NCBI GenBank assembly: GCA_026395295.1
Contig: JAPLYZ010000012.1
Span: 65,299 to 129,298 of the forward strand
DNA from: Candidatus Staskawiczbacteria bacterium
GTDB lineage: Bacteria > Patescibacteriota > Minisyncoccia > Minisyncoccales > Staskawiczbacteraceae
Direction: 5' to 3'
DNA: 64,000 nt
The notes under the pieces were generated by a model, which made no database searches, had not been told where the DNA came from, and saw nothing but the letters and a program-made list of their open reading frames with translations. Below are positions 1 to 64,000 of this stretch, in pieces; within the stretch, counting starts at the first letter, position 1; every line of letters starts with the position of its first letter. Position numbers and translations under genes: made by a program.

Positions 1-308
1 CGGTAACATTTGACCCAAAGACAATTTCAGAAAATTTGCAGAGAATGGGAGGGTTTATCCCAGGGGTGAGACCGGGGAAATCAACTTCTGACTTTATGAA
101 ACACATTTTAAACAGAGTTTTGTTTACAGGAGCTATATTTTTGGGATTGATAGCCATATTGCCTTCAATTGTTGCAGGTTTGACAGGTGTAACAGGATTT
201 GCATTCTTGGTTGGAGGCACCTCGCTTCTGATCGTTGTCAGCGTTGTTTTGGACACAGTAAGGCAAATTAACGCGCAACTCCAAATGCGCGAGTACGATA
301 CATTTTAA
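1..308 (+). CDS. secY: Preprotein translocase subunit SecY, C-terminal end (5' partial at window edge)
   Basis: Frame open to position 1; hydrophobic C-terminal helices (FTGAIFLGLIAILPSIV, FLVGGTSLLIVVSVVLDT); secY-adk-map synteny as at the end of the spc operon. Confidence 0.8.
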   Translation, partial: VTFDPKTISENLQRMGGFIPGVRPGKSTSDFMKHILNRVLFTGAIFLGLIAILPSIVAGLTGVTGFAFLVGGTSLLIVVSVVLDTVRQINAQLQMREYDTF

Positions 309-309
309 T

Positions 310-999
310 ATGAAGAAGGTTATTATGTTATTTGGGCCTCCTGGGGCAGGCAAAGGCACTCAGGCAGAACTTTTAGCCGAGAAAACCGGGTATTATCATT
401 TTGAGTCCAGCAAAGCCATAGAAACTTGTTTCAGAAAAGAGAGTCCTGAGAAAATTTTTAAAATTGAAGGCAAGGAATATAAGGTTAGCGATGAAAAAAA
501 ACTATGGGAATCTGGGGAATTGAACAGCCCGGCTTTTGTTGTTAACTTGATGAAAAAGAGGATAAAAGAACTTGCCGAAGAAGGGGAGTCGATTATTTTT
601 TCCGGCTCGCCCAGAACTGTTTACGAGGCGGAAAAAGAAATACCTCTTTTAAAAGAACTTTACGGCATAAAGAATATCAGATTTGTGTTGCTTGAAATAG
701 AACCTGAAACCACAATTATTAGAAATTCCCACAGAAGAATTTGCGAATTGGTCAGGCACTCAATTTTGTTCAGCCCCGAAACTGAAAAACTTACAAAATG
801 CCCATTAGACGGCTCAAATTTGGTGCGGAGGAAATTTTTAGATGATGTTGAAACCATCAAAAACCGTTTGGAGGTTTTTAAAAAAGAAACTTATCCTGTT
901 ATTGAGGTTATTAAAAACCAAGGTTTGCAATTGCAAAAAGTAAACGGCGAGCAAACTATTGCCGATGTTCACAAAGATGTTCTGAAGGCAGTATTATGA
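310..999 (+). CDS. adk: Adenylate kinase
   Basis: N-terminal P-loop GPPGAGKGTQ, 229 aa, 1-nt gap after secY, stop overlaps map start (ATGA). Confidence 0.9.
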   Translation: MKKVIMLFGPPGAGKGTQAELLAEKTGYYHFESSKAIETCFRKESPEKIFKIEGKEYKVSDEKKLWESGELNSPAFVVNLMKKRIKELAEEGESIIFSGSPRTVYEAEKEIPLLKELYGIKNIRFVLLEIEPETTIIRNSHRRICELVRHSILFSPETEKLTKCPLDGSNLVRRKFLDDVETIKNRLEVFKKETYPVIEVIKNQGLQLQKVNGEQTIADVHKDVLKAVL

Positions 1000-1742
1000 T
1001 AAATTTAAAAACACAAGAGGAAATACAAATAATAAGGGAAGGCGGGAAAATTTTGGCAACTGTCATAAAAGAATTGGAGAAAATGGCAAAGTCGGGAATT
1101 ACCACATTGGAATTAGACAGAGCCGCAGAGGCTCTTATTTTGTCTGCGGGCGCAAAGCCGGCTTTTAAGGGGTATTTGGATTTTCCTTTTTCTTTGTGCG
1201 CTTCGGTTAACGAAAACATTGTTCATGGTTATCCTTCAAAATATGTTCTAAAAGAAGGCGATTTATTAAAGTTAGATCTTGGAGTTTTATACAAAGGTTT
1301 TAATACAGACATGGCAATAACAGTTGCGGTTGGAAAAGTTTCATTTGAGGCAAAGAGATTAATTGATGTTACAAAAAAATCTTTAAGGTTGGCGATTAAA
1401 AAAGCAAAAGTTGGCAACACAATTGGAGACATTGGAAACACAGTTCAGAGGTTTGTTGAAGACCAGGGTTTTGGAGTTGTGCGGGAACTGTGCGGACACG
1501 GAATTGGAAAAACTGTTCATGAAGACCCGAAAGTCCCCAATTACGGCAAGCGCCAAGCCGGCGAAAAATTAGTTGAAGGAATGGTGATTTGCATTGAACC
1601 AATGGTAACAATGGGGGACTATAATTTAAGACCGTCTGCTGACGGTTATGGATATGCCTCTAAAGATGGATCTTTGTCCGCTCACTTTGAACACACTATT
1701 GCCATTACTAACTCCGGCCCCAAAGTTTTAACCGAAATTTAG
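996..1742 (+). CDS. map: Methionine aminopeptidase type I
   Basis: MetAP signatures HGYP, LDLGV..GFNTDMA, CGHGIG, ICIEP, FEHT; canonical position after adk. Confidence 0.9.
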   Translation: MINLKTQEEIQIIREGGKILATVIKELEKMAKSGITTLELDRAAEALILSAGAKPAFKGYLDFPFSLCASVNENIVHGYPSKYVLKEGDLLKLDLGVLYKGFNTDMAITVAVGKVSFEAKRLIDVTKKSLRLAIKKAKVGNTIGDIGNTVQRFVEDQGFGVVRELCGHGIGKTVHEDPKVPNYGKRQAGEKLVEGMVICIEPMVTMGDYNLRPSADGYGYASKDGSLSAHFEHTIAITNSGPKVLTEI

Positions 1743-1764
1743 TTAAAGCGAATAAGAAAACAGG

Positions 1765-1784
1765 CCCGCTCTCAGCGGGTTTTT
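1765..1784 (+). terminator. Rho-independent terminator after map
   Basis: Stem CCCGCT/AGCGGG with 3-nt loop followed by TTTTT. Confidence 0.6.
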
Positions 1785-1840
1785 CGGTGAAGCGAGCCAT
1801 TTTCACCATTTGGCTTGCTTCTTGTTTGAGCTTTTTCGAT

Positions 1841-1869
1841 TTGACATTTATCAAAAATGGCGTCAAAAT
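1841..1869 (+). promoter_or_regulatory. Candidate sigma70-type promoter for the OLD-like gene
   Basis: TTGACA (1841-1846), 17-nt spacer, CAAAAT (1864-1869); AT-rich context so chance match possible. Confidence 0.3.
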
Positions 1870-1900
1870 TGAATAAAAACTATTGGTAATTGTAAGGTTT

Positions 1901-3208
1901 ATGTTTATAAAAAAAATAAAATTTGAAAAGCATCCATTGATTGGAGACAGCAAATCTTTTGTTTTTTCCGTGCCTCATAGAAACAACATCGGTAGCGGGA
2001 TTAATTATATTGTTGGCAAATCAGGGTCTGGGAAAACAAAATTTTTGGAAATGTTTTTCCTTATGCCTATCGACCCAACGAAGCCCGGAAATCCAAGAAT
2101 TGATGATAATCAATACAGTATTAAATTGTTTGATGAGTCTTGTACGGAAATAACATCAAACCCTATAGCACAAGAACCTGCACCAGTCAGAAGGTTTAAA
2201 TTGAAGTATAGTTTCATAGACGGCAGAAAAGAGCCAAAAAAACATTATATGTTTAGTTCGGAAGAGACGTTGTCCAGGGATATAAGCGGCCGACAAACAA
2301 AGAGGAAGGAGTCTGTTGATAGATTTAAAAATAAATATGAAAAAGATAGCCGAAACTCCGGAAAAGGCGAGGCAAGATTTGACTCGATCATGTCAGAGAT
2401 AGGAAGCGTTAGAGAGGACACGGGCGTTGTTATCGTGGAAGAGCCAGAAGCATTTTTGGATCCAATTAATCAGAAAATTTTGTTAAAACGTATCTCTGAA
2501 GTAGCGAAGGAAAAACAGGTTTTTATTACTACCCACTCTCCATACATGGTGGATTGGTCTTATCTATGTAATGGAGCTTCAATTTTTAAGGTTAATAGAC
2601 CACCAGAATCTAGTGAGTCTATTGTTGGTGCATTTTGTAATGCTATGGTCGCGGAACAGATTAATAATCCAATGAAAAGACAGCCACACTTGAAAGGCGT
2701 AGAAACGAAAGATATTTTTTTTGCCGATAAAGTTTTTATCGTGGAGGGACAAGAGGATGTTGGGTTAATTTCAAGATATCTTGCGGATAATAATATGGAT
2801 TACGACTTTGTATTCTTTGGTTATGGCGCCGGTGGTGCCGACAAAATTAAAAATGTTTTAAAATTATGCTCTGATTTAAAAATTCTCAAGGTTGCCGCAC
2901 TTTTCGACAAGGAATCAAAAGATGCGGATAGGGTATTGAGATACACGTTTTGTTTTGAAAAGTATGCCCCAGCGTTTCAGATAGAGGAGTTGGTAGCAGA
3001 GGATATTAGAGATAAGTTCAGAGAAGATGAAAAAGGTAAATTAGAGAGGTATAAGGAAGGCGCTTTTACTGAAGACGGCGATTTGAAGCAAGGTAAGTTG
3101 GGAGATGATTTCAAAACAAAGATTAAAAATATATTAGATTATTTTAAAGGCGATATAAATGATTCTATTAGGGATAATTCAATGTCGGAGAATGAGTCTG
3201 CAGTTTAG
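1901..3208 (+). CDS. OLD-family-like ABC-ATPase fused to a Toprim-type nuclease domain (defence candidate)
   Basis: Walker A GKSGSGKT, Walker B-like VVIVEEPEAFLDP, H-loop FITTHSP, then Toprim-like VFIVEGQEDVGL and AALFDKESKD; first ATG (1901) inside track ORF 1883..3208. Confidence 0.6.
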   Translation: MFIKKIKFEKHPLIGDSKSFVFSVPHRNNIGSGINYIVGKSGSGKTKFLEMFFLMPIDPTKPGNPRIDDNQYSIKLFDESCTEITSNPIAQEPAPVRRFKLKYSFIDGRKEPKKHYMFSSEETLSRDISGRQTKRKESVDRFKNKYEKDSRNSGKGEARFDSIMSEIGSVREDTGVVIVEEPEAFLDPINQKILLKRISEVAKEKQVFITTHSPYMVDWSYLCNGASIFKVNRPPESSESIVGAFCNAMVAEQINNPMKRQPHLKGVETKDIFFADKVFIVEGQEDVGLISRYLADNNMDYDFVFFGYGAGGADKIKNVLKLCSDLKILKVAALFDKESKDADRVLRYTFCFEKYAPAFQIEELVAEDIRDKFREDEKGKLERYKEGAFTEDGDLKQGKLGDDFKTKIKNILDYFKGDINDSIRDNSMSENESAV

Positions 3209-3280
3209 AAGGTGGGATAATACACAAGGGAAGATGGCTTGGTTTTATTATTTGGTTCGCTAATATTTTTAATTTGAGGC

Positions 3281-3309
3281 TTGAAACAGTTCATTTTTAG
3301 GAATAGAAT
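3281..3309 (+). promoter_or_regulatory. Sigma70-type promoter of the MTase-fragment/nuclease/vsr operon
   Basis: TTGAAA (3281-3286), 17-nt spacer, TAGAAT (3304-3309), 10 nt before ATG 3319. Confidence 0.5.
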
Positions 3310-3318
3310 AAAGTAAAA

Positions 3319-3663
3319 ATGGAGAACATGTCAGTATCTAATAAAATAAAATTCGTTGATTTTTGCGCAGGCATTGGCGCTGGACGTCTTGGTCTGGAGA
3401 ATTTAGGCATGGAATGCCGAGGCTTTTCCGAAATCGATAAATTTTCTGAATATACCTACAGAAGGTTTTTCGGAAACGAGGAGAAAAATTTCGGTAATTT
3501 GATGAAGATAAATTCAAAAGACTTGCCGGATTTTGATTTACTGATCGCAGGGTTTCCATGTCAGACTTTTTCTGTTGTCGGCAAAAGGAGAGGAATGGAA
3601 GATAAGAGAGGTCAAATAATCTATGGTTTGATTAAGATTATGAAAGAAAAAAATCTAATATGA
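3319..3663 (+). pseudogene. DNA (cytosine-5) methyltransferase, N-terminal fragment only (motifs I-IV/V)
   Basis: Motif I DFCAGIGAG and motif IV GFPCQTFS present. ORF stops at ...IKIMKEKNLI* just before where ENV (motif VI) should be. 114 aa versus 300-450 aa for full enzymes. Confidence 0.7.
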
Positions 3664-4412
3664 AAAAACTTACATTAAGAGAAAAATCAATACTGGCTGG
3701 ATTATATTTGTCAAAATTTGATACCGAAGGGCTAAAATTTTTAGGATTTGATAACTTTACAGAAGCATTTAATGTCATTGGTCTGGCATTGGGAGTTCAA
3801 CCAGCATCGGTAAAAAATTATAGAGACGAGTTTGACCCTTTATTCCCGAATGAAAGGCAGGGTTGGCACAAAAGAGAAATTAGAAAATATTGCAAAGATA
3901 TTTACGATACTTTTCACACTTTAAATTTATCTAATTTTTCAACGTTGCTTAAGGATATTATTTATAGAGACCACGATTTAGATGTTTTAATGGAGGAAAT
4001 TGAAAAAAGTGAGGGTGAGAAGGTTAGTTCGTTCGCAAAACGACTTATTACGGGACAAGCGGCAGAGCAATATTTCAAGGACAACTTTTTAAGCGTTGAC
4101 TTGTTTAGAGGATATAATTTTGAAGACACAACAAAAATTGGATGTGGCTTTGATTTCAAATTAGTGACGGAGGAAAAAGAAAGATATTTTGGCGTTGAAG
4201 TAAAGGGACTTAACGAAGTGAGTGGCAATATTGCTTTAACCAATAAGGAGCACACCGTCGCCGATTTTTTGAAAGAACGATATTTTATATTTGTAGTAAA
4301 AAACTTTAAGGAAAAACCATTTCATCAAATTTATCAAGACCCGATAAAGAATTTGGATTTTAACAGGATTGAAAATAAAATAACTCAAATAAGTTGGAAT
4401 ACAGCCGTTTAA
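3660..4412 (+). CDS. PD-(D/E)xK nuclease-fold protein (DUF3883-like C-terminal domain), putative restriction-type endonuclease
   Basis: C-terminal core GCGFDFKL...FGVEVKG...LTNKEH fits a D...(E/D)xK nuclease motif; ATG overlaps the stop of the MTase fragment (ATATGA). Confidence 0.5.
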   Translation: MKKLTLREKSILAGLYLSKFDTEGLKFLGFDNFTEAFNVIGLALGVQPASVKNYRDEFDPLFPNERQGWHKREIRKYCKDIYDTFHTLNLSNFSTLLKDIIYRDHDLDVLMEEIEKSEGEKVSSFAKRLITGQAAEQYFKDNFLSVDLFRGYNFEDTTKIGCGFDFKLVTEEKERYFGVEVKGLNEVSGNIALTNKEHTVADFLKERYFIFVVKNFKEKPFHQIYQDPIKNLDFNRIENKITQISWNTAV

Positions 4413-4414
4413 TT

Positions 4415-4621
4415 ATGGAAATTTTTACAAAAAATAAAAAATATTCTTTTAACGATATCGCAGAAATTTGCGATAAAAATGGGCTAACTACGGTAGATTG
4501 TTTAAAAGATGAAAATATGATTAGCGTTGAAGGGTATGAAAATGGTGAGCTTTCTGGCAATTGTATTTCTGAATTTCATCAAATAAAAGAAGATGTTTTT
4601 AAATTAACTTGGCAGGAATAA
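4415..4621 (+). CDS. Hypothetical small protein (possibly 5' part of a frameshifted gene)
   Basis: ATG 2 nt after the upstream stop; its 3' end overlaps the next ORF, which is in another frame. Confidence 0.3.
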   Translation: MEIFTKNKKYSFNDIAEICDKNGLTTVDCLKDENMISVEGYENGELSGNCISEFHQIKEDVFKLTWQE

Positions 4622-4869
4622 AGGTGAGAGGAGAATTTTCGGCAGATTGGGTTTTAGTAATTTTGAAAATCGACGGCAAAAGCACATGGACTTTGAAATC
4701 GATTAACGAAGCAATGAACATTTTTGGTTCGGGAGCCGTTAGGATAACTTCTCAAGGAAGTTTAAAGATTGGAAAAATAGGAATGCAAAGGAAGGGCGGA
4801 GATGGCGGCAGGGAAACCGCGAAAATGTTGCAGTTTAAAATAAATCCGGTAGAACTTTTCGAGGTTTAA
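4609..4869 (+). CDS. Hypothetical protein; possible remnant of an m5C-MTase C-terminal region
   Basis: ORF with uncertain start (TTG 4609, GTG 4624 or ATG 4717). GGRETAKMLQF is reminiscent of m5C-MTase motif IX (RExARLQgF), but no motif X follows. Confidence 0.3.
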   Translation: MAGIKVRGEFSADWVLVILKIDGKSTWTLKSINEAMNIFGSGAVRITSQGSLKIGKIGMQRKGGDGGRETAKMLQFKINPVELFEV

Positions 4870-4871
4870 TT

Positions 4872-5279
4872 ATGACGGATATTTTTTCTAAAAAGAAGAG
4901 AAGCGAAATCATGCGGGCGGTGAAAAGCAAAGATACAAAAATCGAAGTCGCATTTAGGAGGGCACTTTGGAAAAGCGGATTTAGATATAGAAAAAATTCC
5001 TCAAAATATTTTGGAAAACCAGATGTAGTTTTGGAAAAATATAAAATTGTGATTTTTATCGATTCTTGTTTTTGGCACGGTTGTAAAAATCATTGCAGGA
5101 TGCCGATAACGAATAGAAAATACTGGTTGAACAAAATCAAACGGAACAAGGATAGAGACAAGGAGGTGAATAAGTATTATAAAAAGTTAGGTTGGAAACT
5201 TATCAGAATTTGGGAACATAAAGTTAAAAATAGTTTACCGAAAGCCCTAAATAAAATACAAAAATTAATCGATGAATAA
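4872..5279 (+). CDS. vsr: Very-short-patch repair endonuclease Vsr
   Basis: RSEIMRAVKSKDT, KPDVVL, IFIDSCFWHGC, YW.NKI.RN..RD, IRIWEH match the Vsr consensus; 135 aa. Confidence 0.85.
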   Translation: MTDIFSKKKRSEIMRAVKSKDTKIEVAFRRALWKSGFRYRKNSSKYFGKPDVVLEKYKIVIFIDSCFWHGCKNHCRMPITNRKYWLNKIKRNKDRDKEVNKYYKKLGWKLIRIWEHKVKNSLPKALNKIQKLIDE

Positions 5280-6132
5280 AAATATGGAAAATTTAATTGT
5301 AGCGAATTGGAAAATGAATCCAACTTCGCAAAAAGAAGCTAAAAATATTTTTGATGCAATAAGAGACGGCGTCCGGGGAGCTAAGGCAGAAGTTGTTATA
5401 TGTCCTCCGTCTGTTTATTTATATGCTTCTGTATTCGGAGAGGGCGTAGTCTCGATGGGGGCGCAGAATGTATATTTTGAGGATAAGGGAGCCTTTACAG
5501 GAGAAATATCCGTGGCCATGTTGAAAGATTTGGGGGTTGAGTATGTGATAATTGGACATTCAGAAAGGCGGAAATATTTTGGCGAGACAGACGAAATTGT
5601 AAACAAAAAAATAAAGAAAGCGCTGGAAGCAGGGTTGAAGGTTATATTTTGCGTCGGTGAAACAGCAGAAGAAAGAGACGCCGGAAACCCGACAAAAGCC
5701 CAGAAGGGCATTTTGACGGGCCCGTCACAATTCCCGCAGAGCGGGATTTGGTCGGGAAAGTACAAAGTGTTGGAGAACCAAATAAAAACCGGGTTATCTG
5801 GAATTTCAAATTTCAAATTGGACCCTACGGGGAGCCATGGCAATCAAATTTCAAATTTGTCGGTGGCTTATGAGCCTGTTTGGGCAATTGGAACCGGAAA
5901 CAATTGCGGAGTCGCCGAAACAAAAGAGTCAATCGATTTTATCAGAGGTATTGTTGGCGGTACCACTGACGGGTCCGTGGTACCAGAAAAGTTTAGAGTG
6001 CTTTATGGTGGAAGTGTGAAAAGCGAGAATTCCGGCGCTTATGTGAAAGACGCAGGAGCAAATGGTTTGTTGGTTGGGGGAGCATCTTTGAATGCCGAAG
6101 AATTTGTGAAAATAGTAAAATCTGCTGAATAG
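5272..6132 (+). CDS. tpiA: Triosephosphate isomerase (with two in-frame insertions)
   Basis: NWKMN, IIGHSERR, VAYEPVWAIGTG, LYGGSV, LLVGGASL. It is 286 aa versus ~250; the excess of 38 aa equals the 23-aa plus 15-aa insertions. Confidence 0.85.
   Translation: MNKNMENLIVANWKMNPTSQKEAKNIFDAIRDGVRGAKAEVVICPPSVYLYASVFGEGVVSMGAQNVYFEDKGAFTGEISVAMLKDLGVEYVIIGHSERRKYFGETDEIVNKKIKKALEAGLKVIFCVGETAEERDAGNPTKAQKGILTGPSQFPQSGIWSGKYKVLENQIKTGLSGISNFKLDPTGSHGNQISNLSVAYEPVWAIGTGNNCGVAETKESIDFIRGIVGGTTDGSVVPEKFRVLYGGSVKSENSGAYVKDAGANGLLVGGASLNAEEFVKIVKSAE
5688..5756 (+). repeat. 69-nt GC-rich palindromic insertion, in frame inside tpiA
   Basis: Termini CCCGAC/GTCGGG are reverse complements; internal 14-bp palindrome TGACGGGCCCGTCA (5714-5727) and hairpin CCCGC-aga-GCGGG; flanked by GGAAA/GGGAAA; length is 23 codons. 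Confidence 0.5.
5803..5858 (+). repeat. 11-bp direct repeats bounding a 45-nt in-frame insertion in tpiA
   Basis: ATTTCAAATTT at 5803-5813 and 5848-5858, exactly 45 nt (15 codons) apart; encodes ISNFKLDPTGSHGNQ|ISNL just before the conserved AYEPVWAIGTG. Confidence 0.55.
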
Positions 6133-6178
6133 AGATACTCGGCAGTGAAAACTCACTGCCAAGTATCCAAATTCGTAT

Positions 6179-6715
6179 ATGACCGAAGATAGTATTATAA
6201 GTAATGGAAAATTTTTCAGCCCCAGCAAGGGTGATTTAAGCTTTGACCAAGTTATCAAAGAAATTTTTAGTTATATGCAGGAAGCTCCGGAATTGGTTTA
6301 TGAAATTGTGGTTGGGTGCGATTCGCCATCTTCTGACAAGCCATTTTTTCCAATTGCCATAGTTGTTTTACGAACCGGGTTTGGCGGAAGGTTTTTTTTG
6401 AAAAAAATGCATTACGATGACAATTTTTTAAAAAGATTTGTTAATTGGAAAAACAGAATTTTGCAGGAAGTTTATTTGTCTTGCGAATTGGCGCTTTCAC
6501 TGAGGGAAGTGTTGGAAAAAGAAAATACCATTCGACAAGCTCAGGGCAAGAGCTTGAAATATCAGTTTGAATATATACACGCCGATGTGGGCGAGCGGGG
6601 CAAAACAAAAGAAATGGTTAAGGAAGTTGTTGGACTAATCAAAAGCAATGGTTTTGAGCCAAAAATTAAACCCTACTCTTTTGCCGCAACTGTGGTTGCA
6701 GACAGATATACATAG
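6179..6715 (+). CDS. DUF458/YkuK-like (RNase H-like fold) protein
   Basis: EIVVGCDS...FFPIAIVVLR pattern recalled from the YkuK/DUF458 family; assignment by recollection only. Confidence 0.4.
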   Translation: MTEDSIISNGKFFSPSKGDLSFDQVIKEIFSYMQEAPELVYEIVVGCDSPSSDKPFFPIAIVVLRTGFGGRFFLKKMHYDDNFLKRFVNWKNRILQEVYLSCELALSLREVLEKENTIRQAQGKSLKYQFEYIHADVGERGKTKEMVKEVVGLIKSNGFEPKIKPYSFAATVVADRYT

Positions 6716-6752
6716 TATTGTAAAGGGTAACCAGTAATGGATAAAATATGAC

Positions 6753-6773
6753 GCCACCTCCGGGTGGCTTTTT
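6753..6773 (+). terminator. Rho-independent terminator
   Basis: GCCACC-tccg-GGTGGC followed by TTTTT. Confidence 0.7.
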
Positions 6774-6785
6774 GCTAGCAAATCA

Positions 6786-6813
6786 TTGACAAAACATATA
6801 AAACTGGTAGACT
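6786..6813 (+). promoter_or_regulatory. Candidate promoter driving the high-GC block
   Basis: TTGACA (6786-6791), 16-nt spacer ending TGG, TAGACT (6808-6813). Confidence 0.35.
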
Positions 6814-6917
6814 TAGAAACAATTCGCACTTTCACAATTCTAACAGAATAAACTAATTCTTACCTGGCGGTAGGAAGCTGAAAGAACAAAAGCGCGATAG
6901 GAAGAAAGAGACAAGTT

Positions 6918-8537
6918 ATGCCGAAAAAAGTATTGATAGTAATTCCCAACGATTTTCGTGGACCTCCGCGGGAACGTTTCAAAAAGGCCCAATGGCAGGA
7001 CGCTCGGGACTTCGCCGGCAAGGTGGAGTCGCTCGGGTACCAAGCCGTGGTGTTGGAAGAAGATCTCATCGAGCCCAGGGCTACGTATGAGTCTGTCAGC
7101 TCGGCCATTGAAACCCACAAGCCTGTGGCGGTTGTGTCGCGCAGCTACCTTTGGGCAGACCCGCCCATTGGTCACGCAATTCAGCTCGCCACCCCGTCAG
7201 ACGTTTTCCTGGGCAATTCTGCCTATACTGCTCCGGTTGGCGCCAAATTGGGTGAAGCGCCGGGCGAAGTATTCATGTTGCACGACACCTGTGTCGCGCG
7301 CATGACCGGCAGACACCAAGAACGCCTGATTGGTCCGCTGTCGGGCAATGGCGAAGAGCAACTCATGAGTGACCTGACCGAATTCCTGAGTAATGGCAGG
7401 ATTACCTCCAACGTGGACTTTCCCAACTTCAAACTGCCAATCCAGCGGAGCCACACGGCCATGGCTCGGACAATTCTCGCCGGGATGCGTGGTAATGTTA
7501 TGGCAACCACCGGCGGTCACTGCATGGGAATGTTGCCCTGCCACATTAATGTGCCGTATCACTGCGGCCAGAACGGCTGGGGAATGAACATCCCCATAAT
7601 CTCGCCCGACCTCTTTGACTGGAACAAGAGATTCGAGGCAAAGCGAGACCACTACATGATGTTGGGCTTTGCCTATGTGCAATGGCTCATTGCCAAGGGC
7701 GTCAAGTTCCTGTTCCAAAACGACTGGGACGGCAATTCTCTGCCGGCCGATGAACAAGACTACGACCTTGGTGTGGCAGCCAAGCAGATGGGATTTTACG
7801 CCGCAATGCTGGACATTGCGGCCGAGCGGAAAATCAAGATTCTGGGCATTCCTGCCCAGCTTATTATGACCGAGGGCCTGTTTTGCGGCGACCTTATCAA
7901 AGGCGTTGCCATGTCCTCAGAAGGTCCGGAAGGTCGCAAACATCCGCTTTTCTGGATGACCGAGGGCGACATGGACGGCGGGATTTCCCACTTTGTTTTG
8001 AACGCTGTCACCAAGGAAGCCCCGATCTTCTGCGACGTCCGCTGCCCGATTACCGAGTTGGGTCAAGGCGTGTGGATGATGTGCAACTTCGGTGCCGCGG
8101 GAATGGATGGAGCAGGTGGTTGGGATAAGTGCTATTCTGTTCGGCAATACAAAGGCTACTTTGGCGCCGGCGGAGGCACCTTCTCGTTCCTCAACCCGAA
8201 GAAGTCTTATGTGGTTGGTTTGCGCACGGGCGTTGACCAGCAAGGCATTTTTGGCACTGTTGCCATTGGCGAGACCGTGCAGTCTACCGACTACAATCAC
8301 GTTGTGGACGGCAGGTGGCCTCAATATAAGGTCCATCTCTTCGCCCAAGGTGGCAATCGGGAGATCTACCGGAAGATGGTAACAAATCACAAACACTTCG
8401 CGGCCTCTGCCACTCCGTTGGGCGACGCCTGTATTCTCGCCGAGACCGTCAGGCTTGCCGCGGGTGGAAAGCCTGATGACCCGACCGACAAGGCCGACCG
8501 CGTCAGCATTATCTACGACGGTCGCCCGACGAGTTAA
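6918..8537 (+). CDS. L-fucose/L-arabinose isomerase-family protein (sugar isomerase-like)
   Basis: 539 aa. The C-terminal half is patterned like FucI (FCDVR, NFGAAGMDG, YFGAGGGTFSF, RWPQ, TNHKHF). ~58-60% GC versus ~37% in the flanks. Confidence 0.5.
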   Translation: MPKKVLIVIPNDFRGPPRERFKKAQWQDARDFAGKVESLGYQAVVLEEDLIEPRATYESVSSAIETHKPVAVVSRSYLWADPPIGHAIQLATPSDVFLGNSAYTAPVGAKLGEAPGEVFMLHDTCVARMTGRHQERLIGPLSGNGEEQLMSDLTEFLSNGRITSNVDFPNFKLPIQRSHTAMARTILAGMRGNVMATTGGHCMGMLPCHINVPYHCGQNGWGMNIPIISPDLFDWNKRFEAKRDHYMMLGFAYVQWLIAKGVKFLFQNDWDGNSLPADEQDYDLGVAAKQMGFYAAMLDIAAERKIKILGIPAQLIMTEGLFCGDLIKGVAMSSEGPEGRKHPLFWMTEGDMDGGISHFVLNAVTKEAPIFCDVRCPITELGQGVWMMCNFGAAGMDGAGGWDKCYSVRQYKGYFGAGGGTFSFLNPKKSYVVGLRTGVDQQGIFGTVAIGETVQSTDYNHVVDGRWPQYKVHLFAQGGNREIYRKMVTNHKHFAASATPLGDACILAETVRLAAGGKPDDPTDKADRVSIIYDGRPTS

Positions 8538-8860
8538 GTCGGCATTACTGGTGAATTATATGTTTGCATGTCCCTTGCAGCGAAAGTTGCTCGGGACTTT
8601 TTATTGTGCGACCATATACAGATGTCGGGCTTCTGTAAAGTGCAAAACACGGATACTTTTAATTCTGCGGTCGCAGAATTCAGCGTATCTGACGCGTAAG
8701 GAGCATACACAGACTAAGTGAATACAAGGCAGGGCTTGATGTTTTTTTGCATATGTGATAAAATAATAATGCTCTTTTACAATTTACAGTATTAACCACA
8801 ACATCCGCCCGATAGGTCGGAGACTGACAAAATGAAAAGAACTCAATACGGAAAAGGACT

Positions 8861-9907
8861 ATGAAGACGACAATGAAACTGCTTTGGACCATTATTTTTA
8901 CGGTCACAGTGGCAATCAGCAACAGCGCCCAGGCTCAGTCGGAGCCTAAAACCCTGGAGCAGAAACTCGATAGCATTTTGACTATCTGGCCATCGGGGTG
9001 TCCGCTGACTCAGGAGAAACTGGACACTATGTTGGGTTATCCTGAGGCGGGTCACAAAAAGAAACCCGCAACATCCTCCATGTCTCTGATGAACGCCGCT
9101 CCGCCTCCGACACCGGGTGATCCCCCGAATACGACAAATTCAGAGTCGGTATTGCCGGAATTGGTGTCGTTGGAGAATAGTCTCTCCCCGTATGTTTTTT
9201 ACGGGTTCCCGGACTTTAGTTCGGGAAGTTGGCTGACCATCACTTTGCCCAACACCTATTTCCCGTGGCACCTCAACTCTTCTTACAAAGTGAACACAAA
9301 CGGTGTTCCCTCTGCCCAGAGTTATGCCCTGTCGGTGCAATACTCCAGATCGACCATCTATATCACGATGCTTTTGAACGATACCAATAAGTACGGGAAC
9401 AACGTTCCCTATTGGGTCAACTTTTGGAGTTACAATAGTATGACTTCGTCAGACCAGTCGACGTTCAGCGTCAATGACATAATCAAATTACAGCTGCCAT
9501 ACACGGAATCCGGCTGGACGCGTCATTCATATTACCTGCCAGCAACCAGGGATATAACGAACAAGTTTTCGTGGACAATCCAGAAGTACTACTCTGGCAC
9601 CTATTTTACCCCATATATGGGGTTGGATGCGGTGCAACTTGTTCCTGTTCTCCCCGCAGGCAACGACCCGGATTTCAATATATCCCTGTCCGGGACAAAC
9701 GTGGTCGTCAAATGGTTGCAAAATCTGTTTCCGCCAAGCCAATGGAAACTTGCAGTGGCGACGAATGTCGTGGGACCATATTTGGTTGACACCAACTTGG
9801 TTCCAACAACGCTTGTCGTCACGAATAGTTTGGGTTCCAACTATTTTTCTGCAGTCACTTTGCCGGCGGTAGGTCCGCAGAAGTTCTTTCGGCTCGATAA
9901 GCCATAA
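8861..9907 (+). CDS. Secreted protein of unknown function
   Basis: Signal peptide KLLWTIIFTVTVAISNSAQA; ~50% GC; ends ...QKFFRLDKP. Confidence 0.6.
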   Translation: MKTTMKLLWTIIFTVTVAISNSAQAQSEPKTLEQKLDSILTIWPSGCPLTQEKLDTMLGYPEAGHKKKPATSSMSLMNAAPPPTPGDPPNTTNSESVLPELVSLENSLSPYVFYGFPDFSSGSWLTITLPNTYFPWHLNSSYKVNTNGVPSAQSYALSVQYSRSTIYITMLLNDTNKYGNNVPYWVNFWSYNSMTSSDQSTFSVNDIIKLQLPYTESGWTRHSYYLPATRDITNKFSWTIQKYYSGTYFTPYMGLDAVQLVPVLPAGNDPDFNISLSGTNVVVKWLQNLFPPSQWKLAVATNVVGPYLVDTNLVPTTLVVTNSLGSNYFSAVTLPAVGPQKFFRLDKP

Positions 9908-9931
9908 TCGGCTGTAGTGGTTACCATCATA

Positions 9932-9959
9932 CCCTCTCGAAAGAGCGGGCCCTTTTTTT
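9932..9959 (+). terminator. Probable terminator at the right edge of the high-GC block
   Basis: CCCTCT-cgaa-AGAG(c)GGG stem followed by CCTTTTTTT. Confidence 0.45.
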
Positions 9960-9968
9960 ACTTGCACT

Positions 9969-9996
9969 TTGAACAAATTTATTTTTGTAGTATAAT
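9969..9996 (+). promoter_or_regulatory. alaS promoter
   Basis: TTGAAC (9969-9974), 16-nt spacer, TATAAT (9991-9996), 10 nt before ATG 10007. Confidence 0.55.
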
Positions 9997-10006
9997 AATA
10001 AAATAC

Positions 10007-11746
10007 ATGAAATCATCTGAACTGCGTCAGAAGTTTTTGGAATTTTTTAAGAGCAGGGGACACGCGATAATTCCCAGCGCTTCTTTGATTCCGGAAAACG
10101 ACCCGACTGTTTTATTTACAACCGCAGGAATGCATCCGTTAGTTCCTTATTTGCTTGGAGAAAAACATCCTGAAGGGAAAAGATTGACCAGCTGTCAAAA
10201 ATGTATACGAACCGGAGATATTGATGACGTGGGTGATGACACTCACTTAACATTTTTTGAAATGCTGGGAAATTGGTCGCTAGGAGATTACTGGAAAGAA
10301 GATGCAATAAAATTTAGTTTTGAATTTTTGACAAAGGAACTGAAGTTGCCTTTGGAAAGATTGGCCGTGTCTTGCTTCGCAGGTGACAAAGACGCGCCAA
10401 AAGATGAAGAGTCGGCAAAAATTTGGGAATCGCTTGGGGTGAAAAAAGAAAGAATTGCATTCTTGCCAAAAGAAGATAATTGGTGGGGTCCGGCAGGAAA
10501 AACCGGTCCTTGCGGGCCGGACACAGAAATGTTTTATTGGAAATTAAACGACAAACCGACTCCAAAAATTTTTGACTCGAAAAATAAAAATTGGGTGGAA
10601 ATTTGGAACGATGTTTTTATGCAATACGTGAGGGATGAGAATGGAAACTATAATCCGGCAAAGCAAAAAAATGTTGACACTGGAATGGGCTTGGAAAGGA
10701 CGTTGGCTGTTATCAACGGCGCTGAAAATATTTATCATACCGATATGTTTGATGTCGCACATAAGAAATTACACGAGCTTTTAAAAAAAGAAAATCCTGC
10801 AAGTGAGAGAATAATTTTAGACCATATTAGGGCGGCAACATTTCTTTTGGCCGAGCATATTGAGCCATCGAATCTTGAGAGAGGTTACGTTTTGAGGAGA
10901 CTAATTCGCAGGGCAGTAAGACACGGAAAGCAAATTGGCATTGAGGGGCAGTTTTGCTCTAAAATTGCCAAAGCTGTAATAGAGATTATTGGTAATATTT
11001 ATCCTGAGATACAAAAAAATGAGAAATTTATTTTTGGACAATTAGACAAAGAAGAAAAAAAATTTGAAGGGACTTTGGAAAATGGATTAAGGGAATTTGA
11101 GAAGTTAGGAAAAATTTCTGGGAAAGATGCGTTTAATTTGTACCAGAGCTATGGTTTTCCAATTGAAATTACTTTAGAGTTGGCGAAAGAAAAAGGGGTT
11201 AATGTTAATTTGGCAGACTTTAAAAAAGAATTGGAAAAACATCAGGAGTTGTCGAGGACGGCAAGCGCAGGAATGTTTAAAGGGGGATTGGCCGATAATT
11301 CCGAGGAAACTACAAAGTTACATACAGCCGCGCACTTAATGCTGGCTGGTTTGAGGAAAGTTTTGGGAGAAGATGTTTTTCAAAAAGGAAGCAACATTAC
11401 AGCCGAAAGATTAAGGTTTGACTTTTCGCACAAAGAAAAAATGACCGGTGGACAAATAAAAGATGTGGAAAATTTTGTAAATGGTATAATAGAGAAAGAC
11501 CTCCCTGTGGCTTGCGAAGAGATGACAATAGAGAAAGCCAGAGAACTAAATGCCATGGGCGTTTTTGAGTCAAAGTATGGCCAAATTGTAAAAGTTTATA
11601 CTGTAGGAACAGGTGATAATGTGGCGAGCAGGGAAATATGCGGAGGGCCTCATGTGCAAAGAACAGGAATTTTAGGACACTTTAAAATACAGAAAGAGGA
11701 GAGTTCATCCGCCGGAGTGCGGAGAATTAAAGCTGTGTTAGAATAA
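10007..11746 (+). CDS. alaS: Alanine--tRNA ligase, short form (no C-Ala domain)
   Basis: FFKSRGH, FTTAGMHP, editing-domain HTAAHLMLAGL and CGGPHV. The internal ATG 10007 sits behind the promoter; track ORF start 9917 would read through the terminator and promoter. Confidence 0.85.
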   Translation: MKSSELRQKFLEFFKSRGHAIIPSASLIPENDPTVLFTTAGMHPLVPYLLGEKHPEGKRLTSCQKCIRTGDIDDVGDDTHLTFFEMLGNWSLGDYWKEDAIKFSFEFLTKELKLPLERLAVSCFAGDKDAPKDEESAKIWESLGVKKERIAFLPKEDNWWGPAGKTGPCGPDTEMFYWKLNDKPTPKIFDSKNKNWVEIWNDVFMQYVRDENGNYNPAKQKNVDTGMGLERTLAVINGAENIYHTDMFDVAHKKLHELLKKENPASERIILDHIRAATFLLAEHIEPSNLERGYVLRRLIRRAVRHGKQIGIEGQFCSKIAKAVIEIIGNIYPEIQKNEKFIFGQLDKEEKKFEGTLENGLREFEKLGKISGKDAFNLYQSYGFPIEITLELAKEKGVNVNLADFKKELEKHQELSRTASAGMFKGGLADNSEETTKLHTAAHLMLAGLRKVLGEDVFQKGSNITAERLRFDFSHKEKMTGGQIKDVENFVNGIIEKDLPVACEEMTIEKARELNAMGVFESKYGQIVKVYTVGTGDNVASREICGGPHVQRTGILGHFKIQKEESSSAGVRRIKAVLE

Positions 11747-11772
11747 AATTATAAATAATAAAATTTAAAATT

Positions 11773-13080
11773 ATGCCAAAAAAGATTTACGACATTAAAC
11801 CCCCTAAGGAAGTTTCTAAAACAGGAAAAGAATCTAAGAAAGAAATTTCCGGCGCTGTTAAAATTAAAAGACGCGCCAGCGCCACTCCTCATAGGCAGAA
11901 AAAAGAAAACCATTCGTCTAAGACCGGTTTTTGGCTGTATTTTTGGGTTGGCATTTCAATAATTATAATTGGAGTTGGAATTTATTTATTTTTTAGTTTG
12001 CCAAAGGCAAATATTGTTATTTGGCCAAGAGTGGAAACAATGAGCTTTAAGCAAACCATAACAGCCGATAAATCAGCTCAATCAGTTGACCTTGCCAAAG
12101 CAGTTATCCCTGTTCAATATCTTCAAGTTGCAAAAACAAACTCGCAGAATTTTCCGGCTACCGGTAACGGAGCGGATGTTGGGCAGGCTTCCGGTACCAT
12201 AACAATATACAACAAATACAATCCGCCAATGCCTTTTAATTTCAAAGCAGGCACGCACTTTATGTCCGACTCAGGAAAACTTTTTGTTGCTTCGCAGAAA
12301 ATCACAATTCCAGCCGCCACAAAATCTGGTAGCAAAATTATACCCGGGACAGTTCAAGTGTCGGTTCAGGCAGTTGAAGGAGGAAGCAGTTATAACATAG
12401 CTCCTTCTAATTTTTCAATACCCGGATTAAAAGGCACGGCATATTATTATGGAGTTAGCGCCACATCGGAAAGCCCGATGACCGGCGGATATTCCGGTAA
12501 AGTAAAAAAAGTAACAGCCGACGACATTCAGGGAGCTAAAGATGTTTTGACTAAAAAAACCACATCCGACGCAGTAACCGCCTTGAAAAATCAGCTTTCT
12601 TCTGATTATATATTATTAGACAAGGCTATATTATCTAACACCACCAGCGCTTCAACTCAGACAAAGCCGGGAACAATTGCTGATAGTTTCAATTATCAGG
12701 TTGCCATTACCGCCAGCGCTTTGGCTTTCAAAAAATCTGACTTAGACAAGTTTGCCAAAAATTATATTATTTCCCAAATACCGGACGGGAAAACCTTACT
12801 TGATAAGAATTTTACGGCGAGCTACTTAACCGGAACAGTGGATGTTTCCGGAGGCAAAGCGGTTTTAAATTTAGATTTTTCATCGGGAGTGTATCAGAAC
12901 ATTAATAAAAATTCTATGGCGCTGTCCCTGCTTGGAGAAAATACAGACCAGATAAAAGCGACCATAAGCAGCAGCTTAGGAGGTCAGATTTCCAAGACGG
13001 AAATAAACTTTTGGCCGTTCTGGGTTTTTTCAGCGCCAAACAATCAGAACAAAGTTAACATAGAGCTAAAATTCCAGTAG
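11773..13080 (+). CDS. Membrane-anchored protein of unknown function
   Basis: 435-aa ORF; basic N-terminus then one TM helix (FWLYFWVGISIIIIGVGIYLFF); Ser/Thr-rich extracytoplasmic part. Confidence 0.6.
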   Translation: MPKKIYDIKPPKEVSKTGKESKKEISGAVKIKRRASATPHRQKKENHSSKTGFWLYFWVGISIIIIGVGIYLFFSLPKANIVIWPRVETMSFKQTITADKSAQSVDLAKAVIPVQYLQVAKTNSQNFPATGNGADVGQASGTITIYNKYNPPMPFNFKAGTHFMSDSGKLFVASQKITIPAATKSGSKIIPGTVQVSVQAVEGGSSYNIAPSNFSIPGLKGTAYYYGVSATSESPMTGGYSGKVKKVTADDIQGAKDVLTKKTTSDAVTALKNQLSSDYILLDKAILSNTTSASTQTKPGTIADSFNYQVAITASALAFKKSDLDKFAKNYIISQIPDGKTLLDKNFTASYLTGTVDVSGGKAVLNLDFSSGVYQNINKNSMALSLLGENTDQIKATISSSLGGQISKTEINFWPFWVFSAPNNQNKVNIELKFQ

Positions 13081-13130
13081 CTATTGACCTTTTAAAGTTA
13101 ATTTGCTAACATTATAAATTGTATATAGAG

Positions 13131-13364
13131 ATGTCATCAAACGAAGGAAAAAAAGAACAGATTATAAAAAAAGAAGGAAGAGTCATAGAGGCTTTACCAA
13201 ACGCCTTTTTTAAGGTAGTATTAAGCGACGGGAAAGAAATTATGGGATTTTTGTCGGGCAAGATGCGGATGAACAGAATAACTATTTTGCCGGGAGACAG
13301 AGTTACCTTGGAAGTGAGCCCTTACGACGAAGGAAAAGGGAGAATCGTTTATAGGTTAAAATAA
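13131..13364 (+). CDS. infA: Translation initiation factor IF-1
   Basis: GRVIEALPNAFFKVVL..G....FLSGKMR.NRI.ILPGD.V..E.SPYD..KGRI.YR; first ATG in track ORF 13119..13364. Confidence 0.9.
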   Translation: MSSNEGKKEQIIKKEGRVIEALPNAFFKVVLSDGKEIMGFLSGKMRMNRITILPGDRVTLEVSPYDEGKGRIVYRLK

Positions 13365-13379
13365 TTTTTTTTTACAAAA

Positions 13380-13496
13380 ATGAAGGTAAGACCATCAATC
13401 AAGAAAATTTGTAACGACTGTAAAATCGTCAGGAGAGAGGGGAGACTTTATGTTATTTGTAAAAAAAATCCCAAGCACAAGCAACGCCAAGGATAA
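13380..13496 (+). CDS. rpmJ: 50S ribosomal protein L36
   Basis: Read by eye (below the track cutoff): [38 protein letters not shown]. Confidence 0.9.
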
Positions 13497-13523
13497 AGCA
13501 TATTTAAATATTTAAATTTTTTC

Positions 13524-13913
13524 ATGCCACGTATAGCAGGGGTAAATATACCCGAAAACAAAAGAATAGAAATTTCATTGACCTACATTTATGGAGTAGG
13601 CAGGTCTTTGAGTAAGAAAATTTTGGATGAATTAAAAATAGATATAAATAAAAAAGCATCTGACTTGTCACCGAAAGAAGTCAACGATTTGAAAGACTTT
13701 ATTGAAAAAACTTATAAAATTGAGGGAGATTTGAGAAGACAAGTTATGATAAATGTTAAAAGATTAAAAGACGTAGGAGCATGGAGGGGTTTGAGACACA
13801 TGAAAGGATTGCCGGTAAGAGGTCAAAGGACCAAAACAAACAACAGAACAGTCAGAGGAAACGTTAGGAAAACAATGGGTTCGGGCAGGAAACCACCGGC
13901 AGCGCCAACCTAA
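13524..13913 (+). CDS. rpsM: 30S ribosomal protein S13
   Basis: MPRIAGVNIPENKRIEISLTYIYGVG ... GLPVRGQRTKTN. Confidence 0.95.
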   Translation: MPRIAGVNIPENKRIEISLTYIYGVGRSLSKKILDELKIDINKKASDLSPKEVNDLKDFIEKTYKIEGDLRRQVMINVKRLKDVGAWRGLRHMKGLPVRGQRTKTNNRTVRGNVRKTMGSGRKPPAAPT

Positions 13914-13942
13914 CGAAAATTTAAATATTTAAAAATTTAAAG

Positions 13943-14434
13943 ATGGGAAAAAAACACGTTATAGAAACAAATCAAGAAGAATTAATAAAAGAGCAGGAGA
14001 AAATCAATAAAGCGGTTGGGAAGGATGCCAAGGCCTCTGCAACTCCTTCTGCAAAGCCAGAAGATAAGCCAGTTAGAGTGGCAGGTTCAGGGTCGGGAAA
14101 AATTTATATTGCTTCTTCTTACAATAATACAATATTAACTCTTACAAATTCAAAGGGGCAAGTTTTAGCCTGGAAATCGGCGGGATCAGTAGGATTTAAA
14201 GGAACAAAAAAATCAACATCTTTCGCCGCGTCAAGAGTTGCCGAAGCTATAGCTAATATCTGCAAGAAGACAGGCGTTGTTGATAAGATAGAGGTGTTAG
14301 TAAAAGGCATAGGAGCAGGACGCGAGTCAGCTGTGAGAGCATTAATAACACAAGGGCTGAATGTTGTTTCCATAAAGGATATAACACCGATTCCGCACAA
14401 CGGATGCCGGCCAAAAAAAGTAAGACGAGTATAA
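13943..14434 (+). CDS. rpsK: 30S ribosomal protein S11 (N-terminally extended)
   Basis: IYIASSYNNTILTLTN..G....WKSAGSVGFKGTKKST.FAA, GIGAGRESA.RAL, ITPIPHNGCRP.K.RR; ~45-aa extra N-terminus. Confidence 0.9.
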   Translation: MGKKHVIETNQEELIKEQEKINKAVGKDAKASATPSAKPEDKPVRVAGSGSGKIYIASSYNNTILTLTNSKGQVLAWKSAGSVGFKGTKKSTSFAASRVAEAIANICKKTGVVDKIEVLVKGIGAGRESAVRALITQGLNVVSIKDITPIPHNGCRPKKVRRV

Positions 14435-14441
14435 AATAATT

Positions 14442-15071
14442 ATGCGATACGATCAATGTAAAACTTGCAGACGGTTGGGACAAAAACTCTTTTTGAAGGG
14501 CGAGCGTTGTCTTTCACCGAAATGCGCCATGATGAAGAGGGCATTTGCTCCAGGACCTCAGAAAAAAAGAAGAGGAGGATCTCCGTCAGAGTATAAAAAG
14601 TCATTGGATGAAAAACAGACCCTGAAAAAATGGTATGGACTTTCTGAAAGGCAATTTAAAAGATATGTGAAGGAAACCCTTGAGAAAATGGATAAAGTTG
14701 ACGATGTTTCAGCAGAACTTATCAGAAGGCTGGAAAAAAGACTGGACAATGTTATTTTCAGGCTTGGGTTTGCCAAATCCAGAGTACAGGCAAGGCAAAT
14801 GGTTTCTCACGGCTATTTTTTAATAAATGGAAAACCGGTTAACATACCGTCATATAAAGTGGAGAAAGACGACTTAATCGCCGTAAAAGAAAATAAAAAA
14901 GCAAAAGGCACGTTTAAGAATTTGGCGGAAGAATTGAAAAGAAAAGAAATACCTGTATGGTTATCCCTGAACAAAGAAAAATTAGAAGCAAAAACTATCG
15001 GAGAGCCAAACTTAGATGAAGTTAAGCCTCCGGCAGAAATTTCATTAATATTCGAGTTTTATTCACGCTAA
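14442..15071 (+). CDS. rpsD: 30S ribosomal protein S4
   Basis: CK.CRRLGQKLFLKGERC zinc-ribbon-like N-terminus and S4 domain RLDNVIFRLGFA.SR.QARQMVSHG. Confidence 0.95.
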   Translation: MRYDQCKTCRRLGQKLFLKGERCLSPKCAMMKRAFAPGPQKKRRGGSPSEYKKSLDEKQTLKKWYGLSERQFKRYVKETLEKMDKVDDVSAELIRRLEKRLDNVIFRLGFAKSRVQARQMVSHGYFLINGKPVNIPSYKVEKDDLIAVKENKKAKGTFKNLAEELKRKEIPVWLSLNKEKLEAKTIGEPNLDEVKPPAEISLIFEFYSR

Positions 15072-15145
15072 ACTACTAATTTACTAATTTTTACGAATAT
15101 ACTAACACGTATTCGTATATTAGTAGTTATTAGTAATTTAGTAGT
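15072..15145. promoter_or_regulatory. Nested AT-rich inverted repeats filling the rpsD-rpoA spacer
   Basis: ACTACTAATTTACTAAT (15072-15088) versus ATTAGTAATTTAGTAGT (15129-15145), 15/17 complementary; inner ACGAATA/TATTCGT (15093-15099 / 15110-15116). Confidence 0.3.
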
Positions 15146-15150
15146 AACAA

Positions 15151-16113
15151 ATGATTCCTCTTCCATTGCCACCAAAAGTAATTCAAAAGAAGAAAAATCA
15201 GGCGGTTTTTGAAGTAGAAGGATTATATCCAGGATACGGCGTGACTATTGGAAACGCCCTGAGAAGGGTTTTAATGTCATCTTTGCAGGGAGCGGCAATA
15301 ACAGAAGTTAAGATAAAAGGAGCCTCGCATGAATTTTCAACAATGCCCGGAATTTTGGAAGACACCATAATGATACTTTTGAATATAAAGAATTTAAGGT
15401 TTAAAATTTTTGAAGGAGAGTCGCAAAAAATTCAATTAAAAGCAAAAGGAGATGGCAAGGTAACGGGGGCAGATTTTAAGTGTCCTCCGCAGGTAAAGCT
15501 GGTAAACCCCGAATTGCATATTGCCACAATCACAGATAAAAAAACAGAATTGGAAATTGAAATTCAAGTTGAAAAAGGAATTGGATATGTTCAAAAAGAT
15601 CAATTGAAAATTGGAAAACCGGCATCTAAGCCGGAAATTGGAGCTATTGCAGTGGATGCCATTTTTACTCCGATAAGAAACGTTAATTTTCAAATTGAAA
15701 ATATGCGTGTGGGAGACAGAACTGACTTTGACAGGCTTAGTTTGGAAATTGAGACAGACGGCACAATTACCCCGGAAGAAGCATTTTTTGAAGCTTGTGA
15801 CATTTTGATAAAACATTTCAACATTATTTTCGAAGGAAAAACTCCTGAAAAAGAAGCCAAAGAGAAAAAAGAAGCTTTGGTTGAAAAGTCATCGGAGGAA
15901 GGAGGAGATATAACCAAAACAGCGGTTGAAGATTTAAAATTAACCGGCAGAACCCTTAACGCTTTGCTGAATAACGGCGTTAAAACAGTTGGAGGAATTT
16001 TGAAGAAATCAGAGAAGAGCTTAGGCGAGTTAGAAGGCATGGGTGACAAGGCTCTTTCAGAAATAAAGAGAAAAATAAAAAAATTAGGATTAGAATTAAA
16101 AGGAGAGGAATAA
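15151..16113 (+). CDS. rpoA: DNA-directed RNA polymerase subunit alpha
   Basis: GYGVTIGNALRRVLMSSL N-terminal domain; C-terminal HhH domain (DLKLTGRTLNALLNNGVKTVGGIL); canonical position. Confidence 0.95.
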   Translation: MIPLPLPPKVIQKKKNQAVFEVEGLYPGYGVTIGNALRRVLMSSLQGAAITEVKIKGASHEFSTMPGILEDTIMILLNIKNLRFKIFEGESQKIQLKAKGDGKVTGADFKCPPQVKLVNPELHIATITDKKTELEIEIQVEKGIGYVQKDQLKIGKPASKPEIGAIAVDAIFTPIRNVNFQIENMRVGDRTDFDRLSLEIETDGTITPEEAFFEACDILIKHFNIIFEGKTPEKEAKEKKEALVEKSSEEGGDITKTAVEDLKLTGRTLNALLNNGVKTVGGILKKSEKSLGELEGMGDKALSEIKRKIKKLGLELKGEE

Positions 16114-16114
16114 A

Positions 16115-16465
16115 ATGCGAAAGTTAAACAAAGGCAGAAAATTATCAATGAGGGTTGGGCCAAGAAAGATGCTCTTTAGGGTATTGGTTAATAATTTTTT
16201 ATTACATGAAAAAATAAAAACCACCGAGGCTAAGGCAAAAGAGTTAAGATCTATTGCCGAGAAAATGATTACAAGGGCCAAAAATGTAAATTTGGCTAAT
16301 CGCAGGTTGCTGGCGCGAGAGTTGACGCCGGATCTTACAAAAAAAATAATTGACGAAATAGCGCCCCGATATAAAGAAAGACAGGGCGGGTACACAAGAA
16401 TAATGAAATTGGGGCCTCGCAATTCCGACGGAGCGCACATGGTAATAATAGAGCTTGTGAAATAA
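16115..16465 (+). CDS. rplQ: 50S ribosomal protein L17
   Basis: KTTEAKAKELR ... GGYTRIMKLGPR.SD; follows rpoA. Confidence 0.9.
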   Translation: MRKLNKGRKLSMRVGPRKMLFRVLVNNFLLHEKIKTTEAKAKELRSIAEKMITRAKNVNLANRRLLARELTPDLTKKIIDEIAPRYKERQGGYTRIMKLGPRNSDGAHMVIIELVK

Positions 16466-16470
16466 ATAAA

Positions 16471-16851
16471 ATGCAAACTAAAAAAAATATACAAAATAAT
16501 CCGCCGAGAAAAATTATAACAATAGATGCGGAAAACAAATCCTTGGGCAGAGTGGCTGTTGAGGTGGCTGTTTTACTGCGCGGAAAAAACAAACCCGACT
16601 ACGTGCCTTATAAAGATGTCGGCGATACAGTTGTTGTTATAAATATAGACAAGATGAAATTTACCGGAAATAAGCTGGAAAATAAAAACTATTTTCATTA
16701 CACAGGATACTTGGGAAATTTAAAAAAGAAAACCCTGAAAGAATTTTTGATAAAAAGAGGTCCAAAAGAAGTTTTAAGGGTGGCCGTAATGGGAATGCTT
16801 CAAAAAAATAAGTTAAGAGCTAAACAAATTAAACGTTTAAGATTCCAATAA
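16471..16851 (+). CDS. rplM: 50S ribosomal protein L13
   Basis: IDAENKSLGRVAVEVAVLLRGK.KP.Y.P..D.GD.VVVIN, HYTGY.G, GMLQKN.L. Confidence 0.9.
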   Translation: MQTKKNIQNNPPRKIITIDAENKSLGRVAVEVAVLLRGKNKPDYVPYKDVGDTVVVINIDKMKFTGNKLENKNYFHYTGYLGNLKKKTLKEFLIKRGPKEVLRVAVMGMLQKNKLRAKQIKRLRFQ

Positions 16852-16855
16852 AAGC

Positions 16856-17413
16856 ATGGTTGAGAAAAAAATTACTAAAAAAACAATTGAAAAAGTTGAA
16901 GAAATAAAGGAAGAGGTAAAAACTCCGACTGTTGAGGTTTCGTCAGTTTCGGCAGAAGATGTGGCAGAAGATGACATTTCAGAGGAAATTGCTAAGTCTA
17001 TTAAAGAAACATCCGGTAAAGCAGATCGTTATTTTGAGGCAATTGGCAGAAGGAAAACCGCGGTTGCAAGAGTGCGCCTTTTTACAAAAGGGGACAAAGA
17101 ATTTATTGTAAACAATCAGCCATACCAGCAATATTTTCAAACAGAAGAAGACAAAGAGTCGTCTGTTGCTTCAATGAAAAAAATGAAATGTCTGGACAAG
17201 TTTAGGGTAACAGTAAAAGTGAAAGGCGGGGGACACAGGGCTCAGGCCGAGGCTATAAGGCACGGCACAGCCAGGGTGTTGGTGGATTTTAATGCAAATT
17301 TCAGAAAGCGCTTAAGAAAGGCAGGATTTTTAACAAGAGATCCAAGAATGAGAGAAAGGAAGAAATTTGGCTTAAAGCGCGCCAGAAAATCTCCACAGTG
17401 GGCAAAGAGGTAA
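16856..17413 (+). CDS. rpsI: 30S ribosomal protein S9 (acidic N-terminal extension); the last 7 nt (end of Lys codon, Arg codon, stop) are supplied by prophage DNA
   Basis: GRRKTAVARVRL, GGGHRAQAEAIRHGTARVL, LTRDPRMRERKKFGLKRARKSPQWAKR*. The attL core lies in codons PQWAK. Confidence 0.9.
   Translation: MVEKKITKKTIEKVEEIKEEVKTPTVEVSSVSAEDVAEDDISEEIAKSIKETSGKADRYFEAIGRRKTAVARVRLFTKGDKEFIVNNQPYQQYFQTEEDKESSVASMKKMKCLDKFRVTVKVKGGGHRAQAEAIRHGTARVLVDFNANFRKRLRKAGFLTRDPRMRERKKFGLKRARKSPQWAKR
17393..17406 (+). repeat. attL core (shared with attR 60688-60701)
   Basis: CCACAGTGGGCAAA is identical at both prophage ends. Both copies are in frame as P-Q-W-A-K and are followed by R-stop with different codons (AAG AGG TAA versus AAA CGT TAA). 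Confidence 0.7.
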
Positions 17414-17448
17414 TGGGGAACGGTTAACGGCCTGTAAAACGATTTAAA

Positions 17449-17479
17449 AGTAACAGTTTGACGACTGCTACTTTTTTTT
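17449..17479 (+). terminator. Phage-borne rho-independent terminator now serving rpsI
   Basis: AGTAACAG/CTGCTACT stem (1 mismatch), 8-nt loop, then TTTTTTT. Confidence 0.6.
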
Positions 17480-17524
17480 CGTTGGAAAAAGGTCGAAAGT
17501 GGCAGAAATCACAATAAAACCATT

Positions 17525-17692
17525 ATGTCACCCGAATTAAAACAAAAATTAAACCAGCAATATTACGTGCCGTTTTTTGATTATCTTCCAAAAAAAGAAA
17601 ACGGAACGATTGATTGGATTGAAACAATCGGCGCACCAATCGCAGTCGCTGGTATCGCGTTGTTTGGGTATCTTTGGTTCCGATATTTATGA
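17525..17692 (+). CDS. Small membrane protein (55 aa)
   Basis: Read by eye: MSPELKQKLNQQYYVPFFDYLPKKENGTIDWIETIGAPIAVAGIALFGYLWFRYL*; one TM helix; stop overlaps the next start (ATGA). Confidence 0.4.
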   Translation: MSPELKQKLNQQYYVPFFDYLPKKENGTIDWIETIGAPIAVAGIALFGYLWFRYL

Positions 17693-17871
17693 GAACATCT
17701 AACGACGAATATATTTTGCCAGACGGTAAAATAATATCGCTCGGTCAAGACCAACAACCACCAAAAGAAGCAAGAATATGGAACGGATACGACTACCAAA
17801 ATCAGTACTGGGTATATCAAGGAAAAAGAGATACCCGGACGTTGACCGAGTTGAGAGCGTCAAAAATATAA
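17689..17871 (+). CDS. Hypothetical phage protein
   Basis: ATG overlapping the upstream stop; within track ORF 17674..17871. Confidence 0.4.
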   Translation: MRTSNDEYILPDGKIISLGQDQQPPKEARIWNGYDYQNQYWVYQGKRDTRTLTELRASKI

Positions 17872-17889
17872 ATTATAAATCTAATTAAA

Positions 17890-18459
17890 ATGGACACTAT
17901 AAAAAGATATTTAGCTCAATATCCGGATAGGGTAACAAAAAATGACTATCTGGAATTGGCTAAAAAGAATGAGAAAGGAGTGCCGATGTCAACAGGAGTC
18001 CACATTGTTACATTATTAAAGTGTGAAAATGCCACAAGAGATACTGAATATCGTGGCGAAGAAAAAGGAATTAACTTAATTGTTGACGAAGACGGTGTTG
18101 AAAAGAAATATTTTGTTCCGATGTTTGTAACAGATAAAAATTCTCCTAACTACGGAAAATTTCATTATTTGTTTCAAAAGTTTGAGGATATTGAAGAGGA
18201 CACAATGCTTGAAATGGAATTTGTCAGAAAAGGGGCCAGAGGATATGTAGATGTGAGAATACACGATGTTGGAAATAATATAAAAGATAACAAAGCAGAC
18301 ACGAACGATATACCAGTGATTGAAGAAACAAAAGACGGACACTACAAGGGAGAAGTAAGGGGAGTGACTCCGTCAGTGCAAGCAAGGAGAACAGAGGGAG
18401 TGAAATTTCCAAAAGAAAACTTGGAGAAAGAGATCGACGTTCGCGATATTCCGTTTTAA
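17890..18459 (+). CDS. Hypothetical phage early protein
   Basis: 189-aa ORF in the co-oriented early block. Confidence 0.55.
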   Translation: MDTIKRYLAQYPDRVTKNDYLELAKKNEKGVPMSTGVHIVTLLKCENATRDTEYRGEEKGINLIVDEDGVEKKYFVPMFVTDKNSPNYGKFHYLFQKFEDIEEDTMLEMEFVRKGARGYVDVRIHDVGNNIKDNKADTNDIPVIEETKDGHYKGEVRGVTPSVQARRTEGVKFPKENLEKEIDVRDIPF

Positions 18460-18592
18460 CAAATGTGACGGTGTACCGAAATTTAGACCTTTTCTGCATC
18501 GTTGAAGCCGGCGACAACAGGTTGTTCACACCTTAAAACGCCGGCACCAAAAATTATGATAAAAGATTTAAGAAAACCTACAACCAAAATCT

Positions 18593-19225
18593 ATGGAACA
18601 CAAATATAAGATAAAGGACGAGAGTGGAGATAAAAAATACTTTACTCAAATTCCTAATATGATTGTTAATCACTCGACTGCCTACGAGCAAAGTTTATAT
18701 CTTATAATGAAAAGATTGGCTGGAGAGGGCGGACAATGTTATGCTTCTCTTAATTTTTTGGCTTCTAAAATGGGAATACATAAAACGACCGTAACCAAAA
18801 CAATAGCCAAGCTTTTAAAAAGAAAATGGATAGAAGAGACCTCTAAAACAAAAGTCCCGGGAGGGTTCACGAGAACCTTTATAATAATAGATTTATGGAA
18901 GTTAAATATAGACAATTATGGAGGTGGTGCTGAAATGACCACTGGACAACCACTGGACGACCAGTGCATAACTCCGGGAGGTGGAGCTATAAAAAACGGA
19001 GGTGGAGCTGTGGTAGACGGAGGTGGTGCCCAAACCGATACAAGTAAGATTAAGAATAAGATTAAAGAAGAAGAGACGGCGAATTCTTCTTCTTTTAAAA
19101 GAAAACGGTATTACGGGAGACTCGAAATGCGCTTTGCACAAGGTAAGTGGTGGGTCATACCAGAGGACGGGGGAGATTGGTTAGAGTTTGATATGAGGTT
19201 TTTTAAGGACACCGTAGAAAAATAA
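18593..19225 (+). CDS. Winged-helix/HTH protein, putative replication initiator (DnaD/O-like)
   Basis: YFTQIPNMIV...LYLIMKRLAG..GQCYASLNFLASKMGIHKTTVTKTIAKLLKRKWI HTH region, then a Gly-repeat linker carrying iteron-like DNA repeats. Confidence 0.45.
   Translation: MEHKYKIKDESGDKKYFTQIPNMIVNHSTAYEQSLYLIMKRLAGEGGQCYASLNFLASKMGIHKTTVTKTIAKLLKRKWIEETSKTKVPGGFTRTFIIIDLWKLNIDNYGGGAEMTTGQPLDDQCITPGGGAIKNGGGAVVDGGGAQTDTSKIKNKIKEEETANSSSFKRKRYYGRLEMRFAQGKWWVIPEDGGDWLEFDMRFFKDTVEK
18920..19029 (+). repeat. Iteron-like 11-mers inside the initiator gene (candidate ori)
   Basis: GGAGGTGG(T/A)GC at 18920, 18977, 18998 and 19019; the last three are spaced exactly 21 bp. CCACTGGAC occurs at 18939 and 18950, followed by CCAGTG. 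Confidence 0.4.
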
Positions 19226-19227
19226 TT

Positions 19228-19662
19228 ATGTGGAACAGAAATCAAGTCGATGAAAATTTAAAGACAGGGAGGGGAATATTGGAGTCTGCTTTTTACACCT
19301 ATAAATCAATGATGATGTCTTATAGGTTTCCGAGTGTTTTTTACAAGAAGTACGTGAACGACAAAACAATACACGTTGGAATAAACACTGGCAATTATGT
19401 TTTAGCGGCCACTCCGGTGATTTTTGGGAATATAGTGTCGGTCAACAAGAAAGTGTGGAAGTGCCGTAAACCTATAATCCTTTATGTGGGAGAAGCGCAC
19501 GCCTTTTATCTGATAAAACAAAAAGAAGTTAAGGACGCAAAAGAAATTAGTTTTCCAAACTGCACACTGATAAATTTTGATATTCACGCCGGTGTTAATC
19601 TTACCAAGATTTTTCCTGAATACACCGAAGAGGAAAAAGAAAAAAAGTTAATGGGGTTTTAA
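19228..19662 (+). CDS. Hypothetical phage protein
   Basis: 144-aa ORF, 2-nt gap from the upstream gene. Confidence 0.55.
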   Translation: MWNRNQVDENLKTGRGILESAFYTYKSMMMSYRFPSVFYKKYVNDKTIHVGINTGNYVLAATPVIFGNIVSVNKKVWKCRKPIILYVGEAHAFYLIKQKEVKDAKEISFPNCTLINFDIHAGVNLTKIFPEYTEEEKEKKLMGF

Positions 19663-19666
19663 AAAT

Positions 19667-20095
19667 ATGCCACTTAAAAATTATACAACAACAGTGCCAG
19701 CAGACAGGAGCATTCAAGAGATCCAAAATTCGCTCGTGAAGAACGGGGCTGTGGGAGTGATGTATCAGTACGAAAAGGGAACCGGGAGAATATCTGCATT
19801 GGTTTTTAGACTGCCGGTTAAAGAAAGATTGGTTTCATTTTCCTTACCGGTTAATTGGCGTAATTTTCAAGAGGTTTTGAAACAACAAGAAGTTAGACGC
19901 TGGGACGATGAAGATTATTGCTACCGAGTGGCGTGGAGAGATATTCGTGATTGGGTGCTGGCTCAAATGGCTCTCTATGAAACAACGATTGTAGAATTGC
20001 CGCAGGTTTTCTTGCCGTTTGCCACAGATGATAAGGGTAAAACGGTGTACGACAAATTATTAAATAATAAATTTCTCTTGGGAGAGGGAAATTAA
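19667..20095 (+). CDS. Hypothetical phage protein
   Basis: 142-aa ORF in an operon-like array. Confidence 0.55.
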   Translation: MPLKNYTTTVPADRSIQEIQNSLVKNGAVGVMYQYEKGTGRISALVFRLPVKERLVSFSLPVNWRNFQEVLKQQEVRRWDDEDYCYRVAWRDIRDWVLAQMALYETTIVELPQVFLPFATDDKGKTVYDKLLNNKFLLGEGN

Positions 20096-20102
20096 AAATC
20101 AA

Positions 20103-20276
20103 ATGAAAGGGCCAATGTTACCAAAGTGGATGTGGGTTAAGGGAAAAAGCAAAAACTTTTACCCAAGACTTAAACAGGAGGGGATAGCTTTTGGAGTTAA
20201 TCCCTGGCTGGGACAAATGATCGATAGTCCTATGAGCCAACTGATTAGAAAATTAAAAAAAGAATTGAAAAAATAA
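20103..20276 (+). CDS. Hypothetical small phage protein (57 aa)
   Basis: Read by eye: MKGPMLPKWMWVKGKSKNFYPRLKQEG...KLKKELKK*. Confidence 0.35.
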   Translation: MKGPMLPKWMWVKGKSKNFYPRLKQEGIAFGVNPWLGQMIDSPMSQLIRKLKKELKK

Positions 20277-20280
20277 ATTT

Positions 20281-20457
20281 ATGGAATTAGATAAAGGTTC
20301 AAAAATTTTAATTCAGCATTTAAAAGATTTATTGGCAGAAGCCGAAGCCGGAGCGTTTGGTGATTTCACTAATAGTGAATACGCCGCTCCAAAAATGATG
20401 TTGGCAGAGAAGTTTAATCAATTAAGGTTGAATGTTATTAGTGGTAAATATGATTAA
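20281..20457 (+). CDS. Hypothetical small phage protein (58 aa)
   Basis: Read by eye: MELDKGSKILIQHLKDLLAEAEAGAFGDFTNSEYAAPKMMLAEKFNQLRLNVISGKYD*. Confidence 0.4.
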   Translation: MELDKGSKILIQHLKDLLAEAEAGAFGDFTNSEYAAPKMMLAEKFNQLRLNVISGKYD

Positions 20458-20460
20458 ACA

Positions 20461-20928
20461 ATGGAAAATATTATAAACGTCCCAATTTACTTCTTAAAGG
20501 ATTTGCCGAAACTCCCTTTGATGGATATTCAGGAGAGAGAGTTAAGGCTCTACGTTATGATAACTTGGCCACAGGGGTACATACTCCCTATGGAGATACC
20601 GCTGGGAGTCGCTCTGATAGCCTCCTACGACTTGGACGATGCCATTGTGAAGAGCAACACGGTAGTGCCGCAATTCAATATGTTAAAGAATATTGGGTAT
20701 AAGCCGGTTAAAGATATTTTGGGAGTTGTAGATGTGGGAGGGGCGACTGTTGTGAGACCGGAGACGACACCGCCAGAGGTGCAGGCGGAAATATCCTTTG
20801 AGCAGTTCCGCCAAAGATTGCTTTTAGCGCGGGATCAGTTCTGTCCATTAGAGGATAGGAAAACTCTGACAGAAATTATCCAGCGATTAAAATTAAAGGT
20901 CGAGGAAAAAATAGAAAATAATAATTAA
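20461..20928 (+). CDS. Hypothetical phage protein
   Basis: 155-aa ORF. Confidence 0.55.
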   Translation: MENIINVPIYFLKDLPKLPLMDIQERELRLYVMITWPQGYILPMEIPLGVALIASYDLDDAIVKSNTVVPQFNMLKNIGYKPVKDILGVVDVGGATVVRPETTPPEVQAEISFEQFRQRLLLARDQFCPLEDRKTLTEIIQRLKLKVEEKIENNN

Positions 20929-20932
20929 ATTT

Positions 20933-21286
20933 ATGGCTGAAAAATATTGTCATATTTTCGCCCACTGGTTCAACTCGTTAGGATTTGCATCACACAGGGC
21001 AAGCCATAGAAGAAAAAATAAAATGGAAAATTCAAATACAGGTTCAGTACCCGGAGGACAAACAACCCCTTTAACGTTCGGACAAAAAGCCGTAGGGATA
21101 ACATTCAATCCGGGCGGGGATCTTAATGTTGCAAAAGCAAAACAACTTTGTGCGGAGGCGATTGATTTACTTATTGCTACTCCGTTTGATGTCGGAAGCG
21201 AAGGAGCGGCAATGAAAGAAGAAGCTATTAGGCAACTTCAAACAGCTCAAATGTGGGCTGTAAAAGTTATTACGTGGAAAGAATAA
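20933..21286 (+). CDS. Hypothetical phage protein (start may be ATG 21023)
   Basis: 117-aa ORF; an internal Met (MENSNTG) is an alternative start. Confidence 0.45.
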   Translation: MAEKYCHIFAHWFNSLGFASHRASHRRKNKMENSNTGSVPGGQTTPLTFGQKAVGITFNPGGDLNVAKAKQLCAEAIDLLIATPFDVGSEGAAMKEEAIRQLQTAQMWAVKVITWKE

Positions 21287-21302
21287 AAGTCGAATTATAA
21301 AA
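21286..21302 (+). promoter_or_regulatory. Copy 1 of the phage intergenic motif AA(A/G)GTCG(A/C)ATTATAAA
   Basis: AAAGTCGAATTATAAAA directly after a stop codon, 19 nt before ATG 21321. Confidence 0.35.
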
Positions 21303-21320
21303 AGCAATAATTAAATAAAA

Positions 21321-21518
21321 ATGTCAGACTTAAATTTAAAGTGTGCTGACTGCAAAGGGGATTTCGTTTTTACAGAGGGCGAACAAAAATTCTTTACCCA
21401 AAAGGGTTTTACTCCTCCGCGAAGATGTCCGGGTTGCAGAGCAATAAATAAGCGAAAGAAACAGGAGAGAGAACAAGGGGGCAACGACAAGGGTTGGGAT
21501 AGAGGAAATAATTGGTAA
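21321..21518 (+). CDS. Zinc-ribbon protein
   Basis: CADCKGDFVFTEGEQKFFTQKGFTPPRRCPGCR: two CxxC pairs with the conserved F.F...EQ.F...GF..P.RC..CR pattern. Confidence 0.55.
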   Translation: MSDLNLKCADCKGDFVFTEGEQKFFTQKGFTPPRRCPGCRAINKRKKQEREQGGNDKGWDRGNNW

Positions 21519-21560
21519 TTAAAAGGTCGGCCAATAATATTAACCATAATATATTTTAAA

Positions 21561-21659
21561 ATGAACTTTGAAGATGATGACGATTTCGAAGACGACGATG
21601 AGGAGGACGAGTCGGATGACCCGGATGGAGATGCAGAAGATGAGGGCTCCGACGATTAA
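21561..21659 (+). CDS. Hyper-acidic 32-aa peptide
   Basis: Read by eye: MNFEDDDDFEDDDEEDESDDPDGDAEDEGSDD*; 23 of 32 residues are D or E. Confidence 0.35.
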   Translation: MNFEDDDDFEDDDEEDESDDPDGDAEDEGSDD

Positions 21660-21669
21660 CAATTAAAAA

Positions 21670-21886
21670 TGCTGGGGTGCTTAATTCCGGGCTTTCCGCA
21701 ACTTCCCTCGCCACATAAAGTAAGCAACTTCTTCCAACACAAAGAGTTGATCCGTGAATGGGAAGAAATTATCGGATTACATTCTGAAATATGTATTTAG
21801 GAGGGTATGATTCACAATTTTACCCGAAGCTATAATCGGGTTTATAGCAATCAGATGAGTTGTCCCCGGAGCTAAGCACCCCAGCA
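21670..21886. repeat. 22-nt terminal inverted repeats bracketing a 217-bp segment (MITE-like or structured RNA)
   Basis: TGCTGGGGTGCTTAATTCCGGG (21670-21691) versus CCCGGAGCTAAGCACCCCAGCA (21865-21886): 20/22 complementary; A-runs on both outer flanks. Confidence 0.4.
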
Positions 21887-21897
21887 AAAATAGTCGA

Positions 21898-22092
21898 ATG
21901 GGTTTAACTCCAAGACCAGAGTATGCTGGCAAATCAAAATATATACAGACCACAAAGATTTTAGTTGAATGCTCGAAGTGCAAGCACGAGTACTGGATTA
22001 AGCAGGACGATTTTGATGTTTCGCATATGCAAAATTGCCACTGGTGCAAAGAGTTGGCCGAAGCAACAAGAGTTATAAGCGATAACACTTAA
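21898..22092 (+). CDS. Small CxxC...CxxC protein
   Basis: ECSKCKHEYW...NCHWCKE; 64 aa. Confidence 0.45.
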   Translation: MGLTPRPEYAGKSKYIQTTKILVECSKCKHEYWIKQDDFDVSHMQNCHWCKELAEATRVISDNT

Positions 22093-22096
22093 TTTT

Positions 22097-22270
22097 ATGC
22101 CTATTTTAACTATCAAAATTATAGTGGAGGCAGACACACCGGCGAGCAAACATCTTCTTAACAATGAGAATTACGCAGTGTTTGAAACAAAGGAAGATGA
22201 CGCAACGTTCGCAATGGTGCAAAGGCGTGTAGGTTCGGGGTTAGAGGAAGATAATAAAAAAGATAAATAA
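22097..22270 (+). CDS. Hypothetical small phage protein (57 aa)
   Basis: Read by eye: MPILTIKIIVEADTPASKHLLNNENYAVFETKEDDATFAMVQRRVGSGLEEDNKKDK*. Confidence 0.35.
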   Translation: MPILTIKIIVEADTPASKHLLNNENYAVFETKEDDATFAMVQRRVGSGLEEDNKKDK

Positions 22271-22275
22271 AACTT

Positions 22276-22422
22276 ATGGCAAACAAAAAAGCATTACAAA
22301 GAGAAATGAAATTAGTTGCGAGAATGGTGGCTCTTAATATTGAAAGCATTGTGGTTCAAAGGGACGAGAAAGGAAATTACGTGGGGGCAATAATAACAAA
22401 AAAAGACGATGCCAGCAAATGA
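22276..22422 (+). CDS. Hypothetical small phage protein (48 aa)
   Basis: Read by eye: MANKKALQREMKLVARMVALNIESIVVQRDEKGNYVGAIITKKDDASK*. Confidence 0.35.
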   Translation: MANKKALQREMKLVARMVALNIESIVVQRDEKGNYVGAIITKKDDASK

Positions 22423-22543
22423 TATTATACACGCCGTTGAGGACTGCCCGGATTTAGATTTTACTGATCCGATTGTTTGCGATACGTGGGTTAAGGTCAA
22501 AAGAATAATTATTGAAAAACAATTAGAAGAAAATGAAGATTAA
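22409..22543 (+). CDS. Hypothetical small phage protein (44 aa)
   Basis: Read by eye: MPANDIIHAVEDCPDLDFTDPIVCDTWVKVKRIIIEKQLEENED*; overlaps both neighbours. Confidence 0.3.
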   Translation: MPANDIIHAVEDCPDLDFTDPIVCDTWVKVKRIIIEKQLEENED

Positions 22544-22940
22544 AATATTTTACGAACCAATTTATAACACTCATTTGTTGCTTTTGTATGAATGCAATTA
22601 TATTGAGGCAGAACATTATTTTTCAAAAAATAAAATTAGAACTGATTTGATAAAATGTTCTGGACAGACCGGAACTTATCGCGTGGAGAAGCCAGACGGC
22701 TCCAGCCAAAAAAGATATTATATTTATATTGAAAAAACTGACAAAGGTTGGATTGAGGATATATCTACGATTTTGCACGAGATTTCGCATTTGGTTTTTA
22801 TGTCTTTGTTTGATTGCGGAATAGAAATAAATCCGAAAACGGACGAAACATTTTCTTATTATTTTGAGTGGTGGTTTAAAACCTTAATAAATTCTTTGAC
22901 TCCGAAAAAGAGGGCAAAACGGAAAAAACGACGCAATTAA
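22533..22940 (+). CDS. Small HExxH zinc-metallopeptidase-like protein
   Basis: STILHEISHLVF motif; basic tail KKRAKRKKRRN; 135 aa. Confidence 0.45.
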   Translation: MKIKIFYEPIYNTHLLLLYECNYIEAEHYFSKNKIRTDLIKCSGQTGTYRVEKPDGSSQKRYYIYIEKTDKGWIEDISTILHEISHLVFMSLFDCGIEINPKTDETFSYYFEWWFKTLINSLTPKKRAKRKKRRN

Positions 22941-23029
22941 ATCGCATTACACGCACGATAATTTGTCAAGTTGAGTTATAGGTCGTCTAATTTTAGCCTA
23001 TGTAAGATATGTAAGATATTACATAAAAT

Positions 23030-23458
23030 ATGGTATTTAAACCCGGAGATAAAAGACCAAAAGGAGCAGGTATTAAGCGAGGTCAGAAGACAAAGAAAAC
23101 TCTCGAACAAGAGGCGGCTTTGGATTTGTATAAAAAAAGAATACTTGATAATTTAGTTCCCTTTATTCGTGCGCAATTTAATCAGGCAGAGGGAATGACT
23201 GTAATGTTTCAGCGGCGAAAGCAGAAAAATAAAAAGACGGGGAAATTTGAACGCACAGGTGAACTTGTTAGGGTTATGGATATAAACAGAGTTGAGCAGT
23301 TGTTAAAGAGCGATGGGCAAGGAGAGAATTATTATTACATCACAACTAAAGATCCGAATGTAAAAGCGCTTGAGAATTTGTTTAACAGGGTTTTTGGTAA
23401 GCCGAAAGAAAGTATTGAGGTAGAACACAAAGGCAGTAAGGTTATAATTCTTGATTAA
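23030..23458 (+). CDS. Putative terminase small subunit
   Basis: 142-aa basic protein immediately upstream of terminase large subunit; called by position and size only. Confidence 0.4.
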   Translation: MVFKPGDKRPKGAGIKRGQKTKKTLEQEAALDLYKKRILDNLVPFIRAQFNQAEGMTVMFQRRKQKNKKTGKFERTGELVRVMDINRVEQLLKSDGQGENYYYITTKDPNVKALENLFNRVFGKPKESIEVEHKGSKVIILD

Positions 23459-23461
23459 AAA

Positions 23462-24868
23462 ATGGAAGAATCTGAAAAAGTAAATTTCTCTGATTTTGTT
23501 AAGTGGACTCCCAAACAACGAGAGGCAGATTTGGCAACAAAGAATTACAAATATATTTTATATGGCGGAGCTATGGGAGGAGGCAAGAGTTATTGGTTGC
23601 GCTGGGAGGGAATAAAATTGTTAATGTATTATTGGGGAAAATATAAATTAAGCGGTGTGATGGTTGGTTTATTTTGCGAAGATTATCCGGCATTGAAAGA
23701 TAGGCATTTGAGCAAAGTTAAATTTGAGTTTCCAACTTGGCTTGGCACATATTCAGCGCAAGACCATAATTTTATTTTATCCTCTGATTACGGCGGAGGG
23801 ATATTGGGATTTAGAAACCTTGACGATGTTTCAAAATATCAGTCGTCAGAGTTTGCGGCCGAATTGGTTGATGAGCTTACAAAAAACGATAAAGAGACGT
23901 TTGATTTTTTAAGAACCCGATTAAGGTGGCCCGGAATTGAAGATACAAAGTTTCTTGCCGGAACCAACCCGGGAGGAATCGGACACGTGTGGGTTAAAAA
24001 TATGTGGATTGATAAAAAGTTTGACGACAACGAGCAAGAGAAAGATAAGTTTGCTTTTATACAAGCAAAGGCCGCGGATAATCCGCATATCGCACAGAGT
24101 TATTATAAATCGCTTGAGAGTTTGCCTGAGGGGCTACGCAAGGCTTTTCTTGAGGGAGATTGGGATTTATTCAAAGGGCAGTTTTTTGGTGAATGGAGAC
24201 GCAATATACACGTCTGCAAGCCCTTTCAGATACCGAGCGACTGGAAGAAATTTGTTTGCGGAGATTATGGATTTGCTAAACCTGCGGCAGTTTATTGGAA
24301 CGCAGTCAGTCCGGACGGAGTAATTTATATCTATCGAGAACTTTATTGCATAGAGCATACTTTTTCAGATTTAGCCAAAAAGATTATTGCAATGACTCCC
24401 GAATCAGAAGAACTTAAGTATTGGGTGTTTGATCCGAGCATTTGGTCAAAGAAAGGAGAATCGGAGTTATCCGGAGCTGAAATAATGCAAAGTGTTTATC
24501 GGGAGATAATGAAAAAGTCATTGATGCTTTTGCAGGGAAACAATGACAGGATTAACGGCGCGCGGGTGTTTAGGGAATACTTGAAACCATATTTGCAAGA
24601 GGAAATGATTACGGCCAAGTTGCAGGTGTTTGAGAATTGTATGGAGTTTATAAGAACCGTGCCGGCATTAGTTTATGACGCAACAAAAGTTGAGGATTGC
24701 GACACCGACGGAGAAGATCATTCATATGACAGCGAAAGATATGGTTTAATGTCGGCTCCGACTCCGGCCATTACTTCTGATAAGTTGAAACAAAAATTAT
24801 TTAACGAAAGAATGAGAAGAAATAAAGAACGCAACAAATCAAAGAATAAATTTTTTAGAATGGTATGA
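23462..24868 (+). CDS. terL: Terminase large subunit
   Basis: Walker A ILYGGAMGGGKSYW, Walker B-like AAELVDELT, C-terminal nuclease region with acidic motifs (CGDYGF, DTDGEDHSYD); 468 aa. Confidence 0.9.
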   Translation: MEESEKVNFSDFVKWTPKQREADLATKNYKYILYGGAMGGGKSYWLRWEGIKLLMYYWGKYKLSGVMVGLFCEDYPALKDRHLSKVKFEFPTWLGTYSAQDHNFILSSDYGGGILGFRNLDDVSKYQSSEFAAELVDELTKNDKETFDFLRTRLRWPGIEDTKFLAGTNPGGIGHVWVKNMWIDKKFDDNEQEKDKFAFIQAKAADNPHIAQSYYKSLESLPEGLRKAFLEGDWDLFKGQFFGEWRRNIHVCKPFQIPSDWKKFVCGDYGFAKPAAVYWNAVSPDGVIYIYRELYCIEHTFSDLAKKIIAMTPESEELKYWVFDPSIWSKKGESELSGAEIMQSVYREIMKKSLMLLQGNNDRINGARVFREYLKPYLQEEMITAKLQVFENCMEFIRTVPALVYDATKVEDCDTDGEDHSYDSERYGLMSAPTPAITSDKLKQKLFNERMRRNKERNKSKNKFFRMV

Positions 24869-25089
24869 AAAATTATAAACCAACAAAAAAAGAAACATTT
24901 ATTGTCGGAAAAATATTTGCTGATTTGAAACGCGCAAAGTCAGTTAAGTGTAAAAACAAAATAAAAGAAATTTATTGTAATTTAGATTTTGAAAAATTAA
25001 CGGAGACACAGCAAAAGGTTGTAGATAAACTTTATAATATGCTTTTAGATCAAAGATATTTAACTTACTTGCTACCATTTAAAAAATGA
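24865..25089 (+). CDS. Hypothetical phage protein
   Basis: 74-aa ORF; start overlaps the terL stop (ATGA). Confidence 0.45.
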   Translation: MKNYKPTKKETFIVGKIFADLKRAKSVKCKNKIKEIYCNLDFEKLTETQQKVVDKLYNMLLDQRYLTYLLPFKK

Positions 25090-25313
25090 TAAGCATAGAT
25101 TTTAATGACAAAGAAGCACAGCAACTTCTCGCATTGTTTGCGGCGAAGTTCTTTGAATTAGAGGGAGAAGTTTTAATTTATAAAGAAAAACAAACCGGCG
25201 TAATTAGATTTATAAAACAACCGCGACCAAAAAAAGAAGATATTATTTTGTATGACAAAAGCAGAGTAACAAAGGGAAATAAAAAAACAGCACTTGACAA
25301 GATTGTTGGATAA
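25086..25313 (+). CDS. Hypothetical phage protein
   Basis: 75-aa ORF; start overlaps the upstream stop. Confidence 0.45.
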   Translation: MISIDFNDKEAQQLLALFAAKFFELEGEVLIYKEKQTGVIRFIKQPRPKKEDIILYDKSRVTKGNKKTALDKIVG

Positions 25314-25323
25314 GAAGTAAAAT
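25294..25323 (+). promoter_or_regulatory. Near-consensus sigma70 promoter inside the 3' end of ORF 25086..25313
   Basis: TTGACA (25294-25299), 18-nt spacer, TAAAAT (25318-25323). Confidence 0.45.
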
Positions 25324-25329
25324 AAGATA

Positions 25330-25434
25330 ATTTAATAAAATTGTTTGCCTCCGCTTGGAAGAGCCACTCGGCTCTCGCCCAAAGGGGCTTCGAAAGACAC
25401 TGAAGTAATCGGTGCTTTTCGAAGCCCCTTTTTT
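25330..25434 (+). ncRNA. Candidate ~105-nt terminated transcript (sRNA, or antitermination-controlled leader of the portal/head operon)
   Basis: Lies between the promoter above and a strong intrinsic terminator; contains hairpin AGAGCC-actc-GGCTCT; no plausible ORF. Confidence 0.35.
25384..25434 (+). terminator. Strong intrinsic terminator 15 nt upstream of the portal start
   Basis: 12-bp stem GGGGCTTCGAAA/TTTCGAAGCCCC (25384-25395 / 25417-25428) followed by TTTTTT. Confidence 0.7.
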
Positions 25435-25449
25435 GTTTGTATAAAACTT

Positions 25450-27495
25450 ATGCAAAACTATAAAAAGGTAAAAAAACAAAAACCACAACAGCAACAAAAG
25501 GCTCCGGCGAAAACGCAGGAACAGATTGAGGCCGAAGAAATAAGGATAGCGGCGATGTACAAACCATCAGACACCGAAAAAGAAAAGGTGTCTTTTATTT
25601 ATAAAGAATTTGAAGAGATGATTTCTGTCCGGAATGAAAACTATACTCAATTTAATAATATGGGTTTGTTAGAGTTTATTGAAAACTCACGATTGAGAGT
25701 GCAAGGATTTGTGCCGGGCAAAGAAGAACAGGGCAAAGAGGACTGGCAGGCCAATGTTTTTAATCAAGGCACAAGAAATAAATTAAAAGCGTTTGTTGCC
25801 GCAGTTGCCAGCACGCCTCCCCAAACACCAATTCGCGCGAGAAATATCAAAGACGGAAGTTATGACGAAGCAAGGTCAGAGTATATGGAAAATCTTGTGA
25901 ACTACGCAAGGTCTCATTCCAATCCGGAAGTAGAAATCTTTTGGGAAGCGTGGCAAGGAGCAACGGAGGGAACAATTATAAAATACAATGGTTATTTAAA
26001 ATCAACACAGAAAAGAAAGTTTATAAAATCATACAACTTCAACACTGGAGAGATGACCTTTGACGAAAAGGAAGTTGTAGTCAATGACGAATGCGTTGAT
26101 GCGTTTGTTCCGTTGAGGGAATTATTTATAAAAAATATTTACATTCACGATATTCAGGCACAGCCGGCAATTGCTTGGGCAAGGAATGTTGACAGAGCAA
26201 CAGCCGAATTGGAATTTGGCAGATACCCGAATTGGAAAAATGTTCACGGCAAAAACTCTGAACGTATTTCAAACGAGATGGCGGACTTCTTCCGCGATAG
26301 AGTTGATGACGAAGAGTACGAGATTTTAAAATACTACAACAAGGCAAGGGATCAGTACAGCGTTGTGATTAACGGAGTTTTGGTTTTAGACACGCCATTG
26401 CTTTGGGGTCTTTATAAAAAGTATTATCCTTTTGCAAAATCAATCTGCGAACCGTTTAATGGCAGAGAATTCTTTTATGGCAACTCGATACCGAACGCCA
26501 ATATGGACGTTCAGGACACTATAAACAAGCTTTATAATATGTCGCTCGACAAAACCTATCGCTCGCTTTCTCCGCAAAGATTGATTGGAAATGTAAACAA
26601 AGATTTGCTGGAAATGGAGAACGAGGAAATGGGTATGGATAAAGACGTTTATGTTGCTGATGTCGCGCAAGTTAAGTGGCAGGAAGCCCCGGGCATAAAT
26701 AATTCTGAAATGGCAATGATTAAATGGGTTGGCCAGCAATTCGACTTGGGCATTGTTGATTCAACACAGCAAGGTGTTGCCGGAAGAGGCGTAACAGCGA
26801 GGGAAATTGTCATTGCAAACGAGAATGCAAAGAAAATAAAAGGAATGTTCTTTGTGTTCTTGGCTGATTTGTGGAGGCAGAAAACACAACTTACGGTTTT
26901 GAATATTTTAATGCACTATCCTGTTGCCAAGATTAAAGATGTTATCGGGGCAGAAGGAGCAAAATCAGTTCAAGAAACCTACCCGACTTATTATGTCCGC
27001 AACTCAAAGTTTCCAAACGGGCAGAGAGGCACTCTTGCAATTCAGATCGTCAAAGACAAGGCTTCTCTCCCAACCAAAAATGAATTAGACATCGAGGAAG
27101 AACTAATGAAGCTCAAAGGAATGAGTTATACAAAGGTGGCAATCACCAAAGATTATTTTGCCGACTACGAATATGAACCGGAAGTTGTAACAGACACTCT
27201 ATACCAGCAGGATTTGGCAGAAATGCAGGCCACATTCACAGAGAAGTTGAGAATAATGATGCTGGCTTTCCCTGATATTTATCAGCAGAATATAAAGGTT
27301 TTGTTCCAAGATTTCTTGAAAGCATACAAAGATAAGGAGGGTAAATACAATTTAGAACCCTTACCACAAGCACCAGTTGCCCCTACAACGCCAGTCGGCC
27401 CCGGTCAACCAGTAGGAATGAAGACAGGACAGGCAACAGCCTCACCAATCGCAAATCCTGCCCTTACTGGGCCAACAAAAGTCGGAGGAGGGTAA
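25450..27495 (+). CDS. Putative portal protein
   Basis: 681 aa. It is the first large gene after the terminase. Internal ATG 25450 chosen because track start 25345 reads through the terminator hairpin. Pro/Gly-rich C-terminal tail. Confidence 0.6.
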   Translation: MQNYKKVKKQKPQQQQKAPAKTQEQIEAEEIRIAAMYKPSDTEKEKVSFIYKEFEEMISVRNENYTQFNNMGLLEFIENSRLRVQGFVPGKEEQGKEDWQANVFNQGTRNKLKAFVAAVASTPPQTPIRARNIKDGSYDEARSEYMENLVNYARSHSNPEVEIFWEAWQGATEGTIIKYNGYLKSTQKRKFIKSYNFNTGEMTFDEKEVVVNDECVDAFVPLRELFIKNIYIHDIQAQPAIAWARNVDRATAELEFGRYPNWKNVHGKNSERISNEMADFFRDRVDDEEYEILKYYNKARDQYSVVINGVLVLDTPLLWGLYKKYYPFAKSICEPFNGREFFYGNSIPNANMDVQDTINKLYNMSLDKTYRSLSPQRLIGNVNKDLLEMENEEMGMDKDVYVADVAQVKWQEAPGINNSEMAMIKWVGQQFDLGIVDSTQQGVAGRGVTAREIVIANENAKKIKGMFFVFLADLWRQKTQLTVLNILMHYPVAKIKDVIGAEGAKSVQETYPTYYVRNSKFPNGQRGTLAIQIVKDKASLPTKNELDIEEELMKLKGMSYTKVAITKDYFADYEYEPEVVTDTLYQQDLAEMQATFTEKLRIMMLAFPDIYQQNIKVLFQDFLKAYKDKEGKYNLEPLPQAPVAPTTPVGPGQPVGMKTGQATASPIANPALTGPTKVGGG

Positions 27496-27513
27496 ATATA
27501 ATTAAAACAATTT

Positions 27514-27888
27514 ATGAAGCTATTTATAATTCGCGTTCTTTTGCGGCTTCTCCACATTGAGTTAAGTCCGATAGACGCAAAGAGGGTAAAGATGTTTTTA
27601 TGGACAGCTTACCCCCAACAAGGCTTTCAGGATTATATCAAAGAGCGTGATATGTCGATCCTGCAAGAAATGGGGAATGGGCTTACCCGTGAAGATTATC
27701 TTATCAAATTAGGGCAGAGGATAGAGATTGGAATGTTAAAATCTCAATCCAAAGTGTCCTTTGAAAGAATTGAACGGGAGAGACAGGACAAAATTGAGGC
27801 AATGAAAATTCAGGCAGAGAAGAGAGCAAAGGAAGCGAAGAAAGAACAGCTCAAAAAAGGTGAAGACACTGAAAACAAAACAGATTAA
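27514..27888 (+). CDS. Hypothetical head-module protein
   Basis: 124-aa ORF with a charged coiled-coil-like C-terminus. Confidence 0.45.
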   Translation: MKLFIIRVLLRLLHIELSPIDAKRVKMFLWTAYPQQGFQDYIKERDMSILQEMGNGLTREDYLIKLGQRIEIGMLKSQSKVSFERIERERQDKIEAMKIQAEKRAKEAKKEQLKKGEDTENKTD

Positions 27889-28336
27889 CTTCGCAGTCGC
27901 TTGGTCTTTCTTAAAATCAATTCCGCCCAAAGAGTATGACTCAATGATGGATATTGAAAGGTCAGTGGAGATTGTAAACAAACTGGCTGAAGCAATACCG
28001 GAATTCGTTGAGCATAAGAAAGCCGGAGAAGATTTTAACAAAAAGATTATAAGAGACGAGATTAAGGACGAAACAGAGGGAGACAAGGTTATTAAGACTG
28101 CCGGACAACAGATTCAAGAATGGCACGAAGCATACGATAAAAAGACAGACCAGCTTGGGGATAAACAGGGAAACGAGGTTGCAGAGGTAGAGTTTGATGA
28201 TGCGGTATTCAACACATTCTTCCAATTCTGCAACAACAAAAAATGGGGAGCAAAGACTTGGTTTAATGCGGTGCCGGATTATCTCGGGTTCTTACAGGAC
28301 TTGAACAAGGCAAACCAACAGCCAAAAGACAGATAG
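27860..28336 (+). CDS. Phage protein, paralogue A of 32717..33142
   Basis: The GTG start is supported by the paralogue alignment (MKTLKTKQINFAVAW versus MKSLTSKTINFFICW). Both share VEF.(D/N)..FNTFFQ..W.(K)(T/D)WF. Confidence 0.6.
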   Translation: MKTLKTKQINFAVAWSFLKSIPPKEYDSMMDIERSVEIVNKLAEAIPEFVEHKKAGEDFNKKIIRDEIKDETEGDKVIKTAGQQIQEWHEAYDKKTDQLGDKQGNEVAEVEFDDAVFNTFFQFCNNKKWGAKTWFNAVPDYLGFLQDLNKANQQPKDR

Positions 28337-28368
28337 AAGTTCATTACAATTAAATGGAAAGTTGCTCG

Positions 28369-28434
28369 GGAGCTTATACCTCTGCATAGATATTACAGAA
28401 TCTTGCATAGATATAAGCTCCTTAAGAGGAGCTT
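28369..28434 (+). promoter_or_regulatory. Attenuator-like alternative hairpins plus 21-bp-spaced direct repeats upstream of the scaffold-like gene
   Basis: GGAGCTTATA (28369-28378) pairs with TATAAGCTCC (28412-28421). The overlapping AAGCTCCT (28415-28422) pairs with AGGAGCTT (28427-28434) through loop TAAG. TGCATAGATAT occurs at 28383 and 28404. Confidence 0.4.
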
Positions 28435-28480
28435 TTCTCATAAGAAGGTGAGCGGCCTTTTAAAAAACGCTTTAAAACCT

Positions 28481-29113
28481 ATGAGTGAAGAAAAAAAAGA
28501 CTTAAAACCGGGTGGAGAACAACCACCTGCCGGCTCTGGTCAAGACGATAAAGATAAAAAATCAACCGAGCAGTCGAAAGACGACACGGTACAAATATCC
28601 AAGTCCGAACTGGAACAGATCAAGAAAGATAGAGATAACTATCGCGAGGGAGTAATAGCTTCTAAGCGTAAGGGTCGAACTATCCCTGGGTCTGAACCCC
28701 AAGTCAAAAAGGACAAACCTGCCAACGACGGCGGAGATGCCGGTGACGATGACGACTCGCAAGAGTTTGTCACCAAAAAAGACTTTACCAAAAATATTGA
28801 GAAGTCTGCAATCAAGGAAGCGCAAAAGGATTCTGAAGTTGATGAGAACTGGGACTCTATAATGGAGTTTTACCAACCTCGTCACGGAAAGGATACTGTT
28901 GACGATATTCTTGCTGATATACAGACTGCCAAAAAAGTTTGGAAAGCCGAAAATCCGACGGCACCCAAAACCGATAAGGGAGAGGGTGATTCCAAAGTAG
29001 CCGCAGATTTAGCCGCTGACAAGGGTATAGGAGAGGGCAAGGATAAAAAACCAACTCCGGAAAAGAAATCTATTCTTAGAAATAAGAAAGTTCCTATGAA
29101 GGATTGGTATTAG
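28481..29113 (+). CDS. Putative scaffolding protein
   Basis: Highly charged, low-complexity 210-aa protein (K/D/E-rich) between portal and capsid genes; ATG 28481 inside track ORF 28403..29113. Confidence 0.45.
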   Translation: MSEEKKDLKPGGEQPPAGSGQDDKDKKSTEQSKDDTVQISKSELEQIKKDRDNYREGVIASKRKGRTIPGSEPQVKKDKPANDGGDAGDDDDSQEFVTKKDFTKNIEKSAIKEAQKDSEVDENWDSIMEFYQPRHGKDTVDDILADIQTAKKVWKAENPTAPKTDKGEGDSKVAADLAADKGIGEGKDKKPTPEKKSILRNKKVPMKDWY

Positions 29114-29131
29114 TAATTAAACAAAATACAA

Positions 29132-29536
29132 ATGTTCAAACCGATACAATTCGATTCAGGTAAACTTTTGTCGTGTCCAGTTGGATCAACCCAAACAATC
29201 GCCAAGGGTGATGCTTTGATTTGGTCTTCTGGTTTATTGGTTGTAGCAACCAACACTTCGTTAGATATTTTCGCTATCGCTATGCAAGATTCTGCCTCTC
29301 AAGCTTCAGGAACACTTATTTTAGTGTTGCCAGTTGCCGGAGTTAGATTTGAAGCAGACACCGATGACGTAGTTTCTACCGTTGATAGAGGATGTTACGC
29401 CGATTTAGCAACACTCGCAACCGTTAATCCGGATGCAACAACCTATAAGGTTTTCTTAATTGACGAGATTGTTGGCACAGTAGAAGTTACCAAAATTGTT
29501 AGAGGAACATTTTGTAGGTTAAAAGCCGCCACATAA
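29132..29536 (+). CDS. Small head protein (possible decoration/cement protein)
   Basis: 134-aa beta-rich protein directly upstream of the capsid gene; positional inference. Confidence 0.35.
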   Translation: MFKPIQFDSGKLLSCPVGSTQTIAKGDALIWSSGLLVVATNTSLDIFAIAMQDSASQASGTLILVLPVAGVRFEADTDDVVSTVDRGCYADLATLATVNPDATTYKVFLIDEIVGTVEVTKIVRGTFCRLKAAT

Positions 29537-29538
29537 CT

Positions 29539-30507
29539 ATGATTACAGCAAAAGATTTTCCATCTTTAACCGATGACTTGCAGTCCATTTTTAATGAGAC
29601 AGCAAAATCAAAGGTTGCCAATATGCAGTCAAGTAAGATTTTTAATGTGTTTGACACAGATCGTTTAACATACGACCATCTTATTTTGCACGGCGTATCG
29701 GGTATTCAACGTGTTGCGGACGGCGCAGACCTACCGAGGATAAATAGTGAAGAGGGAGACACAGTAACTTGGACACAAGATTACTATGGCGCAATCTTTG
29801 GCGTAACCAAAAAAATGAGGAAATTTGATTTGCACGATCAAATCTCACAACTTCCAAAAACTTTGGTTGAAGACGCTTTCGACAAGATTGAGCAGAGTTT
29901 AGCAGATGTTCTGTTAAATGGTTTCTCCGCCAGCAACTATGCTGATGTCTATGGTGCCTCAGTTGCGGCAGTCGGCCCGGATGGGCTTGCACTGTTCAGC
30001 ACTGTCCACTCCAACAACATCAACTCCAACACGTTCTCTAACATAATTACTTCGAATCCTGCTTTATCAAGGCAGGCCGTTATAACCGCAAGAACACAGG
30101 GTAGAACACACAAAGACCCGAATGGTATTAAAAGACCAATCAATCTCGACACTCTCATTGTGCCAGTAGCACTTGAAGATTTAGCCGAGAGGATACTGAA
30201 CTCCGACTTAATGCCGGGTTCCTCTTACAACGATATAAATTCGTTGAAAGGAAAAGTAACCACATTGATTGTTTGGGAGTGTTTAGACACTCGTACCGAC
30301 GGGACTGACACATCAGCATATTGGTTTATGGCAGATTCAAGCAAAGTAGGCGAGAGCTTGCAATGTTTGTTTGCAGAAAGACCAACGCTCGATGCACCCG
30401 ATGAAATTTATAGTAATAAAAACTGGGATTATTCCTGTGATTTTTATTACGCAATCGGGAGAGGTTACCCAGCGTACATCTTCGGTTCCAACGCTTCAGG
30501 TAGTTAA
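29539..30507 (+). CDS. Putative major capsid protein
   Basis: 322 aa; follows the scaffold and small head protein; followed by a long hairpin, as is typical for a highly expressed capsid gene. Confidence 0.55.
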   Translation: MITAKDFPSLTDDLQSIFNETAKSKVANMQSSKIFNVFDTDRLTYDHLILHGVSGIQRVADGADLPRINSEEGDTVTWTQDYYGAIFGVTKKMRKFDLHDQISQLPKTLVEDAFDKIEQSLADVLLNGFSASNYADVYGASVAAVGPDGLALFSTVHSNNINSNTFSNIITSNPALSRQAVITARTQGRTHKDPNGIKRPINLDTLIVPVALEDLAERILNSDLMPGSSYNDINSLKGKVTTLIVWECLDTRTDGTDTSAYWFMADSSKVGESLQCLFAERPTLDAPDEIYSNKNWDYSCDFYYAIGRGYPAYIFGSNASGS

Positions 30508-30514
30508 TAACTAA

Positions 30515-30565
30515 CTTGTGATTAGTCGTCTGCCGGATTTATGTCCGGCAACGATTAACCACAAG
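30515..30565 (+). terminator. Long imperfect hairpin after the capsid gene
   Basis: CTTGTGATTAGTCGTCTGCCGGA ... TCCGGCAACGATTAACCACAAG, ~20 bp paired with 3 mismatches or bulges; no U-tract. Confidence 0.4.
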
Positions 30566-30566
30566 T

Positions 30567-30584
30567 AAAGGTCGCATTATAAAC
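30567..30584 (+). promoter_or_regulatory. Copy 2 of the phage intergenic motif
   Basis: AAAGGTCGCATTATAAAC, 18 nt before ATG 30602. Confidence 0.35.
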
Positions 30585-30601
30585 CAATTAAAAATAAAAT
30601 T

Positions 30602-30838
30602 ATGTCAATAAATTGGCCCAAATTAGTAAATCAAGGTAGAGCAAAAGCAATCGGGGTGTCTTGGACAGAGGAAGAGGCTGTTGCGATTTCAAAATGCGCT
30701 CCCGCAGAAAGGGAAGCATTGATTGCGGAATTGAGAGGTCAACCATCCGGAAAAGTTGAGGGACAAGTGGCACAACCAACAAGTGTGCCTGCGACTCCAG
30801 CACCGGTCAAGGTTAAAAAACCTCGAGTAAAGAAATAA
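30602..30838 (+). CDS. Hypothetical phage structural-module protein
   Basis: 78-aa ORF. Confidence 0.45.
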   Translation: MSINWPKLVNQGRAKAIGVSWTEEEAVAISKCAPAEREALIAELRGQPSGKVEGQVAQPTSVPATPAPVKVKKPRVKK

Positions 30839-30991
30839 ACCAGTGAGGTGGCCAACCTCGTTAAAAACCAAGTTTTATAAAATAACATTTCAAATCGGCG
30901 ATACCAAGAAAGGACATCAACGGCGCAAGTTGATTCTTGCACAACCTGATATATGTTCATTCCGTTAAACCGAGATTGAAATAAAAACAAA

Positions 30992-31963
30992 ATGGATAAT
31001 TTTCCATATGGAGTAGCCAGTCAGGGCATACCGCTTATGGGCGGAGGAATGCCAACAACATCTGGCAAATATATTTTCGTTGATGCCTCCAATGGTTCAG
31101 ACGGAAATGATGGTCTGTCGCAAGACCAAGCCTTTAAGACCGTTGCAAAAGCATATTCGATTGCAAGGTCAAACAAGGACGACGTTATTGTGTTAAGCAC
31201 TTATGCTGACCACAATTTAACAGCAATGGTAAACATCACAAAGAACAGAGTTCACTTTTGTTCCTACGATGTCTATGGCCGATTATACGGTCAAAGAGCC
31301 AAAGTTATATTGCCGGTTTTGACAACGGCATTGGCGGCAAATGTGTTTGCTGTTAAAAATACCGGAATTGGTAATACTTTTACCGGTATTAAATTTATAA
31401 GCAACAATACCGAAGCGGCAACTGTTGCCGTTTTAGGAGAGGGTGGGGAATACGCATCTTACAGGAATTGTGAATTTTACAGTCCAGTAAGATTAAATTC
31501 TGATACCCAAGCTGAAATGGTGTTGAATGGAGATTCAACGCAATTTTTCAACTGCACATTCGGTTCGTTAGCCGATGCAGTTGTGGGAGATAAAGTCAGA
31601 CCTGCAATTTTATTAACCGCAGGAACGGTTGATGCAGGGAAAGTTTGCAGAGATGTTTATTTCGACAACTGCAGATTTTGGAAACAAGCCGGTGGAACAA
31701 CCACTGCTATGGTTAAAGCGACCACTGCCGTTGATGTAGAAAGAGTTATGGAGTTCCACGATTGTCACTTTATTGCCAATCCATTGGGTTCTACTCCAGC
31801 AGTTGCTATTGCTTGCGCCGCTTCTTTGACGGTTGGAATTATTTACTTAACAGGAGATACTGCCGCAGTCAAATGCACTGCTTTGGCTACTGCAACAGGA
31901 ATATTTGCCGCATTGAATGTTAAGGCCGCCGCAACTCATATAGCATTACAGTCAACCAATTAA
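30992..31963 (+). CDS. Right-handed beta-helix (pectin-lyase-fold-like) structural protein
   Basis: N-terminus IFVDASNGSDGNDGLSQDQAFKTVAKAYSIARSNKDDVIVL resembles the cap of pectate-lyase-fold proteins; repetitive N/G/T/V-rich body. Confidence 0.4.
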   Translation: MDNFPYGVASQGIPLMGGGMPTTSGKYIFVDASNGSDGNDGLSQDQAFKTVAKAYSIARSNKDDVIVLSTYADHNLTAMVNITKNRVHFCSYDVYGRLYGQRAKVILPVLTTALAANVFAVKNTGIGNTFTGIKFISNNTEAATVAVLGEGGEYASYRNCEFYSPVRLNSDTQAEMVLNGDSTQFFNCTFGSLADAVVGDKVRPAILLTAGTVDAGKVCRDVYFDNCRFWKQAGGTTTAMVKATTAVDVERVMEFHDCHFIANPLGSTPAVAIACAASLTVGIIYLTGDTAAVKCTALATATGIFAALNVKAAATHIALQSTN

Positions 31964-32038
31964 TCCTTGTGAGATTACAGTTCTCTCCGGCTCTCTGTAA
32001 AAGAGCCGGATAAGCAAAATAAATTTAACAACAAATCT

Positions 32039-32245
32039 ATGCCAAAAGCATTTGACGATTGTGTAGCCAATGGCGGTTCGGTCAAAACCATTGTGCCTGA
32101 ACCCGGAAAATATTTGCACGTTTGCTATCCAAAAGGTGGCGGAGCGTCTATTGCCGGGGATGTTAAGACCGTAAAGGCTGGGTCTATGCCAAAACCAGCT
32201 CAAAAGTCGAAGTCAAAAATGAAATTCTTAAAGAAAGGAAAATAA
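32039..32245 (+). CDS. Hypothetical small basic protein
   Basis: 68-aa ORF. Confidence 0.4.
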   Translation: MPKAFDDCVANGGSVKTIVPEPGKYLHVCYPKGGGASIAGDVKTVKAGSMPKPAQKSKSKMKFLKKGK

Positions 32246-32246
32246 A

Positions 32247-32684
32247 ATGACAGATACACTTATTCAAGTTTCTCGCCAACACGCCGAGCCGGAAGGAATT
32301 GTTGAGGTTGTAAAACCAGTAAATGCAATTACTGCAACAAATACACCGGTTGCTGTGCCTTGCGCGGGAGCCAAAAAAATTGCCATTCAGTTGACAGAAG
32401 CCGGGTCTGTAAATAATAGGTCTGGCGTTTTGACAATTACGGTTTCTTTGGACGGTGGAACAACTTTTCAAGCATATTCAATGCTTGTGAGCAACGCCGC
32501 CAATACAAACGGACAAACTCTTACAAGAGTTGCGTCGATTACAAGAGCGTCAGCAGGAACAGATATTTGTTTTTTAACGCCGGAGACTCTTGGTGCAATA
32601 ACTCACATTAAAACGACCGTGACGATTACCGACGGCGCAACACCGGCCGGAATATTTACGGTTATAGCGGCAATTCAATATTAA
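32247..32684 (+). CDS. Hypothetical beta-rich structural protein
   Basis: 145-aa ORF, 1-nt gap from the upstream gene. Confidence 0.5.
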   Translation: MTDTLIQVSRQHAEPEGIVEVVKPVNAITATNTPVAVPCAGAKKIAIQLTEAGSVNNRSGVLTITVSLDGGTTFQAYSMLVSNAANTNGQTLTRVASITRASAGTDICFLTPETLGAITHIKTTVTITDGATPAGIFTVIAAIQY

Positions 32685-32700
32685 AGGTCGAATTATAAAC
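32683..32700 (+). promoter_or_regulatory. Copy 3 of the phage intergenic motif
   Basis: AAAGGTCGAATTATAAAC overlapping the upstream stop codon, 17 nt before ATG 32717. Confidence 0.35.
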
Positions 32701-32716
32701 AGTAAAAACTAAAAAA

Positions 32717-33142
32717 ATGAAAAGTTTAACGAGCAAGACCATCAATTTTTTTATTTGTTGGAATAATCTTCGCATAGTTCCTCCCAAATTATTTCCAACG
32801 ATTCAAGAAATTGAGAAAACCTCTGAAATTTTAGAAATTTTAGAAAAGGAGATACCTAATTTTGTTAAGTTAGTAATGGAGGGAGAAGAAATGAGAAAAG
32901 AATCACCAATATCTCCGGAAAAACAAGAGGATTGGAACAACCGCACGAAAATATTGGGCAATAAAGAGGGTGGAAAGATATTGACAGTTGAATTTGAGAA
33001 CGACCAGTTTAATACATTTTTCCAACAATTTGAAAGATGGGGCAAGGACTGGTTCAGCAACATAAAAGAATTTCTTGAATTCAGGAGGGATATGAATGCT
33101 ACCAATTCTCAATCAAAAGAAGTCGTTAAAAGTAAAAAATAA
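32717..33142 (+). CDS. Phage protein, paralogue B of 27860..28336
   Basis: Collinear similarity to 27860..28336 over the full length (see paralogue A). Confidence 0.6.
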   Translation: MKSLTSKTINFFICWNNLRIVPPKLFPTIQEIEKTSEILEILEKEIPNFVKLVMEGEEMRKESPISPEKQEDWNNRTKILGNKEGGKILTVEFENDQFNTFFQQFERWGKDWFSNIKEFLEFRRDMNATNSQSKEVVKSKK

Positions 33143-33144
33143 TT

Positions 33145-34563
33145 ATGCCAAAACCAATAAAGTTAATAGTCAAAACTATCGAAGGTCTTTTTAGCCATAA
33201 AACCTATATTGTTTCTACGGCACTGGCTGGCGTGGGAACTTTAACGGTAAAAGATATTGGCGGTTTTGCTATAAATCAAATTCTTTTAATTGGAGAATTG
33301 GGAGCGGAAAACTCGGAGATTATAAAAACTCACGCATCCACAGCTCCCACGGGGTCAACAGTAACACTGGCCGCAAACTTGGTTTATCCTCATCCAATTG
33401 ATACTCCGGTTACTGTGTTAATTTACGATCAGTTTGAAATCTCCCACTCGGCAACATCTGACGGGACCAAAACAACTTTAACCACGACTATTGGAAGTGG
33501 AATTGTTGCATTGCCGGCAGACGAAGTCCAGTTGAGGTATGACGACTCCCAATTCACTTCCGGATATTATTTTATAAGGTATAAAAACTCTATTCTAAGC
33601 ACGTTTTCAGCTTATTACGGCCCGATTCCTTATGTCGGGTATGCAGATAACACGGTTGGAAAAGTTATCGCAAAGGCAATGAAGAGGTGTCATATGGACG
33701 ACTACACGGACTATATTGATAACGAGTTCTGCCTTGATGAAATAAACGAATGTCTGCGATTTATTTCCGGTAAATTGAAGAAATGGGCGAAACTTCAAAA
33801 CTTTGATTATGTTTTAGGGCAGACCTCCCGGGGAGTTTACAAATATGCCCTGCCTGATGATATTGCAGAAAACGAAAACAACAAATCTATTTTTAATATT
33901 CATATTGGCAAGGACAAACCTTTGAAATTTAAGACGATAGGGGAATGGAATGAGAATGTATTGAGGGGAGTCAAGAGATCCGAGGTAAGAACACAGGCAG
34001 TTGCCGGACAAACAACATTGGAAATAAACAACTCATACGACTTCGCAGATACCTCTACAGTAAATATTTATGTGGCAGGTGAGATTTACACCATTTCATA
34101 CACTGGAGTCACTCGTAGTGCCACCGCAGGAGTTTTAACGGGCATACCAGCAAGCGGAGACGGTGCAATAACCGTCACAATCCCGGTTGATACCAATGTT
34201 TGGCAGGACGAGAATGAAACAAAGCCAAGATTCTATACAATTTTTGGCGGAGATCTATACATTGAACTTCCGCAAGATGTTTATTGTAATCAAAACATTT
34301 ATTTAGACTACGAAACAAAGCCGGATACGGTGAGTTCGGACGAAGATGCTTTAGACACATTCAGGTTCGATGCTGTCTTGCATTGGCTCATTTGGGTTAT
34401 AAACGCGCAACAGAAAAATAAAGGGAAAAGAGATATGACTGACGCTGATTATACGCAGTTTTTGCAAATTTTGTCGGATTATATCCGGAATGAATCATTG
34501 GCTCACGGGAGAAAAAATAAACCAAAAATGAACGGAATAACATTTAGAAGTTCAAGAAAATAA
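33145..34563 (+). CDS. Phage structural protein (neck/tail module)
   Basis: 472-aa ORF in the late operon. Confidence 0.5.
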   Translation: MPKPIKLIVKTIEGLFSHKTYIVSTALAGVGTLTVKDIGGFAINQILLIGELGAENSEIIKTHASTAPTGSTVTLAANLVYPHPIDTPVTVLIYDQFEISHSATSDGTKTTLTTTIGSGIVALPADEVQLRYDDSQFTSGYYFIRYKNSILSTFSAYYGPIPYVGYADNTVGKVIAKAMKRCHMDDYTDYIDNEFCLDEINECLRFISGKLKKWAKLQNFDYVLGQTSRGVYKYALPDDIAENENNKSIFNIHIGKDKPLKFKTIGEWNENVLRGVKRSEVRTQAVAGQTTLEINNSYDFADTSTVNIYVAGEIYTISYTGVTRSATAGVLTGIPASGDGAITVTIPVDTNVWQDENETKPRFYTIFGGDLYIELPQDVYCNQNIYLDYETKPDTVSSDEDALDTFRFDAVLHWLIWVINAQQKNKGKRDMTDADYTQFLQILSDYIRNESLAHGRKNKPKMNGITFRSSRK

Positions 34564-34564
34564 T

Positions 34565-36028
34565 ATGCCGGAAACATTAGCCACATCACAAGTTAGAGAT
34601 TTATCCAACGGGGTAATACAGGGAGTGGATGATAGACTTGCGCCAAAAAACAGCGTGTCTTTTGCTTTGAATTTAAGATTTGACAAGATACTTGGCCGGG
34701 CAGTGTTGAGAGAGGGGACGGCTATTGTAGGGGCGCAGATAACGGATGCAAAAAATATTCTCGGATTACATCAGTTCATTCTATCTTCCGGAACAAAACA
34801 TTTACTCTCTGTAATAGACGGAGCCAGTAATTCTGCTCTTTATAGGTTGATTACTGCAACTTGGACTTCAGAAAGTGTTAGCGGAGTTAAGACAGTAAAA
34901 CACAGATTTTTGACATATTTAGATACCTGTATGGTTTTGGATGGCACAAATGCAACATCTTCAGCTGACGGAGATACTTGGGTTACGACCGGTGGAAATC
35001 TTGATATAGGAAATTGCCCAAAAGGAAAATTCGCAGTTGTTTGGCACGATCAGGTATTCGTTGCCGGTGTCAGTTCTTACCTTGATAGATTGTTTTACTC
35101 CAGTACGCCAACCGCTGGCGCGATTGCTTGGACTGGTGATGAATCAGGGCATTTAGATATTGAACCATATCACGGACAAGGAGACATAACGGCTTTGTCT
35201 AAAGTCCCGAACTATCTTCTTATTTTCAAAGATAGAGCGTTAAAACGATGGGATGGAAGTTCAACCTTTCCCGATGATTTGTGCAATATAGGCACACCCT
35301 CGCACGAAAGTGTTGTACTTGGAAACAAAACAGTTCTTTATTTTTCAGCTTCTTACAAAGAAAGTTTGGGCATATACGAAACCGACGGGAATACCACAAG
35401 AAAAATATCAAGACCGATTCAAGATATTATAGAGGCGATTGATTCTGCAAATTATACCAGCATTGCAGGGTTTAGCAACGCGGAGATTGCTATGTGGTCT
35501 GTTGGAGATATGACATATGACGGAAAATCTTATTCCAATGTTGTAATTTTATACAATATCTCTTCGCAAAATTGGACTTGTCTTGGTTTTCCGACAAAAT
35601 TTACCGTATTTACTCCCTACATCGATTCCACAACTTTGAAAATAATCGCGGGAAACAATGACGGAGAGGTGATAGAACTATTTGTGGGAGTGAATGATAA
35701 TATCACTGGAAATTCTGATATTGGCATTCAATATGCGCTTCAATATCCTGTAATTGATTTTGGGGCTCGAGGGAATACGAAAGAGGTTTCCAGTGTTGTT
35801 CCTTATACAAAAAACGGAAAAGATACACAGGTACTTTGCAGAATTAACGAAAAAAACAATTTTAAGCCAGTGGGAGTGGTTGATGATGATTTTGAATCTG
35901 AAATGTCAAAGGTTTTAAAGGGTCACACCTTTGAGTTTAAATTAACCGGAGAAAAGAAAGGCGGGGGATTACAGATTATAGGACTTGATATTATTTATCC
36001 GGAAATGGAGGAAACAATAAAAAAATGA
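34565..36028 (+). CDS. Phage structural protein (tail module)
   Basis: 487-aa ORF, 1-nt gap upstream, 4-nt overlap downstream. Confidence 0.5.
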   Translation: MPETLATSQVRDLSNGVIQGVDDRLAPKNSVSFALNLRFDKILGRAVLREGTAIVGAQITDAKNILGLHQFILSSGTKHLLSVIDGASNSALYRLITATWTSESVSGVKTVKHRFLTYLDTCMVLDGTNATSSADGDTWVTTGGNLDIGNCPKGKFAVVWHDQVFVAGVSSYLDRLFYSSTPTAGAIAWTGDESGHLDIEPYHGQGDITALSKVPNYLLIFKDRALKRWDGSSTFPDDLCNIGTPSHESVVLGNKTVLYFSASYKESLGIYETDGNTTRKISRPIQDIIEAIDSANYTSIAGFSNAEIAMWSVGDMTYDGKSYSNVVILYNISSQNWTCLGFPTKFTVFTPYIDSTTLKIIAGNNDGEVIELFVGVNDNITGNSDIGIQYALQYPVIDFGARGNTKEVSSVVPYTKNGKDTQVLCRINEKNNFKPVGVVDDDFESEMSKVLKGHTFEFKLTGEKKGGGLQIIGLDIIYPEMEETIKK

Positions 36029-38067
36029 CAGACGACATATCAATTTTTGATTTGGGATTTGATAAATTTTTGGCAAAGAGTTCCCAGAACTCGGATAGTT
36101 TTCCGTTGCCCGCGTTCGTGCCAACTCTTCCCTCGAGTATTGCTTCCGGAGAAATAATTGGAAACTTAACCCTTGTTGATGGATTTATAAAAAGCGACAA
36201 CTATGTTCAAAATGCTTCCGGTTGGAAATTAAGCCCGGACGGAGGAGAGTTTAACTTCGCCGTTTCAGTTGATAGTTTGGATATTCCTGATGCCACTACG
36301 GCTAATTCTTTTCACGTTAATACGGCCGGAGATGTATGGTGGGGATGCAATAATGCAGATTTTAACGCAAATATAGAAAATGCGATAGCATATATTTTGA
36401 AAACTGGCATAACCAAATTTGCCACGAGTTTAAGCGGGGCAAGCATAGCGGCAAGCGGATCATCTTTTACTTTATCTGATGATTCGGCTTTCAATGCCGG
36501 TACGCTTCCCGCCGCAGAAGATTTTTATAACACTTTTACAATAGTTGGTTATAATATCACGGCTTCAGGAACTCCAACCCAACATTTAGCTTTTGACCAA
36601 ATTCAAACGAGGGGAAATACAGGTTATGCCTATAAAGATTACGGAGCAGGGCATTTTAACAGCAGTTTTACGCAATATTTGACGGTTTGCACAACACTTT
36701 TGGGAGCATCACGCACTTACGCTTACTGGGCATTGTCTAACTCTGTGGGGGATATGCACGATCATTCTGCCGGCGGACCGCTTCCGGGAATATTTTTATA
36801 CATTAGTGTCCAAAATTCTTATCCAACAATTAACGGAATAGAATATGGAGGAGGAGGAACTTTTTCCGAGGGGAATTATGATATGACACTTGGGACTCCC
36901 TATTATCTAACAATATATTTTAATTCGACAGTAGGCACTCACGGAACACTCTATACAAAAATCTATTCAGACTCAGCAAGGATTCATTTATTAGCAACAC
37001 GAACAATGGCGCTTGGAGCCACTATGTCCTATAGATATTTATATGCCTATTCTTCCTACAATGACGGAAACAACTCAAATCTTTCCAGTGGGTATATAGA
37101 CACATTGAGACTGGGAGTGGTTGAACCTTCTGTAACCGGAAACTCCGCGCAATTTTTATTGCCGGAAAGTTCGGATATGACAGAGAGATTTATTATAAAC
37201 CGGAGGAAAAGCAAGTTTTCAAATGATGATGGTGTATTGGAGATTTTTTCTGATAAAGCCCCGGCTGGGTCGGGTTTGGATTATATATTTATAGGAAGGC
37301 AAGGATACGGTGATAGTTCTACTTGGAATATATCTTGTGTGGATATTACAACAACAGCAAGATTTCAGTTGGTCCACAAAGATTCTATCGGTCCAGCATT
37401 TCAAGTTTTTAAAACCGCTGATAGTTCAAATGTAGGGGATGGTTTTGGGGGATTGGGAACCGCTGGCGCGATAAGAGAAATAATGGCCTATCAACCAAGC
37501 AATAGTTTTAATCCTTCAAATCGTCCCACGGATATATGGAATATATTAACTGATAATAGCGGGGGTGGAGGAATAGCTTTTGGATACTGGGATCGCGTCT
37601 CTCCTTTTTGGCTTCAAATGTGGATAGATGCCGCCGGAATTCATTTTGGAGATAATTTAGATTTTACATATGCTGGCACTATAACGGGAGGAAATTTTAC
37701 CGGCTGGCAAGCTGGAAGTGTTTTGTATAAATCAGCTGACACTTCACGAGATGTTAGTTTGTCCGCCTCTAATGTGAAATACAAAGACATATCAACAACT
37801 AAAAGTGGAACGATAAGAGTTGAATTTAATTTACTGTATGTCAACAGGACTATTACGGCGCAAATTTATAAGAATGGCGTTGCTTATGGAACAGTGAGGA
37901 CAGTTAGTTCCGGTAACCAAACATTTACGGAAGATTTGAGTTTTTCTGCCGGTGATTCAATACAATTATATGCTTATCCTTCATCTACGGGAACCGGAGG
38001 GTGTTATGTTAGATATTTTAGATTATATGTTGCGGGATATGAATCTGCAACGGTTGTATTAGATTAA
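36025..38067 (+). CDS. Putative tail fibre / receptor-binding protein
   Basis: 680 aa, Gly/Ser/Thr/Asn-rich, beta-sandwich-like C-terminus (GTIRVEFNLLYVNRTITAQIYKNGVAYG...YVRYFRLYV). Confidence 0.45.
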   Translation: MTDDISIFDLGFDKFLAKSSQNSDSFPLPAFVPTLPSSIASGEIIGNLTLVDGFIKSDNYVQNASGWKLSPDGGEFNFAVSVDSLDIPDATTANSFHVNTAGDVWWGCNNADFNANIENAIAYILKTGITKFATSLSGASIAASGSSFTLSDDSAFNAGTLPAAEDFYNTFTIVGYNITASGTPTQHLAFDQIQTRGNTGYAYKDYGAGHFNSSFTQYLTVCTTLLGASRTYAYWALSNSVGDMHDHSAGGPLPGIFLYISVQNSYPTINGIEYGGGGTFSEGNYDMTLGTPYYLTIYFNSTVGTHGTLYTKIYSDSARIHLLATRTMALGATMSYRYLYAYSSYNDGNNSNLSSGYIDTLRLGVVEPSVTGNSAQFLLPESSDMTERFIINRRKSKFSNDDGVLEIFSDKAPAGSGLDYIFIGRQGYGDSSTWNISCVDITTTARFQLVHKDSIGPAFQVFKTADSSNVGDGFGGLGTAGAIREIMAYQPSNSFNPSNRPTDIWNILTDNSGGGGIAFGYWDRVSPFWLQMWIDAAGIHFGDNLDFTYAGTITGGNFTGWQAGSVLYKSADTSRDVSLSASNVKYKDISTTKSGTIRVEFNLLYVNRTITAQIYKNGVAYGTVRTVSSGNQTFTEDLSFSAGDSIQLYAYPSSTGTGGCYVRYFRLYVAGYESATVVLD

Positions 38068-38113
38068 AATAAATAAAAAAGATTATGCCGCCAATACAAA
38101 TACCAACAGGAGT

Positions 38114-38446
38114 TTAAACGCCCATTGGGACAACAATCGATTGAGGATGATGTTGTATTTCATTTGGAATCGTTGTCCCATTGATTGGAGTTTCAGGAGG
38201 AGTAGGATTCACGATTTGCGCCTGATTAACAGTATCCTGTAACTGATTGAAATTGTTTTGCAGAGTTGCTTGCGAAGCCAAAATATCGTTAATCTGCTGT
38301 TGAAGTTGCGCAATTAATTGGGTGAGTAAAGCAATCAGCTCGGTTTTCACGGAATCAATATCAGAGGAATTGTCAGCTTTTACTACAACTGGAATGAAAA
38401 ATAAAGAACATAATAATAACAAAACGATGAGATATTTTTTAAACAT
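38114..38446 (-). CDS. Secreted or anchored coiled-coil protein on the opposite strand (moron)
   Basis: Signal/TM sequence MFKKYLIVLLLLCSLFFIPVVVKA, then Q/L heptads (LIALLTQLIAQLQQQINDILASQATLQNNFNQLQ). One of only two minus-strand genes in the prophage (with 58740..59156); the only one inside the late operon. Confidence 0.6.
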   Translation of the reverse strand: MFKKYLIVLLLLCSLFFIPVVVKADNSSDIDSVKTELIALLTQLIAQLQQQINDILASQATLQNNFNQLQDTVNQAQIVNPTPPETPINGTTIPNEIQHHPQSIVVPMGV

Positions 38447-38457
38447 ATGATTATAAA

Positions 38458-38528
38458 CGAAATCCCTATATCATTTTTGAAACTTTGGCAAGAAACAAAA
38501 AAAGAGTATAGGGATTTCGCCAAAGTTT
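38458..38528. promoter_or_regulatory. Two interleaved inverted repeats in the divergent intergenic region
   Basis: CGAAATCCCTATA (38458-38470) / TATAGGGATTTCG (38507-38519), 13 bp perfect. AAACTTTGGC (38480-38489) / GCCAAAGTTT (38519-38528), 10 bp perfect. Order is A-B-A'-B'. Confidence 0.45.
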
Positions 38529-38574
38529 TTTATCCAAATTAAGCATATAAAAATTAAGAAATAATGTCAATACT

Positions 38575-39816
38575 ATGGCACAATATCCAACAATAGCATT
38601 ACAACCGGGATCGACAAACACTGCGGCCGTCAAACAGTTGCAGGATTATTTAGTGTCCATTGGATTAATGACTCAGGCACAAGTGAATACCGGATACGGA
38701 ATTTATGGTCCACAAACGACTGCGGCAGTGTTATCATTGCAGAAATCTTTGGGAATTGATTATTCTTCCGGCCCGGGATATTGGGGGCCAAAAACTTTGA
38801 CGGCAGTTCAAGCCAAAGCACCTGCGCAGAATAACCAACAAAATCAAAACCAAAACAGCCCGGTTGCAGACCCAAAAACTCAAACCTATACTTATAACCA
38901 AACTTCTTACGCATACGGAACGGGTCCATATGCCTCTACATACCCAAAAAGTGCAACCCCAGCCAATAATAATCCACCGGCGAATAATAATCCTACTGTA
39001 ACGACTACACCCCCGGTAACTACAACTCCTCCTCAATCTTCAACTCCCTCTTCTACGGATTTATCTTGGCTTTATAACGATGCGAATTATAAGGCACTCC
39101 CATCAGATATGCAGAATTATCTTGTGCAATATTACGGGATTTTGAAATTGAATGATAAACAATCGCAACAAAAACTTTTAGACGCTTTAAGCACAGCTCA
39201 ATCTCAAGCAGACCCTTACTGGGCAGAGGTTTTGAATGTTGCCAAAGACCAACTGACAAGAAACATTTCCGGATATGAGGCTGATTTTGCCACACACGAG
39301 AAACAATTAACTGATAGCATTTCAAGAATACAAAGCGATTTAGCCACCAAGAACGCTGATATGAGCATTGACCAGCAGGCAGAATTGGCAAGACAATCAA
39401 CAAAATATAAAAATGATTTAAGTTCTTTAAGGACGAATGCGGCGAACACCGGATTGACTTTTTCAAGCAAGAGAAGTATTGCTGAAAGCCAGTTGGCTAC
39501 CAGCAACACCGACATTGTGGAAAGTACAAAAAGAGATTATATGCGACAGGCAAGAGATTTGCAAATAGCCGCAGATAGAGGACAGGCAGACGCAATCGCA
39601 AAACTGGCGGATTATAAGCGAATTTTGGGAGAAACAGAAATGAACGCAATCAGAAATACAGAAGCGCAAATTGGAACCGCAAATCTGCCAGCCTTGAATA
39701 CGACTACGGGAGCCAGCGGGGCAGGAAATATAAACGGAACAATAGTCGATCAAAAGACCAAAGATATATTCAACAGGGCAACAGCTCTGGCTTCTTTGGG
39801 AAATCCTTTTTCATAA
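38575..39816 (+). CDS. Peptidoglycan-binding-domain protein with Q/N/P-rich linker and coiled-coil C-terminus
   Basis: N-terminal PG_binding_1-like repeat (AAVKQLQDYLVSIG....YGIYGPQTTAAVLSLQKSLGI...GPKTL). Confidence 0.6.
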   Translation: MAQYPTIALQPGSTNTAAVKQLQDYLVSIGLMTQAQVNTGYGIYGPQTTAAVLSLQKSLGIDYSSGPGYWGPKTLTAVQAKAPAQNNQQNQNQNSPVADPKTQTYTYNQTSYAYGTGPYASTYPKSATPANNNPPANNNPTVTTTPPVTTTPPQSSTPSSTDLSWLYNDANYKALPSDMQNYLVQYYGILKLNDKQSQQKLLDALSTAQSQADPYWAEVLNVAKDQLTRNISGYEADFATHEKQLTDSISRIQSDLATKNADMSIDQQAELARQSTKYKNDLSSLRTNAANTGLTFSSKRSIAESQLATSNTDIVESTKRDYMRQARDLQIAADRGQADAIAKLADYKRILGETEMNAIRNTEAQIGTANLPALNTTTGASGAGNINGTIVDQKTKDIFNRATALASLGNPFS

Positions 39817-39833
39817 ATTAAAAAAATAAAACT

Positions 39834-40754
39834 ATGCCTATAATCACAATAAAACAAGGAGATAATTTGTCAAAATTAGCTTCTCAATACGGAGTAACCG
39901 TTGCTGATTTAATGAAAGCAAACCCGACGATAAGTAATCCTAATTTGATTTATGCAGGAAAGACGTTGAATATTCCCGGTGCCGAACCGACTTTGGATAA
40001 AACATTACCGGCCGGAGACCAGACCGGCGGAGTGAACGCGGGAACTGCTGTTGACAAAACATTGCCGGCTTCTGCTCCGGATAATTTAACCATATTCGGA
40101 AATCTTTTAAAGACCGTTTCTGAAAGAGCGGCAAACGAAGCCAACGCAAGCGGAATGTCTGTTACGGGAATTAATCCATCAGCAATAAGCGGAGGAACGC
40201 TTGCCGGAGTTGTGGACTTTATAAAGAACCAAAAAGGTGGCGGGATTCAAGATATTTATAAATCTACTGCCGACTTTTTAGATAATCAGCAAAAATCAGC
40301 TCAAGACCAATTAAAGACATTGGTTGATTCTGGAGCCATTGCAAACTTAACTGATAGTGCTTTGGCAAAATTGGCGACTGCGGCAGGAATGAGTTATGAC
40401 ACACTGGACGCTGTGAGAAAAGCAAAAGCAACGGACAATACAAAACCAGTCAGTTTTTCAGAGGTAACGAGGAATGGAAAGAAAATAAGACTGGGATTTG
40501 ATAAAAATGGTCAAGTTGTAAGTGAAACTGATTTGCACGCCGATGCCAGTTCGGGAGATGGAACAGGCTTTTCCGGATTATCTTCGGCGGACAAGAGCAA
40601 GGTTATCGGCTGGGCGGCCAATCAGGCTGGCTTCGCACAATCGGACATCAATAAAATGAATGAGGATTCGGGTTTTGCAGATTTTATTCTTTCAAAATAT
40701 TATCAGTCAGATGAGTATAAAACCGCTCAAAATATAACATCGGGCGGAGAATAA
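39834..40754 (+). CDS. LysM-domain protein
   Basis: [28 protein letters not shown]...[12 protein letters not shown] is a canonical LysM motif. Confidence 0.7.
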
Positions 40755-40757
40755 ATT

Positions 40758-43700
40758 ATGTCATTATTTGATGATTATAAGAACAATCAAGGACTGGCGG
40801 TACCAGTTGAAACACCAACTCTGGTGGCAAAAACAGAGAACCCGTTTCAAAAAGCGTGGGATTTTGTAACTCAAAAAAAATTAGCACAGATTCCCGCACC
40901 AAAATCAACAGGGACTCTCTTTGACCAGTATCAAGCAGAAAAGAATGCTGTACCGATTGAAACTACACCCGGTAAGACGCCAATGTTGCAGGATTATTTC
41001 AATGCCAACAATATTGAACAAGTTGGCTGGGTTGATTTGGAGAGTAAGGGATTGATGACTCCGGACTTAGAAAAGTTAAAGAAGGCCGGATTTGCTCCTC
41101 CAGTTTCGGAAACTCCTGTAACCAAACCAACACCAGCACCTGTTTATAAAGGATTGACAACTGATCAGTCGCAGAAATTAAACGAAAATATAGACCTTGC
41201 AAAAAACCCTCCAAAAATAGACACTAGTCTTAAAATATCTGCTCCGGCAATAGGTGAGTGGGTTGATACTCCGTCTATGAGCTGGACACCGGAAGAAACA
41301 AAAAAAGCATTGGATAAAGCCTTTGTGCATCCCGACACGGGAAGTCCACGAGACCTGCAAATGAGACAGATAGCTTACGACACGATGAAGGCAAAGATAG
41401 ACCCTGTTTCTTCTTTATTTTTTGATAATTTTCTCCCGACAAAGGTTATTTTTGCATTAGACAGAGACGGAGCTTTGGTAAATGAAGCAAGGCAGAAAAT
41501 TAACGATGAGTTTTCAAACGCCCATCCTTTCCTTTCTATATTGCCGGTGGCAGTTGCTCAACTCGCCAACCTTGCTCTTATAGGAAAGTCAGGCGGGGGA
41601 TTTGGTTTGGCCGAAAAAACAACTGCAACAGCAGGCAGACTATCAAACTGGATGCCGAATGTAGTGAGGATGATCGGTTTGGGAGCTGAAAGCGGTAGCA
41701 TTTTTGGTATTGTATCAGGTATTTCAGAGGCATTAAATCAAGCCGAACAACAGAATTTTCAACCGAAGAAATTATTAACCGAAACATTAAAGGGAGTTGG
41801 CACAGGTTCAACATTGGGAATTGCCGGAGGTGCGCCTCAACTATGGCAGAGAGTTTTGGGAAGCGGTGGAACATTGGTTTCTTTGTCGGCTTTGCAAGGA
41901 TATATGCAGGACGGAAAAATAGATGCCAAAGACATTGCCAACATTACCATAAACGGCATATTGGGAGCAGGTTTTGAATTGATTGGAGGCAGGGCAAAAA
42001 CAAATATATTCTCAACAAAAGAACAAATAAGATTAGGGAGAGATGTAACCACAGCAAAGTTAATGGAAAACCCTGCCGGAACGGCACCCAAGACGTGGAC
42101 AGAGGCACAAGGCGAGTTGGTGGCGCTGGAACAGTTGCCAAAAATGATTTACGACTTGGGCCGGGAGGAAACGATTAAAGGAATGATTGCAAAGCACCCT
42201 GATATGACAGTTCAGCAAGCCAACAAAATGTATGACGATATAACCGCTCTGCCGCGCGCATTGGCTACCGGATACGGAGCAAAGATGGCTCCTTATTACC
42301 AGCAAATTCCAAAGGACTTTTACGGTGCAGACGTTCAAATCCAAAAAGATTATTTCACTACAGTAAGAAAGGGAGTAATGGAAGATGGTTTGACAATCCC
42401 TCAATCCATTGATGTTGCTAACCAAACTTTTACTCCCAAGATATTTTATTCACATCCGGAAGCGACAACGCCGGTGGACATTCACGCTGAAAATCAGGCA
42501 ACACAGGCAGAGGCAAATAAAATGTTGCAGGCAAAAACCGGCACTCCAATAGAGTTGACGGGTTGGAATACAAGCGTGGGAGGCAAAGACAGCGGGTTTC
42601 GAAGTCCGGACAGGTATGAATCGCAGGCATACTCGGCCAGCAAGATGCAGTTTTCCAACAAGGGAGAAGTCAATGTAAATAAAACAACGGACAAACTTAA
42701 CAATCCTTATGTCGCAAACGACCAGACAGAGGTTTTAAAGTTTTTGGGAAACACTGATTTGGTTAAGAGAACGGCAGAGGAACTTAAAAACACCAGTTCA
42801 CTTTCTCCAAATAAACCAATCGTTGTGGAAGCCGACAATTATATCCGCACTGAATTATTAAAACAAGGTTATGACGGAGTAATTTATAAAAACAACGGGA
42901 GACGACCGGAGTATCAGGTTTTCAATGTTAAAAAGCAGTTGGGTGTGGGAGAAACCAAAGCATTGATTGCTTCCGGAGACCAACAGGCAATTTCAGACGA
43001 GGTAAATAAGAGACTGGAAGATTTCAGACAGAAAGCTGATTTAATGGCAAGCAATGAGGGAGCCGGAGTGAGGCAATATAGTTCAGACCAGTCAGTTGGA
43101 GAAACCAAGATTTATAATTACTTCAAACTCGACCGGGCAAAGTCGGATATGTTTAAGCAGGCCAAGCAGTTGAAACAATACGCCCACGAATTGCTTTATG
43201 AGAATGATCCGTTGTATAAAGAATTATACGACAAAAAGGTATCATTGGAAGAAAGCAATTTGAACGCCGCAACAGACGAAATAGACGTTCAAAAGATGTT
43301 CGAGGACATCAGCAAAGAGGAAAAAATATTAACCAATAATTTAAACAAATATGAAACTTCCAAAGACACACCAACTTTTGCTCCGTCTGAGGGCGTTAAA
43401 GCAAAAGGCACTGGACAAACTCAACCAGCTCAAGAAAAACAAACCCCAACCAGTGAAGTAAAGTCACAGGTTCAGAAACCACAAGAGGGACAGAAGCTTC
43501 CAACCAGTGAAGTTATTACACCGGAAGCATTGTCGGCCATTGAAAGCAAGGTTACCGGTATTGTTGAAGAAATAAAAAAGGGCAGACCGACACCGGCCGA
43601 GATGTTAGAAAAAACTCCCAGCGATTACTCCGAAATATGGAGTAATGGTTTTGATTATTACAGAGAAAACATCTCAACTCCGGCAGAGAATGAAATAAAA

Positions 43701-46700
43701 ACAGCGAAGAAAGAGTTGGCAACATTGAAAGGAAACAGAACCCCCGAAGTTAAAACAAGGAAAGCAGAGTTAGAAGCAATTATAAGCAAATTGGAAAAGG
43801 CGAAAAACGATGGAGAGAACAGGATGATAGAAGAAACGCAAAAATATAGTTTAGATTTGGCTGACCTTGCAGTTAAACAGGCTCAAGCTCAAGGACTTGA
43901 TTTGGGAGAATACAATAAGGAAAGTGATGTTTCAGAATGGAACTCATTTAAGGACGATTTTATAACTCAAATATCTGAAAGACCTTACATTGAAAGCAAC
44001 TGGAATGACAAAATTTCAACGATTTTGGACGGAATAATTGCTGATTTTAAAGAACAATTTAAAGGTAGAGTATTAACTCCAACTCCCATTGAAGAGTCGG
44101 CAACAGATATTATAAACTCTTTGTTTGGTGAAGAGCCAGCAAAGCCCGTTTCTCCCTCTATAAATAAGGCAAAACAAGCCACCAGTGAGGCGAATATAGA
44201 GGAGTTGGTAAATACATCAACTCCCGTAGAAATCCCTGTTTTTGAGGAGTCTGGCGCGGTTTATCAAAAGAACGAAAAGAACATTAAAACCGCCAAAGAA
44301 GCGGCAACTGATTTAATCAGAGGATATGTGGAAAGGGGAGATACAATGCAAAGTTTGTCGGAGGGACAAATGGGAAAATACGGAAGCGATTATCAGGCAT
44401 CAGTTGGCGGTTATTTGAATGGCAAGAATGTTGGCAATAAAAAAATAATTGTATTTTCAGTCAACGGAAAGGAGGTTAACGAAACATTTTCATTGAAAAC
44501 AATCTTTGACGAAATAAAGAAAGGCCAACCTGCTCAAAAGAAAACTCAACCTACTCAAGAATTATTCTCCGGATTAAAAACAATTCCAAAAGACACAGTT
44601 TTATTTCACGGAACATCGGGAGAAAATGCAAAGAATATAAAACAGGACGGAGTTTATCAGACTGACGATGTTTATGCTTCTTATGGCAGAGGATTTTATT
44701 TAACAGACGACAAAGCAGTCGCGCAGGATTATGCAGACGAATTGGATAATGGGCAAGTGCTTGAATTTTCAGCAAAGAAAGATTTAAAACTTTTAACTCC
44801 GACAAAAACAGAAAGAGAAGACATCGTTGACCTTACCGGAGAATCGCAGGATGAAATGATACAGCAGTTGTTGGGAGATAATTATGACGGATTTTATCTT
44901 CCGGATATTGGAATTGGCGACGGCTCGCCGCAAGTTGTTTTATATAATAAAACCGGCTTGAATTTTGAACGCAACGACATCAATGATTTGATTTCTTTGA
45001 CACAAAATCTTGATAACGGTATAATTAAATCGTATGGACAACCAAACGAACAATCAAATGACGTTCTTGGGAGTTCACCTGTCGCAGGAACACTTCCCGA
45101 AGCTTTACCAGTGGGCGAAAGACAACCCAGCGACACTGGCGGAGCAGTTGCAGAGCATAGCGGACAAGTGGCACAACGGGGATTGCGTGTCGGCGGCGCA
45201 AGCGCTCGAATCGGATCTCAAGTAAGCAAGACAGAGCAGTTTGCAATAAATAATCAAATTGAAAGTTTAGTTGCAGAAAAGGGCGACAATCCTGACGCTT
45301 ACAGCGAAGAACAAAAAAATCTACTCTCCCAATATTCCGGTTCAGGAGGGCTTGAAGAAGCCGGGGCCAACAACAGAGGTTTATTGGATGAATACTTTAC
45401 CCCACAGAAAGTTGTATCTTTTATTTGGAGTAAATTAAAAGACAGGTTGCCAATTCTCGGCGACTATACAATAGTTGAACCTTCTGTTGGAACGGGAAAT
45501 TTCATTGATGAAGCTCCGGAGGGTACAAACATCGAAGCGTTTGAGATAAATAAAACATCGGCAACAATCGCAAAGGTTCTATATCCCAATGCCGGTGTAG
45601 AGAACGCACCATTTGAAAGTTTATTTATTGACGACAGGGGAAATAAAAAGACGGTCAAGCCGTTTGCTCGTTTGGTTATAGGAAATCCGCCATACGGAGA
45701 ACACAGAGGCATTTATAAAGGGCTTGGCGAAGAACCGCGCATTAATCGCTACGAAGATTATTTTATAAAGCGTGGTTTGGATATTACGCAGGACAAAGGA
45801 TTTGCGGCAATGGTTGTGCCATCGGGATTTTTAAGGACAGCCAGCGATTATGCAAAAAATGAAATTGCAAAACTCGGATATTTGGACTCTGCTTACAGGT
45901 TGCCGAATAATGTTTTTGACAACACCGATATTGGAACGGACATTGTAATTTTACGCAAAGAAGCAGTAACGCCCGAATTTGCATACTCTCTCGCCAACAG
46001 AACACAAACACTTTCAGACGACAATTATTTTAAAGAACATCCCGAAAACATCTTGGGTGTAGAGAAAGAAAGAAAAGGCAGGTTTGGAATGGAGAAATAT
46101 GTGGAGGGGAGCCTTGACTTCACTCCGGCAGAGGAAACCCAGCTCAAAAACGTCGCAAAGAGCAATTCTCCGCAGGGTTCTCTGTTCGATCAGAAAGAAA
46201 TTGTTAAAGAAATTGAAAATGAAATAGACAAGGGAGCAATCAGCAATGAAAAAGAGTTTGTAAAGAATTGGAGCAAGGACGTAAATAAACTGGAATTGTC
46301 GACCCAACCGAAAGTAAATAAGGGAGGCATAACAATTTCTTCTCCAAAGAAAAGCGAAACGCGTTTGGATTTATCAGAATACTATTCTGATATGTCGGAC
46401 GCAGAATTAAGAACCTACACGGAAATAAAACCAACAGGAGAGGGCAACGAAGCGTTGCTCAATGGGGAATTAAGCCCGGAAGATGTAATCAATTACCTCA
46501 ACCTTGAAAATGGCAAATGGTTTAACAACCTTAATTATTTCACTGGCGATATTTATGAGCGATTAGACCAACTCGAAGTAAATAAATCCAAGATGTCGCA
46601 AGGTCAGTATAAAAAGCAGTATGACGGATTGATTAAAGTCCTGCCGGAAAAATACAATGTTGACAGAATAAACATTTCTCCGAACACTCCTTTTGCGGAT

Positions 46701-49700
46701 ATGACTTTAAAGTATGACGGGAAAGATCAGACATTAAAACAATCATTCAAAAACTTTCTATCAACGCTCCCGCGCGATACTTTTGCCGACACTTCGAGAT
46801 ATGAGATTAACGAATATGTGGACGAGCAGTCAGTCAGAGGAAATGACAAGGTCAGAAACCAGACCGTCAGAGTTCAGAGAAGAGAAATTGGCAATCGATT
46901 ATTCTCAAGATTTTTAAGGGAGGCATTAACTCCGGAACAAACAAAGGCAGTTGAGGACAGGTACAACAGGTCTTTCAATAGTTATGTCAGACCGGATTAT
47001 AGGCAGGTTCCGCTTTTGGGAAAAATACACGGAACATTCAAAGGAAATCCTTTGACGATTAAAGACTACCAGTTGCAGGGTATTGGATTTTTGGTGAACA
47101 AAGGATTGGGTTTGATAGCTCACGATGTAGGACTGGGAAAAACAATGCAGTCTATAATTGCCATAAACGAAATGTTAAAACGCGGTTGGGCCAAGAAACC
47201 TTTGATTGTTGTTCCGTCCGGCAATGTTTATACCCAATGGATTAAAGAGGTGCAAGAAATTATACCCGGCATTGAAATCAATGGATTAACCAATTTGGGA
47301 GGCGCATTTGCCGGCGACCTTTCAACACTGGAAATCAAACCCGGCACAATTTCTATAATCACTTACGAGGGATTTAAGAAACTGGGATTTAAACAGGAAA
47401 CCTATAACGACCTTACCTCTGAATTACAAGACACAATAGAAGCTCCCACAGGCCTTACAACCGCACGAGCGAAACAAGCCGAGCAAGCTAAGGTGCAAGA
47501 GACCATAGGCAAAGGAATCAAGGGAACACTCGGGGCAAAGACCTTTGAGGATTTGGGCTTTGACTTAATGATGATTGACGAGGTGCAGAACGCAAACCAT
47601 ATCATTAAGGGAGCCAAGTTGCAGGAAGCCGGCAAAGCCAGTGAGTTCAGGGGTTTGAATATCAGACCGTCAGAATTGGGAATTAAAGCGTGGCTTGCTT
47701 CGCAATATATTTTGAAAAATAACAACAACAGAAATGTCTTTTTGGCATCGGCAACTCCTTTCACAAATAATCCAATGGAGTATTATTCGGTTTTATCTTT
47801 GTTGGCCCGGGAGAGAATGAAGAAGTCCGGATTAAAGAACGTCAACGAGTTTATGAATACCTTTATGGACATCTCGTTTGATTTTGAAATTACAGCGGAC
47901 GGGAAATACAAAGAGAGAAATAATATAAAGGGATTTAAAAATTATCAGCAATTCCAAAAAATACTCACAGAGTTTATTGATTTTAGGGACGGAGAGGAGG
48001 TTGGCATACAGAGACCGAACAGATTGTCTTTGCAGACAACCTTGAAAGCAACCAAAAACCAAGTGGACTTAATGACTTCCGCGCAGGAATTGTTTAACGA
48101 CAAGAATAAAAACAAAGGCGGGGCATTGAAAGGCGTGGGAGAAATGAGAGCGATTACATTCAGCCCTTATGCCTCTTCGTATTATAAAGGTGCTCGCCCA
48201 ACATACGAGAGTTTTGTAAATAACAGCCCAAAGGTTAAAGCCGTTGTAGAAATGGTGATACAGAACCATTCCGACAACAAAGACGCGAACCAAGTCATTT
48301 ATTCTCCAATCGGCGTGGAATATCTGCCGATGATTAAAGATTACCTTGTTCAGAAAGGCGGTTTTAAGGCAGACCAAGTCGGTATTATAACCGGATCGGT
48401 TAAGGGAGACGAAAGAGTGGTTATCCAAGACCGATTTAACGAGGGCAAGGTAAAGGTTCTTATAGGCTCTGATGCAATTCAGGAGGGAGTTAATCTGCAA
48501 CGCAAGTCCACTGATTTATATATTATGGCATTGCCGTGGAACTTCACTGAATTAAAGCAGGTAACGGGCAGGATTTGGAGGCAGGGCAACGAATGGAAAA
48601 ATATCAGGGTTCACAATGTCTTTATAGAAAACAGCGTTGACGTTTTCCAGTCGCAGAAATTGGAAACGAAACAGAACCGCTACGAAAACTCCTTGAAATT
48701 CAAAGGGGATTATCTTGATGTAGGAGACATCGACTTTGACGAATTGAAAATGGATTTAATCAGCAGTCCGGTAATGAGAGTTGCCATAGAAAAATCTATG
48801 GAACAGAGGACAAGAGAAAGAACATTAAACGAGGCAAAATCCAATTTGGGATTTTATTCGAGAAAAGCCGACAAACTTTTAAACGCTCAAGAGGATTTGG
48901 ACAGTGCAAGACAAAATGTCGTTCAATATACAGAATGGGCAAAAGGAGAAAAAGACGAATACTGGTCAAAGAGAATTGCAGAGGCCGAATCCGCCTATGC
49001 CAAAAAACAAAAAGACTACGAAGCCGTTAAAAAAGATGTTGAGGATAAAGGACTGATTGATTTAAACCAGCTCAAGAGTTTAGAAAATAATGTCGCAAAC
49101 GGACAGAAGAGTTTGGACGCATTAAATAAAGATTTCAAAACCAAAGAAGATGCGGCAGTCAAGCAGGAAACAGCAAGGGTTCAGGAAATTACAACCACCG
49201 GTAATGATTATAAACAGATTAGGGGTAATTTGGCAGAGCAAAATAAAACATTCTTTATAAAGAACGAAGCCCCGGCCAATGTTAAGAGAAGTCCGGCTGG
49301 TTTGGCTTCTGCCGGTGGCAGTAAAATAGGGAACTTCGAGCAGATAACTTCTCCGGACGAGGCAGACAAATTGAAAATCTATGACGAGGTTAAGGCGTTG
49401 ATTCAAAAATACGCTCAATCTATCGGTGAAAGTTATCTTCCGCGTGGAGCCGCAGGCGTGTTATACCAGTCAGGCAACATCAGAGTAACGGGAATGAATG
49501 CTTTGTCTGTGGCAACCCACGAAATAACACACTTTTTAGATAAGGCGTTTAAGATTTCAGATCAGATTATGGGAGTTCAGGGAGTGAGCAGAAGCGGCAG
49601 ACCGGTGTATGAAAAGACCACAGCAAAATTAAGAAAGGAAATGACGGATTTATACAATAAGTATTATCCGACAGCCAAAAAATCTCACAAATTAAGCAAG

Positions 49701-52469
49701 AGAATGCTTGAGGGTTTTGCAACCTTGCTGGAAAAATACATTGAACAGCCGACAATGATTTCGGGAGAATTTCCAAACCTTGTCAGAGAGTTTTTAACTC
49801 CGGACGGTTCTTTCTATGAACCGGTGATTGGAGACATTATAAAAGATGTCAAAGGAATCATTGGGAGATACCAAAAATTAAGTCCGTTGGATAAAATCGG
49901 AGCAAGAATTATAAACGACAAGGTCAATGTAAATAAAGAGAGTTTTTTAAATCTCTATGAAAAGATTAAGACCTTTATTTTCCACAACATTTATCCGATT
50001 GAGGTTTTGTCAAAGAAGTCCGGCACGCACTTTACAGCCAACGCTCCGGATTTGTGGCTTACCCAGTACAACAATTCCAACGCTATAATCACAAACAACC
50101 TTATGGGAAAGAAAGGATATTGGGCTTGGAAAGACGGCGTGATTACAAAGATGTTTGATTTTAACTGGAAAACTCTTGTCGATAAAATGCGAAAGGACAA
50201 AGTAGATGTGCCTTTTGGAAATTATTTAATCGCAAGAGACCAGTACTACAATTATCAGGAACTCAAAAGAATAAAACAAGAAATCGACGCGCTGGAAAAA
50301 CAGCAAGAAAACGGCGACGACTTAACCAAAATAATATCTGACACTGGCATAACCGCCGCAGACCAGTTGGCTTTGTTGCAGGATAAATATGCAAAAGAAG
50401 CAAAAGTTTTGGAAAACAACGGCTTTACAGAGCAGGAAGTAACCGATGCTTATTTGGCCGGACAAGATAAATTTACTGAACTGGAACAAATGCACGACAC
50501 GCTGACAAAAGCGGACTTGGCGTTTTTGCACCAGCCATTCATTCAATTATTAAATGACGAGGAATACTCCAACTTAACTGATAAGGTGGGCTATGCCTCT
50601 ATGAAACGCGCGTTCTACGACGAAATAGCAGGAGAGGAAGGGGGTGTGGTAATGGCAAAACGTCCGGGAGGGGTTAAAGCATCTTCCTTAATGCACAGAA
50701 AGGGATCAGAGAGGGCTATATTGCACCCTGTCTATTCCGGTATGATGAACCACGCTGAAATTACGCGCAAAGGATTAAAACAAATTGTCTATAACAAAAT
50801 TGGAGATGTAGCCGAGAAGTTCCCGGAGTTAATGCAAAGGTTGCAATTAAAGGTTATTCCCGATGTGGACGGAGCTTTGCATTTCCCTCAGGAAAAAGAC
50901 AGCAATATTATAATGGCTCGCAAAGATTATAAACGAAGCCCGATTTTGGTTGACGAACAAATTAAAAGAGTTGTGGACGAGGTTTTGACTTTCCAAAATA
51001 TCAACATATTTGAAAAGTTGGTTGTGTCCGTAAATAGGATTTTCGTTAAAGGAACAACCGGACTATATACTCCTTTCGCTATTGCAAACTGGACGGTTGA
51101 CCAATCATCTGCAACAGCACAGACAAGAAATAAATATCTACCAGTGTACGACCAACTCACGAAATTGGAAAAGGCACTCAATCCGCGCAATATAGAACAC
51201 ACTTACGCTTTGGAATATATGATTGCCGGAGGCGAACGACAAACCTTTGCCGGACATCAGGACGCTTCGCCGAATGAATTGTTTGACATTATACAAAAAA
51301 ATAGAAAAGGAGTTTTAAAAATGCTTGACCTCGTCAATGGAGGTTTCAGTTTGCTGGCTGTGCCGTCTCAATACTCTGAACTCTCAACAAGAATGACGGA
51401 ATATATTAAGTCGAGGCTTGCTGGCAAGCCGTCTATTGTTGCTTTGGAAGAAGCAGGCAGGGTTTCGGCTCCGTTTCACCACATTGGGAGTTGGGGAGGA
51501 GGCAGATTTTGGAAGACGTGGATTAAATCCATTCCTTTCGCCAATGCTTCTTTTCAGGTTTTGGCTCAAGAGTTGGAAACATTGGAAACACCGGAGGGCA
51601 GAAAGAGATATTTATTCGTTATGTTAGCGACCATTGCCGCCGCCATTGCCGGAATGCTATATACTTTCAGTGCGGCAACCGAAGAGCAAAAGCAATTATA
51701 CACGGACTTAAACCCCGATGACCTTTCAAGATACATTTATCTGCCGAATCCGAACGGCAAGAGTTTGATTAAAATAAGGGTTCCGCAAGAAATGGTTTTT
51801 ATCGGCACGATTATAAATATGACGATTATGGACAGAATGGCGAACGCAAATTACACCGCAGGAGAGTATGTGAATGCTGGCACAGCTTGGCTTCCACAGC
51901 AGTTGAATATAACACAGCCGATCAGAATGTTCTTAAATTGGGTTCCTCAATTTATCAAGCCGGCATTTGAGACAATCGCCAATGTTAAAGACTATCCAAA
52001 AGTTATGCCTCTCGAGAGCCAATCACAGACGGCAAAGCAACCGGAGAACAGATTTACACCAGCGACTTCGCCTGTGGCAAAGTGGCTCGGCCAGACATTT
52101 AAACTTTCTCCGATTAAGATTGATTATTTATTGACCGGATATGTGGGCAGAGCTTCGGGAATGGTAACCGGCAAGATACAAAACTACAATCCTTTCAGCT
52201 CAATGAACCAAGATTATTATTTTGATTCGGGCCGAAAATTGCAGACCTACTACGATTTGAGAGACAAGAATAACCAACTTTACAGCGATTACAAAAACAA
52301 GAGAACGGTTTTAAGTAACAAAGAGATTTCAGCAATGATTGTGCAAAAAGCCAAACTGAAAGCCATTGATAATTTGATTCAGACCTACGGAACGCTTAAC
52401 CCGGACAAACAACCAAAGACATTGCAGATTTTCAGAAACAAAATAATTAACTCAATCAACAAACTATGA
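40758..52469 (+). CDS. Giant polyvalent virion/effector protein (3,903 aa): membrane-active N-region, ART-like domain, N6-adenine MTase, SNF2 helicase, HExxH peptidase, C-terminal TM
   Basis: LFH(1284)GTS..YGRGFYLTDD..PQVVLYN; VEPSVGTGNF and N(1643)PPY; GLGK(2128)T, D(2274)EVQ, SATP, GSDAIQEGVNLQ, QVTGRIWRQGN; H(2921)EITH; TM helix YLFVMLATIAAAIAGMLYTF. Confidence 0.75.
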   Translation: MSLFDDYKNNQGLAVPVETPTLVAKTENPFQKAWDFVTQKKLAQIPAPKSTGTLFDQYQAEKNAVPIETTPGKTPMLQDYFNANNIEQVGWVDLESKGLMTPDLEKLKKAGFAPPVSETPVTKPTPAPVYKGLTTDQSQKLNENIDLAKNPPKIDTSLKISAPAIGEWVDTPSMSWTPEETKKALDKAFVHPDTGSPRDLQMRQIAYDTMKAKIDPVSSLFFDNFLPTKVIFALDRDGALVNEARQKINDEFSNAHPFLSILPVAVAQLANLALIGKSGGGFGLAEKTTATAGRLSNWMPNVVRMIGLGAESGSIFGIVSGISEALNQAEQQNFQPKKLLTETLKGVGTGSTLGIAGGAPQLWQRVLGSGGTLVSLSALQGYMQDGKIDAKDIANITINGILGAGFELIGGRAKTNIFSTKEQIRLGRDVTTAKLMENPAGTAPKTWTEAQGELVALEQLPKMIYDLGREETIKGMIAKHPDMTVQQANKMYDDITALPRALATGYGAKMAPYYQQIPKDFYGADVQIQKDYFTTVRKGVMEDGLTIPQSIDVANQTFTPKIFYSHPEATTPVDIHAENQATQAEANKMLQAKTGTPIELTGWNTSVGGKDSGFRSPDRYESQAYSASKMQFSNKGEVNVNKTTDKLNNPYVANDQTEVLKFLGNTDLVKRTAEELKNTSSLSPNKPIVVEADNYIRTELLKQGYDGVIYKNNGRRPEYQVFNVKKQLGVGETKALIASGDQQAISDEVNKRLEDFRQKADLMASNEGAGVRQYSSDQSVGETKIYNYFKLDRAKSDMFKQAKQLKQYAHELLYENDPLYKELYDKKVSLEESNLNAATDEIDVQKMFEDISKEEKILTNNLNKYETSKDTPTFAPSEGVKAKGTGQTQPAQEKQTPTSEVKSQVQKPQEGQKLPTSEVITPEALSAIESKVTGIVEEIKKGRPTPAEMLEKTPSDYSEIWSNGFDYYRENISTPAENEIKTAKKELATLKGNRTPEVKTRKAELEAIISKLEKAKNDGENRMIEETQKYSLDLADLAVKQAQAQGLDLGEYNKESDVSEWNSFKDDFITQISERPYIESNWNDKISTILDGIIADFKEQFKGRVLTPTPIEESATDIINSLFGEEPAKPVSPSINKAKQATSEANIEELVNTSTPVEIPVFEESGAVYQKNEKNIKTAKEAATDLIRGYVERGDTMQSLSEGQMGKYGSDYQASVGGYLNGKNVGNKKIIVFSVNGKEVNETFSLKTIFDEIKKGQPAQKKTQPTQELFSGLKTIPKDTVLFHGTSGENAKNIKQDGVYQTDDVYASYGRGFYLTDDKAVAQDYADELDNGQVLEFSAKKDLKLLTPTKTEREDIVDLTGESQDEMIQQLLGDNYDGFYLPDIGIGDGSPQVVLYNKTGLNFERNDINDLISLTQNLDNGIIKSYGQPNEQSNDVLGSSPVAGTLPEALPVGERQPSDTGGAVAEHSGQVAQRGLRVGGASARIGSQVSKTEQFAINNQIESLVAEKGDNPDAYSEEQKNLLSQYSGSGGLEEAGANNRGLLDEYFTPQKVVSFIWSKLKDRLPILGDYTIVEPSVGTGNFIDEAPEGTNIEAFEINKTSATIAKVLYPNAGVENAPFESLFIDDRGNKKTVKPFARLVIGNPPYGEHRGIYKGLGEEPRINRYEDYFIKRGLDITQDKGFAAMVVPSGFLRTASDYAKNEIAKLGYLDSAYRLPNNVFDNTDIGTDIVILRKEAVTPEFAYSLANRTQTLSDDNYFKEHPENILGVEKERKGRFGMEKYVEGSLDFTPAEETQLKNVAKSNSPQGSLFDQKEIVKEIENEIDKGAISNEKEFVKNWSKDVNKLELSTQPKVNKGGITISSPKKSETRLDLSEYYSDMSDAELRTYTEIKPTGEGNEALLNGELSPEDVINYLNLENGKWFNNLNYFTGDIYERLDQLEVNKSKMSQGQYKKQYDGLIKVLPEKYNVDRINISPNTPFADMTLKYDGKDQTLKQSFKNFLSTLPRDTFADTSRYEINEYVDEQSVRGNDKVRNQTVRVQRREIGNRLFSRFLREALTPEQTKAVEDRYNRSFNSYVRPDYRQVPLLGKIHGTFKGNPLTIKDYQLQGIGFLVNKGLGLIAHDVGLGKTMQSIIAINEMLKRGWAKKPLIVVPSGNVYTQWIKEVQEIIPGIEINGLTNLGGAFAGDLSTLEIKPGTISIITYEGFKKLGFKQETYNDLTSELQDTIEAPTGLTTARAKQAEQAKVQETIGKGIKGTLGAKTFEDLGFDLMMIDEVQNANHIIKGAKLQEAGKASEFRGLNIRPSELGIKAWLASQYILKNNNNRNVFLASATPFTNNPMEYYSVLSLLARERMKKSGLKNVNEFMNTFMDISFDFEITADGKYKERNNIKGFKNYQQFQKILTEFIDFRDGEEVGIQRPNRLSLQTTLKATKNQVDLMTSAQELFNDKNKNKGGALKGVGEMRAITFSPYASSYYKGARPTYESFVNNSPKVKAVVEMVIQNHSDNKDANQVIYSPIGVEYLPMIKDYLVQKGGFKADQVGIITGSVKGDERVVIQDRFNEGKVKVLIGSDAIQEGVNLQRKSTDLYIMALPWNFTELKQVTGRIWRQGNEWKNIRVHNVFIENSVDVFQSQKLETKQNRYENSLKFKGDYLDVGDIDFDELKMDLISSPVMRVAIEKSMEQRTRERTLNEAKSNLGFYSRKADKLLNAQEDLDSARQNVVQYTEWAKGEKDEYWSKRIAEAESAYAKKQKDYEAVKKDVEDKGLIDLNQLKSLENNVANGQKSLDALNKDFKTKEDAAVKQETARVQEITTTGNDYKQIRGNLAEQNKTFFIKNEAPANVKRSPAGLASAGGSKIGNFEQITSPDEADKLKIYDEVKALIQKYAQSIGESYLPRGAAGVLYQSGNIRVTGMNALSVATHEITHFLDKAFKISDQIMGVQGVSRSGRPVYEKTTAKLRKEMTDLYNKYYPTAKKSHKLSKRMLEGFATLLEKYIEQPTMISGEFPNLVREFLTPDGSFYEPVIGDIIKDVKGIIGRYQKLSPLDKIGARIINDKVNVNKESFLNLYEKIKTFIFHNIYPIEVLSKKSGTHFTANAPDLWLTQYNNSNAIITNNLMGKKGYWAWKDGVITKMFDFNWKTLVDKMRKDKVDVPFGNYLIARDQYYNYQELKRIKQEIDALEKQQENGDDLTKIISDTGITAADQLALLQDKYAKEAKVLENNGFTEQEVTDAYLAGQDKFTELEQMHDTLTKADLAFLHQPFIQLLNDEEYSNLTDKVGYASMKRAFYDEIAGEEGGVVMAKRPGGVKASSLMHRKGSERAILHPVYSGMMNHAEITRKGLKQIVYNKIGDVAEKFPELMQRLQLKVIPDVDGALHFPQEKDSNIIMARKDYKRSPILVDEQIKRVVDEVLTFQNINIFEKLVVSVNRIFVKGTTGLYTPFAIANWTVDQSSATAQTRNKYLPVYDQLTKLEKALNPRNIEHTYALEYMIAGGERQTFAGHQDASPNELFDIIQKNRKGVLKMLDLVNGGFSLLAVPSQYSELSTRMTEYIKSRLAGKPSIVALEEAGRVSAPFHHIGSWGGGRFWKTWIKSIPFANASFQVLAQELETLETPEGRKRYLFVMLATIAAAIAGMLYTFSAATEEQKQLYTDLNPDDLSRYIYLPNPNGKSLIKIRVPQEMVFIGTIINMTIMDRMANANYTAGEYVNAGTAWLPQQLNITQPIRMFLNWVPQFIKPAFETIANVKDYPKVMPLESQSQTAKQPENRFTPATSPVAKWLGQTFKLSPIKIDYLLTGYVGRASGMVTGKIQNYNPFSSMNQDYYFDSGRKLQTYYDLRDKNNQLYSDYKNKRTVLSNKEISAMIVQKAKLKAIDNLIQTYGTLNPDKQPKTLQIFRNKIINSINKL

Positions 52470-52612
52470 TTAAGTGGTTTTTCACTGCTATCCCTCTGCT
52501 CTTCCTTGCTTATTTGATTGGGTACTTGTTGCTTTGGGTGATGTGGCAGTTTATATGGCTTTGGCCGATTGGCTATATATTCTGCTGGTGGGTTCGTAAA
52601 AAATTAAATTAG
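52466..52612 (+). CDS. 48-aa Trp-rich hydrophobic peptide
   Basis: Read by eye: MIKWFFTAIPLLFLAYLIGYLLLWVMWQFIWLWPIGYIFCWWVRKKLN*; ATG overlaps the stop of the giant gene (ATGA). Confidence 0.4.
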   Translation: MIKWFFTAIPLLFLAYLIGYLLLWVMWQFIWLWPIGYIFCWWVRKKLN

Positions 52613-52644
52613 ACGGCGCGCTTTTAAAAGGCGACAAAAAATAT

Positions 52645-53580
52645 ATGGACAAAATAAATAAAATGATGATGGATTCTTTTAAGAATATCTTTGAGATTAT
52701 CTTAAAAGAAGCCGAAACAAAGGTTCAGGCGTCCGGCATAGACCCGGTCTCTAAAAGGGGCAAGGCGTTGGTTTCCGTTATTTATAAGAAAGTTTTGTCG
52801 AAACTCGGCATTGATTTGGAGCAATACACCACAGAAGAGTTTAAATTGTTTTGGGAAAAAAACAAGGCAGAATTGATGAGTGAATTATCTTTAAAAATAG
52901 ACAATGCATTATCTCGCGATAACAAAAAACAACAGGAATTAGAAAATAAAATTGAAGAAATTGGGATCCGTTCTATTAAATGGGAAAAAATTAAAAATAT
53001 TCCGCCCGATCTATTTACCAAGATTACCGAGGACACAAAAGCAAGGGGAGATATTGCCTTACTTTTCAAAAATGTAATGTCGGTTAGGGAGAATTTAACC
53101 AATTATATCAACACAAAAATTGCTAGTCTTAAAATTTGGCATAAGGATTTGCAGGGAGTTGGCCCGGATGACCATCACAAGGAAAAACACACGCTGGAAA
53201 GCCACCTTGATTCAAAATTACTGAATGAGATCAAAAATTTGATAAATAATCCTCCTGTGGCGAAGTACTTTCGTGGAGGTGGAGATACAGTGAAAGCCGG
53301 AAGTGGTGTGACTATCACGGAGAATGCCGATGGCACGAAAATTATCTCAACAGGGACCACAACAAATATTGTAGATGATGAAACTCCGACAGGCGACATA
53401 GACGGAGCGAATCAAATTTATACATTAGCCCATACTCCTATTACCGGCTCGTTAAAATTATATGTGAACGGCCAGAGGATGACGGCTGGTGGAGTCGATT
53501 ATACATTAACAGGTAATTCAATTTCAATGGTGACTGCGCCTATGACCGGCTCAATACTGTTGGCTGATTACCGCTTCTAA
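52645..53580 (+). CDS. Phage fibre/structural protein
   Basis: C-terminal beta-sandwich pattern (PTGDIDGANQIYTLAHTPITGSLKLYVNGQRMTAGGVDYTLTGNSISM) common in fibre and collar proteins. Confidence 0.45.
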   Translation: MDKINKMMMDSFKNIFEIILKEAETKVQASGIDPVSKRGKALVSVIYKKVLSKLGIDLEQYTTEEFKLFWEKNKAELMSELSLKIDNALSRDNKKQQELENKIEEIGIRSIKWEKIKNIPPDLFTKITEDTKARGDIALLFKNVMSVRENLTNYINTKIASLKIWHKDLQGVGPDDHHKEKHTLESHLDSKLLNEIKNLINNPPVAKYFRGGGDTVKAGSGVTITENADGTKIISTGTTTNIVDDETPTGDIDGANQIYTLAHTPITGSLKLYVNGQRMTAGGVDYTLTGNSISMVTAPMTGSILLADYRF

Positions 53581-55922
53581 TGAGAAAAATAACGAAAACA
53601 ATTATAGGAATTGTGATGGGACTGTCGCTTGCGATAAACGCATACGCAGTTACAGTCTTCGCCCCATATCAATTAGGGACTGGCACAGCAACCACTGGTA
53701 AAGTTTTGACAGCCAACGGAGTTAACTATCCGGCGAGTTGGCAGACTGCTACCGGTGGTGGTCATATCATTCAAGACGAAGGCACATCTCTCACTCAACG
53801 AGCAAAACTTAATTTTGTCGGTGCTGGAGTAACTGTAACTGACGGCGGAGGAACTTCAAATGACACGATTGTAACTATTCCTGGTGGTGGCGGTGGTATG
53901 TCCATCGGCGACCCTGTAACCTCTGGCGTAGCCACCAATCTTCTTTTTATCAACCCTACAGCCACACTGGCACAAGATACGGCGCTTCAATTCGTAACCG
54001 ACTATGTAATAAATAACACTTCATATTTACAGGTAGGAAATAATGGAAATGTTATAAAAAGCCGATTTTCACTTTGGGACGGAGATGGAATAGAAAAGTT
54101 TTACATAGAAAATGGTGACTTATTAGGTGACCCGACAGTCACTTTAATGGCTCACTATGCTGATAAAATTAAGATAGGGAATTTAGATACAACATCAATT
54201 GAAATATCTACAGGCGGATTTATTGGGTTAAACGGATACGCTCCAACATATCCACTTACAACAGGATATAAGACAGCGAACACAACACTTACACCCGCTG
54301 TTTTTATAGATAATCCTTCAGGTGGAAATCAGACAGTCTTTGGACTTGGAATAAATGGAGTATTGAAAGGATACTTTAGAGGTGATAGTTCTGGTAACTT
54401 TATTTTCGCTTCAAACACTGCTACTGGAGATATTGATTTAAGGACAAATGGAGTGGGTGGAGAAACTAATATCGCCCACTTATCTGGCACAGATTTATCT
54501 TCTACTTTTTATGGAACGATAAAAATACCAGTTTCAACAGCAATGATATTGGGAGCAGGTGACGGAGCAACACCTTCCGCAACGACTATTCGTGGAGCAG
54601 TAGCTTCGGGAGTTTCAGTAGCAGGTACGAATATAACTTTTGACGGGAGTGTAGGGACAGGTCTAGGTGGTGGAGGTGATTTTATATTTAGGACAGCTCC
54701 GGTAACAAACGCAACAGCAGTTGCTTATGCAAATTCAGCACAATCTGTTTATGATATTGGGAACACACTTAGTATTACAAATCCCGGGGGTGCAAATTCT
54801 GTCTTAATTGTATGGATATATAGTGATAGTGCTCCAAGTTCTATTACTTACAATACACAAACAATGACTTTATATGCGACAAATAGTCCTTTTAGAGTTT
54901 ATTATCTTGTTAATCCCCTAGTCGCAAGTAACACAATTACAGTCAATGGTGGAGTTCATTCTATACAAGCAATTATTCTTGATAATGTAAATCAAACCGC
55001 ACCAATTCGCGGGACAGCATACAATAACGGGAATGGGACTTCATCATCAGTAGCAGTTTCAAGTGCAACAAATGACTTGGTTTTGAGTTTTAATTATCTT
55101 CAACAAGGACACACGGCAGCGGCTCCAGGTGGTTCGCAGACTCAACGGCTTGGAAGCGGAACGACTCCGTCAGTAGCAAGTACACAAGCGGGTGCTTCTA
55201 CTGTCACAGATACTTGGTCATGGACTAGCACATCAAACTGGTATCAATTCGAGGTTTCAGTCAAACAATTAGACAACACCGCCACAAACACCCTCACCGA
55301 AGCAACAAGAATAACAAAAAATCAAAATCTTGTTATTGGAGGAGCGGATGATACAGCAAGGATACACTTACCCGCAGGAACAGCAACGGCAAACACAGCT
55401 CCTTTGAAATTTACATCAGGAACATTACTTACAACACCCGAAGCTGGAGCAACAGAATTTTTGACAGATGACTTATATTTCACACAAACTAATTCAACCA
55501 TAAGAAAAAAGATTGTTGGAGTGGTAGCAGTTGCAAACTTAACAGGACAAACTGCCACCAAGACAGCAACAACAATTCATACGCCAGGGGCAAGTAGATT
55601 ATTCAAAGTAAATATAGCATTGCAAGTAACAACCGCCGCCTCAACCTCTTCAATTCTGGGAGGTACTACTGGTGTAGTAATAACTTACACCGAGCCAGAC
55701 GGAAGTGTGGCTCAAAGCATTGTGCCTTTACTTACTGACCAAGCAGGGGCTGTGATAGTGCCAGCGACAGGTAATGTGGGGAATACAACAACTACTCAAT
55801 CACAAGGTTCAGCAACAATTTACGCGAAGGCTGGCGTGGCAATACAGTATGCAATCGGATATACAAGTGTAGGAGCAACAAGTATGGCTTACAGTGCCCA
55901 TATTTCTATTGAGGCACTTTAA
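53580..55922 (+). CDS. Putative tail fibre / receptor-binding protein
   Basis: 780 aa, Gly/Thr/Ala/Ser-rich, hydrophobic N-terminus, repetitive beta-rich body. Confidence 0.5.
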   Translation: MRKITKTIIGIVMGLSLAINAYAVTVFAPYQLGTGTATTGKVLTANGVNYPASWQTATGGGHIIQDEGTSLTQRAKLNFVGAGVTVTDGGGTSNDTIVTIPGGGGGMSIGDPVTSGVATNLLFINPTATLAQDTALQFVTDYVINNTSYLQVGNNGNVIKSRFSLWDGDGIEKFYIENGDLLGDPTVTLMAHYADKIKIGNLDTTSIEISTGGFIGLNGYAPTYPLTTGYKTANTTLTPAVFIDNPSGGNQTVFGLGINGVLKGYFRGDSSGNFIFASNTATGDIDLRTNGVGGETNIAHLSGTDLSSTFYGTIKIPVSTAMILGAGDGATPSATTIRGAVASGVSVAGTNITFDGSVGTGLGGGGDFIFRTAPVTNATAVAYANSAQSVYDIGNTLSITNPGGANSVLIVWIYSDSAPSSITYNTQTMTLYATNSPFRVYYLVNPLVASNTITVNGGVHSIQAIILDNVNQTAPIRGTAYNNGNGTSSSVAVSSATNDLVLSFNYLQQGHTAAAPGGSQTQRLGSGTTPSVASTQAGASTVTDTWSWTSTSNWYQFEVSVKQLDNTATNTLTEATRITKNQNLVIGGADDTARIHLPAGTATANTAPLKFTSGTLLTTPEAGATEFLTDDLYFTQTNSTIRKKIVGVVAVANLTGQTATKTATTIHTPGASRLFKVNIALQVTTAASTSSILGGTTGVVITYTEPDGSVAQSIVPLLTDQAGAVIVPATGNVGNTTTTQSQGSATIYAKAGVAIQYAIGYTSVGATSMAYSAHISIEAL

Positions 55923-55943
55923 TTATTAAATAACAAAAAAACT

Positions 55944-56291
55944 ATGGAAACAACAATTTTAAAAGTTAGTGATACAGAAATTAAAAGAGTGAGAATAATC
56001 CCCGAGAAAGTTATCCCCGAGCAGAGGACAGAGGAAACTATCTCTTTATCGGAAGTTAGAACTCAATTAAATACAGTTTTGAAACAAATAGAAGTTATGG
56101 AAATTGAGAGAGCAAATTACTTGAAACCAGTAGACGCTTCGCTTGCGATTAAATATGCAGAGAGGGACGCATTGCAAGATGAGATGTCGCAAGCAGAGGA
56201 ACTTGGAGTGAAGATTGAGTTGCCAAAGGTTGAACCAACTCCAGACGAGAAATTGCCAGAGGAACAATTAAACGACACTACACCAAAATAA
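55944..56291 (+). CDS. Hypothetical coiled-coil protein
   Basis: 115-aa ORF. Confidence 0.45.
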   Translation: METTILKVSDTEIKRVRIIPEKVIPEQRTEETISLSEVRTQLNTVLKQIEVMEIERANYLKPVDASLAIKYAERDALQDEMSQAEELGVKIELPKVEPTPDEKLPEEQLNDTTPK

Positions 56292-56575
56292 TGGAACAAG
56301 AAACCAAAATTGAAAAGTGGTATGAAACTAAAATCACATTCCTAATAGCCACACTTACCCCTTTGGTTATAATTATGGCTTTCCTTTTTGGTATGCAGAA
56401 AGATATTGCAGTCATTCAGACAAACATTACGAACATAAATACCAATCACGAAGTTCACATTCAGGATATTGAGGAGAGCATAAAAGATTTGCAGAACCAG
56501 CAAGTGATTCAAAATAACACAATGACTGATTTGCAAAAACAGATTATTGCTTTATTGCAATCAATGAAAAAATAG
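56291..56575 (+). CDS. Single-pass membrane coiled-coil protein (lysis-associated candidate)
   Basis: TM helix ITFLIATLTPLVIIMAFLFG followed by a coiled coil; start overlaps the upstream stop. Confidence 0.45.
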   Translation: MEQETKIEKWYETKITFLIATLTPLVIIMAFLFGMQKDIAVIQTNITNINTNHEVHIQDIEESIKDLQNQQVIQNNTMTDLQKQIIALLQSMKK

Positions 56576-56924
56576 CTCTTTGAGAAAGTTAGATAACAAA
56601 TAAACCAAAAAAGAAAGAAATGAATGAATACACAATACTGTAAACCCAACCAAAATGCTCAACCTGTGGTGCATTTTTTCCAAGAGCGTGGTTCGCGAAT
56701 GGACAAGCATCATCGCAAGGCACAACACTCTGCTGGTGTTCAGGAAAGTGCAGAACAAACTTTGCCGAAAAGGCAAAACGCGAGGAACGTAATGCCATCT
56801 GCATTGCACAACAGGTTCATCTTGCATACAGGCATTCGGTAAAAACTGGAATACCCATCAGAGTGATGGGATAGACTACTAAGAATTACTTAGTAGTTCG
56901 GAAAGGAGGTGGATTATCTCCCGT

Positions 56925-58031
56925 ATGAGAACTGCGGGTTATCAGTTCTCAACATTTTTAGAAGCAATTTTATTATCAGAGGGGATTGATAATAAAAAAA
57001 TTAGAAGCAATTATAAGCAATTACAATTAAACAATAAAAATATGTGGTTCAAAAATTTAATAAAATATCTAATGGGCAAAGTTGAAGAAACCCCAATACC
57101 AGACGGATTTATTTCCAGTCCTCCAGATTTTAGGGATGTTAAAGCATCAGATATTTTAGGCGATGTAAGCACGGCGGAAAATCCAACACCGGACAACGTA
57201 TCTTGCCCTTATGTTTTGACGCAAAAGAATCAAGGTTTGCTTCCTATTTGCGTTGGAGAAAGCGGGGCCACAATAAACGAATACGAAAAACGAAGGCAGG
57301 AAATAGCCGTAGAATTTGACGGCCAATGGTTATATGACGAATGCAAGAAGATTGACGGATTGCCGGCAGGAACGCAGGGGACTTACTTTAGAGCTGTATT
57401 ATCGGTCTTAAAGAATAAGGGAGCCAAGCCAGTGGGCGGAAAGGAGGAAGACGCAGGAAACTACAAAATAGCAGGATATGTGCAGGTAGAACCCAATTTT
57501 GACGCTATAAAGCGGGCTATATGGAAATGGGGGACTGTTCTTATGGGTTTTAGGGTTTATACTGGCGGAAGTTGGAATGCGTCTCCGATAAAAATTCCGT
57601 CCGGGAGTAAAGTATCTGGCGGACACGCGACAGTTGGAAAGGCTTTTACAAAAGAATTTATCCGGGGACAGAATAGTTTTGGCGCCGGGTGGGGAAGTAA
57701 TGGAGATTTTGATTTTGGGTCAGAATTTCTTCCTTATGAATGCTGGGCGGTTGTCCAAGATATTCCGACAACTCTTTTGCCAGATCAGAACAATAAGCCA
57801 AAACATACATTCACTGTTAATTTGTTGCCCGGGTACAACAGCGATGAAGTAAAGATTTTGCAGGATTGCTTGAAGTGGTTAGGCTGTATGGCAAAAACAC
57901 AGGCAAGCACCGGATTATATGGACAGATTACGATTGACGCAGTTAAAAATTTTCAAGGTCGCTACGGGATAACAACCACGGGAAACGTGGGACCGTTGAC
58001 TATATTACAATTAAATAAATTATTCCAATGA
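56925..58031 (+). CDS. Endolysin candidate: papain-like (C1-type) cysteine peptidase plus C-terminal peptidoglycan-binding domain
   Basis: DFRD..., NQGLLPICVGES (Cys), SGGHATVG (His), GQNSFGAGWGSNGDF. C-terminal LYGQITIDAVKNFQGRYGITTTGNVGPLT. AAAGGAGGTG lies upstream of ATG 56925; ATG 57042 is an alternative start. Confidence 0.6.
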   Translation: MRTAGYQFSTFLEAILLSEGIDNKKIRSNYKQLQLNNKNMWFKNLIKYLMGKVEETPIPDGFISSPPDFRDVKASDILGDVSTAENPTPDNVSCPYVLTQKNQGLLPICVGESGATINEYEKRRQEIAVEFDGQWLYDECKKIDGLPAGTQGTYFRAVLSVLKNKGAKPVGGKEEDAGNYKIAGYVQVEPNFDAIKRAIWKWGTVLMGFRVYTGGSWNASPIKIPSGSKVSGGHATVGKAFTKEFIRGQNSFGAGWGSNGDFDFGSEFLPYECWAVVQDIPTTLLPDQNNKPKHTFTVNLLPGYNSDEVKILQDCLKWLGCMAKTQASTGLYGQITIDAVKNFQGRYGITTTGNVGPLTILQLNKLFQ

Positions 58032-58246
58032 ACAAAATTATAAGAAGCATTTTGATAGTTTTAGCAGTTTTAGCAATCGTAGCTTCAATCGCCGGCAATG
58101 TATATTATTTCGGCTGGTTGAACTTGCAAAATTCCTTAATGCAGAAAGGATACAACACGGCCCTGCAACAAGTGATTCAGGCGGTTCAGGCACAAGGGTT
58201 GGTTAAAATAGGGGATTATACTTTGATTTTGCAACCTAAAAAATAA
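58028..58246 (+). CDS. Small membrane protein (lysis cassette)
   Basis: N-terminal TM helix IIRSILIVLAVLAIVASIAGNVYYFGW; overlaps the endolysin stop. Confidence 0.45.
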   Translation: MNKIIRSILIVLAVLAIVASIAGNVYYFGWLNLQNSLMQKGYNTALQQVIQAVQAQGLVKIGDYTLILQPKK

Positions 58247-58347
58247 TGACAGACCATACAATAGCAATAATAATTTCTGGGGTATTTTGTCTCCTCATCC
58301 TATGTGTTATAGGAGTAGGTTTAATTTGCCGCAGAGATTGCGAATAA
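58246..58347 (+). CDS. 33-aa membrane peptide (lysis cassette)
   Basis: Read by eye: MTDHTIAIIISGVFCLLILCVIGVGLICRRDCE*. Confidence 0.35.
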   Translation: MTDHTIAIIISGVFCLLILCVIGVGLICRRDCE

Positions 58348-58348
58348 A

Positions 58349-58621
58349 ATGACAATGCCAAAATTTTTAACAAGTAGCGTAGACCCCGAGAAAATATCGC
58401 TGACTGTAAAAGGAGTTATAGTTGCGATTGTGCCAATCGTGATAACGATTGCCGGCTTAACTCATTTAAATTTGGGACAGGCAGATATAACCGCGCTGGG
58501 CGATGGGTTGATTAACTTGGTAAATTTAATAGCTCAGCTGACCGCCGCGATTATGGTTGTGTGGGGTATAGCAAGAAAAATAGGAGTTGGACTGGGTTTA
58601 ATAAATCCGGTGCAGAAATAA
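58349..58621 (+). CDS. Holin-like membrane protein
   Basis: 90 aa with 2-3 hydrophobic helices (GVIVAIVPIVITIAGL, LINLVNLIAQLTAAIMVVWGIA). Confidence 0.45.
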   Translation: MTMPKFLTSSVDPEKISLTVKGVIVAIVPIVITIAGLTHLNLGQADITALGDGLINLVNLIAQLTAAIMVVWGIARKIGVGLGLINPVQK

Positions 58622-58626
58622 AACAC

Positions 58627-58668
58627 CAAAAAAAAGACCGGCGTCCTGAATTTGGATATACGCCGGCC
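58627..58668 (-). terminator. Terminator for the minus-strand membrane-protein gene
   Basis: On the minus strand, stem CCGGCG/CGCCGG (58638-58643 / 58661-58666) is followed by T9 (complement of A-run 58627-58635). Confidence 0.5.
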
Positions 58669-58739
58669 GAGCTCAATTTCTCTTTTATATTGATTTTATA
58701 ACAAGAGTGTTTTTCTGTCAACGAAGAAAGCGTCTTTTA

Positions 58740-59156
58740 TTATAAAGTTTCGTTCCAACTGTCCGTCAATGATTTTTTATAGAATATCCGGTATCCGACA
58801 TATCCAAAAGATAAAATTGTCGAAATAAAATAAACAAAAGGAGCGGATATTTCTATTAAAATTATCGTCTGCCATATCAACAGGACAATAAATGTGTTTT
58901 TATAATAGGTTTTTCCCATAAATTCGAGTACTATCTGCAATCCTACGAAAACAGCCACAGCATAAAAGAAAAAGTATAAAAACATCATCCAAAATAATGA
59001 CTGGTTAACTTGGGAACAATCAATCCAGCGATTATTCTCGCAATTATTTATTATATTCATTATAAAATTTAAAAATAAATTTGTTAAAAATACTACTGCA
59101 GTAAACAGTAATATTGATATTGCCCACTTAAATATGTGTTTTGTTTTTTCCTCCAT
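58740..59156 (-). CDS. Four-TM membrane protein, opposite strand (lysogeny-expressed candidate)
   Basis: 138 aa with about four hydrophobic helices. Sits between the lysis cassette and integrase, with its own terminator. Confidence 0.6.
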   Translation of the reverse strand: MEEKTKHIFKWAISILLFTAVVFLTNLFLNFIMNIINNCENNRWIDCSQVNQSLFWMMFLYFFFYAVAVFVGLQIVLEFMGKTYYKNTFIVLLIWQTIILIEISAPFVYFISTILSFGYVGYRIFYKKSLTDSWNETL

Positions 59157-59309
59157 ATATGTTATTTAAATTTTAATAATATAGTATTGCTTTAATGGTA
59201 ACTTTTTTTAAGAAATTGACAAGGGTTTTTGAAAGGAATAATGTGAAACCACAAAATTAAAAAATAATTAATAACACGTTGTGTCCGAAAGGACAAGGCG
59301 AGAAAAATC

Positions 59310-59337
59310 TTGCCTGACACTACCAACGTGGTATAAT
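59310..59337 (+). promoter_or_regulatory. Candidate promoter upstream of the integrase leader
   Basis: TTGCCT (59310-59315), 16-nt spacer ending TGG, TATAAT (59332-59337). A second match is TTGACA-17-TAATGT at 59216-59244. Confidence 0.45.
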
Positions 59338-59343
59338 AAAAAA

Positions 59344-59445
59344 TGCAGGAGCAATCCTGCAACCACACGTGTGGTTTACGCCCAACCGAGCAATCGGCTG
59401 GAACGAGCATTATACCCGGGAGTAGTGTCCCGGGTTTTGCTTTCT
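59344..59445 (+). promoter_or_regulatory. Highly structured ~100-nt leader ending in a terminator-like hairpin directly before the int start codon
   Basis: TGCAGGA-GCAA-TCCTGCA (59344-59361). 14-bp palindrome ACCACACGTGTGGT (59362-59375). CCAACCGA-GCAA-TCGGCTGG (59382-59401). ACCCGGGA-gtagtg-TCCCGGGT (59414-59435), then TTTGCTTTCT and ATG. Confidence 0.5.
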
Positions 59446-60357
59446 ATGAAAGTAAAAGAACAGTTTGAACCGTTCGTTCAGTACAAGGTAAAACAGGGAT
59501 GCGCCCAGCATACTATCACAGAGTATAGGCGTTTCATTTCTGAAACCTTATCGTGCATTGCTGAGAAAAAACTCAGCCAGTTAAGAGTTATAGATCGTGT
59601 TGATATTATGGAGTTGGGTCGACAACACGGTTATTGGGGAGAACAAAGAGCGGTCAGCACATTCAGGCAGTTTTGCCAGTATCTTAATGATAAAGGCGAG
59701 AAACTGCCTTTTCGTTTTCAAGACATATTGGTGCCGTCAGTTATTGAGCGCGAGCAGGATTATTTATTGCCCGAAGAGTTTGAGGACTTTATGAATAAAA
59801 TCCCGTTGGACTTTTACGGATTAAGAGACAGATGTTTGTATGAATTGTTATGGTCAACCGGTTGTAGAATAGGAGAGGCATTGGCAATAAATATAGACGA
59901 CATAAATTTCAAAGAGAAAGAAATAAAGGTCAAAACATTCAAAGGGGGAGAGGGGACACGGGTTTTCATTTCAGAGCGTATGGAGGGGTGGCTGAAAGAA
60001 TGGCTGGCAAAAAGAGGCGATAATTGTCCGGCATTATTCATTGTATATTTTGGCGACATTGTGCGACTTAAAAGGAGTATGTCAAACAAACGATTGCTGG
60101 CTTACAGAAAAGCATTCAGGATTACAAAAAAGATTTCACACAAAGCATTCAGGACAGGGTTTGCAACTTATTTAATGGAGCAGGGAGCCAACATAAAAGA
60201 AGTGCAGGTTTTATGCAGACATCGTTCTCCGCGCACGACATTAAAGAGTTATCTGAAATATCAGAAAACAAAAGTCAAAGACGTTCACCAGAATATATTT
60301 AACAACCTCACTTCGAAGTTTAAAAATATAATTCGGGAGACGGCAGAAGTCTGGTAA
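59446..60357 (+). CDS. int: Tyrosine recombinase / phage integrase
   Basis: Catalytic pattern TGCRIGEAL (Arg), HKAFRTGFAT (H..R), LCRHRS...TLKSYL (H...Y). ATG 59446 is used because track start 59281 reads through the promoter and leader hairpins. Confidence 0.9.
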   Translation: MKVKEQFEPFVQYKVKQGCAQHTITEYRRFISETLSCIAEKKLSQLRVIDRVDIMELGRQHGYWGEQRAVSTFRQFCQYLNDKGEKLPFRFQDILVPSVIEREQDYLLPEEFEDFMNKIPLDFYGLRDRCLYELLWSTGCRIGEALAINIDDINFKEKEIKVKTFKGGEGTRVFISERMEGWLKEWLAKRGDNCPALFIVYFGDIVRLKRSMSNKRLLAYRKAFRITKKISHKAFRTGFATYLMEQGANIKEVQVLCRHRSPRTTLKSYLKYQKTKVKDVHQNIFNNLTSKFKNIIRETAEVW

Positions 60358-60429
60358 AAAAGTTATCCACACCCTCAAAATGTTAGGTGGGCTTGACACG
60401 CTTCTTTGATATGATAAAATTAAAATTGT

Positions 60430-60582
60430 ATGAAAAAAGATAATCTTAAAAAACCTATCTACAAAAAGATTGAAGCTCAAAAACTTCGTCGGCTTTATCG
60501 TAAAGATGAACAACTGGTCAGAGTCGCAAGAGTAGCCCGGGAATTGTGGAATATCTTAAAAGAAGTTAAGGAAACAAAATAG
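60430..60582 (+). CDS. Small basic protein (50 aa) between int and attR
   Basis: Read by eye: MKKDNLKKPIYKKIEAQKLRRLYRKDEQLVRVARVARELWNILKEVKETK*. Confidence 0.3.
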   Translation: MKKDNLKKPIYKKIEAQKLRRLYRKDEQLVRVARVARELWNILKEVKETK

Positions 60583-60687
60583 ATATTTGAAAGTTCAAAG
60601 AGGTAATTTTATCGCCAAACTGCCAAAATCGTAAGCATTTAACCGTTCTACAGCGCGTCTTTCGTCCCAAAGTGGTACTTTATACCA

Positions 60688-60743
60688 CCACAGTGGGCAA
60701 AACGTTAATAATTACAAGAGCCGCCTTTGGGCGGTTTTTGGTT
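60688..60743 (+). repeat. attR core plus native rpsI 3' end and terminator; left copy of the 50-bp direct repeat
   Basis: CCACAGTGGGCAAA (60688-60701) equals attL. 60694-60743 is identical to 61730-61779. It contains ...TGG GCA AAA CGT TAA and the hairpin CCGCC-tttg-GGCGG followed by TTTTT. Confidence 0.75.
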
Positions 60744-60772
60744 TTTATCCACAGGTTGGGGTATTTACTTCA

Positions 60773-60794
60773 TATGGTAACATATGTTACCATA
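60773..60794. promoter_or_regulatory. 22-bp perfect palindrome (operator candidate) just upstream of the HTH gene
   Basis: TATGGTAACATATGTTACCATA, ending 5 nt before ATG 60800. Confidence 0.55.
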
Positions 60795-60799
60795 CAAAT

Positions 60800-61054
60800 A
60801 TGAATAAAGAATATTACTCAACAACAGAGGTTGCGAACATATTTAAGGTTAGTCGTAAGACAATTTTTATTTGGATAAAAAACGGGAAAATGAAAGCCGA
60901 AAAAGTCGGTCGTAATTATGTTGTTCCACATTCCAGCATTGTAGAAAAAATGGGTAGCACTCTTGGAATAGAAAAAAAGGCGGAAATTGAAAAGACAATA
61001 GATAGGGCAATTGGGGAATACGAGCAAACATTTAGAAAACTTGGTAAAGAATAA
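60800..61054 (+). CDS. Excisionase/MerR-type HTH DNA-binding protein (putative antitoxin)
   Basis: YSTTEVANIFKVSRKTIFIWIKNGKMKAEKVGRNYVV is a typical HTH_17/excisionase-family pattern; 2-nt gap to the Doc gene. Confidence 0.6.
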   Translation: MNKEYYSTTEVANIFKVSRKTIFIWIKNGKMKAEKVGRNYVVPHSSIVEKMGSTLGIEKKAEIEKTIDRAIGEYEQTFRKLGKE

Positions 61055-61056
61055 GA

Positions 61057-61485
61057 ATGAGACCAAAATCAATAAATGTAGCAGAAATCGAGTTTATTGC
61101 ATTTAGACTTGCAGAGAAGTTAATGACTTGGAATGAGCCGATTCCAGATTTTGGCACTAGATTCCCGAATATCTTGGAAAGTTGTATAAACCAGCCATTT
61201 ATGCAATTTAGCAGGAAAGATTTGTATAGAGGGTTAGTTGGGAAGGCGAGTATTTTATTTTATTTAATGATCAAAAATCATCCCTTCCAGAATGGCAATA
61301 AAAGAATTGCAATTATGACTTTGTTTCATTTTTTGGGGAAAAATGATAAATGGCTTGGCATTTCCAACGAAGCTTTGTATAAATTTGCAAAAGATGTCGC
61401 AAGCAGCAAGCCACGTTCTCGGGAAAAGGTAATCGCGCACATACAAGAAGTAATCAAAAGAAATTTAATCGATTTACCCAAATAA
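61057..61485 (+). CDS. doc: Doc/Fic-family toxin (death-on-curing-like)
   Basis: Fic/Doc core motif HPFQNGNKR (HxFx[DN]GNKR); 142 aa. Confidence 0.75.
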   Translation: MRPKSINVAEIEFIAFRLAEKLMTWNEPIPDFGTRFPNILESCINQPFMQFSRKDLYRGLVGKASILFYLMIKNHPFQNGNKRIAIMTLFHFLGKNDKWLGISNEALYKFAKDVASSKPRSREKVIAHIQEVIKRNLIDLPK

Positions 61486-61512
61486 TAAATAAAGTAATTA
61501 AAAATAAAAATT

Positions 61513-61707
61513 ATGAAGCCTACAACTAAAGTTAGAATATTTTACTGGGTTGGTTTGTTATTTTTTGGATGGATAATATATAACACAGATGATGTGTTAG
61601 AATTATTAAAATGGGTTACTGTGGGGGTCGCCATTATCCTTGTAGAAATATTTACACGAAGAGAGTGGAAACAGGCGACGAAGGAAGAAAAGTTAATTGA
61701 GGAATAA
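61513..61707 (+). CDS. Small two-TM membrane protein
   Basis: VRIFYWVGLLFFGWIIY and WVTVGVAIILVEIF helices; 64 aa. Confidence 0.4.
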   Translation: MKPTTKVRIFYWVGLLFFGWIIYNTDDVLELLKWVTVGVAIILVEIFTRREWKQATKEEKLIEE

Positions 61708-61729
61708 AAATGACAGAAGGGGAACTTGG

Positions 61730-61779
61730 ATGGGCAAAACGTTAATAATTACAAGAGCCGCCTTTGGGCGGTTTTTGGT
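61730..61779 (+). repeat. Right copy of the 50-bp direct repeat (rpsI 3' remnant plus terminator)
   Basis: Identical to 60694-60743. Similarity resumes after a ~15-bp indel (GGTTGGGTATTTC versus GGTTGGGGTATTTAC at 60753-60767). Confidence 0.75.
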
Positions 61780-61802
61780 TGGGTATTTCTATCGCAAAAA
61801 GC

Positions 61803-61832
61803 TTGACAGCGTATGTTGATATATGGTATAAT
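61803..61832 (+). promoter_or_regulatory. Strong sigma70-type promoter with extended -10
   Basis: TTGACA (61803-61808), 18-nt spacer ending TGG, TATAAT (61827-61832). Confidence 0.55.
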
Positions 61833-61986
61833 TAATAATAGGGTAGGTTCTTTAAAAGAGAGTGTTCACAACAGCGCGCTTCGGTGTTTAAAGCACGGGA
61901 TTGGGCTGTTATGAACACTGAACAAAACATGCAGGAGGTTGCGTGCGTAAGGGTGCGGAAAGAAAGAGCCTGTTCTTGTTGAAGAA

Positions 61987-62118
61987 ATGCCCGAAGGCAT
62001 AGTGCTAGATACTAAACAGGCGGAAAGGTCCCTAATGGAAGGGGAGCCGACGCTGGTTTACGTCTGCGACAAGTGCGAGAAATTACTGGACGCCCTCCGC
62101 GCCCAGCAGAAGAATTAA
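61987..62118 (+). CDS. Possible 43-aa CxxC peptide
   Basis: Read by eye: MPEGIVLDTKQAERSLMEGEPTLVYVCDKCEKLLDALRAQQKN*; no clear RBS. Confidence 0.25.
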   Translation: MPEGIVLDTKQAERSLMEGEPTLVYVCDKCEKLLDALRAQQKN

Positions 62119-62148
62119 ACAAGTATGCGGTTCTACTAAAAACCGCAG

Positions 62149-62177
62149 AGCTAGGTCAGACCTAGCTTCTTTTTTTT
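62149..62177 (+). terminator. Rho-independent terminator
   Basis: 8-bp stem AGCTAGGT/ACCTAGCT with loop CAG, followed by TCTTTTTTTT. It is preceded by a second hairpin GCGGTT...AACCGC (62127-62146). Confidence 0.7.
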
Positions 62178-62198
62178 GTTTTGAGCTTGCCAAAAAAT

Positions 62199-62226
62199 TT
62201 GACAATTTCTTGTTAGTTGATAATAT
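62199..62226 (+). promoter_or_regulatory. Promoter of the PurM-like gene
   Basis: TTGACA (62199-62204), 16-nt spacer, TAATAT (62221-62226). Confidence 0.5.
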
Positions 62227-62261
62227 CACATTAGCACCTAAAAAACTTAACTTCCGAAATT

Positions 62262-63170
62262 ATGAAAAGCAAGACAATGACTTATGCTGATGTTGGCGTT
62301 GATTACGAAGCCATGGATCCATTCAAGCGCATGGCGCAATTGGCCGGGCGTGAAACCTCGGGCAATATCGCTCGGCTGAACGGCGGGGAATTCCATGAGC
62401 GCAGAGATAGTCGCGGAGACAGCGTTTACCTTATTGAGACGCAGGACAGCTATTTAGCGCACGTTGAAGAAGGTCTCGGCACAAAGAACCTCGTCGCTGA
62501 CGCAATGTACAAGCTTACGGGAAAGTCGTACTACGACCAAATAGCCCAGGATGCAGTGGCAATGATAGTCAATGACATGATTACGCTCGGCGCTTTACCG
62601 CTTTCGGTGGCGATGCACCTTGCGGTTGGCGATTCCAATTGGTTCGAAGATGAAGAGCGTTGCCACGACCTTGTTGCTGGTTGGAGAGGGGCCTGTGATT
62701 TGGCTCGATGCGTCTGGGGCGGGGGCGAAACACCAACACTTAAAGACATCGTGGCGCCGGGCACAGTTGTTCTTTCCGGTTCGGCGATGGGTATTGTGAA
62801 GCCTAAAAATCGGCTGATTAGAGGAAATATCAAGCCTGGCGATGCAATTATTCTTGTTCAGAGTTCTGGTATTCATGCCAATGGACTCACCCTTGCGCGG
62901 AGGATTGCCGATAAATTGCCAAACGGGTACAACACGGAATTGAGTGGTGGTACTTATGGACAGGCTTTGCTTTCTCCGACGCACATCTATGTCGGGCTTG
63001 TGGAGGATTGCCTCAATGCCGGCATAGATATTCACTATGCTGTTAACATCACCGGTCATGGCTGGCGCAAGCTCATGCGTTCGATGAGATCATTTACTTA
63101 CGTGATTGAGCGCTTGCCAGCCCAGTTCCCGATATTTGATTTCATTCAGAGGCATGGGAGTATTTTCTAA
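62262..63170 (+). CDS. AIR-synthase (PurM)-related protein, 3'-truncated by IS insertion
   Basis: YADVGVDYEAMD N-terminus and GLGTKNL, GGGETP, GIHANGLTLAR resemble the PurM superfamily. ...FPIFDFIQRHGSI aligns with PurM WP.VF.WLQ..G.V, but the following EM..TFN.G region is missing. ~52% GC. Confidence 0.55.
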   Translation: MKSKTMTYADVGVDYEAMDPFKRMAQLAGRETSGNIARLNGGEFHERRDSRGDSVYLIETQDSYLAHVEEGLGTKNLVADAMYKLTGKSYYDQIAQDAVAMIVNDMITLGALPLSVAMHLAVGDSNWFEDEERCHDLVAGWRGACDLARCVWGGGETPTLKDIVAPGTVVLSGSAMGIVKPKNRLIRGNIKPGDAIILVQSSGIHANGLTLARRIADKLPNGYNTELSGGTYGQALLSPTHIYVGLVEDCLNAGIDIHYAVNITGHGWRKLMRSMRSFTYVIERLPAQFPIFDFIQRHGSIF

Positions 63171-64000
63171 TCAAGAAAGGATCCTGAAATCTCGGACATG
63201 ACTTTGTTGGAAAAGGTTGTCGGGAATTGGAGCTTTTGACCTTTAAAATTATTGAATAATTTCTCTTTTTCTTTTTGCATAAACCCGGCGAATTCGTTGT
63301 CGGAGGATGAAAGAGCTATCTTGTCTAAATCTGTAAAAGTGACATTGGGTTTTAAATATTGTTTTGCGTTTTTCAGTGATTTTAATTTTGCATATGGCGT
63401 CAGATATGTTTTGTAAATCTTTTTCTCTTTTCCGCGTTTGTCGGTTGTGATTGTTGGATATCCGCACGGCCTGTGAAAATTAAGGTAATCGTTAAAGCAA
63501 CTTTTGTAAAATTCATTGAAGTGTTTGGCATATCCCTTGGCAATAAATCTGTATCCGATATGTTTCCTGATGATAAAGTTGTTCTTGCCCTCAACCAAAC
63601 CATTGTCGTTTGAATGTCGGGGTCTCGATTTGGTCTGCGAAATCAATAGTTTGTTCAACAATTCAGCCACCACCTTGTTGATGTATTCGGAACCGTTGTC
63701 GGAATGGAAATTGATTATTGAAAAAGGAAACTGACTTAACAAGTCTTCTAATAGCGGCAAAAGATATTCTTCTGAGATTCTCTCAACGCATCCGATGATT
63801 TCCCACTGAGTGACTTCGTCAACAATGTTAATGTGATAAATTCCTTTTTCCTTGTCCAAATCCCCTTGGTGAACCGTATCCACCCGCAGGAATCCGGGCA
63901 GACCATTGTTCTCGGGCTTTGTTCTTCTGCCAATTAGAATCTTTACAGGGTTGGTTTTCTTGACAGTCACGCTATGTGAAACATATTGCCTTGTCGCGCG
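63160..64000 (-). mobile_element. Insertion sequence (partial in window) disrupting the PurM-like gene
   Basis: rve transposase, an abrupt GC drop at ~63130-63165 and loss of the PurM-like C-terminus. The exact IS end cannot be set without the other terminus. Confidence 0.55.
63167..64000 (-). CDS. DDE transposase with rve (integrase-core) domain, 5' end beyond the window
   Basis: D (LRVDTVHQGD), D (FHSDNGSEY), E (NGLVEGKN). The frame stays open upstream of GTG 63970 to the window edge. Its stop overlaps the PurM-like stop (CTAA). Confidence 0.8.
   Translation of the reverse strand, partial: RATRQYVSHSVTVKKTNPVKILIGRRTKPENNGLPGFLRVDTVHQGDLDKEKGIYHINIVDEVTQWEIIGCVERISEEYLLPLLEDLLSQFPFSIINFHSDNGSEYINKVVAELLNKLLISQTKSRPRHSNDNGLVEGKNNFIIRKHIGYRFIAKGYAKHFNEFYKSCFNDYLNFHRPCGYPTITTDKRGKEKKIYKTYLTPYAKLKSLKNAKQYLKPNVTFTDLDKIALSSSDNEFAGFMQKEKEKLFNNFKGQKLQFPTTFSNKVMSEISGSFLD

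Follow-up and report, generated by a model that had tools for sequence, protein, structure and literature searches.

We consider it very probable that the stretch of Candidatus Staskawiczbacteria DNA analysed here (64,000 nucleotides, referred to below as the window) carries a 43.3-kb tailed-phage prophage which was integrated site-specifically, in a Campbell-type event, in the 3' end of rpsI, the gene encoding ribosomal protein S9. The features on which this reading is based are collected in Table 1. Between the two copies of the attachment core we identified genes for terminase, portal, capsid, adaptor and lysis proteins, and long intact ORFs are found throughout the 43 kb, including one of 3903 aa. 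Taken as a whole the interval looks like a complete tailed-phage genome, and a tyrosine integrase lies beside attR. Its TerL is 32-34% identical to those of podoviruses HMO-2011 and CRP (tblastn 1e-56), and scans of IMG/VR with the att pattern, both phage arms and relatives of the integrase and TerL found neither arm, the best matches being 23% (integrase) and 41% (TerL).

Table 1. Coordinates of the features at the rpsI locus and in the inserted DNA (positions in the window)
Feature	Position	Strand	Remarks
rpsI, ribosomal protein S9, 185 aa	16856..17413	+	Pfam PF00380, E 1.3e-39, profile positions 1-121/121
attL core CCACAGTGGGCAAA	17393..17406	+	identical to 60688-60701
Phage-derived GAGGTAAT	17407..17414	+	finishes AAG AGG TAA, synonymous K-R-stop
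Prophage, 43,295 bp	17407..60701	+	one core copy counted; nearly all genes on + strand
Phage-arm intrinsic-terminator-like hairpin	17446..17479	+	A-tract, 12-bp stem, T8; potentially bidirectional
HTH_36 protein	18593-19225
TerL	23462-24868		PHROG 979, E 3e-21
Portal-like protein	25345-27495		weak match only, E 6.5e-4
Major capsid protein	29539-30507		PF25209, E 4e-16
SU10-type adaptor	33145-34563		E 3e-10
PG-binding and LysM proteins	38575-40754 and 56925-58031
Polyvalent protein, 3903 aa	40758-52469
Xer-like tyrosine integrase, 303 aa	59446..60357	+	PF00589, E 4.4e-26
Sigma-70-like promoter	60393-60420	+	11/12 with TG
Basic 50-aa ORF	60430-60582	+	between int and att site
Conserved phage arm block CCCAAAGTGGTACTTTATACCA	60664..60687	+	abuts core; GTGGTA/TACCAC inverted repeats
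attR core CCACAGTGGGCAAA	60688..60701	+	identical to 17393-17406
Left copy of perfect 50-bp direct repeat	60694..60743	+	rpsI end and terminator
Displaced native rpsI end (A CGT TAA) and native terminator	60702..60745	+	CCGCC-TTTG-GGCGG-T5
Integrase-less mini-island, 987 bp	60744..61730	+	between 50-bp repeat copies
HTH_17 protein in mini-island	60800-61054		Pfam
Fic/Doc protein in mini-island	61057-61485		Pfam
Membrane-like 64-aa ORF in mini-island	61513-61707
Right copy of 50-bp repeat	61731..61780	+	third, partial rpsI terminus; begins TGGGCAAA, without CCACAG
AIRS-domain (AIRS-like) host gene	62262..63170	+

The 14-mer CCACAGTGGGCAAA has its sole exact copies in the window at 17393-17406 and 60688-60701, both on the plus strand, and no further copy was found in the 64 kb when one mismatch was allowed, nor in any of 100 shuffles. 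On the attL side rpsI terminates in CCA CAG TGG GCA AAG AGG TAA, its translation ending SPQWAKR, and on the attR side the terminus is CCA CAG TGG GCA AAA CGT TAA, so that PQWAKR and a stop are encoded at both cores with different codons for K and R; the exact repeat and the synonymous K-R-stop had both been described in an earlier, sequence-only reading of this DNA and are borne out here. The similarity stretches beyond the core to 22 bp with three mismatches (17393-17414 versus 60688-60709). The rpsI gene of the window is a chimera, host-derived up to the core, in which the final base of codon 184 (G) and everything from codon 185 to the stop come from the phage. The 22-bp imitation of the rpsI terminus in attP is made up of the core and the phage-derived GAGGTAAT, and since attP carries it the integrated gene still ends in K-R-stop. 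The hybrid RpsI is of full length, its product is unchanged and the S9 profile is covered to the last position. This replacement end was observed once, in the attL described here.

Both junctions are also accompanied by hairpins, in agreement with the earlier proposal that a terminator on the phage arm replaces the native one, which lies beyond attR. The phage-arm hairpin folds in its context with -19.7 kcal/mol (z -3.1) and is called on the minus strand by a terminator scan; the native CCGCC-TTTG-GGCGG stem with its T run (60715-60745) reaches -18.3 kcal/mol (z -4.9). Both presumably function as terminators. The phage-borne hairpin and T-run, 35 nt past the new stop, may end rplM-rpsI transcription and may also shield the early phage genes from read-through, and in the circular phage the same element would stop transcription that arrives from int and the 50-aa ORF.

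The integrase belongs clearly to the tyrosine recombinases (92 bits for PF00589 against a cutoff of 27.1; PHROG 1 integrase, E 4e-33). A longer GTG ORF starting at 59281 is an over-extension, the protein P0001 being 303 aa long and 100% identical. It aligns over its full length to the structures of XerD (1a0p) and of a XerC-like protein (4a8e) and the catalytic R, HxxR, H and Y are present, in the pairs TGcRigE/TGLRVSE, HkafRtgFAT/HVLRHAFAT, rHrs/GHSD and ksYlky/QIYTHV. An N-terminal arm-binding domain of the lambda-Int type is absent, as the alignment runs from residue 15 of the integrase to XerD 15-290; the match to the SAM-like core-binding domain is weak (PF02899, E 0.0018).

The integrase stop lies at 60357 and the core starts 331 bp further on, close to the 330 bp given previously. 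The promoter and the basic 50-aa ORF of this interval are conserved in contig L111, which encodes an 83% identical integrase, and by inference the ORF is a candidate directionality factor. Next to the core, the block CCCAAAGTGGTACTTTATACCA is nearly identical in L111, where the arm further to the left has diverged; this conservation makes it the leading candidate for the phage-side sequence that the integrase recognises. No obvious dyad-symmetric core-type binding sites were seen around the 14-mer. The sequence-only reading had also pointed to two further repeats shared by the arms as plausible integrase-binding sites, and they are present as described: CAAAGAGGTAAT at 17403 and 60596, and GAACGGTTAA at 17418 with its reverse complement at 60639-60648. 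Their role as arm sites is unconvincing and we regard it as unproven, given that among shuffled versions of the reconstructed attP about 5% contain a repeat of at least 12 nt and about a third contain one of at least 10 nt, that the two motifs are not conserved in the P arm of L111 and that the integrase lacks an arm-binding domain.

A link between this integrase family and rpsI emerged in each of the three homologues examined, all of which have a fragment resembling the rpsI end past their stop codon: 333 bp after it in P0002 (83% identity), 252 bp in P0003 (69%) and 535 bp in P0018 (51%). The consensus of these fragments is CA(A/G)TGGGC(A/G)AA(A/G)AG(A/G)TAA. Conservation of the phage arm in L111 reaches up to the core; other genes, and no HTH/Fic pair, follow. 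A second attL was sought through homologues of the 189-aa left-end protein, which occurred in unrelated phage genomes and never beside rpsI.

The rpsI 3' ends of relatives were compared in 80 GTDB genomes and 14 metagenome contigs, and in most of them the gene runs directly into its terminator. The closest uninterrupted locus, L013, belongs to a different species (75% DNA identity over rplM-rpsI); there rpsI is joined directly to ...ACGTTAAT...CCGCCTTTGGGCGGTTTTTT, and the terminator stem CCGCCTTTGGGCGG is identical to the native one. The AIRS-like host gene follows rpsI and its terminator directly in L038, L051 and L045 and lies about 1-4 kb downstream of rpsI in L030, L031 and L047 (tblastn). 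The search for uninterrupted rpsI genes proposed earlier was in this way successful for Ca. Staskawiczbacteria relatives, and returned no attB of the same species. The natural ending CCACAGTGGGCAAAGAGGTAA (AAG AGG TAA T) exists in L010, L011, L015, L030 and L094. The left boundary would have been misplaced if prophage-free relatives carried AAG AGG TAA followed by the sequence at 17414-17479; the phage arm 17407-17530 was present in none of 96 rpsI loci of relatives, and was found only in lysogen contigs.

Integration in the last codons of rpsI, with displacement of the native end to attR, is upheld by the phage genes, the position of int near attR, the loci of the relatives and the three homologues. 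The earlier caution that a 14-mer match is weak taken by itself was right: the window contains 53 maximal direct repeats of at least 14 nt, compared with 12.7 in shuffles, and being so rich in them it makes the 14-mer alone prove nothing, the case being carried by its context. One could suppose on this ground, and because the empty site was not recovered, that the repeat is coincidental and that the phage is bounded elsewhere or arrived by a non-site-specific route (homologous recombination, for instance, or assembly chimerism). This we regard as extremely improbable, as the repeat falls exactly in the stop region of rpsI at the given distance from int, the reading frame of rpsI is restored, the same arrangement recurs in the three integrase homologues and the synteny of the relatives puts the insertion exactly at the rpsI end. 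The junctions are moreover reproduced by independent assemblies that were built from several sequencing runs: attL was seen in L001, L002, L026 and L027, and L005, L007 and L008, which derive from other samples, run across attR. The runs containing the lysogen include SRR20698651, SRR20698638/39, ERR15302175-213 and ERR11260133.

For site-specific integration the following course may be proposed. The integrase encoded at 59446-60357, which presumably catalysed the reaction, would have recombined an attP of the form ...CCCAAAGTGGTACTTTATACCA-CCACAGTGGGCAAA-GAGGTAATGGGG... with an attB formed by the last seven codons of rpsI, ...AAATCT-CCACAGTGGGCAAA-ACGTTAATAATT...; the reconstructed junctions would read GCGCGCCAGAAAATCTCCACAGTGGGCAAAACGTTAATAATTACAAGAGCC for attB and AAGTGGTACTTTATACCACCACAGTGGGCAAAGAGGTAATGGGGAACGGTTAACGG for attP. 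Strand exchange would have occurred inside the 14-bp identity, where the exact crossover point is presumed to lie, and the native A-CGT-TAA end would have been pushed, together with its terminator, to attR.

A third copy of the rpsI end and, before it, a tandem island of 1 kb had not been recorded in the sequence-only reading. This mini-island is enclosed by the copies of the 50-bp repeat, and the rpsI site is occupied twice, the order rpsI, prophage, mini-island, host being that of a tandem array. No homologues of the mini-island were found at the rpsI loci of relatives. The third copy at 61731 might itself be taken for the true right end of the phage, with the HTH_17 and Fic genes as phage cargo and the copy at 60688 as internal phage sequence: TGGGCAAA at 61731 also matches attL at 17399-17406, HTH_17 has an excisionase-type fold, and toxin-like cargo is common at prophage ends. 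We nevertheless hold such an end to be quite unlikely. It would cut the shared core to 8 bp; in L111 the phage arm ceases to be conserved once the rpsI-like core is reached, no HTH/Fic genes lie beyond it, and the distance from integrase to core (333 bp) is nearly that found here; and the 50-bp repeat holds a host-type terminator as in L013, which is what a second insertion at the same site predicts.

We searched for attB or attP of the same species or phage in Logan, ENA, JGI and IMG/VR and found none, an absence which is uninformative as the contigs break at the 50-bp repeat. Exact-protein look-ups (RpsI, Fic, the integrase, the 55-aa and 50-aa end ORFs and the AIRS-like protein) returned only lysogen junctions or short contigs bounded by the repeat. 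Many Logan contigs start or end at 60687-60723 (L005 and L008 end at 60723 and L003 starts at 60714), and L123 starts at 61751. The possibility that these breaks represent a polymorphism of attR, attB and attP caused by excision was rejected, because their distance into the 50-bp repeat is exactly 30 nt (k-1) and they are artefacts of the de Bruijn graph.

The prophage may still be able to excise. That it is instead defective and fixed, its att sites being historical scars of an integration and excision system that no longer works, seems to us rather unlikely, if far from negligible. About 23 contigs per phage end, from many sequencing runs, were read; all those inspected were of the integrated form and none contained attP, and no recognisable excisionase was found within the prophage; on the other hand the long ORFs are intact, the integrase has kept its catalytic residues and both cores are still perfect, and the breaking of short-read contigs at the 50-bp repeat deprives the missing attP and attB contigs of meaning. 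A defective remnant would bear on the present activity of the element and not on the origin of the structure.

Integration with reconstruction of the target is familiar from the lambdoid phage 21 and e14, which use the icd gene of E. coli, and from P4, P22 and HP1, which use tRNA or tmRNA genes: attP bears the 3' end of the target, integration regenerates the gene and the displaced native end stays at the other junction. The prophage of the window shares with these the copy of the target 3' end in attP and the displaced end at the other junction. Phage 21 replaces some 50 codons of icd, with changes, whereas in rpsI the exchange is confined to 7 nt (two codons plus stop) and leaves all encoded residues as they were. 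Unlike the lambda-type enzymes, the integrase is short, Xer-like and without an arm-binding domain.

The sequence-only reading regarded a ribosomal-protein 3' end as an uncommon att site, a view which needs to be qualified, as in Streptococcus the rpsI 3' end is already documented as the att site of ICEs with ICESt3-type conjugation modules, of the GBSInt5 prophage integrase and of PICI-like elements (PMC4701971, PMC7487436). The two situations agree in the gene and the gene end used, in the site-specific tyrosine integrase, in the role of the site as a hot spot for several types of element with tandem or nested occupancy, and in the minimal effect on an essential gene. They differ in the host, Patescibacteria here and Bacillota there, and in the cargo, which here is a podovirus-like phage with defence or toxin modules and not conjugation modules. 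The specificity for rpsI probably arose independently, because no integrase in the 50,697 phage records compared is more than 30% identical to the enzyme; 22 Streptococcus phage records match weakly.

The rpsI end turns out to be an integration hot spot in this bacterial group, and in relatives integrase-less islands of 2-5 kb (restriction-modification, Fic or Abi) lie between two copies of it. Elements of such a kind are known from the accretion arrays of Streptococcus ICEs, where CIMEs are cis-mobilisable and att-flanked and have no integrase. The 1-kb HTH/Fic module resembles CIMEs in lacking an integrase, in being flanked by direct repeats containing att and in standing in tandem with an integrase-bearing element; the likeness is one of sequence layout, and the arms of the module are unlike those of the phage.

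A non-coding element of about 130 nt (range about 110-200 nt) was also noticed at the rpsI site in relatives. Within it the 3' end of its target is imitated twice, once inverted and once in direct orientation, and the element was also seen behind a tRNA gene and in an intergenic position. No Rfam family matched in the window, nor did any match this element in the relatives.

Few well-delimited prophages whose att sites are defined are as yet available for Patescibacteria/CPR, where a prophage was termed "among the first" in 2019 (PMC6509639), and the present one is a clean case with both junctions, an integrase family and a searchable target. An rpsI terminus (PQW[AS]KR-stop) with another copy behind it provides a simple marker for prophages and defence islands in reduced genomes, and helps to explain why MAG assemblies break there. 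The integration itself is well supported and of an ordinary kind, repeating the known strategy of targeting and rebuilding the end of a conserved essential gene, and its general significance is moderate. More speculatively, and with little confidence, we suggest that the rpsI terminus could be a docking site throughout the clade (Staskawiczbacteria and neighbouring Patescibacteria), at which a dedicated family of short Xer-like integrases, borne by phages and defence islands, would support a hierarchy of non-autonomous passengers, namely the integrase-less islands and the element of about 130 nt; these might move in trans, or insert as folded single strands as CTX-phi does with XerCD. If this is true, the end of a ribosomal protein gene would be the hub of a network of phages and satellite-like elements in very small genomes.

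The 14-mer CCACAGTGGGCAAA is present in the window in two exact copies on the forward strand (17393-17406 and 60688-60701), with no extra matches in the window at one mismatch and none in shuffled sequences. The first copy lies within the last codons of rpsI, which ends CCA CAG TGG GCA AAG AGG TAA, and the second reads in the same frame CCA CAG TGG GCA AAA CGT TAA, the similarity of the two reaching 22 bp with three mismatches. Both the position of the two copies and the synonymous coding of K-R-stop had been claimed in a sequence-only reading and were found as described. Its caution that a 14-mer match alone is weak was justified, since 53 maximal direct repeats of at least 14 nt occur across the window versus about 13 in shuffles, and the case for att cores therefore rests on context.

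Part of this context is the tyrosine integrase that ends the prophage, whose stop codon precedes the second core by 331 bp (some 330 bp had been estimated). That its real length is 303 aa follows from the homologue P0001, which has the same length and 100% identity. It aligns full-length to XerD and XerC-like structures, and the Arg, His-x-x-Arg, His and Tyr residues are present. Among 34 homologues (E up to 1e-10), three on long contigs were inspected, and in all three an rpsI-terminus-like fragment, CA(A/G)TGGGC(A/G)AA(A/G)AG(A/G)TAA, was found downstream of the integrase stop: at 333 bp in P0002 (83% identity, phage-like neighbours), at 252 bp in P0003 (69% identity, adjoining a methylase, an Alw26I-type restriction enzyme and an AAA_13 ATPase) and at 535 bp in P0018 (51% identity). 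In the P0002 contig (L111) the arm CCCAAAGTGGTA(A/C)TTTATACCA is kept right up to the core, where the sequence changes to the codon usage of its own host, CCTCAATGGGCAAA; this is what an rpsI-targeting integrase family would be predicted to leave. Beyond its fragment the P0018 element (L117/L118) carries genes for ThsA/ThsB (Thoeris), SET-domain and AAA_14 proteins and, on the upstream side, genes for cytidylate kinase and GTP cyclohydrolase II.

The further arm repeats that had been proposed as integrase-binding sites, CAAAGAGGTAAT and GAACGGTTAA/TTAACCGTTC, are really present. Nevertheless they are statistically weak and not conserved in the arm of the closest relative, and the proposed role is also disfavoured by the integrase, in which profile search and structure alignment found no added N-terminal arm-binding domain.

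The interval between the cores (17407-60701) comprises 43,295 bp with genes almost all on the plus strand, and also encodes PG-binding and LysM proteins. Polyvalent proteins, of which one is encoded here, are thought to enter with the phage DNA and to counter host defences. The 117-aa phage protein matches the Acb2/Tad1 hairpin domain below threshold (22.5 bits vs a cutoff of 27, E 1.3e-4), a faint match also precomputed for L001, and is possibly an anti-CBASS/Thoeris sponge. In the host part upstream, the OLD-like and NOV_C genes are candidate defence genes, and the GC-rich region, with no Rfam match and no Pfam match for its ORFs (6918-8537 and 8861-9907), could be of foreign origin or specify an unrecognised RNA.

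Features of the window, followed by islands and non-coding elements in contigs or genome loci of relatives (L-handles)
Feature	Position	Remarks
OLD-family nuclease-like protein	1883-3208	AAA_15/AAA_21 and OLD TOPRIM
NOV_C-domain protein	3660-4412	
GC-rich region	6900-9900	~3 kb; 49-53% GC vs ~38% in genome; between RNase H-like gene and alaS
rpsI	16856..17413	full-length Pfam S9 match; product ends SPQWAKR
Phage-arm A-tract/hairpin/T8 structure	17446-17479	
117-aa phage protein	20933-21286	
Large terminase (TerL)	23462-24868	only 32-34% identity to TerL of podoviruses HMO-2011 and CRP
Portal	25345-27495	weak match
Major capsid protein	29539-30507	
SU10-type adaptor	33145-34563	
Polyvalent protein, 3903 aa	40758-52469	single phage ORF; Eco57I-type methylase, SNF2/ResIII helicase, ADP-ribosyltransferase (ART-PolyVal/PARP), LPD38 domains
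Tyrosine integrase, 303 aa	59446-60357	last prophage gene
Conserved promoter	60393-60420	followed by a 50-aa ORF (60430-60582)
Native terminator	60715-60745	strong
50-bp direct repeat	60694-60743; 61731-61780	perfect
Integrase-less module	between 50-bp repeats	987 bp; HTH_17 protein, Fic/Doc protein, 64-aa ORF
AIRS-domain gene	62262-63170	downstream of rpsI in relatives
rve-domain (DDE) transposase ORF	63167-63970 (-)	
Islands between two rpsI-terminus copies	L032 6460-10132; L037 6538-9320; L080 6556-11233; L081 6514-8697; L105 6376-6843	
Non-coding element	L065 6562-6680; L063 6575-6700 and ~2787; L079 571-700; L031 6563-6700; L080 11250-11400; L073 ~4280; L092 ~6492; L024 (-) ~245; L017, L057, L071, L078	

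The host is a Candidatus Staskawiczbacteria, and uninterrupted loci were sought in relatives by an att-pattern scan of metagenome contigs (16 loci, of which 14 were rpsI 3' ends) and an RpsI scan of GTDB species genomes (80 loci). An intrinsic terminator directly follows rpsI in most of these. In L013 (...CCACAGTGGGCAAA ACGTTAAT cttaaaaaaa CCGCCTTTGGGCGG TTTTTT) the right flank of the window, identical terminator stem included, is joined straight to rpsI. The AIRS-domain gene comes directly after rpsI in L038, L051 and L045, and in L030, L031 and L047 about 1-4 kb separate the two. None of the relatives' rpsI loci scanned contains the phage arm 17407-17530, which occurs solely in contigs from the same lysogen; this upholds the earlier placement of the left boundary at rpsI. 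The rve-domain ORF at the window's right end, which adjoins or overlaps the AIRS-like gene at its 3' end, is a further mobile element near the hot spot.

Several runs, assembled independently, contain the attL junction from rpsI into the phage arm (L001, L002, L026, L027), and L005, L007 and L008 read through the second core at attR to the native end; a k-mer assembly chimera created by the 14-bp repeat cannot be the explanation. Beyond the second core, the 50-bp repeat TGGGCAAAACGTTAATAATTACAAGAGCCGCCTTTGGGCGGTTTTTGGTT carries the rpsI end plus terminator. On its sequence the locus is a tandem array of rpsI, prophage, integrase-less mini-island and host, in which the mini-island is a second insertion at this site. 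The third rpsI-end copy lacks CCACAG, which fits use by the phage of the complete, gene-proximal site. Short-read contig ends clustered at 60687-60723 were considered as evidence of excision and rejected, since they break exactly 30 nt into the 50-bp repeat, which is longer than k = 31. Look-ups in Logan, ENA, JGI and IMG/VR, where contigs break at this repeat, yielded neither a same-species empty site nor attP.

The sequence-only interpretation is upheld, and Campbell integration by the Xer-like integrase is the best explanation, the recombination activity being one that we infer from sequence. Strand exchange, with its presumed crossover point, would occur inside the 14-bp identity, and attP bears a 22-bp imitation of an rpsI terminus, CCACAGTGGGCAAAGAGGTAAT. 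In L010, L011, L015, L030 and L094 rpsI naturally ends in exactly this way, suggesting that the phage copy derives from a real rpsI end or is under selection for resemblance to one. The integrated gene retains K-R-stop through its synonymous codons. The terminator thought to be supplied by the phage corresponds to the A-tract/hairpin/T8 structure, which plausibly ends rplM-rpsI transcripts and keeps read-through out of the phage genes; once the phage is circular, it could also end transcripts crossing attP from the conserved promoter and 50-aa ORF. The native rpsI end and its terminator are displaced to attR, standing at and beyond the second core as had been proposed.

Five GTDB relatives (L032, L037, L080, L081, L105) have another copy of the rpsI end 0.4-4.7 kb downstream of the first. 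The 0.4-kb L105 island holds only an 85-aa ORF. Annotation of the other four gave no integrase-sized ORF and no homologue of the window's integrase; their cargo includes a Tsp45I restriction-modification system (Tsp45I and methylase genes) and N4/N6 and D12 methylase, Fic, AbiU2, NYN and IrrE-like genes. The left-arm motif GACCCGTCAGAA..GATTGTCAA, found 3' of the rpsI stop in about 10 species, and the right-arm motif of the islands, TGTGGTGRGAAAGCRGAGCA, are conserved across species. The left-arm motif also follows attR of the P0003 island, pointing to tandem occupancy there too.

A non-coding element of about 110-200 nt, with the conserved blocks GGGGTCGGGG-hairpin-CGTGNAGGAAA ... AGAAACCGTGGGTTTCT-AGGAGCGA..GCGAC (also given as GGAGCGA..GCGAC), follows rpsI in at least eleven relatives; none was found in the window. 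It is bounded on the left by an inverted copy of its own genome's rpsI terminus, covarying with codon usage, and on the right by a degenerate direct copy plus terminator. Further copies follow a tRNA gene (L024, with a direct repeat of 19 nt) and occupy one intergenic site (L063). Of the 18 pairs in its two hairpins, 9 show compensatory changes, and no Rfam family matches it. A miniature non-autonomous integrative element and a folded-ssDNA att site are both possibilities.

A ribosomal-protein 3' end had been called an uncommon att site; that of rpsI is documented as one in Streptococcus, where it is termed a hot spot and is reported for ICEs, a GBS prophage integrase and PICI-like elements (PMC4701971, PMC7487436). 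Integration at a gene 3' end with restoration of the gene is a known kind of event, and the target here is already known from Streptococcus; the phylum is poorly studied, and the evidence supports a clade-wide hot spot within it.

Follow-up and report, generated by a model that had tools for sequence, protein, structure and literature searches.

Two unrelated tenants of the rpsI gene end: a repeat-flanked HTH_17–Doc cassette beside a temperate prophage in Candidatus Staskawiczbacteria

In a 64,000-nucleotide stretch of a Candidatus Staskawiczbacteria genome (hereafter, the window), the end of the conserved ribosomal gene rpsI is home to two unrelated tenants. A prophage of ~43.3 kb comes first and a unit of 1,037 bp follows it head to tail, an order already recognized in an initial annotation of this DNA. 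For the smaller tenant, we lean towards a chromosomal type II toxin-antitoxin (TA) cassette, comprising an HTH_17 protein, a kinase-type Doc toxin and a membrane ORF, that was inserted by a Campbell-type crossover and persists by addiction.

The unit lies between direct repeats of the rpsI end itself. Within the 64-kb window the 50-mer TGGGCAAAACGTTAATAATTACAAGAGCCGCCTTTGGGCGGTTTTTGGTT occurs in two exact copies on the forward strand, R1 at 60694..60743 and R2 at 61731..61780, with 0 mismatches, and 0/100 shuffles contained any match to it. Perfect 50-bp repeats had been reported previously; their exactness and the left coordinates stand, while the right copy, placed at 61730-61779, was off by one. 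Identity between R1 and R2 breaks off precisely at either end of the 50 bp. R1 comprises the native rpsI tail (TGG GCA AAA CGT TAA) and the intrinsic rpsI terminator, whose stem-loop was located at 60715-60740 by a terminator scan and folding; its tail, CAGTGGGCAAAACGTTAA, is the same as the rpsI end of a relative, L172. R2 is a non-coding second copy of this tail and terminator, and is preceded by CTTGGA where R1 has CCACAG. Past the 50 bp, GGTTGGGTATTTCT and GGTTGGGGTATTTACT, after a 14-bp gap, form a candidate extension of the repeat that is too short to judge. Native downstream DNA holds a sigma-70-type consensus promoter (TTGACA-18-TATAAT; 61803..61832, + strand; 12/12 matches in a promoter scan), which marks the return to the chromosome; the same order of terminator, promoter and next gene is seen in the empty sites of relatives. 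No terminal inverted repeats were found at 60744/61730. Given this, and flanking repeats that range from 23 to 112 bp by locus with no fixed length, we rejected a transposon, IS or MITE as the identity of the unit.

Only three genes lie between the two copies, as ORFs and profile matches confirm: those for the HTH_17 protein, Doc and a small membrane ORF of 64 aa. Genes for integration or transfer are absent from this interval, in agreement with the earlier description of a unit without its own recombinase. The HTH_17/excisionase-type DNA-binding protein (84 aa; 60800..61054, + strand) matches PF12728 (3e-9) and TIGR01764 (7e-9), and its ORF stops 2 bp ahead of the Doc ATG. Doc (death-on-curing toxin, 142 aa; 61057..61485, + strand) matches PF02661 (8.6e-9), TIGR01550 DOC_P1 above its cut-off (6e-14) and PDB entry 9vzc, a ‘Death-on-curing family protein’ (2.9e-6). 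It carries the Fic-fold/Doc motif H-x-F-x-(D/N)-(A/G)-N-K-R in the form HPFQNGNKR; across 29 Doc homologues KNHPFQNGNKRIA is invariant, and 13 consecutive invariant residues surround the motif. The small partner gene immediately upstream, in one operon with Doc, is as expected of a Doc module. Its product matches HTH_17/TIGR01764 and no Phd/YefM family, so that by these profile matches the partner of this Doc toxin is non-canonical. A homologue of the HTH gene sits directly upstream of Doc at 158/165 loci. The HTH_17 protein is probably both antitoxin and autorepressor, and the pair would possess toxin and antitoxin activity; the Pfam, NCBIfam and PDB matches are consistent with the addiction module that the initial annotation had proposed.

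The left end of the cassette (60744..60799, + strand) contains a TTATCCACA motif at 60745-60753, a -35-like TTTACT and a perfect 22-bp palindrome, TATGGTAACATATGTTACCATA, at 60773-60794. This candidate operator stops 5 bp short of the HTH ATG. Palindromes centred on AACATATGTT with arms of at least 6 were found upstream of the HTH gene in ~92/113 cassettes, compared with 10/113 in the control, and their flanks vary with three HTH sequence groups (TATGGTAAC, TATATTAAC and TATTGTTAC). The cassette probably has its own promoter, overlapped by the predicted operator, and is probably autoregulated. The membrane ORF (61513..61707, + strand), with two hydrophobic segments, is extra cargo seen only in the cassette of this lineage. 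An identical protein, NT155_03820, is found in a Ca. Staskawiczbacteria MAG, and homologues of 75-89% occur elsewhere; these sit not beside Doc but in small-ORF arrays that lack similarity to this prophage. We also considered the ORF as a relic of an older prophage, which found no support, as the homologues’ arrays share nothing else with the window.

The larger tenant is readily recognized. The rpsI gene (16856..17413, + strand) encodes a ribosomal protein S9 of 185 aa with a translation ending in ...KSPQWAKR, and is identified by its ORF, by the synteny rpsM-rpsK-rpsD-rpoA-rplQ-rplM-rpsI and by a Ribosomal_S9 match on the identical protein in Logan contig L003. Its last codons, AAG AGG TAA, come from the prophage, which lies in the rpsI 3′ end at 17407..60687 (+ strand) and is supported by PHROG and Pfam matches. 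Searching with the attR-side sequence located the 14-bp attL core CCACAGTGGGCAAA at 17393..17406 (+ strand). The attR core at 60688..60701 (+ strand) shares its last 8 bp with the first 8 bp of R1, so that the left repeat does coincide with the prophage attR, as had been noted. Among the prophage genes are a large terminase (TerL; 23462-24868), a polyvalent protein of 3903 aa (40758-52469), a PG-binding peptidase/endolysin (56925-58031) and a XerC/D-like tyrosine integrase (59281..60357, + strand; PF00589, 4e-26; phrog_1 integrase, 4e-33; NCBIfam Xer-type recombinases). With int near one end, the core at both ends, TerL and an endolysin-like protein, this 43-kb neighbour fits a temperate tyrosine-integrase prophage. 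The rpsI–phage junction recurs in Logan contigs L003 and L004; an attP-type junction had no match in viral contigs. R2 lacks CCACAG and keeps only TGGGCAAA, 8 contiguous bases of the 14-bp core (9/14 matching overall). R1 alone offers the whole core. The prophage is a separate tyrosine-integrase event, which used the core in the genuine rpsI end.

Relatives without the phage place the cassette at the same site. At least six phage-free relatives (contigs L007, L092, L089/L090, L091, L174 and L175) carry same-lineage HTH–Doc cassettes directly behind the rpsI terminator, with Doc 90-96% identical, and the left junction is common to all rpsI-linked cassettes. In the three relatives whose S9 is most similar (L169, L170/171 and L172/173) the site is empty, and downstream synteny matches that of L007. 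These comparisons suggest that the cassette lineage belongs right after the rpsI terminator in a Paceibacteria/Staskawiczbacteria-like clade of Patescibacteria, and that it comes and goes there. Its presence in phage-free relatives makes the cassette an older resident rather than a passenger of the neighbouring prophage; we infer that it most likely predates the phage, which would have arrived afterwards. A search of the 2.9 million viral contigs in IMG/VR returned 0 Doc relatives. Together with the six phage-free occupied sites and a unit in which nothing is phage-like, this tells against the phage-linked satellite suggested in the initial annotation; satellites of the P4-like, PICI or PLE kinds were rejected since the 1,037-bp unit has no integrase, replication, helper-exploitation or packaging genes of its own.

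The second repeat varies among the phage-free relatives: 28 bp are perfect in L007, it has decayed in L092, and it is absent from L089, L174 and L175. The possibility that the whole segment is an ancient duplication, fixed with both repeats in all phage-free relatives, is borne out in part: the segment does occur in many of them, though not all, and the second repeat survives in some only. In the window, L007 and L092 the left repeat edge falls at CA(G/A)TGGGC, inside the phage core; for the window and L007 this is where an integrase recombining at the rpsI tail would leave it, which counts against Campbell-type insertion. The R1 terminator of L007 is similar to the one native to rpsI in another lineage, that of L172. 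Two short sequences inside the cassette’s left end had invited a phage-related reading. The supposed degenerate core TATCCACAGG turned out to be part of TTATyCACAG, a sequence of the cassette lineage that is also found in phage-free L092, L174 and L007, and it cannot be taken for a site of this phage. TTATCCACA, the DnaA-box consensus, was rejected as a phage arm site, since 9% of shuffles contain at least two matches and it is a lineage feature in phage-free relatives. Nor does a Doc identity of 95% against an S9 identity of 63% prove recent horizontal transfer: Doc DNA is just 81-86% identical, with 35-55 synonymous codon differences, so that constraint accounts for the high identity of the protein. 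The same DNA divergence speaks for the age of the cassette.

In the search, the wider Doc cassette family numbered >6,000 proteins; >1,000 loci matched, and the survey kept 160 of them. Among the matches seen, HTH–Doc cassettes are Patescibacteria-specific. Flanking direct repeats, defined by an alignment score of at least 36, were detected in 18 of 113 non-redundant cassettes (16%), against 0.3% for mismatched flanks and mock positions. The cassettes occupy many different loci, and the repeats are locus-specific, unrelated in sequence between loci, 23-112 bp long, often gene ends and in some cases mosaic. On the left, 36-206 bp separate the repeat from the HTH ATG (36-69 bp in about half of the cases); on the right, most repeats restart no more than 30 bp from the Doc stop (right-gap range -8 to +539 bp). 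Gene-end duplications that leave the gene intact affect a ComEC-like gene (L028), an Xer-like gene (L114) and a transketolase gene (L070). In L028 the repeats are perfect (34/34), and the L028 and L114 units have a repeat-to-repeat length of 770-802 bp. In L007 (28 bp, p=0.011), L070 (55 bp, p=0.009) and L114 (p=0.025) a perfect block turns suddenly into divergent sequence, a pattern that would favour recombination between diverged copies over uniform decay. In the fetched flanks, which extend up to 4 kb on either side, just 3/113 cassettes have a tyrosine recombinase. A tRNA or tmRNA abuts 9/60 cassettes, only a mild excess over expectation by a rough estimate, and we did not take this adjacency as a sign of integrase targeting. 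Our literature search found no prior description of repeat-flanked TA cassettes, of HTH/excisionase-type Doc partners or of Doc in Patescibacteria, and no experimental study of this Doc subfamily.

The locus-specific repeats in 18/113 cassettes point to Campbell-type insertion without a recombinase. A small circle R-X, in which R is a copy of the target and X the cassette, would recombine once with the chromosomal copy, which would place the rpsI tail and terminator on both sides and make the 50-bp repeat an insertion footprint. R1 would keep rpsI whole and terminated, and R2 would terminate the cassette. A crossover of R1 with R2 would precisely delete the cassette; such a loss would be penalised by Doc, released from its labile antitoxin, so that repeat-flanked units would persist. 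The circular intermediate, the recombination machinery (with homologous recombination by the host as the favoured candidate) and stabilisation by Doc are all putative components of this scheme.

Several features of the repeats bear on how far Campbell-type insertion reaches. The 50/50 repeat identity in the window is unexplained by an old insertion, and would need recent re-insertion or gene conversion. The mechanism covers spread between homologous sites, not the first origin of a repeat at a new locus. That repeats are seen in just 16% of cassettes also counts against it. It is possible, and we propose it tentatively, that HTH_17–Doc cassettes in general are recombinase-less mini mobile elements of ~0.8-1 kb from promoter to stop. 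These would move as small circles, or an equivalent intermediate, and would depend entirely on recombination by the host or on integrases borrowed from other elements. Their insertion at gene ends would create long, locus-specific duplications that leave the target gene whole, and they would retain themselves because reversal through the repeats sets the toxin free, with the rpsI tail as a recurrent landing site shared with temperate phages.

Other origins for the repeats were weighed against this one. A mini element like a CIME (cis-mobilizable element), which we regard as doubtful, would have the repeats as attL and attR for rpsI-specific tyrosine integrases, e.g. that of the neighbouring prophage, which would insert, excise or co-excise the unit by accretion and cis-mobilisation; an rpsI-specific integrase might also mobilise it in trans. 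The rpsI 3′ end is a documented tyrosine integrase target, and tandem arrays of a CIME and an incoming element have been described (PMC5704250). The full 14-bp core in R1, the TGGGCAAA kept in R2 and the left repeat edges at CA(G/A)TGGGC would suit such an element. So would L007, whose perfect block gives way to unrelated arms as an att identity segment would, and the position of TTATCCACA, which occurs only twice in the 64 kb, just after int and just inside the cassette. However, both this motif, at the shuffle frequency given above, and TTATyCACAG, present without the phage, lose their force as integrase sites; CTTGGA replaces CCACAG in R2, with 6/14 core bases missing; the six phage-free lineages have the cassette and no integrase in the fetched flanks; and a site-specific enzyme would not make the repeats at many other loci, which are unrelated in sequence. 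True long target-site duplications, made de novo by filling in of staggered breaks or by replication template switching with no element-borne copy of the target, would account for locus-specific repeats of 23-112 bp set tight against a promoter-to-stop unit, for perfect pairs in the window (50/50) and L028 (34/34), and for the occupation of many different loci with no linked recombinase. We nonetheless consider them improbable: the mosaic repeats of L007, L070 and L114 are unexpected from decay of a perfect copy, the cassette ends are not fixed (left gap 36-206 bp, right gap -8 to +539 bp), terminal inverted repeats are absent, and we know of no established bacterial mechanism for target duplications of such length.

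A slightly lower probability attaches to the unit as all that is left of an earlier integrative element or prophage at the same att, from which the TA pair and both att copies survived. TA modules often ride integrative elements, e.g. IMESag-rpsI (PMC5704250); repeats of 20-110 bp at gene 3′ ends and beside tRNAs are typical att footprints, and the small-ORF arrays around homologues of the membrane ORF could be mobile DNA. This reading, and with it the internally deleted prophage of the initial annotation, is countered by the interval between the repeats, which holds no phage or transfer gene fragment, by the absence of Doc relatives from the 2.9 million viral contigs, by integrases near only 3/113 cassettes and by the single left junction of all rpsI-linked cassettes, six phage-free lineages included. 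Moreover, the units with perfect or near-perfect repeats in L028 and L114 are already minimal (770-802 bp), so decay would need to have been completed before any repeat mutation, repeatedly. The slimmest credence goes to an assembly artefact, whereby the shared 50-mer would have let the assembly place at rpsI a 1,037-bp sequence that in fact exists as a free circle or at another locus. The repeat is indeed a branching node in k=31 graphs, where an integrated copy, A-R-X-R-B, is indistinguishable from A-R-B with a coexisting free circle. For the same reason Logan unitigs L001 (987 bp + 2 × 30), L002, L005 (which begins in the repeat) and L006 were rejected as evidence of circles, their lengths being the k=31 outcome for any 50-bp repeat. 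An exact search of genome, metagenome and viral collections with a 34-nt part of the repeat gave no match, and recovered no conspecific empty or circular allele. Yet independent k=31 unitigs from at least 20 samples reproduce both junctions, ordinary 100-150-nt reads and larger assembly k-mers reach across a 50-bp repeat, and cassettes with shorter or diverged repeats (L007, L092, L089, L174 and L175) are unambiguously integrated after rpsI. An artefact, one of the objections foreseen at the outset, is thus unlikely.

Genome-reduced Patescibacteria are often said to be poor in mobile and defence functions. Our analysis removes the phage-satellite idea for this locus, and instead describes a highly conserved Doc cassette family that is scattered over many loci, with a long target duplication and no linked recombinase in about one-sixth of cases. 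If this is a real mobility route, it would show how TA genes spread and persist in streamlined genomes, and would offer a simple sequence signature by which such insertions can be found, in which a promoter-to-stop unit stands between two copies of a gene end.

Among known systems, Phd/Doc (phage P1 doc; TIGR01550 DOC_P1) resembles the unit in its Fic-fold toxin with the H-x-F-x-N-G-N-K-R motif, its small upstream partner gene (2 bp away here), a palindromic predicted operator over the promoter and a probable role in addiction or post-segregational penalty. Unlike Phd/Doc, the unit has an HTH_17/excisionase-type winged-helix partner in place of Phd/YefM; it is chromosomal and extremely conserved and, among the hits seen, confined to Patescibacteria. 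CIMEs derive from ICEs or IMEs by decay, and a related integrase recognizes both of their att sites. Their accretion, as in ICESt1/ICESt3-related islands and IMESag-rpsI, parallels the present locus in its recombinase-less unit, direct repeats of a ribosomal gene 3′ end, tandem arrangement with an integrase-bearing element in the gene-attached att copy, and TA cargo (PMC5704250). The unit differs from a CIME in that R2 lacks part of the core, no trace of a decayed element is visible, its length is only 1 kb, and the cassette also occupies the rpsI site without any integrase-bearing element. Integron and superintegron TA cassettes are likewise small, promoter-bearing and mobile, and stabilise their surroundings; they are bounded by attC and moved by IntI, whereas the unit is flanked by duplicated local target DNA with no sequence common across loci, and no integron integrase was found near the cassettes in the fetched flanks. 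Campbell integration by a single crossover, familiar from suicide plasmids, yields A-R-X-R-B with the homologous segment doubled, and a reverse crossover deletes the insert precisely. We know of no described natural family in which TA circles of 0.8-1 kb use 23-112 bp of homology, and for the unit, unlike a suicide plasmid, the circle is hypothetical. The likeness extends to the repeats themselves: mosaic repeats, expected where donor and recipient differ, are seen in L007, L070 and L114.

The window derives from a Patescibacteria genome, starts in the secY-adk-map region and carries the gene order rpsM-rpsK-rpsD-rpoA-rplQ-rplM-rpsI at 13.5-17.4 kb. The rpsI gene (16856-17413) ends in ...CCACAGTGGGCAAAGAGGTAA, and the block that this end has in common with CCACAGTGGGCAAAACGTTAA, present at 60688, is the 14-bp core (17393-17406 and 60688-60701). 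The 43.3-kb segment between the two cores is a prophage lodged in the rpsI 3' end: it encodes a large terminase, a 3903-aa polyvalent protein, a peptidoglycan-binding peptidase/endolysin and, adjoining the right end, a XerC/D-like tyrosine integrase. The native tail is the one at 60688-60708; rpsI in a relative (L172) ends with the identical CAGTGGGCAAAACGTTAA. An identical S9 protein occurs in five contigs of Logan, a collection of sequenced samples, and the rpsI-phage junction is the same in both contigs read (L003, L004). The polyvalent protein (40758-52469) combines ADP-ribosyltransferase, Eco57I-type methylase, SNF2/ResIII helicase and LPD38 domains.

Adjoining this native tail is the unit, a 1,037-bp HTH_17-Doc cassette bracketed by two direct repeats. 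The initial annotation had described a 50-mer in two copies, and exactly two occurrences were found, at 60694-60743 (R1) and 61731-61780 (R2), the latter one base from its annotated position; shuffled sequences gave no match. Each repeat holds the last five rpsI codons and the intrinsic terminator of rpsI, and identity stops sharply on both sides (CCACAG and TTTATCC flank R1, CTTGGA and GGGTATT flank R2). As annotated, three ORFs lie between them: an 84-aa HTH_17/excisionase-type protein, a 142-aa Doc toxin (HPFQNGNKR; TIGR01550; PDB 9vzc) and a 64-aa membrane-type ORF in which two segments are hydrophobic. The last has an identical counterpart, NT155_03820, in a Candidatus Staskawiczbacteria MAG. 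The unit has no terminal inverted repeats and a single perfect palindrome, TATGGTAACATATGTTACCATA, placed 5 bp ahead of the HTH start. Downstream of R2 come a consensus promoter and then native chromosome. An assembly artefact is an unlikely source of this structure, since k=31 unitigs from at least 20 samples reproduce both junctions, although the same unitigs are also compatible with a coexisting free circle. The DnaA-box consensus TTATCCACA occurs only twice in the 64 kb, at 60363-60371 (6 bp past the integrase stop) and, 382 bp away, at 60745-60753 (1 bp past R1); the second copy is kept as TTATTCACA in phage-free relatives. Homologues of the 64-aa ORF (75-77%) also occur in L176-L179, among closely packed small ORFs on one strand, most of them membrane ORFs; one such array opens with an Xre-type HTH gene. 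These arrays look like a further type of accessory array of small genes in Patescibacteria.

Relatives L007, L092, L089/L090, L174 and L175 carry a cassette immediately behind the rpsI terminator, with Doc 90-96% identical to that of the window; L091, in the same range, likewise has one after rpsI on a contig that begins at the rpsI stop codon. No prophage or integrase was found in the available flanks of any of these. Their common layout comprises the rpsI tail, terminator, T-run, ~20 bp, a -35-like TTTAC/TTGAC, the AACATATGTT operator and the ATG; a further close cassette (L008) occupies a different locus. Where S9 similarity is highest (83-87% identity; relatives L169, L170/171, L172/173), the rpsI site is empty, running from terminator to promoter to next gene, and L169 and L171 have the downstream synteny of L007, cassette excepted. 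The window has all 50 bp of the second repeat without a mismatch; in L007, 28 bp are perfect and a different hairpin follows, in L092 the repeat is decayed yet recognisable, and L089, L174 and L175 lack it. The Doc genes differ by 14-19% at the DNA level, with 35-55 synonymous codon changes, which indicates that the association with rpsI is old and that the high Doc protein identity reflects constraint. Doc and HTH identities are incongruent across lineages, suggesting exchange between cassettes.

The phage-free rpsI cassettes, the empty sites, the repeat states and the Doc divergence together demonstrate that the rpsI cassette is not phage-dependent; it is probably older than the phage at this site. 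The tandem layout in the rpsI end originally proposed stands, but a link to the phage is not supported. As R2 lacks CCACAG, R1 would be the only repeat usable by the phage. No relatives of Doc were found in 2.9 million viral contigs, and origin of the unit as an internally deleted or otherwise decayed older prophage is not supported. In L092 the decayed second rpsI-tail copy (1715-1745) reads AAAGAGGTAAT, matching the phage-supplied rpsI end of the window (17396-17415, GCAAAGAGGTAATGG) and not its own AAAAAGATAAC; the match could be coincidental, or left over from an earlier element that targeted rpsI.

The search returned more than 6,000 Doc homologues, and all source-named ones are from Patescibacteria; around the Doc motif, 13 consecutive residues are invariant. 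We gathered 160 further cassette loci and, for 113 non-redundant cassettes, locally aligned the two flanks to each other (300 bp before the HTH gene, 600 bp after Doc). A direct flanking repeat scoring at least 36 was detected in 18 of the 113 (16%), nine scoring at least 60; two controls, mismatched flank pairs and mock cassettes set at other positions of the same loci, each gave 0.3%. These repeats span 23-112 bp and are 80-100% identical, and each locus has a repeat sequence of its own. Between the left copy and the HTH ATG lie 36-206 bp (36-69 bp in about half of the cases), the right copy mostly begins no more than 30 bp from the Doc stop, and repeat-to-repeat spacing is mostly 770-950 bp. 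Several repeats are copies of a gene end that leave the gene whole, namely the 3' end in the case of a ComEC-like gene (L028), a Xer-like gene (L114) and rpsI, and the 5' end in that of transketolase (L070). At L070 (p = 0.009), L007 (p = 0.011) and L114 (p = 0.025) a long perfect block gives way to diverged homologous sequence, which is not as predicted by uniform decay of a perfect duplication. In the fetched flanks, which reach up to 4 kb on either side, a tyrosine recombinase gene is present at only 3 of 113 loci; a tRNA or tmRNA gene adjoins 9 of 60 cassettes. One of the three recombinase-linked cassettes is L114, whose 60-bp repeat (411-470 and 1213-1272; 58/60) is itself the 3' end of a convergent XerC/D-like recombinase gene. 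An operator palindrome precedes most HTH genes and varies in step with HTH sequence groups.

On sequence grounds the unit is most likely an autoregulated HTH-Doc addiction cassette, its toxin/antitoxin activity and autoregulation being predicted; the addiction-module reading of the initial annotation is thus retained. The flanking duplication would be the footprint of cassette insertion, in which a small circle carrying the cassette and a copy of the target region inserts by a single (Campbell-type) crossover. This scheme is the best match because the repeats are locus-specific, variable in length and mosaic, the cassette ends are imprecise, and neither terminal inverted repeats nor a linked recombinase accompanies them. 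The R1 terminator of L007 is similar to the one that natively follows rpsI in a different lineage (L172), as expected if the incoming molecule carried a foreign rpsI-tail copy. A reverse crossover would delete the cassette precisely, and Doc outliving the antitoxin would select against cassette-free segregants, so that repeat-flanked insertions of the family would persist; we infer both the deletion and the retention. The perfect 50-bp identity in the window implies either gene conversion or a cassette that recently re-inserted from within the same population. For the rpsI-linked subfamily, it is possible that an rpsI-specific integrase acts in trans on a CIME-like unit in accretion with the prophage, accretion of CIMEs being a described pattern (PMC5704250); the repeat edges do fall inside the phage core, but the unrelated repeats at other loci and the phage-free carriers are left unexplained. 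We consider a true long target-site duplication, by a mechanism of undefined kind, possible but unlikely.

Other features of the window were also recorded. At 61803-62172, a perfect sigma-70 consensus promoter (TTGACA-18-TATAAT) precedes a GC-richer stretch of ~335 nt with a folding z of -4.9 (0/100 shuffles as stable), two terminator-like hairpins at its end, no Rfam match at E<=1 and a 43-aa ORF (61987-62118) containing a CxxC motif; the stretch could encode a small protein or a structured RNA not described before. At 62262-63970, an AIR-synthase-related gene (302 aa), whose match to the C-terminal domain ends after position 72 of 156, stops where a minus-strand rve-type transposase ORF (63167-63970) starts; it may be truncated by an IS, and Logan unitigs break at this boundary. 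An island between map and tpiA (1883-5279), within the conserved secY-adk-map/ribosomal region, encodes an OLD-family ATPase-TOPRIM protein, a C-5 cytosine methylase (first 114 aa only), a NOV_C-domain protein and a Vsr mismatch endonuclease, and has the look of a restriction-modification or defence island in decay. GC content reaches 48-56% at 7000-10000, against ~38% elsewhere, and two large ORFs just upstream of alaS (6918-8537, 8861-9907) gave no Pfam match.

The searchable literature yielded no previous account of the family-wide flanking duplications. The toxin of the unit is a member of the Doc family; in Phd/Doc modules, however, the partner is Phd/YefM, whereas that of the unit is not. 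CIMEs, att-flanked elements without a recombinase, descend from a decayed element, a descent that the unit does not display. They also need cognate att sites on both sides; R1 contains the whole phage core, and R2, with CTTGGA in place of CCACAG, has 9 of its 14 bases. In its tandem layout, the unit resembles a CIME in accretion with a prophage at the end of a ribosomal-protein gene, an arrangement of a known kind.
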